From the UHGV virus genome UHGV-1732640: a stretch of 14,821 bases of DNA. One strand, given 5' to 3'. The stretch comes from a virus. The notes beneath the pieces were generated by a model. That model worked only from the letters and a program-made list of their open reading frames with translations. It had not been told where the DNA came from and searched no databases. This document shows positions 1 through 14,821 of this stretch, one piece after another (within the stretch, counting starts at the first letter, position 1; the number at the start of each line of letters is the position of its first letter). Both the position numbers and the translations under genes were made by a program.

Positions 1-186
1 ATCAATATAGATGGACGCGATTGTTGTCAGACAGGACAACCATCACAAGACGTTACAGACGGAGCGCTTACTGGGGGAATAATCAAAAACGATGTACACC
101 GGGTTATTAACGCGTCAACTTAACGTGGGGTTGCTCTTTATGTCAGCCAGTCCGGTGCTGGGGTAGAAAAAACCGGACGTTATGGT

Positions 187-627
187 TTAGTGTGGAAATA
201 TTTGTGATGTGCTCTGTATGTTTTCAGTAAAGAGTAATGAATTATCAAAGGTATAGTAATATCTTTTTTGTTCGTGGATATTTGTAACCCACCGAAAAAC
301 TCCTGCTTTAGCAAGGTTTCTTCTGTATTCCTGAAATGTGATCTCACTGGATTTCAGCTTATTAGAGGTCGTTTCTATAAGATGCCTATCCTTTGAAAAT
401 TTGACAGACACAATGTTTTTTAGGCCCTTTAATAACACTGTATTATCATTTTTTAATACAATATGAACATTATCTGTAGCTAAATAGTAAATGTAATGTG
501 AGACATTGTGACGTTTTAGCTCAGAATAAAACCATTGATAGTTTAAATCGTTTCGAACTTTATCAAATATTTGTTTAAAAATGACTACCTGATCCATAGA
601 TAAACCTTCCATATGGTATGAGGGCAC
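187..627 (-). CDS. Hypothetical accessory protein in AT-rich island (146 aa); possibly related to the YbcV/YdfO-type (DUF1398) proteins of E. coli cryptic prophages
   Basis: Intact 146-codon minus-strand ORF in a region of about 27-30% GC (hand count on 421-480) against about 58% in the structural genes (hand count on 3001-3060). Alternative in-frame starts at Met6 and Met11. Family assignment is from memory and position (between lysis side and small terminase, as in DLP12), not from a search. Confidence 0.55.
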
Positions 628-884
628 GTAGTTTGCAAGATCGTTTTTATCGTTTCAATCTGGTCTGACCTTTATATGTTTTATTGATGATTTATGTCAA
701 AAGTCAGGTGGAAAATACATAGTATTGATTCCGCTATAAAACCTGGTTTTTCTGATATGCCAGGGGGGAAACAAACGACCGATGTATGCAAGATCAACGC
801 GCAGTGACTTCCACACTTCCACGCTCAAAGATTTGAAGTTATATTTTTAGCGACAAGTGAAGAACAAACGCATGGAGCGACAAA

Positions 885-1091
885 ATGCATAAAGATCAAT
901 GTACTGAGGCCCCCTCCCAAGAGCAGGTTCGTGTAAAAACTATGCTTAATAGCACCATTTCGATGAGTTACCCGGATGTTATAATTGCATGTATAGAACA
1001 TCAAGTATCTCTGGAAGCATTCAGGGCAATTGAGGCAGCGTTAGTGAAGCACGATAAGAATACGAAGGATTATTCCCTGGTGGTTGATTGA
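885..1091 (+). CDS. Small hypothetical protein (68 aa), possibly YbcW-like
   Basis: ORF with GGAG about 10 nt upstream of the ATG; divergent from the 187-627 ORF; its size and position match the small ORF that sits before the Nu1 homolog in DLP12-type prophages. Identity is uncertain. Confidence 0.45.
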
Positions 1092-1377
1092 TCACCATAA
1101 CTGCTAACCATTCTGACCATTTCACAAGTGACAGAGTCAATATCGTCCAGTTCGGATGCTGGCTGCATTTCTGAAGATAAGGCATTTCGGTTCTCGTATT
1201 TTCCCCTCATGCTCGTCAGTCCTGCGCGTAGTAAGAAACAGGACACTCACACTAATTTGTGTGGGCATGCTGTGATGTCCTTCTGAATTATCCCCATGCC
1301 ATTATGTAAAGCTCTGTTTCAGATGCTCGTCACGGTTGTCAGGCTGTCGGGTCCTACCAGTGAGGGGCCCTGCCACG

Positions 1378-1389
1378 GGGCGGGAGCGT
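1378..1389. other. cosN-like cohesive-end core (candidate terminase nicking site)
   Basis: ACG|GGGCGGGAGCGT|CGCGG at 1375-1394 aligns to the lambda cos junction ACG|GGGCGGCGACCT|CGCGGG (8/12 in the 12-nt core, flanks conserved). It lies about 175 bp upstream of the small terminase start, as in lambda. Confidence 0.5.
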
Positions 1390-1438
1390 CGCGGAAAAAG
1401 GCTAGTTTTTGAAATTTCATTCGTCATCACCACTACTG

Positions 1439-1451
1439 TAATGTATTGATA
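1439..1451. promoter_or_regulatory. IHF-consensus match (cosB I1-like) centred in an imperfect inverted repeat
   Basis: TAATGTATTGATA matches YAANNNNTTGATW, the complement of IHF consensus WATCAANNNNTTR. It is flanked by inverted repeat ACTGTAAT (1434-1441) / ATTACAGT (1450-1457) and lies about 50 bp downstream of the cosN-like core in A/T-rich DNA. Confidence 0.35.
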
Positions 1452-1563
1452 TTACAGTGGTTTTATTTTTGTGGTGTCGATTTTGATTGTTTTTTGTTCA
1501 TCACTAACACCGTTTGCCTAAAGTTGTTCGCAAGATGCATGTTTAAAACATTCTGGAGCGGGT

Positions 1564-2058
1564 ATGGATCGAGAGTTAAAAAATCTGACGCTGAATATCA
1601 GTCAACTGGCGGCTCTGTCAGGTGTACATCGCCAGACTGCTGCGGCAAGGCTGCAAAATCTACCCGTTGCAGGGGGGCATGAAAGCAACCTCAAGCTTTA
1701 TCGGGGGGTTGATATTGTGTCGGCATTTCTGGCATTACCACCGCCGGTTGCAGAAGGCGAAATGGACGCGCATGAGCGCAAAGCCTGGTATCAGTCTGAA
1801 CGTGAGCGTCTTAAGTTCGAACAGGAAACGGCACAACTCATTCCGGCCAGTGATGTCAGACGGGAGTTTGCCATCTGGGCAAAAGCGGTCGTGCAGGTGC
1901 TGGAGACATTACCGGATATTCTTGAACGTGACTGCGGTCTGCAGCCTGCCGCTGTGAGCCGTGTTCAGTCCATTATTGATGATCTGCGCGATCAGATAGC
2001 CCTGCGGGTGACCGAAGCAGGTGCGGATGATGAGGAGGAATTACAGCGGGAGGAGTAA
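1564..2058 (+). CDS. Terminase small subunit (Nu1-like, N-terminal helix-turn-helix)
   Basis: 164 aa ORF directly upstream of and overlapping the large terminase (TAATG); GGAG 7 nt before the ATG; N-terminal HTH-like segment LNISQLAALSGVHRQTAAARLQ; acidic C-terminus; sits immediately downstream of the cos-like region. Confidence 0.75.
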   Translation: MDRELKNLTLNISQLAALSGVHRQTAAARLQNLPVAGGHESNLKLYRGVDIVSAFLALPPPVAEGEMDAHERKAWYQSERERLKFEQETAQLIPASDVRREFAIWAKAVVQVLETLPDILERDCGLQPAAVSRVQSIIDDLRDQIALRVTEAGADDEEELQREE

Positions 2059-4160
2059 TGCTGAATCAGGAAACCGCAAAGGCAGCACGAACCGATTCAG
2101 GTTATATCCTTCGCGCACCGAGACGAATGCGGGTTGCTGATGCCGTTGCTCAGTATATGCGGGTGCCCATGGGGGCAGGGAACTCAGTCCCGTGGGATCC
2201 GCTGGTGGCACCGTATGTTATTGAGCCGATGAACTGCCTGGCCTCGCGTGAATACGACGCAGTGATATTTGTTGGCCCGGCACGAACCGGCAAGACTATC
2301 GGCCTGATTGACGGCTGGGTGATTTACAACGTGATTTGCGATCCTGCTGATATGCTGATCATACAGATGACGGAGGAAAAAGCCCGCGAACACTCCAAAA
2401 AACGACTCGCCAGAACGTTTCGCGTCAGCCCGGAAGTGGTCAGTCGCCTGAGTCCGAACAAAAATGACAACAACGTTTATGACAGAACATTCCTTGCTGG
2501 TAACTACCTGAAAATCGGCTGGCCGTCAGTCAATATCATGTCCTCATCAGATTATAAATGCGTCGCGCTGACGGATTATGACCGTTTTCCGGAAGATATT
2601 GATGGCGAGGGGGATGCTTTCTCTCTTGCCTCAAAACGTACCACAACATTTATGTCCAGTGGTATGACGCTTGTGGAGAGTTCCCCCGGCAGGGATGTGA
2701 AGGATGTGAAATGGCGACGGACTTCACCGCATGAGGCTCCACCAACCACGGGGATACTGTCGCTCTATAACCGTGGCGATCGCCGTCGCTGGTACTGGCC
2801 TTGTCCACACTGTGGTGAGTATTTTCAGCCCTGCGGCGATGTGGTTGCTGGTTTCCGTGATATTGCCGATCCCGTGCTGGCAAGTGAGGCGGCTTATATT
2901 CAGTGTCCTTCCTGTTCAGGACGGATTATGCCTGAACAAAAACGTGAGCTGAACGGACGTGGGGTCTGGTTGCGGGATGGTGAATCCATCAATGCGGATG
3001 GCAGTCGTTATGGTGATCCCCGACGCTCACGTATTGCGTCATTCTGGATGGAGGGTCCGGCAGCTGCTTACCAGACACTCTCGCAACTCGTTTACAAACT
3101 GCTTACTGCAGAACAGGAATACGAGACAACCGGAAGTGAAGAAACACTCAAGACGGTTATCAATACCGACTGGGGATTACCTTATCTTCCCCGCGCCAGC
3201 ATGGAGCAACGAAAAAGTGAACTGCTTGAGCAGCGGGCAGAGCCAGTTCCTTCCCGCAGTGTGCCGGATGGCGTTAATTTCCTTGTGGCGACAGTGGATG
3301 TGCAGGCGGGACGTCATCGCCGTTTTGTGGTTCAGGTAACGGGCTATGGCAGCCGTGGCGAACGCTGGATTATTGATCGTTACAACATCACGCAGTCATT
3401 GCGCGGTGACAGCGACGGGGAGAGCCAGCGAATTGATCCGGCCAGCTATCCGGAAGACTGGGATGTCCTGCTGACGGATGTTTTTCATAAAAGCTGGCCG
3501 CTGGCCTCCGATCCTTCTCAACAAATGCGACTGATGGCAATGGCGGTGGACTCCGGCGGTGAAGACGGGGTCACTGATAATGCCTATAAATTCTGGCGTC
3601 GTTGCCGTCGTGATGGCCTTGGTAAACGTATTTACCTGTTTAAGGGCGACAGCATCCGGCGCGCAAAACTGATCACCCGTACATTCCCTGATAACACCGG
3701 ACGAACGGGCCGACGGGCGCAGGCCGCAGGTGATGTGCCGCTCTGGCTTCTTCAGACGGATGCACTGAAAGACCGGGTGAATAACGCGTTATGGCGTGAC
3801 TCGCCAGGTCCCGGCTATGTGCATTTCCCTGACTGGCTGGGGAGTTGGTTTTACGACGAACTGACGTATGAAGAGCGGAGCAGTGACGGGAAATGGAGTA
3901 AGCCAGGTCGCGGTGCCAACGAAGCTTTTGACCTGATGGTGTATGCCGAGGCTCTGGTCATTCTGCATGGATACGAAAAGATCCGCTGGCCGGATGCACC
4001 GGAGTGGGCGAGCCGGGAAACCTGGCTGGAGTGTGTCCCGGACAGTACCGAACCGTCACCCACACCGGAACCGGTATCCACGCCTGTTAAAAAACAAAAA
4101 CGGAAGAAAACAGTAACTGACGATGTTAACCCCTGGCTGACTTCCGGAGGATGGTTATGA
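2058..4160 (+). CDS. Terminase large subunit (lambda gpA family)
   Basis: 700 aa; Walker A-like GPARTGKT; CPHCGEYF Cys/His motif comparable to lambda gpA CPHCGEEQ; strong RBS GGGAGGAG; start overlaps the small terminase stop. Confidence 0.9.
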   Translation: MLNQETAKAARTDSGYILRAPRRMRVADAVAQYMRVPMGAGNSVPWDPLVAPYVIEPMNCLASREYDAVIFVGPARTGKTIGLIDGWVIYNVICDPADMLIIQMTEEKAREHSKKRLARTFRVSPEVVSRLSPNKNDNNVYDRTFLAGNYLKIGWPSVNIMSSSDYKCVALTDYDRFPEDIDGEGDAFSLASKRTTTFMSSGMTLVESSPGRDVKDVKWRRTSPHEAPPTTGILSLYNRGDRRRWYWPCPHCGEYFQPCGDVVAGFRDIADPVLASEAAYIQCPSCSGRIMPEQKRELNGRGVWLRDGESINADGSRYGDPRRSRIASFWMEGPAAAYQTLSQLVYKLLTAEQEYETTGSEETLKTVINTDWGLPYLPRASMEQRKSELLEQRAEPVPSRSVPDGVNFLVATVDVQAGRHRRFVVQVTGYGSRGERWIIDRYNITQSLRGDSDGESQRIDPASYPEDWDVLLTDVFHKSWPLASDPSQQMRLMAMAVDSGGEDGVTDNAYKFWRRCRRDGLGKRIYLFKGDSIRRAKLITRTFPDNTGRTGRRAQAAGDVPLWLLQTDALKDRVNNALWRDSPGPGYVHFPDWLGSWFYDELTYEERSSDGKWSKPGRGANEAFDLMVYAEALVILHGYEKIRWPDAPEWASRETWLECVPDSTEPSPTPEPVSTPVKKQKRKKTVTDDVNPWLTSGGWL

Positions 4161-4369
4161 ACGAGAATGATATCGAAGCCATGATTCAGCGTTATACGGA
4201 AGCTGAAATGGCGGTGCTGGACGGAAAATCCGTCACCTTTAATGGTCAGCAGATGACCATGGAAAACTTATCTGAGATCCGGCAGGGGCGGCAGGAGTGG
4301 GAGCGCCGCCTTGCGGCTCTGATTACACGACGACGGGGGCATCCCGGGTACCGGCTGGCGAGGTTCTGA
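4157..4369 (+). CDS. W: Head-tail connector / head-stabilising protein (gpW-like)
   Basis: 70 aa; C-terminal RRRGHPGY resembles lambda W C-terminus RRRGPAGFYV; position between large terminase and portal as in lambda; GGAGG 6 nt upstream; ATGA overlap with the terminase stop. The ATG at 4151 is too close to the RBS. Confidence 0.7.
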   Translation: MNENDIEAMIQRYTEAEMAVLDGKSVTFNGQQMTMENLSEIRQGRQEWERRLAALITRRRGHPGYRLARF

Positions 4370-5877
4370 TGGCAATTCTTGATGATGTGATTGGCGTTTT
4401 TTCACCAGGATGGAAAGCGGCAAGGCTGCGTTCCCGTGCGGTGATCCAGGCTTATGAGGCCGTAAAAACGACGCGGACACACAAAGCCCGGCGGGAAAAC
4501 CGAACTGCCGACCAGTTAAGCCAGTACGGGGCCGTGTCGTTACGTGAGCAGGCCCGTTACCTTGATAACAACCACGATCTGGTCATTGGTGTATTTGACA
4601 AGCTGGAAGAACGGGTGGTGGGGAAAAACGGGATTATTGTCGAGCCACATCCGGTATTACGCAATGGGGCCATTGCCCGTGACCTGGCTGCGGAGATTCG
4701 CACCCGATGGAGTGAATGGTCTGTCAGCCCGGAAGTCACCGGGCAGTTTACCCGTCCGATGCTGGAACGTCTGATGCTGCGTACCTGGCTGCGCGATGGT
4801 GAGGTGTTTGTCCAGATGGTTTCCGGGCGCATAAACAGCCTGACGCCTTCTGCCGGTGTTCATTTCTGGCTGGAGGCACTCGAGCCGGACTTTATTCCCA
4901 TGACCAGTGATGAGAGCAACAGGCTGAATCAGGGCGTGTTTGTTGATGACTGGGGGCGTCCCGAAAAATATCTGGTGTATAAAAGTCGTCCCGTATCCGG
5001 ACGGCAGATGGAAACCAAAGAAGTGGATGCAGAGCGAATGCTGCATCTTAAATTTGTTCGCCGTCTGCACCAGATGCGCGGGACGTCTTTGTTGTCCGGT
5101 GTGCTGATCCGCCTCAGTGCCCTGAAAGAGTATGAAGATTCTGAGCTGACTGCAGCAAGGATCGCCGCTGCTCTGGGGATGTACATCCGGAAAGGCGACG
5201 GGCAGAGCTATGAACCGGATGGTAATGGCAGCAAGGATAAGGAACGCGAGCTTACCATTCAGCCAGGCATTATTTACGACGATCTGAAACCCGGCGAAGA
5301 AATCGGAATGGTGAAGTCGGATCGTCCCAATCCTAACCTTGAAACTTTTCGTAATGGTCAGTTGCGTGCCGTGGCGGCGGGCAGTCGTCTGAGTTTTTCC
5401 AGTACGGCACGCAACTATAACGGCACTTACAGCGCCCAGCGTCAGGAGCTGGTTGAATCCACTGATGGCTACCTGATCCTGCAGGACTGGTTTATTGGTG
5501 CCGTCACCCGCCCGATGTATCGTGCCTGGCTGAAACAGGCTGTGGCATCCGGTGTTATCAGGCTACCCCGCGATCTTGACCGTTCTTCACTGTATACCGC
5601 GGTGTATTCCGGACCGGTGATGCCGTGGATTGACCCTGTTAAGGAGGCTGAGGCCTGGAAAATTCAGATTCGTGGTGGAGCAGCGACAGAATCAGACTGG
5701 GTACGTGCAGGTGGTCGTAATCCGAATGATGTCAAACGTCGGCGCAAGGCCGAAATTGATGAAAACCGCACGCTGGATCTGGTATTTGATACCGATCCGG
5801 CCAGTGATAAAGGAGGCAGCAGTGCCGCAACGAAACGACAAGAGCCGCAGCACACCGACGACCAGTCCGAAGAATAA
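4369..5877 (+). CDS. Portal protein (lambda gpB family)
   Basis: 502 aa from the ATG at 4369, which overlaps the W stop (TGATG) and has GAGG 5 nt upstream; the ORF extends upstream to 4297 but without a plausible start. Segment SRLSFSSTARNY resembles lambda B MSYSTARAS; position after W. Confidence 0.88.
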   Translation: MAILDDVIGVFSPGWKAARLRSRAVIQAYEAVKTTRTHKARRENRTADQLSQYGAVSLREQARYLDNNHDLVIGVFDKLEERVVGKNGIIVEPHPVLRNGAIARDLAAEIRTRWSEWSVSPEVTGQFTRPMLERLMLRTWLRDGEVFVQMVSGRINSLTPSAGVHFWLEALEPDFIPMTSDESNRLNQGVFVDDWGRPEKYLVYKSRPVSGRQMETKEVDAERMLHLKFVRRLHQMRGTSLLSGVLIRLSALKEYEDSELTAARIAAALGMYIRKGDGQSYEPDGNGSKDKERELTIQPGIIYDDLKPGEEIGMVKSDRPNPNLETFRNGQLRAVAAGSRLSFSSTARNYNGTYSAQRQELVESTDGYLILQDWFIGAVTRPMYRAWLKQAVASGVIRLPRDLDRSSLYTAVYSGPVMPWIDPVKEAEAWKIQIRGGAATESDWVRAGGRNPNDVKRRRKAEIDENRTLDLVFDTDPASDKGGSSAATKRQEPQHTDDQSEE

Positions 5878-5890
5878 TTCCTGGTTCAGG

Positions 5891-7849
5891 ATGCAGGCTG
5901 GTCACCAGAGTGACGCGGATATTTATATTTATGACGAGATTGGTTTCTGGGGTGTTACAGCGAAGCAGTTTATCAGTGATCTGAATGCACTGGGCGATAT
6001 CACCCACATTAATCTCCATATCAATTCACCGGGTGGCGATGTCTTTGAAGGCATCGCCATTTTTAATGCACTGAAAACACATGGTGCGTCCATTACCGTT
6101 TATGTCGACGGTGTGGCGGCGTCAATGGCGTCGGTCATTGCGATGGTGGGAAACCCGGTCATTATGCCGGAAAACACCTTCATGATGATTCATAAACCAT
6201 TTGGCTTTACGGGCGGTGATGCGGAGGACATGCGCACCTATGCCGACCTGCTCGATAAGGTTGAGGCGGTTCTGTTACCCGCTTATGCACAGAAAACCGG
6301 GAAAACCACCGATGAAATTGCTGCCATGCTGGCGGATGAGACCTGGATGTCCGGTGCCGAATGTCTGGCACATGGATTTGCTGATCAGGTGACGCCAGCC
6401 GTTAAGGCAATGGCATGTATTCAGTCAAAACGTACAGAGGAATTTAAAAAGATGCCGGAATCCATTCGAAACATGATTACTCCGCCACGCAACAGTGCTC
6501 CACGCGTACAGGATGATGAACCTGCAGCCTCCCGGACGCCAGTGCAGGCAGCAGCACCCGTGGTGGATGAAAACAGTATCCGTGCGCAGGTACTGGCAGA
6601 GCAAAAAGCGCGTGTAAACGGTATTAATGATCTGTTTGCCATGTTTGGCGGGCGTTATCAGACGCTGCAGGCTCAGTGTCTTGCCGATCCTGAATGTTCG
6701 CTGGAGCAGGCCCGCGAAAAGCTGTTGAACGAGATGGGGCGCGAGTCCACGCCATCCAATAAAAATACACCGGCTCATATTTATGCCGGTAACGGTAATT
6801 TTGTGGGGGACGGGATCCGCCAGGCGCTGATGGCGCGTGCCGGATTTGAAAAAACCGAACGTGATAATGTCTACAACGGGATGACCCTGCGTGAATATGC
6901 CCGTATGTCACTGACTGAACGGGGTATTGGGGTTTCCAGTTATAACCCGATGCAGATGGTCGGTGCGGCGTTCACACACAGTACGTCTGACTTCGGTAAT
7001 ATTCTGCTGGATGTTGCGAACAAAGCCATTCTGCAGGGCTGGGAAGATGCTCCTGAAACCTATGAACAGTGGACGCGGAAAGGTCAGTTGTCTGATTTTA
7101 AAATTGCCCATCGTGTGGGTATGGGGGGCTTCAGTGCTCTGCGTCAGGTGCGTGAAGGGGCGGAATATAAATACGTCACCACCGGAGATAAACAGGCCAC
7201 TATTGCACTGGCGACCTATGGCGAGCTGTTCAGTATCACCCGTCAGGCCATTATCAATGATGATCTGAATATGCTGACCGATGTCCCGATGAAACTGGGC
7301 CGTGCGGCGAAATCCACTATTGCCGATCTGGTTTATGCCATTCTGACGTCTAACCCGAAAATCTCCACAGATAATGTAAGTCTGTTCGATAAAGCGAAAC
7401 ATGCAAACGTACTGGAGAGCGCTGCAATGGACGTGGCATCGCTGGATAAAGCCCGCCAGTTGATGCGCGTTCAGAAAGAGGGGGAGCGTCATCTGAATAT
7501 TCGTCCTGCGTTCGTACTGGTACCGACGGCGATGGAGTCTGTTGCTAACCAGGTCATTCGCTCCTCAAGTGTCAAGGGGGCTGACATTAACGCCGGTATT
7601 ATTAACCCGGTGAAAGATTTTGCGACCGTTATTGCAGAGCCTCGTCTTGATGATAACAGCCAGACCACCTTCTACCTGGCTGCGTCAAAAGGCTCCGATA
7701 CGATTGAAGTGGCTTATCTCAACGGTGTGGATACGCCATATATTGATCAGATGGAGGGCTTCAGTGTGGATGGCGTGACAACGAAAGTGCGTATTGACGC
7801 CGGTGTCGCGCCAGTTGATCACCGCGGTCTGGTGAAATGTACGGTGTAA
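5891..7849 (+). CDS. Prohead protease (ClpP-like, S14-type) fused to linker/scaffold region and HK97-fold major capsid protein
   Basis: One uninterrupted frame. N-terminal about 200 aa has ClpP-like motifs (IYIYDEIG, NSPGGDVFEGIAIFNAL, AASMASVIAMVG, MMIHKP); the C-terminal about 330 aa resembles an HK97-type major capsid protein. Start uncertain: ATG 5891 has a weak RBS, while in-frame GTG 5822 follows AAGGAGG by 5 nt. Confidence 0.85.
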   Translation: MQAGHQSDADIYIYDEIGFWGVTAKQFISDLNALGDITHINLHINSPGGDVFEGIAIFNALKTHGASITVYVDGVAASMASVIAMVGNPVIMPENTFMMIHKPFGFTGGDAEDMRTYADLLDKVEAVLLPAYAQKTGKTTDEIAAMLADETWMSGAECLAHGFADQVTPAVKAMACIQSKRTEEFKKMPESIRNMITPPRNSAPRVQDDEPAASRTPVQAAAPVVDENSIRAQVLAEQKARVNGINDLFAMFGGRYQTLQAQCLADPECSLEQAREKLLNEMGRESTPSNKNTPAHIYAGNGNFVGDGIRQALMARAGFEKTERDNVYNGMTLREYARMSLTERGIGVSSYNPMQMVGAAFTHSTSDFGNILLDVANKAILQGWEDAPETYEQWTRKGQLSDFKIAHRVGMGGFSALRQVREGAEYKYVTTGDKQATIALATYGELFSITRQAIINDDLNMLTDVPMKLGRAAKSTIADLVYAILTSNPKISTDNVSLFDKAKHANVLESAAMDVASLDKARQLMRVQKEGERHLNIRPAFVLVPTAMESVANQVIRSSSVKGADINAGIINPVKDFATVIAEPRLDDNSQTTFYLAASKGSDTIEVAYLNGVDTPYIDQMEGFSVDGVTTKVRIDAGVAPVDHRGLVKCTV

Positions 7850-7871
7850 ACGTCGCAGACAACAACTCTGA

Positions 7872-7891
7872 TGGCCCGTAAGGGCTTTTTT
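7872..7891 (+). terminator. Rho-independent terminator-like hairpin after the capsid gene
   Basis: GGCCC-GTAA-GGGC stem-loop followed by a 7-T run, 22 nt after the capsid stop; a second GC hairpin (7904-7920) follows without a T-tract. Confidence 0.5.
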
Positions 7892-7935
7892 TGTACCTGA
7901 AATCAGCCCCTGAACGGGGCTGTGCGGAGACAGTT

Positions 7936-8259
7936 ATGGCAAAGAATTTTGTAGAAGAAGGAAAAACGGTGGCGATTGTTGCCAGTGCAGCCATCAGCAG
8001 CGGAGATCTGGTGCAGGTGGGTGATGTTTTTGCGGTGGCGCTGACCGATATTCCACAGGGTGAAACAGGCGACGGCATGACCGAAGGTGTGTTTATGCTG
8101 CCTAAGCTGAAAACGGATGACATGAAAACGGGTAAGAAGGTTTATCTGAAGTCCGGAAAAGTTCAGCTGACTAACAGCGGCTCTGATCCGCTGGTCGGGG
8201 TTGTCTGGGCAGATGCCGGAACCAGTGCAGAAGAAGTGCCGGTAAAACTCAATGTCTGA
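7936..8259 (+). CDS. Small head protein at the lambda FI/D position (107 aa); possible DUF2190-like decoration or head-completion protein
   Basis: ORF with GGAGA 5 nt before the ATG at 7936 (the ORF-track start at 7891 lies inside the terminator). Located between the capsid gene and the FII-like gene. Functional assignment is tentative. Confidence 0.6.
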   Translation: MAKNFVEEGKTVAIVASAAISSGDLVQVGDVFAVALTDIPQGETGDGMTEGVFMLPKLKTDDMKTGKKVYLKSGKVQLTNSGSDPLVGVVWADAGTSAEEVPVKLNV

Positions 8260-8527
8260 TCCCTTTTCCCGGCTGGCAGCGCATATGGATGCGATCACGG
8301 TCAGAAAGATGGGAAAGACAGCCTCGATTAATGATGCCGATATGACTGTGATCCCGGGAGAAACACTGGCAGAGCTGAATGCTCTGTCCGGACCTGCGGT
8401 CTCTCTGGTGGTGTTTTCTTCGGGATACCGCCCACGGCGCGGGGATCGCGTTGTTTATGACGGACAACAATGGACGGTCACACGGCATGAACGTTTTAAC
8501 GGTAAGCCAATGATCTTTATTGAGTAA
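8252..8527 (+). CDS. Head-tail joining protein (gpFII-like)
   Basis: 91 aa; N-terminus MSDPFSRLAAHMDAITVRKMGKTAS aligns with lambda FII MADFDNLFDAAIARADETIRGYMGTSA; shared RRGD...W.V.R pattern; lies immediately before Z; 8-nt overlap with the preceding gene. Confidence 0.7.
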   Translation: MSDPFSRLAAHMDAITVRKMGKTASINDADMTVIPGETLAELNALSGPAVSLVVFSSGYRPRRGDRVVYDGQQWTVTRHERFNGKPMIFIE

Positions 8528-8538
8528 AGAGGTGTGGG

Positions 8539-9117
8539 ATGAAGGGGCTTGAGAATGCCATCCGTAATCTGAACAGCCTTGATACCCGTATGGTGCCACA
8601 GGCCAGCGCATGGGCGATAAACCGTGTGGCACAGAAAGCGGTCTCGGTCGCCACCCGGCAGGTTGCCGGGAATACCGTTGCGGGAGATAACCAGGTGAAA
8701 GGGATCCCCCTGAAACTGGTACGTCAGCGTGTCCGGGTGTTTAAAGCCAGTCCGTCAGGAAAAATGACGGCCAGGATCCGCGTTAACCGGGGCAATCTGC
8801 CCGCTATTAAGCTGGGGACAGCCCGGGTCAGACTGGCCCGGCGTGGTGGAAAACTGCAGTACCGTGGCAGTGTGCTGAAGGTGGGTAAATATCTTTTCCG
8901 GGATGCGTTTATTCAGCAACTGGCGAATGGTCGCTGGCATGTGATGCGGCGTATTGATGGCAAAAATCGTTACCCCATTGATGTGGTGAAAGTCCCGCTG
9001 TCCGGACCGCTGACACAGGCATTTGAAGATGCCCGCGACCGCATTATTGCTGCGGAAATGCCGAAACAGCTGGGGTATGCACTGAAACAACAACTGAGGT
9101 TATGGCTGACCCGATGA
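8539..9117 (+). CDS. Z: Tail completion protein Z
   Basis: 192 aa, same length as lambda Z, with collinear matches (KGLE..NL, AINRVA, RIRVNRGNLPAIKLG, FIQQLANGRWHVMRR, GKNRYPIDVVK, LGYAL.QQLR); AAGAGG RBS 6 nt upstream. Confidence 0.92.
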   Translation: MKGLENAIRNLNSLDTRMVPQASAWAINRVAQKAVSVATRQVAGNTVAGDNQVKGIPLKLVRQRVRVFKASPSGKMTARIRVNRGNLPAIKLGTARVRLARRGGKLQYRGSVLKVGKYLFRDAFIQQLANGRWHVMRRIDGKNRYPIDVVKVPLSGPLTQAFEDARDRIIAAEMPKQLGYALKQQLRLWLTR

Positions 9118-9515
9118 ACCGACATACACAAATCCGCCAGGCCGTACTGGCACGCCTTCGGGAACAGTGTGGAGACAGCGCCACGTTTTTTGACGGGCTT
9201 CCGGCATTTATTGATGCGCAGGAACTGCCTGCCGTGGCGGTGTGGCTGAGTGATGCTCAGTACACCGGAAAAATGACGGATGAAGATGACTGGCAGGCTG
9301 TTCTGCATATTGCTGTCTTCATCCGGGCACAGGCACCGGATTCAGAGCTGGATATGTGGATGGAGAGCACCATTTTCCCGGCTCTGAATGATATACCGGC
9401 ACTTTCCGGACTCATCGACACCCTGATCCCTCTCGGTTTTAACTATCAACGTGATAATGAGATGGCCACCTGGGCGATGGCGGAAATCACGTACCAGATC
9501 ACGTACACGAATTAA
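9114..9515 (+). CDS. U: Tail terminator protein U
   Basis: Collinear with lambda U (ATFFDG.PA, LPAVAV.L, YTG, LHI.VF, PDSELD.WMES.I.P, IPALS.LI); the start at ATG 9114 (MNRHTQIRQAVL vs lambda MKHTELRAAVL) overlaps the Z stop (ATGA). Confidence 0.9.
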   Translation: MNRHTQIRQAVLARLREQCGDSATFFDGLPAFIDAQELPAVAVWLSDAQYTGKMTDEDDWQAVLHIAVFIRAQAPDSELDMWMESTIFPALNDIPALSGLIDTLIPLGFNYQRDNEMATWAMAEITYQITYTN

Positions 9516-9526
9516 AGGAGGTGGCA

Positions 9527-10270
9527 ATGACCACACCAAATCCACTGGCAAAAACGAAAGGTGCGGGAACGACGTTCTGGATGTACACCGGCAAGGGCGA
9601 TGCGTTTGCGAACCCTTTATCGGACACTGACTGGCTGCGTCTTGCGATGGTGAAGGATCTGCAACCTGGCGAAATGACCGCTGATGCAGAAGATGACACT
9701 TATCTCGATGATGAAGATGCAGACTGGAAAACGACAACCCAGGGGCAGAAATCCGTCGGTGATACTTCGGCGACGCTGGCCTGGCGTCCGGGTGACAGCG
9801 GGCAGAAAAAACTGGTTCAGTTGTTCGACTCCGGTGAAGTCTGCGCGTTTCGTATCAAATATCCCAACGGCACTGTTGATGTTTTCCGTGGCTGGCTGAG
9901 CTCACTGGGTAAAACCATTGCCTCAAAAGACGTGATGACCCGCACAGTGAAAATTAGCGGTGTGGGGCGTCCGCATCTGGCAGAGGAAGGCACTGAAACA
10001 GTGAGCGTTACCGGGCTGACGGTGGCACCGGCATCTGCCAGTGTAAAAGTGGGAGCAACCACCACGCTGACCTTTACAGTAAAACCTGACGGAGCCAGTG
10101 ACAAAGCGATCAGTGTGCATTCGACAGATCCACAGACTGCCACGGTGACCCTGAACGGGCTTGTGGCCACGGTGAAAGGCGTGAAGCAGGGCAGTGTCAG
10201 CATTGTGGGCATGACTTCTGACGGCGATTTTGTGGCCGTGGCTGCGGTGGCTGTCAGCGCCGCAGGTTAA
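9527..10270 (+). CDS. V: Major tail tube protein V with C-terminal Ig-like (Big_2-type) domain
   Basis: Near-collinear with lambda V (KGAGTT.W.Y, ANPLSD.DW.RLA.VKDL.PGE.TA, DDSYLDDEDADW, GDTS.TLAW.PG, NGTVDVFRGW.SS.GK, TRTVK...VGRP); AAGGAGG RBS 6 nt before ATG 9527. Confidence 0.92.
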   Translation: MTTPNPLAKTKGAGTTFWMYTGKGDAFANPLSDTDWLRLAMVKDLQPGEMTADAEDDTYLDDEDADWKTTTQGQKSVGDTSATLAWRPGDSGQKKLVQLFDSGEVCAFRIKYPNGTVDVFRGWLSSLGKTIASKDVMTRTVKISGVGRPHLAEEGTETVSVTGLTVAPASASVKVGATTTLTFTVKPDGASDKAISVHSTDPQTATVTLNGLVATVKGVKQGSVSIVGMTSDGDFVAVAAVAVSAAG

Positions 10271-10290
10271 CAGGACGATACTCATCATTT

Positions 10291-10314
10291 GCCCCGGTTA
10301 TCCGGGGCTTTTTT
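10291..10314 (+). terminator. Rho-independent terminator-like hairpin after V
   Basis: GCCCCGG-TTAT-CCGGGGC stem-loop followed by TTTTTT, 21 nt after the V stop and just upstream of the G RBS. Confidence 0.55.
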
Positions 10315-10330
10315 GCAGGTGGAGAACATG

Positions 10331-10717
10331 ATGTTTCTGAAACAGGGCTCGTTTAATTATGAAAAGCAGTCCGTGGTGCTCAGTGAGCTGTCCGGGCTGC
10401 AGAGAATTGAATATCTGGCGTTTGTTCAGCAGCGAACGGCAAAGTTTGATGCCGAAGAGGGAGAACTGCCGGAGGCTGAACGACAGATTGCTTTTCTGCG
10501 GATGGGGATGGATATCAATGCCTGGCTGGTTTCCCGCTCACTGTGGAATGCGGAACAGTCTCAGGATGTTGAGACGCTTTGCGCATCCGTTATTACAACA
10601 TGGTCGTATGATGCCCTGGGAGCGGGGGCGGAGATGGTTCTGTCGCTGAGCGGTATGGGAGCCATTGAGAATGCCGGGGATTTGGAGCATGAGGTGCTGA
10701 CGCCGGAAAAGTCCTGA
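10331..10717 (+). CDS. G: Tail assembly chaperone G
   Basis: N-terminus MFLKQGSFNYEKQSVVLSELSGLQRIEYLAF parallels lambda G MFLKTESFEHNGVTVTLSELSALQRIEHLAL; GGAGA 5 nt before ATG 10331. Confidence 0.88.
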   Translation: MFLKQGSFNYEKQSVVLSELSGLQRIEYLAFVQQRTAKFDAEEGELPEAERQIAFLRMGMDINAWLVSRSLWNAEQSQDVETLCASVITTWSYDALGAGAEMVLSLSGMGAIENAGDLEHEVLTPEKS

Positions 10718-11055
10718 CGCGGGAAATGCAGTTTGTCATGCGGCTTGCCCGGGAGTTCCGGCGGGCAGACTGGCGGCGGATGCTGTCGGAAATGTCGGCC
10801 ACTGAGCTTGGTGAATGGGGCGATTATTTCCAGATGCAGAGCTTCAGTGATGTGTGGATGGATGCGCAGTTTGCCTCGCTGAAGGCATTGATCGTGAGAA
10901 TGGTGTCCGGTAGCAGTGATGCTGCGGTGGCTGATTTCAGCCTTTTACCGGAAGAGAACGGGATACCGGAGCGAACGGACGAAGAACTGATGCATCTTGG
11001 GGAAGGTATTTCCGGAGGTGTGCGTTATGGACCAGATAGCCAACCTGGTCATTGA
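10331..11055 (+). CDS. T: Tail assembly chaperone G-T fusion, predicted to arise by a programmed -1 ribosomal frameshift near 10705-10711
   Basis: The T frame is -1 relative to G and is open from 10693, overlapping the last 7 G codons. The only A-rich candidate slip site is G GAA AAG (10705-10711), against lambda G GGA AAG. The ATG at 10726 has no RBS, consistent with T being made only as a fusion. The arrangement is conserved in lambda-like tail modules. Confidence 0.6.
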
Positions 11056-14000
11056 TTTGGGGATTGATGCGGCAGAGTTTAAAAATGAAATTCCCCGTAT
11101 CAAAAACCTTCTGAATGGTGCAGCCAGCGATGCAGAACGGTCTTCTGCCCGTATGCAGCGTTTTATGGAGCGTCAGACTCAGGCCGCCCGGCAGACAATG
11201 CAGGCGGCTTCTTCGGCTGCAACAGCCGCATCCGTCCATGCGCAGACGGTGGAGAAGAGCGCACAGGCTCATGAACGCATGGCCCGCGAGGTGGAGCAAA
11301 CCCGCCAGCGTATGGAGGCACTGAGCCAGAAAATGCGCGAGGAACAGGCGCAGGCCATGGCTCTGGCGGAGGCTCAGGATAAAGCGGCTGCCGCGTTTTA
11401 TCGTCAGATTGACAGTGTGAAACAGGCCAGTGCGGGACTGCAGGAATTACAGCGTATTCAGCAGCAGATCCGACAGGCCAGAAACAGTGGCGGGATTGGT
11501 CAGCAGGATTATCTGGCGCTGATTTCTGAGGTTACGGCGAAAACCGGTGTTCTTACGCAGGCTGAGGCAGAGGCTACCCGACAGAAAGTGGCGTTTATCC
11601 GTCAGCTTAAAGAGCAGGCAACCCGCCAGAATCTTTCTTCTTCTGAGTTGCTTCGTGCTAAGGCTGCCCAGCTGGGGGTAAGCAGTGCTGCAGAAGTGTA
11701 TATCCGCAAAATGGAGCAGGCAGGAAAAGCCACGCATTCGCTGGGTCTGAAAAGTGCAGCGGCCCGCCAGGAGATAGGCGTTCTGATAGGTGAACTGGCT
11801 CGCGGCAATTTAGGTGCGCTGAGGGGATCCGGGATAACGCTGGCTAACCGTGCCGGATGGATAGACACACTGATGTCACCGAAAGGCATGATGCTGGGCG
11901 GGGTTATTGGCGGTATTGCCGCGGCCGTCTATGGTCTGGGTAAAGCCTGGTATGATGGTCAGAGGGAGGGGGAAGAATTTAACCGCCAGTTGTCGCTGAC
12001 GGGGCATTATGCCGGAGTCACTGCCGGGCAGCTGTGGACGCTCAGTCGTGCTATTTCCGGGAATGGTATTACGCAACATGCTGCAGCCGGTGCGCTGGCT
12101 CAGGTGGTGGGGAGTGGTGCATTTCGTGGAAACGATATCGGTATGGTGGCGAGAGCTGCCGCACAGATGGAGCGATCGGTTGGCCAGTCGGTCAGCGATA
12201 CCATAAATCAGTTTAAGCGGCTGAAGGATGATCCTGTAAATGCCGCGAAGGCTCTGGACAATGAGCTGCATTTTCTTACTGCCACTCAGCTTGAGCAGAT
12301 ACGCGTCCTTGGGGAACAGGGGCGGTCCAGTGATGCGGCACGGATAGCCATGTCTGCACTGGCAGAGGAAACCGGTCGGCGTACTGCGGATATTGATAAT
12401 AACCTCAATGCGCTGGGCAGTACGCTGAAGTATCTGTCTGATTTATGGAGTCGTTTCTGGGATGCGGCCATGAATATTGGTCGTGAAGACTCGCTGGATG
12501 AACAGATTTCCGCTTTACAGGAGAAAGTGTCGCGGGCGAAAAGACTCCCCTGGACGGCATCATCTTCTCAGGTTGAGTACGATCAGCAGCGTCTTAACGA
12601 GCTTCAGGAGAAAAAACGCCAGAAGGATTTGCAGGATGCAAAAGAGCAGGCAGAGCGGAATTATCAGGAGCAACAGAAACGCCGTAATGCTGAAAATGCT
12701 GCACTGAACCGGATGAATGAAACGGAAGCAGCACGACATCAGCGTGAAATTGCGCGTATTAATTCCATGCAGTACGCCGATCAGGCTGTCAGGGATGCGG
12801 CGATACAACGTGAAAATGAACGTTACGAGAAAGCCCTGGCATCCGGTAAGAAAAAAACACGCGAACCCCGTAATGATGAGGCCACCCGGTTATTGCTGCA
12901 GTACAGTCAGCAACAGGCACAGGTGGAAGGACAGATTGCTGCTGCCAGACAGTCAGCAGGCATTGCCACGGAAAGGATGACAGAAGCGCATAAACAGCTT
13001 CTGGCTCTGCAGCAGCGCATCAGCGACCTGGACGGGAAAAAACTGACGGCAGATGAAAAGAGTGTGCTGGCCCGTAAAGATGAACTGATTCAGGCACTGA
13101 CGCTGCTGGATGTAAAACAGCAGGAGCTTCAGAAACAGACGGCACTCAACGAGCTGAAGAAAAAAACAATTCAGCTGACCAGTCAACTGGCTGAAGAAGA
13201 GCGCGCTCAGCGTCAGCAACATGACCTGGATATCGCCACGGTGGGTATGGGTGATCAGCAGCGGCAGCGATATCAGGTACAACTGAGTCTTCGCCAGAAA
13301 TACCAGCAACAGCTGGAGCAGTTGAGGCGGGATAGTGAGCAGAAAGGAACATATAACACGGATGACTACAGAAAGGCCGAGCAGGCGCTGACGGAGAGCC
13401 TGAACCGACAACTGAATGAGAATCGCCGTTACTGGCAACAGCTTGAAGTTGTGCAGGGTAACTGGAAAAACGGAGTCCTGCGTGCATTTCAGGATTTTAC
13501 CGTGGATGCAGATAATACGGCAGGAACAGCAGAACAGGGGTTCTCGTCAGCCTTCAGCAACATGGGAAATGGCCTGGCAACTTTTGTCACTACCGGCAAA
13601 CTCAATTTCAAATCCTTCACCTCTTCTGTGCTGTCAGATATGGCGAAAATCCTGGCGCAGGCAACCATGATGAAATCGATAAAAGGGATTGGCAGTGTAC
13701 TGGGATTTGATCTCAGCAGCCTTTCCCTGAATGCCAATGGGGGGATTTATCAGTCTGCTGATTTGAGTCGTTACAGTGGCACGGTGGTTAACCGTCCGAC
13801 GTTTTTTGCTTTTGCAAAAGGCGCGGGTGTGATGGGGGAAGCGGGACCTGAAGCCATTCTGCCACTGCGTCGTGGTGCTGACGGTAAGCTGGGGGTTGTG
13901 GCGGATATTGGTGGTTCAGGTATGGCGATGTTTGCCCCGCAGTACAACATCGAGATCAATAACGATGGCACGAACGGGCAGATAGGTCCGGCTGCCCTGA

Positions 14001-14092
14001 AGGTGGTTTATGACCTCGGGAAAAAAGCGGCAGCGGACTTTATACAACAGCAGGCCCGTGATGGTGGTCGGTTAAGTGGAGCATATCGGTAA
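11027..14092 (+). CDS. H: Tail tape measure protein H
   Basis: 1021 aa from ATG 11027 (GGAGG 8 nt upstream; the ORF-track start at 10997 is a TTG). N-terminus LVIDLGIDAAEF resembles lambda H LVVDLSLDAARF; C-terminus NNDGTNGQIGPAALKVVYD...RDGG is nearly identical to lambda H; long Q/E/R/A-rich central region. Confidence 0.92.
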   Translation: MDQIANLVIDLGIDAAEFKNEIPRIKNLLNGAASDAERSSARMQRFMERQTQAARQTMQAASSAATAASVHAQTVEKSAQAHERMAREVEQTRQRMEALSQKMREEQAQAMALAEAQDKAAAAFYRQIDSVKQASAGLQELQRIQQQIRQARNSGGIGQQDYLALISEVTAKTGVLTQAEAEATRQKVAFIRQLKEQATRQNLSSSELLRAKAAQLGVSSAAEVYIRKMEQAGKATHSLGLKSAAARQEIGVLIGELARGNLGALRGSGITLANRAGWIDTLMSPKGMMLGGVIGGIAAAVYGLGKAWYDGQREGEEFNRQLSLTGHYAGVTAGQLWTLSRAISGNGITQHAAAGALAQVVGSGAFRGNDIGMVARAAAQMERSVGQSVSDTINQFKRLKDDPVNAAKALDNELHFLTATQLEQIRVLGEQGRSSDAARIAMSALAEETGRRTADIDNNLNALGSTLKYLSDLWSRFWDAAMNIGREDSLDEQISALQEKVSRAKRLPWTASSSQVEYDQQRLNELQEKKRQKDLQDAKEQAERNYQEQQKRRNAENAALNRMNETEAARHQREIARINSMQYADQAVRDAAIQRENERYEKALASGKKKTREPRNDEATRLLLQYSQQQAQVEGQIAAARQSAGIATERMTEAHKQLLALQQRISDLDGKKLTADEKSVLARKDELIQALTLLDVKQQELQKQTALNELKKKTIQLTSQLAEEERAQRQQHDLDIATVGMGDQQRQRYQVQLSLRQKYQQQLEQLRRDSEQKGTYNTDDYRKAEQALTESLNRQLNENRRYWQQLEVVQGNWKNGVLRAFQDFTVDADNTAGTAEQGFSSAFSNMGNGLATFVTTGKLNFKSFTSSVLSDMAKILAQATMMKSIKGIGSVLGFDLSSLSLNANGGIYQSADLSRYSGTVVNRPTFFAFAKGAGVMGEAGPEAILPLRRGADGKLGVVADIGGSGMAMFAPQYNIEINNDGTNGQIGPAALKVVYDLGKKAAADFIQQQARDGGRLSGAYR

Positions 14093-14421
14093 TGGAGACG
14101 TTTCACTGGAAAGTGCGCCCGGATATGAATGTGGTATCAGAGCCGAAAGTGGTGACAGTGAAGCTGGGCGATGGTTATGAACAGCGTCGTGCGGCGGGAC
14201 TGAATAACCAGTTGTCGATTTACAGCGTGACGATACGTGTTCGTAAATGTGAACACCCATCTTTAAAAGCCTTTCTGGAACGGCACGGTGGCGTCCGCGC
14301 ATTTCAGTGGACGCCACCTTATGACTGGAAGCCGATCAGGGTGGTTTGTCGTAAATGGTCGGCAAGCGTGGGGGCGCTGTGGATAACCATAACGGCAGAT
14401 TTTGAACAGGTCGTGGCATAG
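14092..14421 (+). CDS. M: Minor tail protein M
   Basis: 109 aa, same length as lambda M, collinear (FHWKV.P.M, GDGY.QR, YSVT, HGG...F.WTPPY.W, KW, FEQVV); start overlaps the H stop (TAATG). Confidence 0.92.
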   Translation: METFHWKVRPDMNVVSEPKVVTVKLGDGYEQRRAAGLNNQLSIYSVTIRVRKCEHPSLKAFLERHGGVRAFQWTPPYDWKPIRVVCRKWSASVGALWITITADFEQVVA

Positions 14422-14430
14422 GAGGCTCTG

Positions 14431-14821
14431 ATGCAGGATATTCCACAGGAAACACATCATGAGACGACACGCCTCACTCAGTCAGCCCAGGTGGTGCTCT
14501 GGGAAATCGATCTGACAGAGGTCGGTGGTGAACGTTATTTTTTCTGTAATGAGCAGAACGAAAAAGGTGAGCCGGTTACCTGGCAGGGGCGGCAGTATCA
14601 GGCATACCCCATTCAGGGGACGGGATTTGAACTGAATGGCAAGGGCAGTGCTGCCCGTCCGACACTGACGGTTTCTAACCTGCACGGCATGGTCACCGGG
14701 ATGGCGGAAGACCTGCAGAGTCTGGTCGGCGGAACGGTGGTCCGGCGTAAGGTTTACGCCCGTTTTCTGGATGCGGTGAACTTCGTCAACGGAAACAGTT
14801 ACGCCGATCCGGAGCAGGAGG
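14431..14821 (+). CDS. L: Minor tail protein L (5' portion; runs off the window)
   Basis: Open frame from ATG 14431 (GGAGG 5 nt upstream) to the window end; translation MQDIPQETHHETTRLTQSAQVVLWEIDLTEVGGERYFFCNEQNEKGEPVTWQGRQYQAYPIQG... is nearly identical to the lambda L N-terminus. Confidence 0.92.
   Translation, partial: MQDIPQETHHETTRLTQSAQVVLWEIDLTEVGGERYFFCNEQNEKGEPVTWQGRQYQAYPIQGTGFELNGKGSAARPTLTVSNLHGMVTGMAEDLQSLVGGTVVRRKVYARFLDAVNFVNGNSYADPEQE

Follow-up and report, generated by a model that had tools for sequence, protein, structure and literature searches.

A probable counterpart of the lambda right-end accessory region upstream of cos in virus genome UHGV-1732640

Immediately upstream of a lambda-like cos in virus genome UHGV-1732640, two small open reading frames (ORFs) diverge from an AT-rich intergenic region, which raises the question of whether they make up a single acquired island of cargo or have separate histories and separate roles. 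The window considered here is the whole stretch of DNA that was analysed, 14,821 nucleotides long, and the region in question occupies positions 187–1091. We consider it likely that this region is the prophage's version of the accessory region at the right end of lambda, extending from the lysis genes to cos, and that it holds two unrelated, independently inherited genes, one of the DUF1398 family and one ybcW-like.

Composition and layout upstream of cos

First, the base composition of the region is clearly atypical. Its GC content is 35.9%, against a mean of 53.7% for bases 1564–14821 (905-bp windows; standard deviation 1.7%, minimum 50.1%), a dip of about 10 standard deviations under the rest of the window, where the sole comparable low-GC segment is the cosB-like stretch at 1400–1560. 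The original prediction had proposed a foreign composition from a sample at 421–480 of about 27% GC, and both the sample (26.7% when computed) and the full profile bear it out; its description of the region as the only obvious cargo likewise holds, as the window has no other AT-rich cargo. The value of about 58% GC that it gave for the structural genes belongs to the upper range and overstates the mean of 53.7%. Within the region the DUF1398 gene is the most extreme part (GC 30.7%, GC3 29%, as compared with 53.7% and a standard deviation of 2.3% in 411-bp windows of the rest), while the ybcW-like gene, at 42.0%, is only moderately atypical. The intergenic spacer at 598–884 is indeed AT-rich (39.0% GC), as had been supposed, but less so than the DUF1398 gene.

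Second, the two ORFs are confirmed, one on the minus strand (187..627, 146 aa from a GTG) and one on the plus strand (885..1091, 68 aa). The predicted 146-aa reading exists as the maximal ORF; the real gene is most likely shorter and starts at the ATG at 597 (Table 1), because YdfO, YbcV and the 55989 annotation are all 136 aa long and a GGAAGG motif precedes this ATG. At the left edge, positions 1..72 are 98.6% identical to a multi-copy sequence adjoining the tnpA gene of IS66-like elements, and an apparent ORF end at 1–123 was rejected as an artefact of this junction. An Rfam scan of positions 1–2200 at E ≤ 1 returned no RNA family.

Third, the region sits 258–287 bp upstream of the lambda-like cosQ/cosN, in agreement with the predicted location just upstream of cos: the cosQ- and cosN-like sites fall within 1349–1389 and the terminase genes follow. 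The arrangement is that of a lambda-type cos in sequence, with GGGTCCT some 24–30 bp 5′ of a G-rich cosN and the small-terminase gene (terS) next, at 1564. The slot between the lysis genes and cos is also, as anticipated, the accessory slot in which lambdoids carry bor, as seen in lambda and DLP12; lom, which had been named alongside bor, is by established knowledge not an occupant of that slot in lambda.

Table 1. Features of the region and its cos-proximal neighbourhood (positions in the window)
Feature	Position	Strand	Remarks
IS66-family insertion sequence end	1..72	.	Left edge of the accessory region, outside the island; prophage homology starts at 72
Exchangeable DUF1398 cassette	72..718	-	Gene, 5′ leader, promoter and regulator boxes; about 31% GC; antisense to late operon
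DUF1398 (ydfO/ybcV-type) gene, 136 aa	187..597	-	Pfam PF07166; Shine-Dalgarno GGAAGG at 605–610
PdhR-box homologue ATCTGGTCTGACCTTTA	658..674	.	Core TGGTCTGACC at 661–670; overlaps predicted DUF1398 transcript start
Sigma-70 promoter-like site, TTGACA-N18-TATAAA	671..700	-	Toward the DUF1398 gene; 11/12 consensus matches; prediction only
Conserved box TTGATGATTTATGTCAA (FNR-type)	684..700	.	Overlaps −35 hexamer; core identical in window, lambda and DLP12
ybcW-like module	719..1146	+	Right half of spacer, gene and 3′ flank; common to nearly all relatives, contiguous with cos region
ybcW-like gene, 68 aa	885..1091	+	Acidic product, predicted three-helix bundle; phrog_657; Shine-Dalgarno GGAG at 874–877
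80-bp deletion scar, 9-bp direct repeats CAATATCGT	1138..1146	.	From alignment with the 55989 prophage and locus L055; deletion relative to all relatives
cosQ-like GGGTCCT	1349–1355	+	Lambda-like spacing to cosN; predicted
cosN-like GGGCGGGAGCGT	1378–1389	+	ACG/GGGCGGGAGCGT at 1375–1389 (ACG/GGGCGG, 1375–1383); matches lambda cos junction; predicted cleavage site
Terminator-like hairpin, 13-bp stem then T run	1432..1471	+	Terminator scan and fold; between cosN and small-terminase gene
DUF1441 small-terminase gene	1564–2058	+	Pfam
gpA-type large-terminase gene	2058–4160	+	Pfam

Identity of the two genes and their products

The original assignment of the products as YbcV/YbcW-like and DUF1398 is correct by Pfam, 2HH8, phrog_657 and comparison with K-12 and lambda. 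The minus-strand product aligns with all 119 positions of Pfam PF07166, the YdfO/YbcV/YcgX family (E 3.9e-46; 156.4 bits at a cut-off of 22; profile 1–119), and with about 96% identity to E. coli K-12 YdfO, for which there is an NMR structure (PDB 2HH8; E 3.7e-84, aligned 1–135). The plus-strand product spans positions 1–68 of 68 of phrog_657 (E 4.2e-46), is 78% identical to both K-12 YbcW and lambda p79 (lambdap79), and has no Pfam, NCBIfam or PDB match; the NCBIfam search gave nothing meaningful for either protein. Several leads on the DUF1398 protein were set aside. A phmmer match to Parafibromin (E 0.008) is treated as spurious because it is lost in the profile search, the PHROG “head protein” label of phrog_413 is unsupported, the AlphaFold model is too poor to use (pLDDT 50), and a published claim that YdfO confers oxidative-stress resistance traces to a mis-citation of YfdO.

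Spurious ORFs are common in AT-rich DNA, and there is decay close by, in the IS66 end (1–72) and the 80-bp deletion at 1138; both would suit a reading of the two ORFs as functionless, either decaying remnants or chance ORFs in an AT-rich spacer. Against this, purifying selection acts on both genes. The dN/dS ratio is 0.17–0.20 for the DUF1398 gene (against lambda and DLP12) and 0.43–0.49 for the ybcW-like gene, in which changes lie mostly in the first 16 residues and the C-terminal 50 are strongly conserved. Full-length conservation extends from lambda through K-12 to the window, the YdfO NMR structure is folded, transcripts of the orthologues are regulated, and the genes occur in 35–49% of E. 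coli genomes: among 5426 complete genomes, 2652 (about 49%) have the DUF1398 gene and 1916 (about 35%) the ybcW-like gene. The dN/dS values, together with a Shine-Dalgarno sequence before each gene, argue that both are real, and the idea of remnants, to which we attach almost no credence, is refuted as far as sequence evidence reaches.

Another reading takes the DUF1398 protein for an anti-phage or superinfection-exclusion factor, or for an envelope protein. In many prophages the moron slot is taken by genes for defence or conversion, the changes in one phage-resistant APEC isolate included the loss of ydfO, and some records say “putative envelope protein”. The APEC case amounts, however, to one gene loss that coincided with other changes, and the “envelope protein” label of old lambda annotations has no sequence support: the DUF1398 protein has no signal peptide and no transmembrane segment (maximum KD19 0.48), and its NMR structure is that of a soluble protein. 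Hydrophobic segments were sought in both proteins and none was found; nor did a PADLOC search with both give any defence-family match (best E 0.011 and 0.014, far from significance). Such an exclusion or envelope function is in our judgement quite improbable.

The YbcW-like family is tiny and limited to Escherichia-type lambdoids. An exhaustive representative search with the 68-aa protein gave 122 matches, nearly all of them fragments or error-ridden copies of lambda, and only two truly divergent homologues, of which more copies were sought in viral and metagenome contigs and none found; genome matches in unrelated taxa stem from contamination with lambda spike-in DNA and were discarded as evidence of real distribution.

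Separate inheritance and the linkage to cos

The modular inheritance of the region is directly visible in related viral loci, 80 in number but mostly close relatives and hence representing only a few independent lineages. All 80 contain the ybcW-like gene, and 74 of them have it without DUF1398; the DUF1398 cassette is found in the other six (blastn block 72–1146). In 71, homology begins at about position 719, inside the spacer (block 719–1146), and a csp/gnsB-type AT-rich cargo occupies the DUF1398 slot. Conversely, Qin has ydfO without ybcW, and ycgX-type loci likewise carry DUF1398 alone. Judged by these alignments, the presumed pair consists of two independent modules that meet at a mosaic breakpoint near 719, and the DUF1398 and ybcW-like genes pass on separately and not as a unit, a result that this analysis adds.

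The proposal of one island with a divergent pair is therefore not supported, given the breakpoint in 71 of the 80 loci, the solitary ybcW-like gene in 74 and the solitary ydfO of Qin. In its strongest form it would have the two genes acting as one system (exclusion, toxin–antitoxin or defence) under a shared bidirectional control region, and certain observations do fit: the divergent layout with its shared 287-bp spacer is kept in lambda, DLP12 and the window, and in K-12 deletion of pdhR shifts the mRNAs of the two genes in the same way, as does MotB. Yet the genes assort independently, differ in GC (31% vs 42%), show neither the obligate co-occurrence nor the defence-family match expected of a two-gene defence or toxin–antitoxin system, and yield only insignificant PADLOC matches. 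In lambda, moreover, CRISPRi against lambdap78 gave an efficiency of plating (EOP) of about 1–2, with no plating defect (PMC10695390). We regard a single two-gene system as very unlikely.

Comparison with known prophages places the region more precisely. Lambda lambdap78/lambdap79 (J02459, about 47042–47944, between bor and cos) has the same genes, order, orientation and spacer architecture, with about 80% nucleotide identity to window positions 75–1140, and both regions lie upstream of cosQ/cosN. Unlike lambda, the window has neither bor nor the DUF3950 (YlcI-like) ORF, its small terminase is DUF1441-type where that of lambda is Nu1-type, and its cosN is a variant; the DUF1398 allele belongs to the Qin ydfO type and is preceded by a better −10 hexamer (TATAAA vs CACAAA in lambda). 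The ybcV–ybcW region of DLP12 shares order, orientation, the PdhR box and the TTGATGATTTATGTCAA box with the window. Qin has neither ybcW nor the promoter half of the spacer, and there ynfO (DUF3950) adjoins ydfO, whereas the window joins a Qin-type ydfO allele to an intact ybcW-like gene. The csp/gnsB cargo of sister prophages (as in Qin cspI–ynfN–gnsB) fills the same lysis-to-ybcW slot and is also AT-rich (28–40% GC), but it encodes unrelated proteins (cold-shock and GnsB-like) and lies on the plus strand.

The original description of the region as moron-like consequently applies to one gene only. The DUF1398 cassette shares with bor-type (Hendrix) morons its atypical composition, its own promoter-like site, its anti-late orientation and its presence/absence variation, and its lambda orthologue appears dispensable by knockdown; it differs from them in that no clear terminator was found, a terminator scan and fold 3′ of the gene having revealed no canonical intrinsic terminator. 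The ybcW-like gene fits poorly, as it is on the late strand, near-constant among relatives and mildly AT-rich, and it fails the presence/absence criterion because it is present in all related loci. Nor is separate acquisition supported for this gene: of the plus-strand ORFs that follow the lysis genes it is the one nearest cos, and because it shares the strand of the late operon and is inherited together with cos and the terminase genes, it resembles the final ORF of that operon more than separate cargo.

How tight this linkage is can be seen in about 90 loci, where GGGTCCT-N15-30-GGGGNGG lies at a fixed distance (about 340 bp) downstream of the ybcW-like gene; counted from the start of the ybcW-like gene, the small-terminase gene lies at +759 or +808 bp in nearly all intact loci, and the linkage spans three small-terminase types, namely Nu1, DUF1441 and a variant of DUF1441 with only 42% identity. 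One may then ask whether the YbcW-like protein is itself a cos-linked packaging factor (for terminase or cos recognition, termination, or helper–satellite competition), a late protein rather than cargo. Its gene is invariably the ORF next to cos, at a constant spacing, whether the small terminase is of the Nu1 type or of one of the two DUF1441 types; the gene points the same way as the late operon; the C-terminal 50 residues of the protein are strongly conserved; and a 47%-identical copy adjoins a cosQ-like site (47 bp before it, with a Nu1-like terS) in a compact PICI-like satellite that has no DUF1398 gene. However, adjacency to a recombination-conserved cos block would explain the linkage equally well, because satellites copy cos-flanking DNA from their helpers. 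The second divergent copy (locus L006) has no recognisable cos nearby, the fold predicted for the YbcW-like protein (AF2 model, pLDDT 74) is a generic three-helix bundle with no match to a DNA-binding or terminase-related fold, the family is very small and found only in lambdoids of the Escherichia type, and the lambda orthologue is listed as non-essential. CRISPRi targeting of lambdap79 reduced the EOP to about 1e-4 despite that listing (PMC10695390); we read this effect as probable polarity, by likeness to the lambda nin region, for which, rather than for lambdap79, CRISPRi polarity has been demonstrated (PMC10695390). A packaging factor is in sum unlikely, and we continue to prefer a late ORF inherited alongside cos.

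Host regulators and proposed roles

The spacer carries conserved regulatory sequences upstream of the DUF1398 gene. In a scan of both strands over 560–900, the promoter-like site at 671..700 is the only one that reaches 9 or more of 12 consensus matches, and the PdhR box that overlaps it is kept in every DUF1398-bearing locus aligned. The window's PdhR box matches the site AtcTGGTctgACCtcTT found by SELEX-chip in the K-12 ybcV/ybcW spacer, and in a K-12 pdhR mutant the ybcV and ybcW mRNAs are about 10-fold lower (PMC7660256). An FNR ChIP peak has been recorded at K-12 ybcW, with the listed motif TGTTGATGATTTATGTCAAATATT as the counterpart of the TTGATGATTTATGTCAA box (PMC1802558). Hha has a binding site at ybcW and acts as an inducer of that gene (PMC2408971), and ybcV and ybcW rise more than 1000-fold under T4 MotB, a protein that alters repression by H-NS (PMC7827196). 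The placement of the PdhR box over the predicted transcript start is typical of repression, yet pdhR deletion lowered the mRNAs. Judged by consensus, the ybcW-like gene has a weak promoter (TTCCAC-N17-TATATT, 7/12), and its expression in the prophage may therefore depend on activators.

Taking the region as a lambda-type accessory region with two separately inherited genes, we propose the following division of labour. The DUF1398 gene, foreign in composition, AT-rich and antisense to the late operon, would be a moron-like cassette with a sigma-70 promoter of its own (TTGACA-N18-TATAAA); its transcription is probably held down by H-NS/Hha silencing and adjusted by host regulators whose boxes lie over that promoter (PdhR, and an FNR/CRP-type site). 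Its product is predicted to be a soluble, basic, cytoplasmic alpha/beta protein, and because phage growth does not appear to need it, its likeliest field of action is lysogen physiology. The ybcW-like gene, as the last late-strand ORF before cos, is inherited with the cos/terminase module and is most likely expressed when Q-antiterminated late transcription reads through it, with which our polarity reading of the lambdap79 result agrees; it may also be weakly transcribed by itself. Its product is predicted to be a small acidic three-helix protein, and is listed as non-essential in lambda.

As for what this means, the feature is real but ordinary, because both genes are well known from lambda and K-12. 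Rather than the uncharacterised novelty originally suggested, they are long-catalogued genes (lambdap78, lambdap79, ybcV, ybcW and ydfO), and for phage biology the finding as such is accordingly not new. What value is left lies in the fact that neither gene has an assigned function, although lambda carries both and each is found in between a third and a half of E. coli genomes. If the packaging reading were true, the orphan lambdap79 would gain a role in DNA packaging in lambda itself. The modular picture suggests that the two are best treated separately, the one as a swappable, host-regulated DUF1398 moron and the other as a cos-linked late ORF.

Composition and identity of the island

The island reads most coherently as a lambda-type accessory region, set between lysis genes and cos and made up of two independent parts. 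Averaging 35.9% GC, the island at 187-1091 dips about 10 standard deviations below the remaining window (mean 53.7% over bases 1564-14821; sd 1.7% and minimum 50.1% in 905-bp windows), and it is the sole such dip except for a short stretch at about 1400-1560 beside cos. GC amounts to 30.7% in the DUF1398 gene (GC3 29%), 39.0% in the spacer separating both genes, and 42.0% in the ybcW-like gene. The original prediction of two small ORFs on opposite strands of an AT-rich segment is thereby confirmed as an observation, its interpretation being partly supported; its figure of about 27% GC for a sample at 421-480 agrees with the computed 26.7%, but its estimate of about 58% for the structural genes falls to an average of 54%. 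The 146-aa minus-strand frame it described does exist, but the gene itself most likely begins at the ATG at 597, which is preceded by a GGAAGG ribosome-binding site (605-610), because the resulting 136 aa equals the length of the orthologues and of the nearest relative's RefSeq annotation.

Features of the island, its spacer and the adjacent packaging module
Feature	Position	Strand	Remarks
DUF1398 ORF, maximal	187..627	-	146 aa from GTG; six-frame listing
ybcW-like ORF	885..1091	+	68 aa; six-frame listing
Sigma-70-like promoter site TTGACA-N18-TATAAA	700 to 671	-	Only strong such site in 560-900
Conserved box TTGATGATTTATGTCAA	684-700		Holds the -35 hexamer; motif under FNR ChIP peak at K-12 ybcW (PMC1802558)
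PdhR-site homologue ATCTGGTCTGACCTTTA	658-674		Directly downstream of -10; PdhR site in K-12 ybcV/ybcW spacer (PMC7660256)
ybcW-like promoter candidate TTCCAC-N17-TATATT	817-845	+	Best found, weak
cosQ-like GGGTCCT	1349-1355	+	Matches lambda cosQ
cosN-like ACG|GGGCGGGAGCGT	1375-1389	+	Matches lambda cosN, lambda spacing
DUF1441-type small-terminase gene	1564-2058	+	Pfam
gpA-type large-terminase gene	2058-4160	+	Pfam

The original YbcV/YbcW-like and DUF1398 assignments proved correct. The DUF1398 protein matches its Pfam family over the full length (E 3.9e-46) and shares about 96% identity with E. coli K-12 YdfO (NMR structure 2HH8); the 68-aa YbcW-like protein, for which Pfam, NCBIfam and PDB searches gave no match, aligns end to end with phrog_657 (E 4e-46) and is 78% identical to both K-12 YbcW and lambda lambdap79. 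The island is thus a catalogued feature, known already in kind and in sequence. Among 5426 complete E. coli genomes, 2652 carry the DUF1398 gene and 1916 the ybcW-like gene. With the lambda and DLP12 alleles as reference, DUF1398 has a dN/dS of 0.17-0.20 and the ybcW-like gene one of 0.43-0.49; replacements in the ybcW-like protein fall nearly all within the first 16 residues, the other 50 being almost invariant. The ybcW-like gene's GGAG ribosome-binding site is invariant across all aligned loci, as are the 13 bases preceding the ATG. By these patterns both ORFs are real genes. Relative to lambda, the ybcW-like gene has diverged far less at synonymous sites (dS 0.22-0.25) than DUF1398 has (0.53-0.63), a contrast that would fit separate module histories or an added DNA or RNA constraint near cos.

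The YbcW-like family is small, with only 122 matches among 1.84 billion cluster representatives searched, most of them fragments or lambda gene copies full of errors, and many stemming from contigs of about 3.5 kb and from "genomes" of unrelated taxa contaminated by lambda spike-in DNA. About 30 such assemblies (comparison loci L013-L045; e.g., Streptomyces, Cohnella, Pseudomonas, Flavobacterium, and several MAGs) include contigs of 48.5 kb or roughly 3.5 kb that match the lambda right end identically; they are contamination from spike-in or control DNA, which also inflates the protein-cluster counts of both genes. In species-representative genomes, YbcW-like matches in true chromosomal context are all from Escherichia. 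Two homologues only are truly divergent, one (47% identical) in a PICI-like satellite and one (55% identical) in an AlpA/Rep-type element, near which no recognisable cos was found; further scans turned up no additional examples of these two variants.

Two modules rather than one divergent pair

Over 75-1140 the window shares about 80% identity with lambda 46944-47993 and likewise with DLP12, both of which are arranged as Rz, bor, ybcV (-), ybcW (+), a DUF3950 ORF (-), and cos/Nu1; lom, offered earlier alongside bor as a moron of this slot, does not belong to it. The nearest relative, a prophage of E. coli 55989, is 100% identical over 72-1146. To the left, bases 1-72 form one terminus of an IS66-family insertion sequence and share 98.6% identity with a multi-copy sequence found beside tnpA, mostly on plasmids. 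Prophage homology begins only at 72, so that the frame seemingly ending at 123 is an artefact of this junction; the DUF1398 gene has been cut off from the lysis genes that would be expected to its left.

The two genes were originally taken as one island, and this did not hold. Among 80 related viral loci, retrieved together with 36 genome loci through the YbcW-like protein, DUF1398 lies upstream of the ybcW-like gene in only six, and 74 have the latter without DUF1398. Nucleotide homology to the window starts at 719 in 71 of the 80, inside the spacer and immediately right of the conserved regulator boxes, and continues to 1146 and through cos; in these loci the slot between spanin and ybcW-like genes is occupied by other AT-rich cargo (28-40% GC), including a cold-shock protein and a GnsB-like protein. 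Qin conversely has ydfO without ybcW, and K-12 carries a stand-alone DUF1398 homologue, ycgX, elsewhere. In L055, a sister prophage, positions 3300-4750 hold a cold-shock gene, an 89-aa ORF, and a GnsB-like gene at 28-40% GC, as in most sister prophages, which marks the slot as a hot spot of cargo exchange. The left part, 72-718, is most likely a moron-like DUF1398 cassette: its composition is foreign, it runs antisense to the late operon, and other cargo can take its place.

Predicted regulatory signals of the DUF1398 cassette

In the aligned loci the PdhR-type and FNR-type boxes are kept solely where DUF1398 is present, and hence form part of its cassette. An Rfam search returned no RNA family in the island region. 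In K-12, a pdhR mutant shows an approximately 10-fold decrease of ybcV and ybcW mRNAs (PMC7660256), Hha binds at ybcW and induces it (PMC2408971), and ybcV and ybcW rise more than 1000-fold under T4 MotB, a protein that alters H-NS-dependent repression (PMC7827196); strong induction of ydfO by ionic liquid and a convergent transcript overlap between ybcW and ylcI are also on record. Together these reports fit a picture of AT-rich DNA that is under xenogeneic silencing and conditionally expressed. Gene identity, base composition and inheritance by modules are demonstrated directly, whereas we infer promoter use, silencing, timing, and cellular role; the DUF1398 cassette would have its own predicted promoter under host-regulator and probably H-NS/Hha control.

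The ybcW-like gene, cos and the products of the region

The predicted location just upstream of cos is borne out by lambda-like cosQ and cosN sites followed by terminase genes. The ybcW-like gene belongs to the cos-proximal module and lies on the strand of the late operon: its distance to the cosQ-cosN pattern is constant (about 340 bp) and that to the small-terminase gene fixed at +759 or +808 bp, across one Nu1-type and two DUF1441-type terminases (the latter mutually 42% identical), the exceptions being degraded prophages with a terminase deletion in one and an IS66 insertion in another. Downstream of the gene, at 1138-1146, the window lacks 80 bp present in all relatives and flanked by 9-bp direct repeats (CAATATCGT), which looks like slippage or a short-repeat deletion. 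Between cosN and the small-terminase start, a 35% GC stretch contains a hairpin with a 13-bp stem and a T run behind it (1432-1471) that could insulate the terminase genes from prophage-state ybcW-like transcription or form part of a cosB-like structure.

The satellite carrying the 47%-identical homologue is ordered DUF927 primase, PerC, E-type capsid, D-type decoration, YbcW-like, the last with its stop codon 47 bp ahead of a GGGTCCT cosQ-like site and then a Nu1-like small-terminase gene; DUF1398 is absent. This satellite (L008 2800-5860, and L009), from a non-E. coli enterobacterium and with lambda-type E and D genes, has an unusual capsid-encoding layout. A capsid-forming PICI in E. coli 873.10 (L127 5733-5918) encodes a YlcI/YnfO-family (DUF3950) protein, the family of the small ORF that lambda and DLP12 have between ybcW and cos and that the window lacks. 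The chief competing explanation that would be novel is that the YbcW-like protein acts in packaging or between helper and satellite. The constant position beside cos, satellite included, is suggestive of such a role, yet we regard it as improbable, given that simple adjacency would explain the linkage equally well, that the lambda orthologue is non-essential, and that the fold is uninformative. In the lambda CRISPRi map, targeting lambdap79, a gene classed there as non-essential, cuts plating about 10,000-fold, and dCas12a blocks have polar effects on essential genes further downstream (PMC10695390); the simplest reading would be that the late transcript passes through lambdap79 into Nu1 and A. 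Knockdown of lambdap78, the DUF1398 orthologue, is without plating effect (EOP 1.3-1.9; PMC10695390). From 719 onward comes the ybcW-like gene, the last late-operon-strand ORF ahead of cos; it is inherited along with the packaging genes, and its expression is most likely late.

The literature holds no functional result for either protein. The protection from oxidative stress ascribed to overexpressed YdfO (PMC4077768, citing PMC3105296) is a mis-citation, the cited study having dealt with YfdO of prophage CPS-53 without mention of ydfO. Neither the basic DUF1398 protein (pI 9.5) nor the acidic YbcW-like protein (pI 5.5) has a hydrophobic segment (maximum 19-residue Kyte-Doolittle 0.48 and 1.07, respectively), so that the "putative envelope protein" and "head protein" labels in records are without sequence support. 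The "envelope" and "oxidative stress" labels in literature and databases are therefore unsupported and call for correction; the DUF1398 product would instead be a soluble, cytoplasmic protein, unneeded for lytic growth and presumably active in the lysogen, and the YbcW-like product probably a small helical protein, non-essential in lambda.

Follow-up and report, generated by a model that had tools for sequence, protein, structure and literature searches.

Genes on both sides of the site

The window, by which we mean the whole stretch of 14,821 nucleotides analysed here (UHGV virus genome UHGV-1732640), carries in its first part two genes with relatives at the right end of lambda. One of them (187-627, minus strand) encodes a DUF1398 protein (Pfam DUF1398, E=3.9e-46) of the lambdap78/DLP12 ybcV family, a right-end accessory gene. 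It belongs to the same PHROG (413) as lambdap78, which is annotated 'head protein' in lambda, and the same DUF1398 family is annotated upstream of cos in phage Tritos. The other one (885-1091, plus strand, PHROG 657) is ybcW-like and homologous to lambdap79, the last gene of lambda (78% identity, 68 of 68 amino acids, E=3e-40); it would be the last open reading frame before the virion right end, as lambdap79 is in lambda. A first-pass annotation of the window had spoken of a moron island at this place. That term is a loose one, the genes being conserved homologues of the lambda right-end genes p78 (DUF1398) and p79.

Further downstream, terS (1564-2058, plus strand) encodes a small terminase of 164 amino acids from the DUF1441 family (Pfam DUF1441). 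The protein was assigned to PHROG 141, 'terminase small subunit', with E=2e-72, and to PHROG 57 with E=6.6e-9, and it is 98.8% identical to the TerS proteins of phages Ayreon and phi458. Unlike the small terminase of lambda, it is a DUF1441 protein, and BLASTP detected no similarity between it and Nu1. A comparison with PDB sequences did not give a match either. With regard to an N-terminal winged helix-turn-helix like that of gpNu1, weak HTH matches were obtained for residues 3-33, and the single-sequence AlphaFold model, with a pLDDT of 52.8, was too poor for a fold search. Adjoining terS, terL (2058-4160, plus strand) encodes a large terminase of 700 amino acids that belongs to the lambda gpA family and contains both gpA domains, GpA_ATPase (PF05876, E=8.6e-72) and GpA_nuclease (PF20454, E=1.1e-85); its identity to lambda gpA is 25% over 623 amino acids (E=5e-19). 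A portal gene of the lambda family and a fused ClpP-capsid gene follow. Across the site, the gene order is that of a lambda right end, then cos, then a lambda left end.

Sequence elements from cosQ to R1

All subsites of lambda cos found a counterpart between these two groups of genes, in the order of lambda and with similar spacing: cosQ, cosN, I2, a putative R3, I1, and a putative R2 and R1. The heptamer GGGTCCT at 1349-1355 (plus strand) is the exact sequence of lambda cosQ, known as a packaging-termination signal (PMC4669245, PMC4856287). It starts 29 bp before the predicted nick, 1 bp closer than in lambda, where this distance is 30 bp. Among 47 unique relatives, the cosQ heptamer was changed in none or one, and the DNA just upstream was highly variable.

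The cosN-like segment (1376-1391, plus strand) reads CG/GGGCGGGAGCGT/CG, the slashes marking the predicted nicks, and agrees with lambda in its left half and in both CG flanks. In a slightly wider frame, positions 1375-1394 read ACGGGGCGGGAGCGTCGCGG, which is ACG/GGGCGGGAGCGT/CGCGG. The first-pass annotation had proposed a lambda-like cos on the grounds of this junction, and the computational alignment to lambda cos bore the proposal out: GGGCGGGAGCGT and the corresponding lambda sequence GGGCGGCGACCT (NC_001416) are identical at 8 of 12 positions, with bp 1-6 the same and mismatches at bp 7, 8, 9 and 11, and neither the left flank ACG nor the right flank CGCGG differs from lambda. The CG dinucleotides beside the two predicted nicks are spaced by 12 nt, exactly as in lambda. 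The two-fold symmetry of cosN extends over 8 of 16 positions, as compared to 10 of 16 in lambda.

An I2-like spacer, CGGAAAAAGGCTAGTTTTTGAAATTTCATT (1392-1421, plus strand), follows and contains A5, T5 and A3T3 tracts. Such a segment rich in A/T tracts is a feature in common with lambda, for which I2 has been described (PMC4856287): the A+T content of the I2-like segment bp 18-46 is 72%, that of lambda I2 73%. The spacer was nearly invariant in the 47 relatives and is common to the window and phage cdtI up to window position 1418. Neither I2 nor cosQ nor the R repeats had been part of the first-pass annotation.

Three octamers matching TCRWCACY lie between this spacer and terS. The first one, TCATCACC (1424-1431), forms the core of an R3-like repeat (1422-1437, plus strand), a putative TerS binding site, to which the block TCATCATCATCAT corresponds in the alignment with related cos sites. 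Its core corresponds to bp 47-54 from the end; the equivalent R3 of lambda occupies bp 50-65. The second one is inverted, TCGACACC on the minus strand (1473-1480), and resembles R2. Its GTGTCGA core was conserved in relatives, and the block ATGTCGAA/GTGTCGAA is kept across the family of cos sites that go with a DUF1441 TerS. The third one, TCATCACT (1498-1505, plus strand), comes after a T6 tract and resembles R1; the corresponding block, TGTTCATCAC/TGTTCGACA, is conserved throughout the same cos family. One and the same 12-mer, TTCGACACTGAA, is present in R1 and in the inverted R2 of Gifsy-2.

TCRWCACY has five matches in the 14.8-kb window, three of which fall inside 82 bp with the orientations +, - and + (1424, 1473 and 1498), a count that is partly circular since these three sites had themselves served to define the motif. 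Independent support for the repeats comes, for this reason, from the homologous blocks in the relatives. By analogy with lambda, the three sites may correspond to R3 (forward), R2 (inverted) and R1 (forward) of cosB and be bound by TerS, although their sequence is unrelated to that of the lambda R sites (TCRWCAC in the window, CGTTTCC-type in lambda).

The core of the predicted IHF site I1 (1439-1451) is located on the minus strand. The top strand reads TAATGTATTGATA there, and the minus strand, TATCAATACATTA, is a perfect match to the consensus WATCAANNNNTTR, whereas lambda I1 has one mismatch. An A-rich tract, AAAAATAAAA (window 1461-1470), is found 9 nt 5' of the core on the same strand. 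Strong IHF sites, for example H' of lambda attP, have this arrangement of an A-rich tract 5' of the core. Over 40-47 unique relatives, the specified positions of the consensus were conserved and the N positions were variable. An IHF-like core was also present at the same place in the cosB types of cdtI, CP-1639, Chris1 and PhiR47_1. These observations support the predicted IHF element as the equivalent of cosB I1, situated between R3 and the inverted R2 as in lambda. The resemblance to lambda cosB had already been pointed out in the first-pass annotation, together with the location of the IHF match inside an inverted repeat and in A/T-rich DNA, and these points held: the DNA around the IHF site contains 66-72% A+T, as compared to 48% for the whole window.

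The inverted repeat itself, ACTACTGTAAT/ATTACAGTGGT (1432-1461, with no strand assigned), has arms of 11 nt (1432-1442 and 1451-1461) that are 91% complementary. We considered whether it could be a selected hairpin or a symmetric operator and rejected this idea. The inner 7 bp (CTGTAAT/ATTACAG) were the only conserved part of the arms and overlap the IHF consensus, and the outer pairs varied between relatives without compensation, from which we conclude that the inverted repeat is not an independent element.

Counted from the predicted left end, with 1378 as bp 1, the elements of the window occupy bp 47-54 (R3), 62-74 (I1), 96-103 (R2) and 121-128 (R1), and the ATG of terS is at bp 187. The lambda equivalents are at bp 50-65, 79-91, 109-124 and 151-166, with the terS ATG at bp 191. 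In both cases the subsites have the same order and orientation, and cos lies about 190 bp upstream of terS, to which a gpA-family terL is joined. The cosB region of the window is more compact than that of lambda. From centre to centre, R3 and R2 are separated by 49 bp, as compared to 59 bp in lambda, which is approximately one helical turn less, and R2 and R1 by 25 bp, as compared to 42 bp.

How much of this likeness could be due to chance depends on what is counted. A match to the lambda junction at 16 of 20 positions, as observed here, also turned up at some position in 14 of 500 dinucleotide-shuffled windows (2.8%), and the IHF consensus is expected 0.46 times per window and was found twice, so that one such consensus is close to the chance expectation. 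Since both the junction match and the IHF consensus are weak when taken alone, the case rests on their context. An accidental likeness to lambda cos, with headful (pac) packaging or packaging from some other site, would have to account for the joint occurrence of an exact cosQ at a fitting distance, the correct strand, the 187 bp to terS, the R3-I1-R2-R1 layout and a TerL of the gpA family, which is implausible. It would also have to account for a cosQ-N20-cosN frame that recurs across Enterobacterales, for an exact 21-mer in at least 120 viral contigs, and for phage genome records that end at the site. The combination of strand, location 187 bp upstream of the terS ATG, cosQ and record starts is far beyond chance, and we regard the accidental explanation as effectively refuted. 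With a probability of about 90%, we read window 1349-1511 as the cos, or cohesive-end site, of an E. coli prophage that is lambda-like and of the mEp460 type. What was seen directly in this analysis are the elements in the sequence with their arrangement and conservation, the families to which the genes belong, and the fact that deposited phage genomes have their ends at the same place.

Predicted virion ends and cleavage

The 12-nt 5' overhang predicted for this cos is GGGCGGGAGCGT (1378-1389), with nicks at 1377/1378 in the top strand and at 1389/1390 in the bottom strand. In GenBank, phages cdtI (AB285204) and Tritos (OV696610) have records that open with GGGCGGGAGCGTCGCGGAAAAAGGCTAGTTTTT, which corresponds to window position 1378, and the Tritos record closes with ...GGGTCCTCCCGGTGGGGGCCCCTGCCACG (...CCACG), which corresponds to position 1377. 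The record of Hafnia phage yong2 stops directly 5' of the equivalent CGCGG, at the position of the predicted bottom-strand nick. For cdtI and Tritos, these ends are the starts of deposited records and may have been measured or chosen by analogy; the papers on Tritos (PMC9928086) and on mEp460_4F5 (PMC6969025) make no mention of cos ends. The sole match in a literature search for the 12-mer or its complement was an unrelated paper on a mammalian promoter.

The position of these record ends, together with the lambdap79 homologue upstream (885-1091) and terS and terL downstream, agrees with the earlier proposal that the window spans the join between the right and the left virion end. A cohesive end distinct from those of lambda, 21 and phi80 had been proposed as well. 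The sequence does differ, but it is not new, cdtI and Tritos having the same one. The ends of the phage described here and of lambda would not anneal perfectly, since their overhangs differ in sequence. Sites of this kind have been thoroughly characterised, and the present cohesive-end sequence is already known in the sense that it marks the ends of deposited phage genomes.

The site could also be a genuine cos whose nick positions or overhang length do not follow the 12-nt pattern of lambda, for example with a shorter overhang or a shifted bottom nick. Variation in length does occur in relatives: the conserved flanks CACG and CGCGG are separated by 10 nt in CP-1639 and by 11 nt in VT1-Sakai, a variant that was also present in 17 IMG/VR contigs, and a 12-nt overhang should therefore not be assumed for the whole family. 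For the distantly related Cr-LKS3, the TerS of which belongs to the same family, 9-nt 5' cohesive ends were reported (PMC9303873). The symmetry of cosN, weaker than in lambda, would fit such a deviation too. In the window, however, the CG flanks have the exact 12-nt spacing of lambda, the records of cdtI and Tritos open at bp 1, and yong2 ends just before the equivalent CGCGG. The distance from cosN to R3 is likewise similar to the one in lambda, where it sets the placement of the nicks (PMC9026076). We consider a deviating cut unlikely and retain the staggered 12-nt nicking of lambda as the prediction. For the related mEp213 group, the authors of the LLS study infer a 12-nt 5' overhang, with the advice of M. 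Feiss (PMC12315714), and the LLS record annotates its first 12 nt, GGGCGGCGCGCT, as cohesive end.

A cosN shorter by 3 bp was found in LR595868. As a natural variant it was discarded, because it had no match in IMG/VR as compared to at least 120 matches of the intact form. The shortening probably reflects either a change private to this record or an error of assembly at the DNA end.

The sequence could further be intact in appearance and yet out of use, as a relic in a defective prophage that does not produce virions. The visible part of the element is restricted to 14.8 kb, and E. coli S1-CAM-02-A (NZ_CP145707), the cos region of which is 100% identical, has an IS3 insertion in the right-end region, at a distance of about 1 kb on the upstream side. 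This identity to a chromosomal copy is matched by an identity of 99%, from position 1539 on, to plaque-forming phages, and the open reading frames of terS, terL, portal and protease-capsid are full length. Moreover, the function of cos belongs to the sequence, even where a given copy is silent. An unused relic appears to us even less likely than a displaced cut.

How proteins would bind, where exactly the nicks would fall and how long the overhang would be can be described for a functional cos in the window after the model of lambda. The small terminase of the DUF1441 family (1564-2058) would bind the three repeats with the core TCRWCAC (R3 in plus, R2 in minus and R1 in plus orientation), and host IHF would bend the DNA at its perfect consensus site in the interval between R3 and R2. 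This arrangement may then anchor the gpA-family large terminase (2058-4160) over cosN, where it would introduce the staggered nicks, at 1377/1378 in the top strand and at 1389/1390 in the bottom strand. Packaging would run rightward from terS. On arrival at the next cos, cosQ (1349-1355) is expected to let the translocating terminase recognise and cut it, so that cosQ and cosN together would terminate packaging.

Relatives and packaging specificity

By its sequence, the window belongs to the lambdoid coliphages mEp460, Ayreon, phi458 and vB_EcoS-569R4, with which it shares the type of cos including cosB, a TerS that is 98-99% identical and a structural module that is 98-99% identical. Ayreon and mEp460, both of which form plaques, have 99% identity to the window from position 1539 to 14821, and with vB_EcoS-569R4 the same identity is already seen from 1189 on. 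The records of this group start shortly before terS or at other places, with cos unannotated. The authors of the Ayreon study predicted cos packaging from the phylogeny of TerL only (PMC5764929). With public records of mEp460-type phages opened arbitrarily and without an annotated cos, the main use of the present assignment lies in annotation: it fixes the ends and the orientation of the virion genome for mEp460-type prophages.

The site is common. Of 5426 complete E. coli genomes, 2113 (approximately 39%) contained part or all of the cos region, and the exact cosQ-cosN 21-mer, CACGGGGCGGGAGCGTCGCGG, occurred in at least 120 IMG/VR contigs. In the 47 unique copies of the window type, cosQ, I2, the R cores and the specified IHF positions were invariant or nearly so. 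In an alignment of 11 cos regions from phages with a TerS of the DUF1441 type, cosQ, cosN, CGCGG and GGCTAGTTTTT were present in all of them, and so were a TCATCA-rich R3, a TTGAT core, ATGTCGAA at R2 and a T-tract followed by TGTTCATCA at R1. Over representative Enterobacterales genomes, the frame GGGTCCT-N20-CG/GGGCGG-N6/CGCGG combined a constant left half with at least 10 different right halves. Matches of the genome scan in high-GC genomes (Streptomyces and others) came without I2 or cosB context and were discarded as chance matches.

The cos sites of mEp213/LLS (GGGCGGCGCGCT) and of the Gifsy type resemble that of the window in the associated genes, a DUF1441 TerS, a gpA TerL and a fused protease-capsid head gene, as well as in the cosQ-N20-cosN frame, in I2 (GGCTAGTTTTT) and in the R3-I1-R2-R1 layout. 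They differ from it in the right half of cosN, in R3, which is TCATCATCATCAT in these phages and TCATCACCAC in the window, and in a shorter distance between cos and terS (130 bp).

The DNA of cdtI and Tritos agrees completely with the window over the 20 bp before the predicted nick (CCTGCCACG), over the 12-mer GGGCGGGAGCGT and over 33 bp at the start of the left end, and their terL DNA is about 86% identical beyond the first ~100 bp. What is replaced in these two phages is cosB with its R repeats, terS (41.7% amino acid identity) and the start of terL (~33 codons). With cdtI, the similarity covers window 1345-1418, is lost over cosB, terS and these ~33 terL codons, and comes back at 2157. Judged by analogy with lambda-like phages, the cosN shared with the window would be followed by another specificity cassette in cdtI and Tritos.

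In hybrids of lambda and 21, the C-terminus of TerS pairs with the N-terminus of TerL. Lambda, 21 and N15 have further provided a functional map in which TerL recognises cosN and cosQ and TerS recognises cosB (PMC4669245, PMC9026076). The mosaic breakpoints between the window and cdtI match this map: the cutting site (cosQ-cosN-I2) appears to travel with the body of TerL, and the recognition site (cosB) with terS and the N-terminus of TerL. Lambda and 21 form a similar pair, with the same cosQ and cosN and a diverged cosB and TerS recognition domain (PMC4669245), as seen here for the window and cdtI/Tritos. For the lambda/21 pair the discrimination between cassettes was measured, whereas the window and the cdtI type were compared here by sequence.

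The first-pass annotation had expected the four differences to lambda in the cosN core to alter the specificity of the terminase. Our data speak against this. All four differences fall within bp 7-12, the right half of cosN, and this half shows free natural variation: in lambda-like phages these positions commonly vary, in N15 at 9 and 12 and in Gifsy-1 at 8, 9 and 11, and changes in bp 7-12 did not measurably affect cos cleavage in experiments of the Feiss laboratory (PMC4669245). The terminases of lambda and N15 are without specificity for cosN, their specificity residing in the interaction of TerS with cosB (PMC4669245). Moreover, at least four different types of cosB/TerS occur together with the cosQ-cosN-I2 of the window, and the window-type cosB occurs with another right half of cosN, GGGCGGTAGCGG, at another locus (L185). 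A distinct packaging specificity of the phage described here is likely, and by the same analogy it would be due to cosB and TerS and not to cosN. The locus illustrates clearly, in natural sequences, the modular organisation of cos that was worked out with lambda, 21 and N15. No new question arises from it, since variation in the right half of cosN and exchange of cosB specificities were both documented before.

A further step, which we propose tentatively and to which we would give slightly less than even odds, is that the mEp460-type cosB, with its TCRWCAC repeats on both sides of a perfect IHF site, makes up a cassette for packaging specificity together with the DUF1441 TerS and the N-terminal ~33 codons of TerL. 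At least four such cassettes would be interchangeable, each with its own specificity as in the case of lambda and 21. In E. coli prophages, these cassettes would be placed behind one invariant cosQ-cosN-I2 and combined with a shared TerL body. If this holds, the shared cosN would let one TerL cut otherwise unrelated elements, among them a satellite-like island present in another of the loci (L025).

cosN and cosB types in related cos regions

A 'Proteobacteria' MAG from soil (JAGTSE010000010.1, 7252-7297) carried a window-type cosB (TCATCACCAC...) together with a different cosN right half, GGGCGGTAGCGG. It is an example showing that the right half of cosN assorts independently of the cosB type.

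Another unusual arrangement was seen in contig L025 (IMGVR_UViG_2574179916_000005), where the identical 21-mer used to search IMG/VR occurred on the same strand at 92-112 and at 8227-8247, placing two cos sites 8.1 kb apart. The first cos was of the window type and was followed by terS and by a terL truncated past the ATPase domain (331 aa). Downstream of the latter came, in this order, an integrase gene, genes for a Bro-N protein, an AAA_25 protein and SSB, and a terminator. The second cosQ-cosN was located 3' of this terminator, was accompanied by a cdtI-like cosB and preceded a gene for a ClpP-capsid fusion along with another DUF1441 gene. The stretch looks like an integrase-bearing island or a second element that would have inserted in terL with its own cos and the same cosN.

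Shortened forms of cosN

In the virion-derived record LR595868.1 (mEp460_4F5, 1-25), which opens 5 nt 5' of the predicted nick, cosN read GGGCGGGAGCGCGG and was 3 bp shorter than the intact form. This short version had no match in IMG/VR, whereas the intact form had at least 120; it probably either arose as an artefact of assembly at the physical end of the DNA or is a mutation private to this record.

Shorter spacings were also found 5' of terS, where the conserved flanks, CACG and CGCGGAAAAAGG, enclosed 11 nt (GGGCGGGCGGG) in VT1-Sakai and 10 nt (GGGCGGGCGG) in CP-1639, compared with 12 nt in the intact form. Further relatives (L189-L205) had 11 or 10 nt at this place as well. The 11-nt form is real, since 17 IMG/VR contigs have it. 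With such a spacing, the overhang could be shorter, the right flank shifted or the cos defective.

Features around the window cos

The segment at window 1518-1555 (CTAAAGTTGTTCGCAAGATGCATGTTTAAAACATTC), located past R1 and ahead of the start codon of terS, contained a palindrome (1525-1550) with ATGCAT at its centre. The segment was nearly invariant among window-type relatives and was kept in PhiR47_1-type cos regions, too, despite their different cosB. It could serve as a further binding site for a protein or as a signal for translation.

A second perfect match to the IHF consensus, TATCAAATATTTG, was present at window 561-573 (+) within the DUF1398 gene; it lacked supporting context and its occurrence is consistent with chance expectation. 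Further downstream, a single 739-aa ORF (window 5630-7849) encoded a fusion of ClpP-like protease and major-capsid domains, the same head-gene arrangement as that reported for lambdoid phages of the Gifsy-2 and mEp213 type (PMC12315714).

cos regions in chromosomes and MAGs

The genome of E. coli S1-CAM-02-A (NZ_CP145707), whose cos region showed 100% identity, carried a transposase of the IS3 family (1481-2709) with the DUF1398 gene on one side and the lambdap79-like gene on the other. Contigs with enterobacterial lambda-like cos regions of the cdtI and mEp213 types also occurred in MAGs labelled 'Veillonella parvula' and 'Geobacteraceae'. Their assignment to these unrelated taxa most likely reflects binning contamination.

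Follow-up and report, generated by a model that had tools for sequence, protein, structure and literature searches.

A fused protease-scaffold-capsid head gene of Gifsy-2 type in a lambdoid phage, with a predicted nested start for a protease-less product

Here we describe a gene for head assembly from a lambdoid phage or prophage of the Gifsy-2 type, located at positions 5822-7849 of a 14,821-nucleotide stretch of viral DNA (UHGV virus genome UHGV-1732640, referred to below as the window). Its single uninterrupted frame runs from a ClpP-like protease domain through a linker that contains a small helical domain to an HK97-fold capsid domain. Taken as a whole, we regard it as likely that this gene works through procapsid processing and through two nested products. 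The fused gene is the already described Gifsy-2-type "three-in-one" head gene, ordinary, known, and very common in E. coli prophages; the fusion carries a name in RefSeq and has been followed by cryo-EM in Gifsy-2, and what could be added here is mechanistic. The conservation of an internal start region inclines us toward a nested two-product gene in which the scaffold-capsid form is probably the bulk subunit, and in which an equivalent start within the linker would be present family-wide and absent from the public annotations examined.

Reading frame, neighbours and relatives of the fused gene

The gene and its surroundings comprise the following features:

4369..5877, + strand: portal gene of the lambda family (Pfam Phage_portal_2, E 4e-82; the cdtI annotation maps here)
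5809..5816, + strand: Shine-Dalgarno (SD) sequence AAAGGAGG of the full-length product, with a duplex energy of -11.6 kcal/mol, the best of the region
5822..7849, + strand: full-length ORF, protease-scaffold-capsid, with a GTG start and a TAA stop (675 aa, 73.5 kDa)
7873..7893, + strand: terminator-like GC hairpin followed by T7, just past the stop codon, read from the sequence
7936..8259, + strand: head decoration (cement) protein gene, 107 aa (Pfam Phage_cement_2, E 9e-21)

The preliminary description had read protease, linker and capsid protein from one frame and had proposed HMM domain assignment as a check. A Pfam search bears this reading out, since both the ClpP-like protease and the HK97-fold capsid domains are found in a common frame with no stop between them. 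Upstream, that frame stays free of stops as far back as 5630, and the start originally placed at ATG 5891 should probably be moved 69 nt upstream. We dropped ATG 5891 in favour of GTG 5822, the most likely start of the full-length product, because a conserved 'SW(F/Y)x(M/I)' motif is found 5' of ATG 5891, because Gifsy-2, Fels-1, and F10 have Ile instead of Met where this ATG aligns, and because a GTG with a strong SD, 22-24 codons 5' of ATG 5891, is kept in about 30 enterobacterial relatives. The GTG start also agrees with the 675-aa length of an identical NCBI-sourced protein. With this start, the fused gene overlaps the final 56 nt of the portal gene that lies directly 5' of it. Elsewhere, rare frameshifted alleles occur, for example as 1159-aa portal-protease-capsid calls. 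On the 3' side, a second hairpin lies at 7905-7923, and in mEp213 a rho-independent terminator is annotated at the equivalent position. The cement protein gene is the conserved 3' partner of the fused gene, a position that it also takes in Gifsy-2, cdtI, F10, and 9 distant fused genes.

The protein scores 985.2 bits against the NCBIfam model NF045540 (cut-off 475), its residues 31-673 matching profile positions 2-651 of 652. This family (scaf_prot_MCP1) is named 'ClpP-like prohead protease/major capsid protein fusion protein', which is the name that RefSeq uses for identical E. coli genes, and PHROG 133 likewise matches the fused protein over its full length. By tblastn, the gene matches the capsid gene of phage Tritos at 100% identity and those of mEp460, cdtI, and Ayreon at 99% or more, while the Gifsy-2 gene is matched in one piece over 100% of the query at 69.8% identity. 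The order terminase, portal, fusion gene, cement protein is also that of Gifsy-2, and the fused arrangement recurs in Fels-1, mEp213, cdtI, mEp460, Stx phages, and Pseudomonas F10/MD8. Effantin et al. are said to have described a 'tripartite capsid gene' of Gifsy-2, together with cryo-EM, in 2010 (Virology 402:355). It had been suspected, with no specific phage named, that such fusions occur in some lambdoid prophages, and Gifsy-2, 70% identical, supplies the precedent: its protease and coat genes are reported to be fused (PMC12315714). Two further sources give the Gifsy-2 capsid as T=7, with trimers at the 3-fold axes (PMC8814770; PMC8538268).

Could the fusion be an artefact of sequencing or assembly, or a decayed prophage pseudogene, in which two genes, one for the protease and one for the capsid protein, have been joined? 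Nothing was found in favour of this. At least 80% of the gene is present in 2017 of 5426 complete E. coli genomes, which is over a third. The intact 675-codon frame is found in 71 of 80 independent IMG/VR contigs, and an identical or near-identical intact frame in 16 INPHARED phage records, including Tritos, mEp460, cdtI, and Ayreon. Representatives of more than 100 clusters at 50% identity share the full-length fused architecture. An intact frame in so many records, among them some 2000 complete E. coli genomes, and the same architecture across these clusters leave the artefact account with practically no credence, and a false fusion by sequencing error, which had been named as one finding that would overturn the polyprotein reading, is excluded.

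Domains of the fused protein

Along the full-length product we distinguish the following parts, with residues in the 675-aa numbering:

5885..6394, + strand: ClpP-fold serine protease domain
6122-6124, + strand: catalytic Ser101
6191-6193, + strand: catalytic His124
6338-6340, + strand: Glu173, aligned with the ClpP catalytic Asp
6485..6562, + strand: disordered Pro/Ala/Gln-rich linker (pLDDT <50 at residues 221-246 of the model)
6569..6742, + strand: compact three-helix domain (AlphaFold2 helices 249-272, 279-287, and 293-306, pLDDT 86-94)
6944..7837, + strand: HK97-fold major capsid domain, Mu gpT-like

The ClpP fold was confirmed for the protease domain. Ser101 and His124 align with the catalytic residues of ClpP and are invariant among relatives, and the position of the ClpP Asp is held here by Glu173, with Glu at least 80% conserved. 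The protein passes the cut-off of NF045542, 'head maturation protease, ClpP-related' (215.7 bits vs 120), and stays below that of TIGR00493, the cellular ClpP equivalog model (59.6 bits vs 308.6). Judged by these profile scores, the protease domain is ClpP-related and is not a cellular ClpP.

The part between protease and capsid had been called coiled-coil-like. In the model this part has no long coiled coil; it consists of a Pro/Ala-rich stretch that is disordered and of three helices packed into a compact domain. The length and sequence of the Pro/Ala/Gln-rich linker vary among relatives, where they appear as gaps in the alignments. The protease and the Nu3 scaffold part of lambda gpC are collinear with the present protein in hhalign (89% probability, E 2.4e-6), columns 45-341 of our A2 alignment profile matching gpC residues 122-433 and the catalytic Ser being in register, and BLASTP, which was also run against lambda gpC, supports the assignment of the three-helix domain. 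The suggestion that the middle part stands in for a scaffold is plausible in the light of this collinearity. Residues 211-374, which hold the linker and the helical domains, precede the HK97-fold domain as a scaffold-like N-terminal segment, as in delta-domain capsid proteins; the helices at residues 327-374, just 5' of the capsid domain, may be part of the removed segment or of the N-arm. A maturation cleavage site was sought from sequence and model, and what resulted is a bracket, from about residue 308 to residue 385, with no site pinned within it; a cut in this range would leave a mature capsid protein of 31-40 kDa.

A candidate start within the linker and a model of head assembly

Within the linker region, two further features bear on how many products the gene makes:

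6437..6441, + strand: internal SD-like GAGGA, within Glu-Glu codons, conserved in 70 non-redundant relatives
6452..7849, + strand: predicted nested ORF, scaffold and capsid without protease, from the ATG of Met211-Pro212 (465 aa, 50.7 kDa)

In all 70 non-redundant relatives the site at 6452 reads ATG CCN. Upstream of it, the first SD codon is always NAG, with GAG in 56 of 56 Glu codons, and the codon that follows is always GAN; by way of control, GAG has a share of 0.40 among Glu codons gene-wide and of 0.26 among Glu codons before GAN. An internal SD duplex of -5 kcal/mol or stronger is present in all 70 relatives, as against 12% of background codons. Nowhere in the gene is synonymous conservation higher than at this site (z 4.1-4.3), the mRNA window around the ATG is unstructured (-1.4 vs -10.7±3.8 kcal/mol), and when some 40 candidate starts are ranked, this one comes first in 55 of the 70 genes. 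Of 14 distant fused genes, 11 have their best-scoring in-frame start within the same linker (binomial P 3e-9), and these linker starts carry an AAGGAGG-type SD 5-6 nt before the ATG. Nested in-frame scaffold starts of this kind are established in lambda C/Nu3 and in Mu I/Z (PMC4378225).

The same site can be read without any internal initiation, as belonging to the pure polyprotein gene of the preliminary description, which yields the full-length 675-aa chain only, with one protease per capsid subunit and with GAGGA-N10-ATG reflecting protein-level or other constraints. The ORF is indeed continuous, and the public records examined annotate a single product and no second one for it. Part of the conservation does lie at the protein level, as distant relatives without the Met retain an [FY]xxxP motif, and with it the Phe and Pro near the site. 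The internal SD is only moderately strong, its core in the subfamily being only GAGG/AGGA at about -6 kcal/mol with a rather long spacer, and in control genes of the window single internal sites attain similar raw scores. By a rough estimate, 415 copies of the 41-kDa internal moiety (residues 1-374; 73.5 minus 32.7 kDa) would still find room in a T=7 procapsid. However, protein-level constraint leaves the use of GAG in 56 of 56 Glu codons unexplained, and where E, Q, and K replace one another at the SD codon the substitutions all retain xAG. Nor does a single-product gene account for the invariant Met within the linker, for the unstructured mRNA window, or for a strong SD and ATG arising independently in the linkers of distant fused genes, and we consider it unlikely.

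Another alternative grants that the nucleotide-level conservation is real and takes the SD-like element not as a start, but as a translational pause or other RNA-level signal, for instance one that lets the protease fold before the linker emerges. Internal SD-like sequences have been proposed to slow ribosomes, and a pause here would be consistent with those proposals, although the slowing effect is itself disputed. Against a pause stand the invariant in-frame ATG at canonical distance and the AT-rich unstructured spacer, which with the SD make up the full signature of an initiation region, as well as the canonical AAGGAGG placed 5-6 nt before the ATG in distant relatives. This makes a pause signal very improbable.

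Other candidate sites in the gene were rejected. Met211 cannot be the family-wide start in the sense of one alignment column, as Met is found there in just 10 of 133 representatives at 35-48% identity; the idea of a family-wide internal start survived because distant genes carry their own SD and ATG further along the linker. Met114 (652-aa numbering) was tried as a second internal start, with an SD-like upstream sequence in 89% of relatives. It was ruled against, as that sequence comes from conserved Gly-Gly-Asp codons, there is no peak of synonymous conservation, and Gifsy-2 and Fels-1 have Ile. A dnaX-like slippery site, AAAAAG (6446-6451), has no proper zero-frame heptamer and is not conserved. 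A literature search on STM1033 and an internal start, with the original Gifsy-2 description outside its coverage, returned nothing relevant.

Dual initiation is the reading that we hold to be probable from the conserved sequence signals: GTG 5822 would give the 73.5-kDa protease-scaffold-capsid protein, the SD and ATG at 6437-6454 would give the 50.7-kDa scaffold-capsid protein, and the ratio of the two would be set by the two sites. Protease and capsid had been expected to be made in a fixed 1:1 ratio; as the conserved internal SD and ATG predict a protease-less product, this expectation is probably wrong.

The ORF encodes first a ClpP-fold serine protease, then a flexible linker that carries a small, Nu3-like helical scaffold domain, and last a Mu-gpT-like HK97-fold capsid protein. 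In the model that we propose by the precedents of Gifsy-2, HK97, and lambda, the precursor would build a T=7 procapsid that encloses the protease and scaffold parts; all that is N-terminal to the capsid domain would next be cut away by the protease, and the shell would then expand and be cemented by the downstream decoration protein. Autoproteolytic release is suggested by the Gifsy-2 precedent and by the invariant Ser and His of the protease domain. The 50.7-kDa scaffold-capsid product would resemble HK97 gp5, delta domain included, and the full-length form would act as carrier of the protease, taking the place of a capsid subunit in the shell through its own capsid domain, much as lambda gpC co-assembles with the nested Nu3. 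Maturation to a capsid protein of about 30-40 kDa, a T=7 shell, and a trimeric decoration protein are described for Gifsy-2 only, in citing papers (PMC12315714, PMC8538268, PMC8814770).

If the internal start is used, dual initiation would set the protease:capsid ratio throughout this large gene family, and the protease would enter the procapsid fused to a capsid subunit. Such a gene would combine the strategy of lambda, the nesting of C and Nu3, with that of HK97, a delta domain on the capsid protein. A nested coding sequence would then be missing from thousands of database entries, and the 465-aa form would be the one to express for assembly work or for the engineering of virus-like particles.

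Comparison with known systems

Among the closest known systems is the Gifsy-2 gene (STM1034.3n.Gifsy2, NC_010393), which is collinear throughout and shares the order of ClpP-like protease, central domain, and capsid protein, the lambda-type terminase and portal upstream, the cement protein downstream, and the internal motif GAGGAG-N9-ATG-CCA. It differs in host, and in the sequence and length of the Pro/Ala-rich linker and of the N-terminal extension. The experimental findings (cryo-EM, T=7 capsid, trimeric decoration protein), as reported in citing papers, were all obtained with Gifsy-2 and not with the present phage. The present protein is a member of NF045540 and PHROG 133, whose family name and annotations imply one product and no internal start. 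Pseudomonas MD8 gp5 and F10 gp5 are 57% identical over the full length and also have an internal motif, CAGGAG-N9-ATG-CCC. They come from high-GC Pseudomonas hosts, and for MD8 the evidence is bioinformatic only: that protease, scaffold, and capsid protein lie in one gene was argued there from modelling (PMC8508860).

In Mu the capsid gene is separate, and no similarity was detected between gpI and the present protease-scaffold part, so homology to Mu gpI was rejected. With lambda, the gene shares a lambda-family portal and terminase, a decoration protein, and the collinearity of gpC with the protease and scaffold part, and the in-frame internal start in C that yields the scaffold Nu3 is the model for the proposed nested start. 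Yet Nu3 is initiated from within the protease fold, while the start proposed here comes after it, and the annotation places gpC among S49 (SppA-type) peptidases, while the present protein best matches ClpP families. Lambda makes its capsid protein E from a separate gene, whereas here the capsid domain continues in frame with no stop, and the decoration gene comes before the capsid gene in lambda but after it here. Pairwise comparison detected no similarity between gpE and the present capsid domain, nor did BLAST between gpD and the present decoration protein.

HK97 has a separate gene for its protease, gp4, which belongs to another protease family, covalent chainmail cross-links, and no decoration protein. 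Here, in contrast, the protease lies in the same ORF as the capsid protein, and a cement-protein gene follows. Common to both is a scaffold-like segment that is covalently continuous with an HK97-fold capsid protein, at its N-terminal side, and that the prohead protease presumably cuts off; in this respect the predicted nested 465-aa product would be the direct analogue of HK97 gp5.

The fused gene and its start codon

On the forward strand, 5891-7849 reads through 652 codons without interruption before a TAA stop, and this one frame carries Pfam matches to CLP_protease (residues 23-168, E 4e-36) and Phage_capsid_4 (residues 352-649, E 7e-55) and a weaker one to Mu-like_gpT; PHROG 133 matches the fused protein end to end. 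These results confirm the preliminary description, which had placed a prohead protease and a major capsid protein in one uninterrupted frame and proposed a check by domain models. Its start codon, ATG 5891, is probably wrong, and sequence comparison points instead to GTG 5822. The frame is already open at 5630, the motif (N/K/E)SW(F/Y)x(M/I) upstream of ATG 5891 is kept in every relative, and Gifsy-2, Fels-1 and F10 have Ile, not Met, at the position of that ATG. In about 30 enterobacterial relatives a strong Shine-Dalgarno (SD) sequence accompanies a GTG located 22-24 codons upstream of that position, and an NCBI-sourced identical protein has 675 aa, the length expected from GTG 5822. With this start, the fused gene overlaps the final 56 nt of the portal gene.

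Features of the fused gene
5809-5816, + strand: SD sequence AAAGGAGG, upstream of GTG 5822
5822-7849, + strand: fused gene, GTG start, TAA stop
6452-6454, + strand: internal ATG, Met211 of the 675-aa protein

The two genes use different frames in the overlap (5822-5877), and AAAGGAGG also encodes Asp-Lys-Gly-Gly of the portal protein. Start choice varies among public records: cdtI has the downstream ATG, mEp213 and the Stx2d phage have the GTG, and some entries start further upstream still (707 aa).

That the fusion occurs in lambdoid phages, as had been believed, is borne out by full-length, one-piece matches in Gifsy-2, Fels-1, mEp460 and cdtI. The Tritos capsid gene product is 100% identical to the fused protein; mEp460, cdtI, Ayreon, phi458 and others share at least 99% identity with it, VT1-Sakai and several Stx2 phages 77-78%, mEp213, mEp043 and LLS 74%, Fels-1 72%, Gifsy-2 69.8%, a Providencia phage 64%, and Pseudomonas F10 and MD8 57%, all of these matches being full length and in a single piece. 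The 675-codon frame is intact in 71 of 80 IMG/VR contigs, and at least 80% of the gene is present in 2017 of 5426 complete E. coli genomes. An artefact or a pseudogene is refuted by the intact frame in sequenced phages, IMG/VR contigs and E. coli genomes, and with it the concern that a sequencing error had created a false fusion. A search of 1.84 billion cluster representatives gave over 100 proteins, 640-740 aa long, that cover the whole query at 35-48% identity. RefSeq labels the hits listed 'ClpP-like prohead protease/major capsid protein fusion protein', and with the NCBIfam model of that name, NF045540, the protein reaches 985 bits, the cut-off being 475; the cut-offs of cellular ClpP models are not reached. 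The protein is ClpP-related and lies outside the cellular ClpP models, the fused arrangement is already known, and the gene is an ordinary member.

A sister curated family, NF045541 ('prohead protease/major capsid protein fusion protein'), has another protease: its N-terminal 175 residues differ and it shares only the scaffold-capsid part (residues 219-671), so this module has been joined to more than one protease; the junction falls directly after the predicted internal start. In VT1-Sakai (AP000400.1, 23245-26507) the orthologous gene, 78% identical, is interrupted by IS629, which fits a prophage unable to build its own heads. More than 12 database proteins of 1135-1159 aa (NCBI, ENA, Logan assemblies) join portal, protease and capsid in one chain. 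Their junction, ...DKGGSSA|QRNDRS... (window about 5824-5827), fits a 1-nt deletion directly after the GTG start and is absent from all 80 IMG/VR loci; these chains probably stem from a sequencing error that recurs or from an uncommon allele of defective prophages.

Protein anatomy and a predicted internal start

An AlphaFold2 model (675-aa numbering) was built from a 61-sequence alignment, with a mean pLDDT of 86.

Segments around and between the protease and capsid domains
Residues about 1-17: disordered N-terminus (model)
Residues 203-219: two short helices (model)
Residues 222-247: disordered Pro/Ala/Gln-rich stretch that differs among relatives (model and alignment)
Residues 250-307: three-helix domain, confident (model)
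Residues 308-326: loop, low confidence (model)
Residues 327-385: three additional helices (model)

Ser101 and His124 are unchanged in 61 diverse relatives, and Glu173 aligns with the catalytic Asp of ClpP. Judging from the model, the maturation cleavage site is predicted to fall somewhere from about residue 308 to residue 385, and the mature protein would then have a mass of 31-40 kDa.

The whole interest of the fused gene lies in a testable prediction, that of a nested start at ATG 6452. In a first 8-sequence alignment, Met211-Pro212 (Met188-Pro189 when counted from ATG 5891) was invariant, with GAGGA upstream. Filtering 79 loci of different bacterial species to pairwise nucleotide identities below 95% left 70 genes, which form 30 clusters below 75% identity and come from Enterobacterales, Pasteurellaceae, Pseudomonas and Shewanella. 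ATG-CCN is present in all 70. The fifth codon upstream of the ATG is NAG throughout: where it encodes Glu it is GAG in 56 of 56 genes, and where Gln or Lys replaces Glu it is CAG or AAG. Gene-wide, GAG makes up only 0.40 of Glu codons, and 0.12-0.60 in 22 other conserved Glu columns. Since the next codon is GAN in all 70 genes, AGGA results in 69 and GGAG in the other, ending 10 nt before the ATG. As a control, just 26% of the Glu codons that precede GAN elsewhere in these genes are GAG, and AGGA occurs there less often than expected.

Synonymous conservation reaches its gene-wide peak at windows ending in this ATG (z 4.3 for 6 codons, 4.1 for 12). All 70 genes have an SD duplex at least as strong as -5 kcal/mol, a level reached by 12% of background codons, and the spacer between SD and ATG is 72% A+T against 49% gene-wide. 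Folding of the mRNA from -30 to +20 yields -1.4 kcal/mol, compared with -10.7±3.8 elsewhere in the gene, and the region is less structured than average in every one of the 70. When about 40 in-frame start codons per gene were ranked by a score combining SD energy with unfolding, the equivalent of ATG 6452 topped the list in 55 genes; in the rest it was second (13 genes) or third (2 genes).

Met is scarce at this column in the representatives at 35-48% identity (10 of 133), and their linkers nearly always contain '...(E/K/G-rich)xxM(P)...'. Among 14 distant genes with DNA, the top in-frame start lies in the protease/scaffold linker in 11 (binomial probability about 3e-9) and the second-best does so in 2 more, with SDs of AAGGAGG, AAGGAG, AGGAGG or GAGGA 5-9 nt upstream. 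The predicted internal product of distant relatives very often opens with Met-Pro, as in the window, which suggests a conserved N-terminal requirement, such as Met removal exposing Pro.

Together these signals make it fairly probable that the gene yields two nested products: GTG 5822 would start the full-length protein of 73.5 kDa, and ATG 6452 a scaffold-capsid protein of 50.7 kDa. A pure polyprotein with protease and capsid at 1:1 seems unlikely, as it does not account for the constrained synonymous codon choice, the Met that never varies, the unstructured mRNA or the independent SD and ATG signals in distant relatives. The conserved SD-like element might alternatively be a pause signal, but with the ATG present a start site is the more parsimonious reading. 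Two nested products would remove the fixed 1:1 synthesis claimed in the preliminary description, whose interpretation as a whole is partly supported. The 50.7-kDa form would be the counterpart of HK97 gp5 with its delta domain, and the 73.5-kDa form a protease carrier joining the shell as a subunit. By precedent, a T=7 procapsid would be built from the precursors on the portal, with their N-terminal parts within; the ClpP-like domain would then cut off all that precedes the capsid domain, the fragments would exit, the shell would expand and the 107-aa cement protein (7936-8259) would bind. The internal start is unannotated in the public records examined (cdtI, Gifsy-2 and other phage records, RefSeq E. 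coli hits), and it is possibly the sole new element.

Another in-frame ATG, at 6230-6232 (Met137; Met114 in the 652-aa numbering) inside the protease fold, has an SD-like upstream sequence in 89% of relatives and lies near the aligned lambda Nu3 start. It was judged coincidental because the upstream signal consists of Gly-Gly-Asp codons, there is no synonymous peak, and Gifsy-2 and Fels-1 have Ile there.

Neighbouring genes

Gene order is that of Gifsy-2 and cdtI: a DUF1441 small terminase, a gpA-type large terminase, a small ORF at the lambda gpW position (for which a family match was sought and none found), a lambda-family portal, the fused gene, a Phage_cement_2 decoration protein, and Z-, U- and V-like tail genes. 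Distant relatives (35-45% identity, GC 44-66%) keep the block of portal, fused gene and Phage_cement_2.

Features downstream of the fused gene
7850-7935: spacer from capsid stop to decoration gene, 86 nt, two perfect GC hairpins
7936-8259: decoration (cement) protein gene, 107 aa, Phage_cement_2

The first hairpin (7873-7886), followed by T7, resembles an intrinsic terminator, and in mEp213 a terminator is annotated at the matching place after the capsid gene; the second (7905-7923) lies directly upstream of the decoration-gene SD. Placed within the late operon, such a terminator may adjust the amount of capsid relative to decoration protein or need Q-type antitermination. Beyond the decoration gene, a 91-aa ORF (8252-8527) matches Pfam PF13856, named 'Gifsy-2', whose description, 'ATP-binding sugar transporter from pro-phage', seems not to suit a small head-tail joining gene located here. 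The adjoining ORFs 10289-10717 and 10726-11055, upstream of the tape-measure gene, occupy the position of the lambda G/T tail-assembly chaperones, where by analogy a programmed -1 frameshift would be expected.

Comparison with lambda, Mu, HK97 and Gifsy-2

The protease and middle part are collinear with lambda gpC, including its Nu3 scaffold region (BLASTP E 0.007; hhalign probability 89%, E 2.4e-6), in line with the earlier suggestion that the linker may stand in for a scaffold. The gene therefore looks, evolutionarily, as if a lambda-C-type protease/scaffold gene had fused with a capsid gene of the Mu T type; the start of T and the stop of I overlap in the Mu annotation, so that a small change could yield such a fusion. 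In-frame scaffold starts within protease genes are established in lambda (C/Nu3) and in Mu and Mu-like phages (I/Z; PMC4378225).

The protease and coat genes of Gifsy-2 are described as fused (PMC12315714), and its capsid as T=7 with a trimeric decoration protein on the 3-fold axes (PMC8814770; PMC8538268); by sequence comparison, the fused gene is shown to be orthologous to that studied gene. For Pseudomonas phage MD8, modelling has led to the proposal that a single gene, gp5, supplies protease, scaffold and capsid protein (PMC8508860). In its behaviour the gene resembles lambda C/Nu3 with a capsid protein of the HK97 delta-domain kind attached. It belongs to neither type, each differing in a defining feature: lambda has a separate capsid gene whereas here the capsid domain lies within the fused gene, and the protease gene is separate in HK97 and part of the fused gene here.

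Follow-up and report, generated by a model that had tools for sequence, protein, structure and literature searches.

A widespread terminator-like hairpin and a covarying second stem-loop follow the protease-capsid gene of mEp460-type lambdoid phages

Introduction

Why should a signal that looks like a transcription terminator stand directly behind the major capsid gene, in the middle of a lambdoid late operon? For some 25 years, terminators have been noted within the antiterminated late operons of phages with no function assigned to them, and the standard hypotheses for such sites are attenuation of downstream expression and stabilization of transcript 3' ends in spite of Q antitermination. 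We analyzed one such site in the UHGV virus genome UHGV-1732640, using a stretch of 14,821 nucleotides (hereafter the window, to whose positions all coordinates refer unless another record is named). A preliminary description, made from the letters of the window, had noted a terminator-like hairpin with a T-run after the capsid gene, a second GC-rich hairpin behind it, and a matching element after the major tail gene V. The element at the capsid gene is unusually tractable for the question, since it is widespread, has a clear anatomy, and combines an invariant part with a covarying part.

Results and Discussion

The window and its genes

The window covers the packaging, head, and tail region of a lambdoid Escherichia coli phage of the mEp460/cdtI/Ayreon type, with 98.6-99.5% identity to such phages over positions 5600-10400. 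All of its genes lie on the plus strand, and their order and orientation fit a single long plus-strand operon (Table 1). The window contains neither Q nor the late promoter; mEp460, which is 98.7% identical to it, carries a gene for an 'anti-termination protein Q-like', placed ahead of the lysis genes.

The gene that precedes the element, whose TAA stop codon occupies 7847-7849, specifies a 652-residue product in which Pfam CLP_protease covers residues 23-168 (4e-36) and Phage_capsid_4 residues 352-649 (7e-55). This product matches phrog_133 and phrog_4523 ('major head and protease protein') and is named 'ClpP-like prohead protease/major capsid protein fusion protein' in RefSeq; a fused protease-scaffold-capsid gene is known from Gifsy-2, as cited in PMC12315714. 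Its identification as the major capsid gene in the preliminary description was therefore correct. The product of V carries Pfam Phage_TTP_12 (9e-67) together with Big_2 and matches phrog_41.

Table 1. Genes and intercistronic features of the window. Gene coordinates combine the list of open reading frames with the mEp460 annotation.
Feature	Coordinates	Strand	Basis or remark
terS	1564-2058	+	ORF list, mEp460 annotation
terL	2058-4160	+	ORF list, mEp460 annotation
Small head-tail adaptor gene	between terL and the portal gene in listed order	+	mEp460 annotation
Portal gene	ends 5877	+	ORF list, mEp460 annotation
ClpP-like prohead protease/scaffold/major capsid gene, tripartite, 652 aa	5891-7849	+	Pfam, PHROG, RefSeq
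Whole intercistronic element (hairpin 1, T7, spacer, hairpin 2, start of SD)	7871-7931	+	covariance model R1, 47.8 bits, E ~4e-8
Hairpin 1, GGCCC-GUAA-GGGCU	7873-7886	+	4 G-C pairs and 1 G.U pair
T7 (U7) tract	7886-7892	+	starts at stem base, uninterrupted
Spacer GTACCTGAAAT, family consensus ATAYCTRAAAt, 11 nt, single-stranded	7893-7903	+	column conservation
Hairpin 2, CAGCCCC-UGAAC-GGGGCUG, 7 bp	7904-7922	+	folding, covariation
SD GGAG of the decoration gene	7926-7929	+	6 nt 5' of ATG 7936
Head decoration/cement gene, 107 aa, DUF2190	7936-8259	+	Pfam, PHROG, RefSeq
FII-like gene	8252-8527	+	ORF list, mEp460 annotation
Z	8539-9117	+	ORF list, mEp460 annotation
U	9102-9515	+	ORF list, mEp460 annotation
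V, major tail protein gene	9521-10270	+	Pfam, PHROG
V terminator, GCCCCGG-UUAU-CCGGGGC hairpin (10291-10308) and T6 (10309-10314)	10291-10314	+	strict scan, folding
G	10328-10717	+	followed by T, H, and M

Two terminator-like sites in the structural operon

A loose terminator scan of the window returned 33 sites where 13 were expected and was uninformative; we therefore used a strict rule, a hairpin with at least 4 G-C pairs followed immediately by at least 6 consecutive T. In 14.8 kb this rule matched twice on the plus strand (at 7873 and 10291) and not once on the minus strand, whereas 500 dinucleotide shuffles gave a mean of 0.024 matches and none of them reached 2. No other intergenic gap in the structural operon is as large as either of the two that hold these matches, which measure 86 nt and 57 nt, respectively.

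The first match, hairpin 1, is built from the pairs G7873.U7886, G7874-C7885, C7875-G7884, C7876-G7883, and C7877-G7882 around a GUAA loop (7878-7881), folds with -8.8 kcal/mol (z -2.3), and runs into the sole stretch of seven T on the plus strand of the window. Its stem begins 26 nt past the first base of the stop codon (7847), an offset that ranges from 20 to 33 nt in 50 relatives. With its sense orientation, its non-coding sequence, and its place 3' of the stop codon, hairpin 1 with T7 has the makeup of an intrinsic terminator. The preliminary description had thus seen this hairpin and its T-run correctly, with coordinates (7872-7884, T-run to 7891) that were shifted by 1, and the folding calculation that it proposed came out in favor of both hairpins, hairpin 2 reaching -13.9 kcal/mol (z -3.8). 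Four G-C pairs and about -8 kcal/mol lie at the weak end for terminators, so the termination efficiency of hairpin 1 may be low. Sequence comparison across relatives confirms hairpin 1 with T7 as a real, strongly conserved, predicted transcription-terminator signal; as RNA, hairpin 1 with U7 would most likely be a weak intrinsic terminator that halts polymerase lacking the Q modification.

The second match, behind V, is the stronger hairpin (7 G-C pairs, -16.2 kcal/mol, z -3.5) and is followed by an SD GGAG and the start codon of G. The claim of a matching element after V holds insofar as a terminator-like hairpin with a T6 tract is present there, but the likeness is one of analogy only: the covariance model of the capsid element described below has no match at the V terminator, and this terminator is absent in mEp213, 1720a-02, and lambda.

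Sites of this kind have been annotated before. The mEp460 record lists a 'rho-independent terminator' at 6334-6353 and another at 8751-8774, which correspond to 7873-7892 and 10290-10313 of the window, and the records of Ayreon, mEp213, and mEp043 have a terminator feature beneath the match, in diverged sequence in the case of mEp213 and mEp043. mEp460 and Ayreon (98.7-99.1% identity to the window across 5600-10400) carry the same element; their records mark hairpin 1 and the V hairpin only, leave hairpin 2, the spacer, and the family-wide conservation unannotated, and cite no experiment. HK97 (NC_002167) has putative terminators at 5192-5213, after major head gene 5, and at 7443-7462, after the major tail gene; these are G/C-rich sense hairpins in short intergenic gaps, and they take the two late-operon positions that hairpin 1 and the V hairpin have in the window, one immediately behind the major capsid gene and one immediately behind the major tail gene. 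They share no sequence homology with the element, however, and are followed by 4 T in the case of gene 5 and by none in the case of the tail gene; HK97 furthermore has no second hairpin beside an SD, no fusion of capsid to protease, and no decoration gene. Because the mEp460, Ayreon, and HK97 records annotate such sites, the capsid and V terminators are of a known kind and this instance is already on record.

In the P22-like phage L, a predicted terminator matching the capsid site in position ends the procapsid module within an antiterminated late operon served by a single promoter, and its authors offered partial termination or the halting of non-antiterminated transcription as hypotheses while stating that the roles were not known (PMC8022706). 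Phage L differs in phage type and capsid genes, its site is a prediction only, and a second hairpin is not described there. Lambda has GGCCGC-CUGU-GCGGCU with U7 between D and E and a 7-bp, T-poor hairpin after E, so that terminator-like hairpins flank capsid genes in the type lambdoid phage too; unlike the window, lambda places its decoration gene before the capsid gene, has no terminator after V and no SD-adjacent hairpin, and shows no homology to the element. Since lambda manages with nothing after V and a T-poor hairpin after E, such terminators are not essential to lambdoid late operons. In T7, T-phi is a leaky intrinsic terminator right after capsid gene 10, the hairpin of which stabilizes the abundant capsid mRNA; The polymerase that T-phi stops is that of T7, no Q-type antiterminator is involved, and the stem of T-phi is far longer than that of hairpin 1.

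A second hairpin that covaries on its own

Between the T-run and the decoration gene lie the spacer and hairpin 2. The latter had been given as 7904-7920 and grouped with the terminator; it does exist, but it extends 2 nt further, to 7922, and it stands outside the terminator, having no T-run, covarying independently, and ending just short of the SD. Lacking a U-tract, hairpin 2 does not qualify as an intrinsic terminator. Alignment of 50 raw sequences with MAFFT followed by RNAalifold recovered hairpin 1 only, since the register of hairpin 2 shifts from one lineage to the next. A search of each sequence in turn found a perfect hairpin 2 of 6-10 bp in 49 of 50 distinct relatives, with several pair types at each level of the stem and in a fixed position, 8-13 nt past the T-run and 0-4 nt before the SD.

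A covariance model (R1) was built from a gapless seed of 13 sequences. It has a single match in the window and, across 60 related loci, finds the element exactly once in each, always at this junction. In the model-based alignment of 51 distinct sequences, which is fitted to the model but with which the seed alignment and the independent per-sequence search agree, compensatory changes occur in 8 of 8 modelled pairs of hairpin 2 and 94.9% of the alignment cells are paired. Double changes were counted in 84 cells vs. 28.9 +/- 3.3 in shuffles (0 of 500 reached the observed number), and the covariation score of 0.408 compares with at most 0.08 when the pairing partners were slid by 1-3 columns. The frequent G.U pairs and the UUCG and GNRA loops (GCAA included) argue that hairpin 2 is selected as plus-strand RNA. 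Hairpin 2 is a genuine, evolutionarily conserved RNA stem-loop.

Protective mRNA stem-loops are familiar from the ompA 5'-UTR hairpins and from the intercistronic hairpins of malEFG and papBA, which give segmental stability, and by anatomy alone (stable, intercistronic, SD-adjacent) hairpin 2 resembles them, with the build that a decay barrier or 5' stabilizer would have. The stems of 5 and 7 bp in the window, and of at most 10 bp in relatives, fall short of the approximately 20 bp or more of double-stranded RNA of a T7-type RNase III site. Rfam gave no match at its gathering threshold over the whole window, and up to E 10 it gave only a chance snoRNA match (E = 9) in 7750-8050. A terminator/antiterminator switch, in which the 3' arm of hairpin 1 (GGGC) would pair with the 5' arm of hairpin 2 (GCCCC), was also considered; this pairing is available in the window and is not kept in relatives whose hairpin 2 has CCGGCAC or CGGCUCC, and the switch was rejected.

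The spacer has a mean pairwise column identity of 0.74, and its C7897 is invariant in 50 of 50 sequences. In the neighboring capsid gene, third codon positions score 0.47 and four-fold sites 0.39; the stretch just 5' of hairpin 1 scores 0.30, and loop 1 scores 0.56. Judged by these columns, the spacer is evidently under selection, being conserved beyond synonymous sites. In the folding ensemble of the window, the conserved CU of the spacer pairs with G residues of the SD around hairpin 2 with a probability of 0.85. The same pairing is predicted for about 40% of relatives, and both partners are invariant. This predicted pairing would tune translation rather than stability.

Distribution of the element

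To survey the capsid junction, we took the 3' flanks of capsid genes from 9 phages and from 80 bacterial genome loci, the latter found by means of an alignment of the capsid C terminus (59-100% amino acid identity). A hairpin with a T-run stands right after the capsid stop codon in 74 of 82 distinct sequences, and the carriers include Escherichia, Salmonella, Klebsiella, Proteus, Yersinia, Shewanella, and Pseudomonas. Fifty distinct sequences share the entire layout, GCCC-N4-GGGC, T7, ATAYCTRAAA, a hairpin of 6-10 bp, 0-4 nt, and GGAG, in Escherichia, Salmonella, Klebsiella, Enterobacter, Rahnella, Yersinia, Proteus, Providencia, Morganella, Xenorhabdus, Erwinia, Pantoea, Edwardsiella, and other hosts. 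The GCCC/GGGC stem is identical in all of these 50, an invariance that is partly circular because the set was picked by the pattern GCCC-N4-GGGY-T6-8, which includes stem and T-run; the spacer and hairpin 2 lay outside this selection. Inside the clade hairpin 1 shows no covariation, and other stems appear only in deeper clades (ACCGCC/GGCGGT and GACCGCAC/GUGCGGUU); different stems occupy the equivalent site in myovirus-tailed relatives such as Chris1 and yong2, as well as in prophages of Shewanella and Pseudomonas. At this divergence, hairpin 1 is kept as structure rather than as sequence.

The element in the exact form that it has in the window (at least 95% identity) was found in 1822 out of 5426 complete E. 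coli genomes and, among the matches listed, is flanked by the protease/capsid fusion gene and a 'DUF2190 family protein'; diverged copies are found in Salmonella Gifsy-1, Gifsy-2, and Fels-1 and in many EHEC prophages. A 22-base motif made up of hairpin 1, the T-run, and the spacer is present as an exact match in at least 120 viral contigs, and among the 120 listed a capsid homologue lies just upstream in 118 and a decoration homologue just downstream in 117; the motif is specific to this junction. At one locus, hairpin 1 and the spacer stand without hairpin 2 between a tail-fibre-like gene and a holin gene.

Two Buttiauxella loci have no decoration gene and carry the element directly in front of an FII-like gene that is 44% identical to the second downstream gene of the window. 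Because the element is retained in these loci, it goes with the capsid gene, as part of its 3' end, and not with the decoration gene.

These comparisons bear on whether the feature acts as RNA at all. That it works instead at the level of DNA, as a joint where modules recombined, as a protein-binding site, or as a terminator acting in both directions, or that it is a chance palindrome, we regard as extremely improbable. The mosaic character of lambdoid genomes, the gradual loss of similarity to Stx phage DNA some 20 nt inside the decoration gene, and the single occurrence of the hairpin 1 and spacer cassette in an unrelated context would suit a DNA-level role. Chance, however, is excluded by the shuffle test, the compensatory changes keep pairing and not sequence, and the G.U pairs, frequent in hairpin 2, would become A.C mismatches in RNA read from the opposite strand. 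On the minus strand neither hairpin is followed by a T-run, and for that reason a bidirectional terminator was rejected.

An RNA role in trans would make the site the 3' end of an Hfq-binding sRNA that is released from the capsid mRNA, ends at hairpin 1 and U7, and regulates targets in the host or the phage. Hfq-binding RNAs usually end in a terminator hairpin with a U7 tail (PMC4104026), and sRNAs of this type are indeed encoded in prophage late regions, StxS (PMC7547250) and HnrS (PMC13502914) among them. The 20-33 nt that lead from the stop codon to hairpin 1 nevertheless vary in both length and sequence, with an identity of 0.30 that lies below the synonymous level, and Rfam has no match; because no conserved seed lies upstream of hairpin 1, we consider a 3'-UTR-derived sRNA very unlikely. 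Identity with HnrS was rejected, HnrS being restricted to EHEC/EPEC (PMC13502914) whereas the element has the broad E. coli distribution given above, and the paper on the Pas sRNA offered no link to the element.

The downstream gene and protein dosage

The preliminary description had the hairpins separate the capsid gene from low-copy head-completion genes, and it is this part that did not survive. The product of the next gene matches Pfam Phage_cement_2 (E 9e-21) and phrog_122 'head decoration' (E 2e-47), RefSeq annotates the equivalent mEp460 gene as 'head decoration', and the decoration protein of Gifsy-2 sits as a trimer on every capsid 3-fold axis, like lambda gpD (PMC8538268). Because the trimer occupies every 3-fold axis, the protein is required in amounts about equimolar with the capsid protein, and a dosage step-down just 5' of its gene makes little sense.

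The reading most affected is that of a dosage attenuator, in which hairpin 1 would end a fixed fraction of late transcripts despite Q and so leave less mRNA beyond the capsid gene, and likewise beyond V. Terminators do directly follow the genes of the two most abundant virion proteins in the window, in HK97, and in many relatives; a stem that stays at 4-5 bp across more than 20 genera would suit partial termination; and in the two Buttiauxella loci the next gene truly is a low-copy head-completion gene. In the window and most relatives, however, the next gene is the decoration gene, and since its product is normally equimolar with the capsid protein, a step-down is not the main purpose at the capsid site. 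Q-type antitermination, established for lambda, moreover confers resistance to intrinsic terminators, and mEp460 has a Q-like gene. Sampson, Hendrix, and colleagues reportedly found (PNAS, 1988) that the ratios of lambda late-gene products arise mainly from translation initiation, which we also counted against an attenuator. Taken with the expression data that follow, this reading is unlikely.

Expression of the Gifsy-2 counterpart in Salmonella

Published RNA-seq data touch the same junction in Salmonella. In Table S1 of PMC5013294, two control data sets for uninduced S. Typhimurium 14028s put the normalized expression of the capsid gene at 22-23, that of the decoration gene at 5-6, that of the genes from decoration to V at 6-17, and that of T and H at 17-26. 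The fall at hairpin 1 speaks for an attenuator, but the genes past the V terminator are back at the level of the capsid gene or near it, and the profile as a whole shows no monotonic step-down.

The same study reports that STM14_1174-8 (LT2 STM1034-1038) are strongly regulated on transient overexpression of HilA and co-expressed with SPI-1 genes (PMC5013294), and it does not say what the five genes encode. STM1034-1038 are the Gifsy-2 decoration gene through V, precisely the block between the two terminators, both of which we found in Gifsy-2. That these genes behave in a lysogen as one separately regulated block is indirect evidence for the two sites as boundaries. This behavior could reflect an internal promoter, or terminators that bound non-antiterminated transcription, or an artefact of read mapping between Gifsy-1 and Gifsy-2.

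An internal promoter would turn the block into an autonomous unit: hairpin 1 would end the head transcript, and a promoter near or in the spacer would start an RNA that runs from the decoration gene to V, carries hairpin 2 as a cap at its 5' end, stops at the V terminator, and could be expressed in lysogens. The exact coincidence of the five HilA-responsive genes with the space between the Gifsy-2 terminators fits such a unit, as would the conservation of the spacer beyond the neutral rate and the use of hairpin 2 as a 5'-terminal stabilizer, a known device. Against it, a consensus scan for sigma-70 promoters (-35 and -10 at a spacing of 16-18 nt) found none in 7850-7935 or in the Gifsy-2 gap, and by inspection the best -10-like hexamers (TGTACC and TGAAAT in the window) are without the key A at -11 or a -35 partner. 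E. coli is without HilA, and in PMC5013294 no HilA ChIP signal was obtained and psp genes also responded, so the effect may be an indirect stress response. On balance, an autonomous unit seems decidedly unlikely. Comparison of the spacer by eye with a sigma-E -10 (TCTGA) and with sigma-54 (GG-N10-GC, inside the Gifsy-2 hairpin 2) found no matching -35 and the wrong spacing, and both candidates were rejected.

Proposed mechanism

The reading that we prefer, and hold to be reasonably probable, is that the 86-nt gap houses a conserved, cis-acting, plus-strand RNA element of about 60 nt that combines a terminator for Q-less transcription with hairpins that act post-transcriptionally. Unmodified RNA polymerase, arriving through stray transcription of the prophage or early in infection, would stop at U7, and the stronger V terminator would likewise end the block that follows. 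Late transcription by Q-modified polymerase would mostly pass through. On the resulting read-through RNA, the two hairpins may block 3'-to-5' exonucleases, so that the capsid message would outlive the RNA downstream, and hairpin 2 may sequester G/C-rich sequence beside the SD, so that the decoration gene would start translation independently. We infer every functional step of this scheme.

A more ambitious version would add an undescribed layer of control. The element would then serve head modules of the Gifsy-2/mEp460 type as a regulatory RNA module in its own right. It would act either through a decoration-to-V unit that lysogens can switch on without the late promoter, at which the HilA-responsive Salmonella block hints, or through the invariant CU of the spacer, which would clamp the SD around hairpin 2 and thereby set the capsid:decoration protein ratio post-transcriptionally. 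We regard this version as speculative and, on present evidence, distinctly improbable.

Significance

The element is functional-looking and very widespread, ordinary in kind and modestly interesting in detail. What is new is modest: the composite of about 60 nt, consisting of terminator, spacer, covarying hairpin 2, and SD, across many genera of Enterobacterales, together with the corrected identity of the downstream gene. Annotators should include hairpin 2 in the element and should drop the name 'RecA/RadA recombinase' for the decoration gene. For hosts of the element, public data sets are available from Term-seq and dRNA-seq, in EHEC Sakai under GSE143631 (cited in PMC7547250), and from the crosslinking of Hfq and RNase E (PRJNA197291, PRJNA310426). 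If the reading as a dedicated regulatory module were true, it would amount to a new layer of control in the lambdoid late operon, present in about a third of E. coli genomes. More generally, the function of this element would settle whether terminators of its kind serve the insulation of prophage structural genes, the stability of mRNA, or the ratios of proteins.

Spacer Pairing and Variants of the Capsid-Junction Element

Within the capsid-junction element, the spacer that separates the terminator hairpin and its T-run from hairpin 2 contains an invariant CU (7897-7898), whose predicted partner is the first two G residues of the Shine-Dalgarno (SD) GGAG (7926-7927), so that the pairing encloses hairpin 2. 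The predicted probability of this interaction is ~0.85 in the window, and it is the top predicted partner in ~40% of relatives; covariation is uninformative here because both sides are invariant. Based on these folding predictions, the pairing may act as a partial SD clamp.

Copies of the element in other loci differ in how much of it they carry (see table). In the unrelated viral contig, the copy is flanked by a tail-fibre-like gene and a holin-like gene of 79 aa; its SD directly follows the spacer, with no second hairpin. Its occurrence in this unrelated context suggests that the terminator may travel with its downstream spacer, or come under selection with it, as a single unit. Both Buttiauxella loci have an FII-like head-tail gene directly 3' of the element, in the place of the decoration gene. 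The Trabulsiella prophage lacks one arm of hairpin 1, the 5' one, because the stop codon adjoins what is left of the hairpin; the prophage still has the T-run, spacer, and hairpin 2, and its terminator has thus undergone a natural partial deletion.

Locations of element variants and other features
Feature	Location	Sequence	Context
Minimal terminator and spacer	L129 10905-10955	GGCCC-ATTT-GGGC, T7, ATACCTAAA	Unrelated viral contig
Full terminator-spacer-hairpin-SD element, no decoration gene	L021 1475-1565		Buttiauxella prophage locus
Full terminator-spacer-hairpin-SD element, no decoration gene	L029 1792-1885		Buttiauxella prophage locus
Hairpin 1 without 5' arm	L083 1795-1860	TGACAGGGCATTTTTTTATACTGA...	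Trabulsiella prophage
13-bp A/T-rich inverted repeat	Window 1432-1461	ACTACTGTAATGT-ATTG-ATATTACAGTGGT	Followed by a T-rich run
Equivalent of third mEp460 terminator	Window 10928-10947	GGCTGA-TTTC-AGCC + TTTT	Inside coding sequence

Annotation of Neighboring Regions

The longest ORF for gene G begins at TTG 10289 and would cross the terminator hairpin that follows gene V; the start annotated in mEp460 corresponds to ATG 10328, preceded by GGAG, and is preferable. The mEp460 record also annotates a third "rho-independent terminator," within gene T. The equivalent window site fails both the terminator scan and the strict scan (at least 4 G-C pairs followed at once by at least 6 consecutive T), and the annotation is thus probably a weak prediction.

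The A/T-rich inverted repeat lies ~100 nt upstream of terS, in the region where one would expect cos. To its left, window 148-1377 resembles, at ~82% identity, the right-end ybcV/ybcW region of other lambdoid phages.

The Gifsy-2 Block

Table S1 of PMC5013294 labels the S. Typhimurium 14028s version of the decoration/cement gene (window 7936-8259; DUF2190, Phage_cement_2) a "putative RecA/RadA recombinase," and among the matches listed, one RefSeq E. coli O157:H7 genome has a "recombinase RecA" feature at the matched position. This naming is almost certainly a propagated misannotation.

The Gifsy-2 segment L003 3284-5605 is homologous to window 7936-10270. A Salmonella RNA-seq study reported STM1034-STM1038 as a HilA-responsive block co-expressed with SPI-1, the gene identities passing without remark (PMC5013294). 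These genes are the Gifsy-2 decoration gene through major tail gene V, an interval that coincides exactly with the stretch delimited by both terminator-like hairpins in this prophage. Because psp genes also responded in the same experiment (PMC5013294), the HilA response of STM1034-STM1038 may be an indirect envelope-stress response.

What the first reader, a model, noticed from the sequence alone, without database searches (positions are those of the whole stretch)
10693..10728. G-T programmed -1 frameshift site with a non-canonical slippery heptamer
The T frame is -1 relative to G and is open only from 10693, so the shift must occur within the last 7 codons of G. The only candidate is G GAA AAG (10705-10711), which differs from lambda's G GGA AAG at the P-site codon. 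That leaves an A-site-only lysine slip (AAG to AAA), which would be expected to be inefficient, in line with the low GT:G ratio needed for tail assembly. No obvious downstream stimulatory structure stood out by eye.
Basis: partly seen in the sequence, partly recalled or inferred. Interest (0 to 1): 0.5.

Follow-up and report, generated by a model that had tools for sequence, protein, structure and literature searches.

The report
Lambda-type G-T tail chaperone frameshift site
This is the ordinary programmed -1 ribosomal frameshift that lets lambda-like phages make a small amount of a fused G-T tail-assembly protein, and its G_GAA_AAG slip sequence, though different from lambda's, is the commonest one in this phage family and is already annotated in phage N15.

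Summary
G (10328/10331-10717) ends 25 nt after the -1 frame opens (10693), and G_GAA_AAG (10705-10711) is the only slip-prone motif in that overlap. The window is an mEp460/cdtI-like lambdoid prophage found in 1848 of 5426 complete E. coli genomes. G and T match the Pfam families of lambda gpG and gpT, and they sit between the major tail and tape-measure genes.

The heptamer lies at exactly the position of lambda's proven G_GGA_AAG, and the T frame aligns without gaps from the slip-site lysine in 21 enterobacterial clusters. It is not unusual. Among 23 protein clusters built from 331 loci, 17 use G_GAA_AAG and only 2 use lambda's form. The N15 GenBank record already marks GGAAAAG as the slippery sequence.

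Base 1 stays G although the codon holding it changes amino acid (Pro, Ala, Leu, Val). tRNA-Glu can also re-pair on GGA through a central G·U pair.

No conserved downstream structure was found. An SD-like GAGGTG sits 9 nt upstream but is clade-specific. ATG 10726, which databases use as the T start, is not conserved in the family.

Verdict: already known and of low interest. The efficiency of this heptamer appears unmeasured in the literature I could search.

The parts
9521..10270 (+). Major tail protein gene (lambda V homologue). It is the upstream neighbour that defines the V-G-T-H gene order.
   Evidence: Pfam Phage_TTP_12 9e-67 plus Big_2. PGAP calls it 'phage tail protein'.
10291..10316 (+). 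Rho-independent terminator-like hairpin (GCCCCGG-TTAT-CCGGGGC followed by a T run) between V and G. It is context only and not part of the frameshift signal.
   Evidence: Terminator scan. Annotated as a terminator in the mEp460 and Ayreon records. A comparable stem-loop is annotated in N15.
10328..10717 (+). Gene G, the tail assembly chaperone. It is 129 aa from ATG 10328, or 128 aa from ATG 10331 as called by PGAP. The zero-frame stop is TGA 10715-10717.
   Evidence: Translation. Pfam Phage_TAC_2 3.1e-39. PGAP 'gpG: phage tail assembly chaperone G'.
10690..10692 (+). Last stop codon (TGA) of the -1 frame upstream of the G stop. It sets the 5' limit of the window in which the shift can occur.
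   Evidence: Frame analysis.
10691..10696 (+). SD-like GAGGTG, complementary to the 16S rRNA 3' end (CACCUC), ending 9 nt before heptamer base 2. It is a candidate upstream stimulator and is specific to this clade.
   Evidence: It meets the GAGG/AGGKG and 6-17 nt criterion of PMC4066793. GAGG is kept in 61 of 61 clade sequences, while 10695 is T or C. Only 8 of 22 clusters have any SD-like sequence in range, against a 17% background.
10705..10711 (+). Slippery heptamer G_GAA_AAG. The zero frame reads ..CCG GAA AAG.. and the -1 frame reads GGA AAA G. It is the site of the -1 shift.
   Evidence: It is positionally homologous to lambda G_GGA_AAG and to the annotated N15 slippery sequence GGAAAAG. 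It is conserved in 17 of 23 clusters. Major-allele frequency is 0.86-1.0 across the heptamer against 0.55 upstream.
10711..11055 (+). T segment read in the -1 frame after the shift. The first -1 codon is GTC 10711-10713 and the stop is 11053-11055. The predicted GT product is join(10331..10711, 10711..11055), 241 aa.
   Evidence: Pfam Phage_tail_T 6.8e-15. Gapless alignment from the slip-site lysine across 21 clusters, with motif K-x4-E-x2-F-x3-LAREFxRPDWRxML.
10726..10728 (+). ATG used by PGAP and GenBank as an independent T start. It lies 8 nt after the G stop, has a poor Shine-Dalgarno sequence (GGGAA directly adjacent), and is not conserved outside this clade.
   Evidence: Annotations. The equivalent codon is CTG in Gifsy-1 and lambda. 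The first Met of the T frame falls at residue 5, 9, 15 or 23 depending on the cluster.
11027..14092 (+). Tape measure gene (lambda H homologue). It is the downstream neighbour, and its start overlaps the end of T.
   Evidence: Pfam TMP_2 4.4e-49 and Tape_meas_lam_C 3.6e-21. PGAP annotation.

Best explanation
A small fraction of the ribosomes translating G shift back one nucleotide at G_GAA_AAG (10705-10711). At that moment GAA (Glu) is in the P site and AAG (Lys) is in the A site. They then continue in the T frame from GTC 10711 and make a 241-aa G-T fusion (...VLTPEK|VLTREMQF...). All other ribosomes stop at TGA 10715 and make G. As in lambda, G and GT then act together as tail assembly chaperones on the tape measure protein and the tail tube protein.

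Shown here: the gene order, the homology, the frames, the positional identity with the proven lambda site, and strong nucleotide-level conservation of the heptamer.

Inferred: the slip is a two-tRNA slip. tRNA-Lys(mnm5s2UUU) moves from AAG to its better-matched AAA. tRNA-Glu(mnm5s2UUC) re-pairs near-cognately on GGA (G-C, G·U, A-U).

Also inferred: no RNA structure is needed, and the efficiency is in the low-percent range or below.
For: 1. Anatomy. The order is V-G-T-H. G matches PF06894 (3e-39) and T matches PF06223 (7e-15), and T is in the -1 frame.
2. Position. The heptamer is at the position of lambda's G_GGA_AAG. Lambda and window T frames align without gaps from the slip lysine (GKVFDGELSFALKLAREMGRPDW against GKVLTREMQFVMRLAREFRRADW).
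3. Comparative data. 331 loci gave 219 distinct G-T DNAs and 23 clusters at 85% aa identity. G_GAA_AAG is in 17 clusters, from E. coli, Salmonella, Citrobacter, Proteus and Providencia elements with only 33-56% G identity to the window. The other forms are all recognised slip sequences (G_GGA_AAG, G_GGA_AAA, A_AAA_AAG, C_CCA_AAA).
4. Synonymous-site signal, treating clusters as independent. GAA rather than GAG is used 17/17 times (P about 1e-4). The minor codon AAG rather than AAA is used 17/17 times (P about 6e-9). Base 1 is G in 15 of 16 four-fold codons that encode four different amino acids (P about 2e-5). The flanks are variable.
5. Prior annotation. N15 record AF064539 marks GGAAAAG as 'slippery sequence for -1 translational frameshift'. 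The Gifsy-1 T gene is annotated 'by translational frameshifting'.
6. No conserved start for T. In 9 clusters the first Met lies after the conserved LAREFGRPDWR motif.
7. Precedents.
- G_GA as the X_XX part of used heptamers, and A_AAG-based sites such as G_CGA_AAG (PMC5009743).
- tRNA-Glu re-pairing from GAA to GGA, discussed for the heptamer GGGGGAA, which accounts for about a thousand motif instances in SEA-PHAGES frameshift annotations (PMC10885494).
- Lambda shifts about 4% of the time, and the G:GT ratio is critical (PMC3296357; PMC5009743).
Against: There is no direct protein evidence for GT in this clade or, in the literature I could search, for any G_GAA_AAG phage.

The heptamer has a mid-codon G·U in the P site, which should lower efficiency relative to lambda.

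A_AAG alone is near background without a stimulator in reporter tests, and no conserved stimulator was found.

The clusters share ancestry, so the P values are overstated.

The Glu-Lys dipeptide sits in a weakly conserved E-x-x-x-x-E-K tail of G. Part of the conservation could therefore be at the protein level.
Confidence: 0.85

Rival explanations
1. One reading: the same G-T -1 frameshift at this site, but by slippage of the A-site tRNA-Lys alone (AAG to AAA, a Z_ZZN tetramer site like IS1222 G_CGA_AAG). The P-site tRNA-Glu would not re-pair usefully.
For: A_AAG is the invariant core in 20 of 22 clusters (AAA in the other two). A_AAG is by far the most shift-prone tetramer in E. coli, and natural sites with non-slippery P codons exist (A_CGA_AAG, G_CGA_AAG). 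Two natural variants weaken P-site re-pairing but keep an intact T frame: A_GAA_AAG in L220 and G_GCA_AAG in L214.
Against: Base 1 is G in 20 of 21 enterobacterial representatives across codons for Pro, Ala, Leu, Val and Met (P about 2e-5 for the four-fold codons). An A-site-only slip gives that base no role. GAA to GGA keeps two Watson-Crick pairs and one G·U. Without a strong stimulator the tetramers as a group give about 0.15% against a 0.11% background, and no such stimulator is conserved.
Confidence: 0.25
2. T is made as a free 109-aa protein by independent initiation, or by termination-reinitiation, at ATG 10726, as annotated by PGAP and GenBank. Under this reading the frameshift is not used.
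For: All records of this clade annotate T from ATG 10726. The ATG lies only 8 nt after the G stop, within reach of translational coupling. It is invariant within the clade.
Against: The ATG is clade-specific: Gifsy-1 and lambda have CTG there, and many clusters have no Met before residue 23, beyond the conserved LAREFxRPDWR motif. The T-frame residues between the slip site and the ATG are conserved (for example the invariant Glu). There is no usable Shine-Dalgarno sequence (GGGAA abuts the ATG). The heptamer shows synonymous-site selection that this model does not explain. In lambda, the T domain works by being tethered to G (PMC5009743).
Confidence: 0.07
3. A dnaX-like stimulated site. The upstream SD-like GAGGTG (10691-10696) pairs with 16S rRNA in the elongating ribosome and raises shifting on an intrinsically weaker heptamer. 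This modifies the best explanation for this clade rather than replacing it.
For: There is a perfect 6-nt complement to the anti-SD, ending 9 nt before heptamer base 2. That is inside the experimentally stimulatory 6-17 nt range (PMC4066793). GAGG is retained in 61 of 61 clade sequences. Sister clades (Gifsy-1, Citrobacter, some Proteus) have AGGA at 10-13 nt.
Against: Only 8 of 22 clusters have any SD-like motif in range, against a 17% background, and several of the eight are related. N15, phi80, mEp213 and lambda have none. The sequence also encodes Glu-Val in an acidic, purine-rich tail where such motifs arise easily. Clade diversity is too low to show selection.
Confidence: 0.2
4. The frame change happens at the nucleic-acid level. 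Either RNA polymerase slips on the A run, or a subpopulation of genomes carries an extra A, giving an in-frame G-T.
For: Three public assemblies carry GGAAAAAG (A5) at this exact spot. That fuses G and T in frame and gives exactly the predicted GT protein.
Against: The run is only four A residues, well below the lengths known to support transcriptional slippage (own knowledge). The A5 form is seen on 3 contigs, against over a thousand contigs carrying the separate genes. One of the three also has a broken V gene, which suggests read errors. The conserved G at base 1 and the conserved AAG have no role in this model.
Confidence: 0.03

Closest known systems
Bacteriophage lambda G / G-T programmed -1 frameshift (slip site G_GGA_AAG)
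   Same: The gene order V-G-T-H and the Pfam families are the same. T is in the -1 frame without a conserved start. The slip site is at the identical position with a gapless T alignment from the slip lysine. No stimulatory structure is evident.
   Different: One base differs in the heptamer: base 3 is A instead of G. The P-site codon is therefore GAA (Glu) and not GGA (Gly), and re-pairing in the -1 frame has a central G·U instead of a third-position wobble. The G-T overlap is 25 nt instead of 64 nt, and the zero-frame stop is one codon after the site instead of five. G identity to lambda is only 33%.
Phage N15 genes 14/15 (GenBank AF064539) and Gifsy-1 STM2596/STM2595
   Same: The heptamer GGAAAAG is identical and at the homologous position. 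N15 annotates it explicitly as the slippery sequence, and Gifsy-1 annotates T as made by translational frameshifting. Gifsy-1 also shares the ...CCG GAA AAG TCC TGA ending.
   Different: G identity is 33% to N15 and 56% to Gifsy-1. Neither has an ATG at the position of window ATG 10726 (Gifsy-1 has CTG). N15 has no SD-like sequence in range and Gifsy-1 has AGGA rather than GAGGTG.
A_AAG tetramer sites with a non-slippery P codon (IS1222 G_CGA_AAG; Bacillus subtilis cdd A_CGA_AAG)
   Same: All rely on E. coli-type tRNA-Lys(UUU) moving from AAG to AAA. The P-site codon is not of the XXX type (PMC5009743).
   Different: Here the P-site tRNA can still re-pair (GAA to GGA), and base 1 is under selection. 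No strong stimulator of the kind the tetramers needed in reporter tests was found here.
G_GA-type heptamers of RNA viruses (e.g. G_GAU_UUU) and GGGGGAA in mycobacteriophage tail chaperone genes
   Same: A GGA codon in the -1 frame is accepted by a tRNA that read GAN in the zero frame. For GGGGGAA it is the same tRNA-Glu GAA to GGA re-pairing with G·U (PMC5009743; PMC10885494).
   Different: The hosts and translation systems differ. In GGGGGAA the Glu tRNA is the second (A-site) tRNA of the pair, whereas here it is the P-site tRNA.
E. coli dnaX (A_AAA_AAG with an upstream SD-like sequence and a downstream hairpin)
   Same: The A-site codon is AAG. This clade has an SD-like sequence at a stimulatory distance upstream.
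   Different: No supported downstream hairpin is present. The SD-like element is not conserved in the family. The product is an extended fusion protein, not a truncated one.

Membership tests
Lambda-type G/GT tail assembly chaperone frameshift | Two short ORFs between the major tail protein gene and the tape measure gene | tested here: met
   V 9521-10270, G 10328-10717, T frame 10693-11055, H 11027-14092.
Lambda-type G/GT tail assembly chaperone frameshift | The upstream ORF is homologous to gpG and the downstream ORF to gpT | tested here: met
   PF06894 3.1e-39 and PF06223 6.8e-15, both above the curated cut-offs.
Lambda-type G/GT tail assembly chaperone frameshift | The downstream ORF is in the -1 frame, overlaps the end of G and has no conserved initiation site of its own | tested here: met
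   The -1 frame is open from 10693 and overlaps G by 25 nt. The first Met of the T frame is at residue 5, 9, 15 or 23 depending on the cluster. This clade does have an ATG (10726), but it is not conserved.
Lambda-type G/GT tail assembly chaperone frameshift | A slip-prone heptamer in the overlap at the conserved position | tested here: met
   G_GAA_AAG at 10705-10711 is homologous in position to lambda G_GGA_AAG. It is the majority form of the family.
Lambda-type G/GT tail assembly chaperone frameshift | A G-T fusion protein made at a few per cent of G and required for tail assembly | not testable with these tools
   This needs protein detection and genetics. It is known for lambda only (PMC5009743; PMC3296357).
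Canonical X_XXY_YYZ slippery heptamer | Bases 1-3 are identical (XXX), so the P-site tRNA keeps its first two pairs after the shift | tested here: not met
   Bases 1-3 are GGA. The second codon position becomes G opposite U35 of tRNA-Glu, a G·U pair rather than a Watson-Crick pair (tRNA identity from established knowledge).
Canonical X_XXY_YYZ slippery heptamer | Bases 4-6 are identical (YYY), with the A-site tRNA cognate in the -1 frame | tested here: met
   Bases 4-7 are AAAG. AAG to AAA is read by the same tRNA-Lys (PMC5009743).
Z_ZZN tetramer (A_AAG) frameshift sites | In-register A_AAG | tested here: met
   A_AAG at 10708-10711 is in register.
Z_ZZN tetramer (A_AAG) frameshift sites | Dependence on a strong nearby stimulator (pseudoknot or hairpin) | tested here: not met
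   The fold of 10712-10811 has z = -0.96. The consensus fold of 21 cluster representatives is -2.6 kcal/mol. There is no Rfam match.
dnaX-type stimulated -1 frameshift | An SD-like sequence 6-17 nt upstream of the motif | tested here: inconclusive
   GAGGTG is present at 10691-10696, 9 nt from base 2. Only 8 of 22 clusters have any such motif, against a 17% background.
dnaX-type stimulated -1 frameshift | A stable hairpin 5-8 nt downstream | tested here: not met
   No structure beyond the shuffled expectation, and none conserved.

The most novel reading that the evidence does not exclude
G_GAA_AAG may be functionally distinct from lambda's heptamer rather than a weaker copy of it. Both slipping tRNAs (Glu in P, Lys in A) carry mnm5s2U34. 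Frameshift level, and hence the G:GT ratio and tail yield, would then depend on the host 2-thiouridine (Tus/MnmA/IscS) pathway through two tRNAs instead of lambda's one. In this clade the level may be further set by the upstream GAGGTG and by the stop codon one codon downstream. This could explain why most of the family keeps G_GAA_AAG instead of the 'better' G_GGA_AAG, which is one mutation away.
Probability: 0.15. Interest if true: 0.4.

Novelty: already known. Interest (0 to 1): 0.15.

Why it matters
There are two practical points.

1. Annotation. PGAP and every GenBank phage record I inspected for this very common E. coli prophage clade (1848 of 5426 complete genomes) annotate T as a free-standing 109-aa protein starting at ATG 10726. 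The comparative evidence says the real product is a 241-aa G-T fusion, join(10331..10711, 10711..11055).

2. The textbook example is the minority form. The lambda heptamer G_GGA_AAG is a minority form in its own family, and most relatives use G_GAA_AAG. That heptamer fails the X_XXY_YYZ rule, so search tools restricted to canonical heptamers do not consider it. The genome screen of PMC4066793, for example, examined only X_XX.Z_ZZ.N patterns.

The mechanism, gene family and heptamer are all documented already. A specialist would not be surprised.

Tried and rejected
- Literature searches for the heptamer (GGAAAAG, G_GAA_AAG, 'GAA AAG') with frameshift or phage terms found nothing relevant. Xu et al. 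2004 and Licznar et al. 2003 are not held. I therefore could not check whether the efficiency of this heptamer was ever measured.
- The search for related loci with the 7-sequence G alignment failed on genome contigs. On viral contigs it returned only near-identical loci. Diversity came from separate scans seeded with the Gifsy-1, Providencia and N15 G proteins, plus a 3-sequence alignment. The lambda-seeded scan returned only 99-100% identical copies.
- A downstream stimulatory structure is rejected. Single-sequence folds are no better than shuffles, there is no consensus structure and there is no Rfam hit. A permissive 'hairpin within 4-10 nt' rule finds long hairpins in every G+C-rich sequence and does not discriminate.
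- An upstream SD-like stimulator as a family feature is rejected (8 of 22 clusters against a 17% background). It is kept only as a clade-specific possibility.
- A sequencing error in the heptamer is rejected, because it is invariant in 61 distinct clade sequences.
- Other slip sites in the overlap are rejected, because none is in register.
- The A5 variant was considered as evidence for slippage at the nucleic-acid level. It is rare and at least partly error-associated.
Full report
WHAT IS IN THE SEQUENCE

The window is the late (structural) region of a lambdoid prophage. The 1-kb stretch around the finding is 97-99.9% identical to 17 phage records, including mEp460, cdtI, Ayreon, Tritos and phi458. 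It is present in 1848 of 5426 complete E. coli genomes.

ORF listing, Pfam scans and the PGAP annotation of an identical chromosome give the gene order. In order these are terminase, portal, a ClpP-protease/capsid fusion, head-tail genes, major tail protein V (9521-10270), G, T and tape measure H (11027-14092).

G runs from ATG 10328 (or 10331) to TGA 10715-10717 and matches Phage_TAC_2, the lambda gpG family, at 3e-39. The -1 frame carries a TGA at 10690-10692, is open from 10693 to 11055, and matches Phage_tail_T at 7e-15.

The overlap is 25 nt. In the register of G it reads GTG CTG ACG CCG GAA AAG TCC TGA. G_GAA_AAG at 10705-10711 is the only in-register slip-prone motif.

POSITIONAL HOMOLOGY WITH THE PROVEN LAMBDA SITE

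Lambda reads ...GCG GGA AAG TGT... at the end of G. After the shift, lambda gives GK-VFDGELSFALKLAREMGRPDW and the window gives (E)K-VLTREMQFVMRLAREFRRADW. The two align without a gap from the slip-site lysine. The two heptamers differ by one base: base 3 is A in the window and G in lambda.

THE HEPTAMER ACROSS THE FAMILY

I collected 331 loci from the phage database, IMG/VR and one-genome-per-species bacterial contigs. They reduce to 219 distinct G-T sequences and 23 clusters at 85% G identity. The slip-site forms are listed below; the remaining cluster is the broken 5' part of a disrupted Gifsy-like G in L157 and has no slip site.

- G_GAA_AAG: 17 clusters. These include the window clade, Gifsy-1, N15-like, phi80, mEp213, and Citrobacter, Proteus and Providencia elements.
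- G_GGA_AAG: 2 clusters (lambda and one Stx2a phage group).
- G_GGA_AAA: 1 cluster.
- A_AAA_AAG: 1 cluster.
- C_CCA_AAA: 1 cluster (a Vibrio phage).
- Single variants A_GAA_AAG and G_GCA_AAG occur inside two of the G_GAA_AAG clusters.

So the 'non-canonical' heptamer is the rule in this family and lambda is the exception.

It is also already on record. GenBank AF064539 (N15) has a misc_feature 'slippery sequence for -1 translational frameshift' whose bases are GGAAAAG. The Gifsy-1 record describes its T homologue as made 'by translational frameshifting'.

By contrast, all records of the window's own clade that I inspected annotate T as a separate gene. PGAP, mEp460 and Tritos start it at ATG 10726, and Ayreon starts it further downstream.

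EVIDENCE THAT SELECTION ACTS ON THE NUCLEOTIDES

In a gapless alignment of 21 enterobacterial cluster representatives anchored on the site, the major-allele frequency is 0.86-1.0 at the seven heptamer positions. It is 0.55 on average over the 36 nt upstream and 0.64 at third positions of the T frame downstream.

The G proteins share only 33-56% identity with the window's G. The lysine of the site is the only invariant residue in the last 19 residues of G.

The synonymous choices are telling.
- Glu is GAA in 17 of 17 clusters, against a background of 58% in these genes.
- Lys is the minor codon AAG in 17 of 17 clusters, against a background of 33%.
- The base before GAA is G in 15 of 16 four-fold degenerate codons, although the codon encodes Pro, Ala, Leu or Val in different clusters (background 42%).

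Treating clusters as independent, the probabilities are about 1e-4, 6e-9 and 2e-5. Shared ancestry inflates these figures, but the amino-acid turnover at the preceding codon shows repeated substitution with G retained.

MECHANISM

The conserved first G has no coding role. Its codon is four-fold degenerate, and the -1 codon GGA is never decoded as such in a tandem slip. Its conservation is expected only if the P-site tRNA re-pairs after the shift.

E. coli tRNA-Glu (anticodon mnm5s2U-U-C; established knowledge) reading GAA would re-pair on GGA with G-C, G·U and A-U. tRNA-Lys(mnm5s2UUU) moves from AAG to the better-matched AAA.

Published work supports each element.
- G_GA is a recognised variant of the X_XX part of used heptamers (PMC5009743).
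- The same review lists A_AAG-based sites such as G_CGA_AAG in IS1222 (PMC5009743).
- The same GAA-to-GGA re-pairing with G·U is discussed for the heptamer GGGGGAA, which accounts for about a thousand motif instances in SEA-PHAGES frameshift annotations (PMC10885494).

In E. coli reporters, the Z_ZZN tetramers without a stimulator averaged 0.147% against a 0.112% background. A_AAG reaches 5.6% only with a strong pseudoknot (PMC4066793). Lambda shifts about 4% of the time (PMC3296357).

The two natural variants with weakened P-site pairing (A_GAA_AAG, G_GCA_AAG) show that the site may tolerate it, or they may be errors or defective prophages.

STIMULATORS

The 100 nt downstream fold no better than shuffles (z = -0.96). 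A fold centred on the site gives z = -0.20. The consensus fold of 21 cluster representatives is essentially unstructured at -2.6 kcal/mol. Rfam has nothing.

It is fully complementary to the 3' end of 16S rRNA and ends 9 nt before heptamer base 2, inside the 6-17 nt range shown to stimulate -1 shifting (PMC4066793).

GAGG is kept in all 61 distinct sequences of the clade, while 10695 varies between T and C. However, only 8 of 22 clusters have any SD-like motif in range, against 17% of arbitrary in-frame positions in these genes. N15, phi80, mEp213 and lambda have none. I keep it as a clade-specific possibility at about 0.2.

RIVALS

Independent translation of T from ATG 10726 is what the databases imply. 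That ATG is 8 nt past the G stop, so reinitiation is conceivable. It corresponds to CTG in Gifsy-1 and lambda, though, and the first Met of the T frame lies at residue 5 (this clade only), 9, 15 or 23 in different clusters. In nine clusters that is beyond the conserved LAREFxRPDWR motif. The T-frame residues between the slip site and the ATG are conserved, and there is no usable Shine-Dalgarno sequence. A free T may be made in addition, but it cannot be the family's mechanism.

Slippage at the nucleic-acid level is unlikely on a run of four A. An exact-sequence look-up did find the predicted 241-aa GT fusion as a called gene in three public assemblies. All three carry GGAAAAAG, one extra A at the slip site. 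One of them also has a broken V gene, so read error is likely for at least that one. These are 3 contigs against more than a thousand carrying the separate genes.

COMPARISON AND NOVELTY

The locus meets every testable defining feature of the lambda-type G/GT frameshift: gene order, homology, the -1 overlap, no conserved T start, and a slip site at the conserved position. It fails the strict X_XXY_YYZ definition at base 3.

It resembles A_AAG tetramer sites in its A-site half but lacks their stimulator. It resembles dnaX only in having an upstream SD-like sequence.

The same heptamer at the same position is already annotated in N15, and the family and mechanism are textbook. The finding is therefore already known.

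What my analysis adds:
- The lambda heptamer is the minority form in its own family.
- Base 1 of G_GAA_AAG is under synonymous-site selection.
- Public annotation of this very common E. coli prophage clade misses the fusion, which should be join(10331..10711, 10711..11055).

One modestly interesting open point is that both slipping tRNAs here carry the 2-thiouridine modification (on tRNA Lys, Glu and Gln; PMC3296357). Loss of that modification pathway raised lambda G-T frameshifting in that study, which attributed the effect to tRNA-Lys. The G_GAA_AAG majority may therefore respond differently to host sulfur and tRNA-modification state. That is speculation.

Noticed in passing
L331, L332, L333 (Logan assemblies ERR13600735, SRR29329189, ERR13600634), locus positions about 1876-1883; equivalent to window 10705-10711: Three public assemblies carry GGAAAAAG (five A instead of four) at the slip site. 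This fuses G and T in frame and encodes exactly the predicted 241-aa GT protein. L331 also has a split major tail gene, so a homopolymer read error is likely for at least that one. A real mutation would give a GT-only, probably tail-defective prophage.
   Followed up: partly
window 10291-10316: A strong rho-independent terminator-like hairpin (7 G-C pairs followed by a T run) lies between the major tail gene V and G. It is annotated in mEp460 and Ayreon, and a comparable stem-loop is annotated at the same place in N15. It could lower expression of G, GT and H relative to V.
   Followed up: partly
window 10691-10696: An SD-like GAGGTG, perfectly complementary to the 16S rRNA 3' end, ends 9 nt before heptamer base 2, within the range reported to stimulate -1 frameshifting. 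It overlaps the -1 frame stop TGA 10690-10692. It is conserved within the clade (GAGG in 61 of 61) but not across the family.
   Followed up: yes
L220 and L214 (IMG/VR contigs, N15-like G-T loci), slip-site position: Natural heptamer variants A_GAA_AAG and G_GCA_AAG occur with intact T frames of 123 and 121 codons. Both weaken P-site re-pairing while keeping A_AAG. They would be useful natural test cases, or they may be errors or decaying prophages.
   Followed up: no
L008, L099, L103, L162, L163, L166 (Providencia/Proteus-type loci), slip site: In these clusters the zero-frame stop codon TAG follows the heptamer immediately (G_GAA_AAG_TAG or G_GGA_AAA_TAG). In the window and Gifsy-1 it is one codon later, and in lambda and N15 five codons later. 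The T frame stays gapless throughout, so the G tail length varies while the slip position is fixed.
   Followed up: partly
L157 (IMG/VR contig, Gifsy-1-like): The G homologue is broken by an internal frameshift (two tblastn segments in different frames), while its G-T junction is intact. It is probably a decaying prophage or an assembly error.
   Followed up: no
window 5630-7849: A single long ORF encodes a ClpP-like prohead protease fused to the major capsid protein (PGAP name). It overlaps the end of the portal gene. This is typical of this prophage group and unrelated to the finding.
   Followed up: no
window 10726-11055 and database records NC_019716, OV696610, NZ_CP019273: Public annotation of this clade, including PGAP in RefSeq E. 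coli genomes, lists T as an independent 109-aa protein with no ribosomal-slippage join. The Ayreon record starts T even further downstream, at the position of window 10792.
   Followed up: yes
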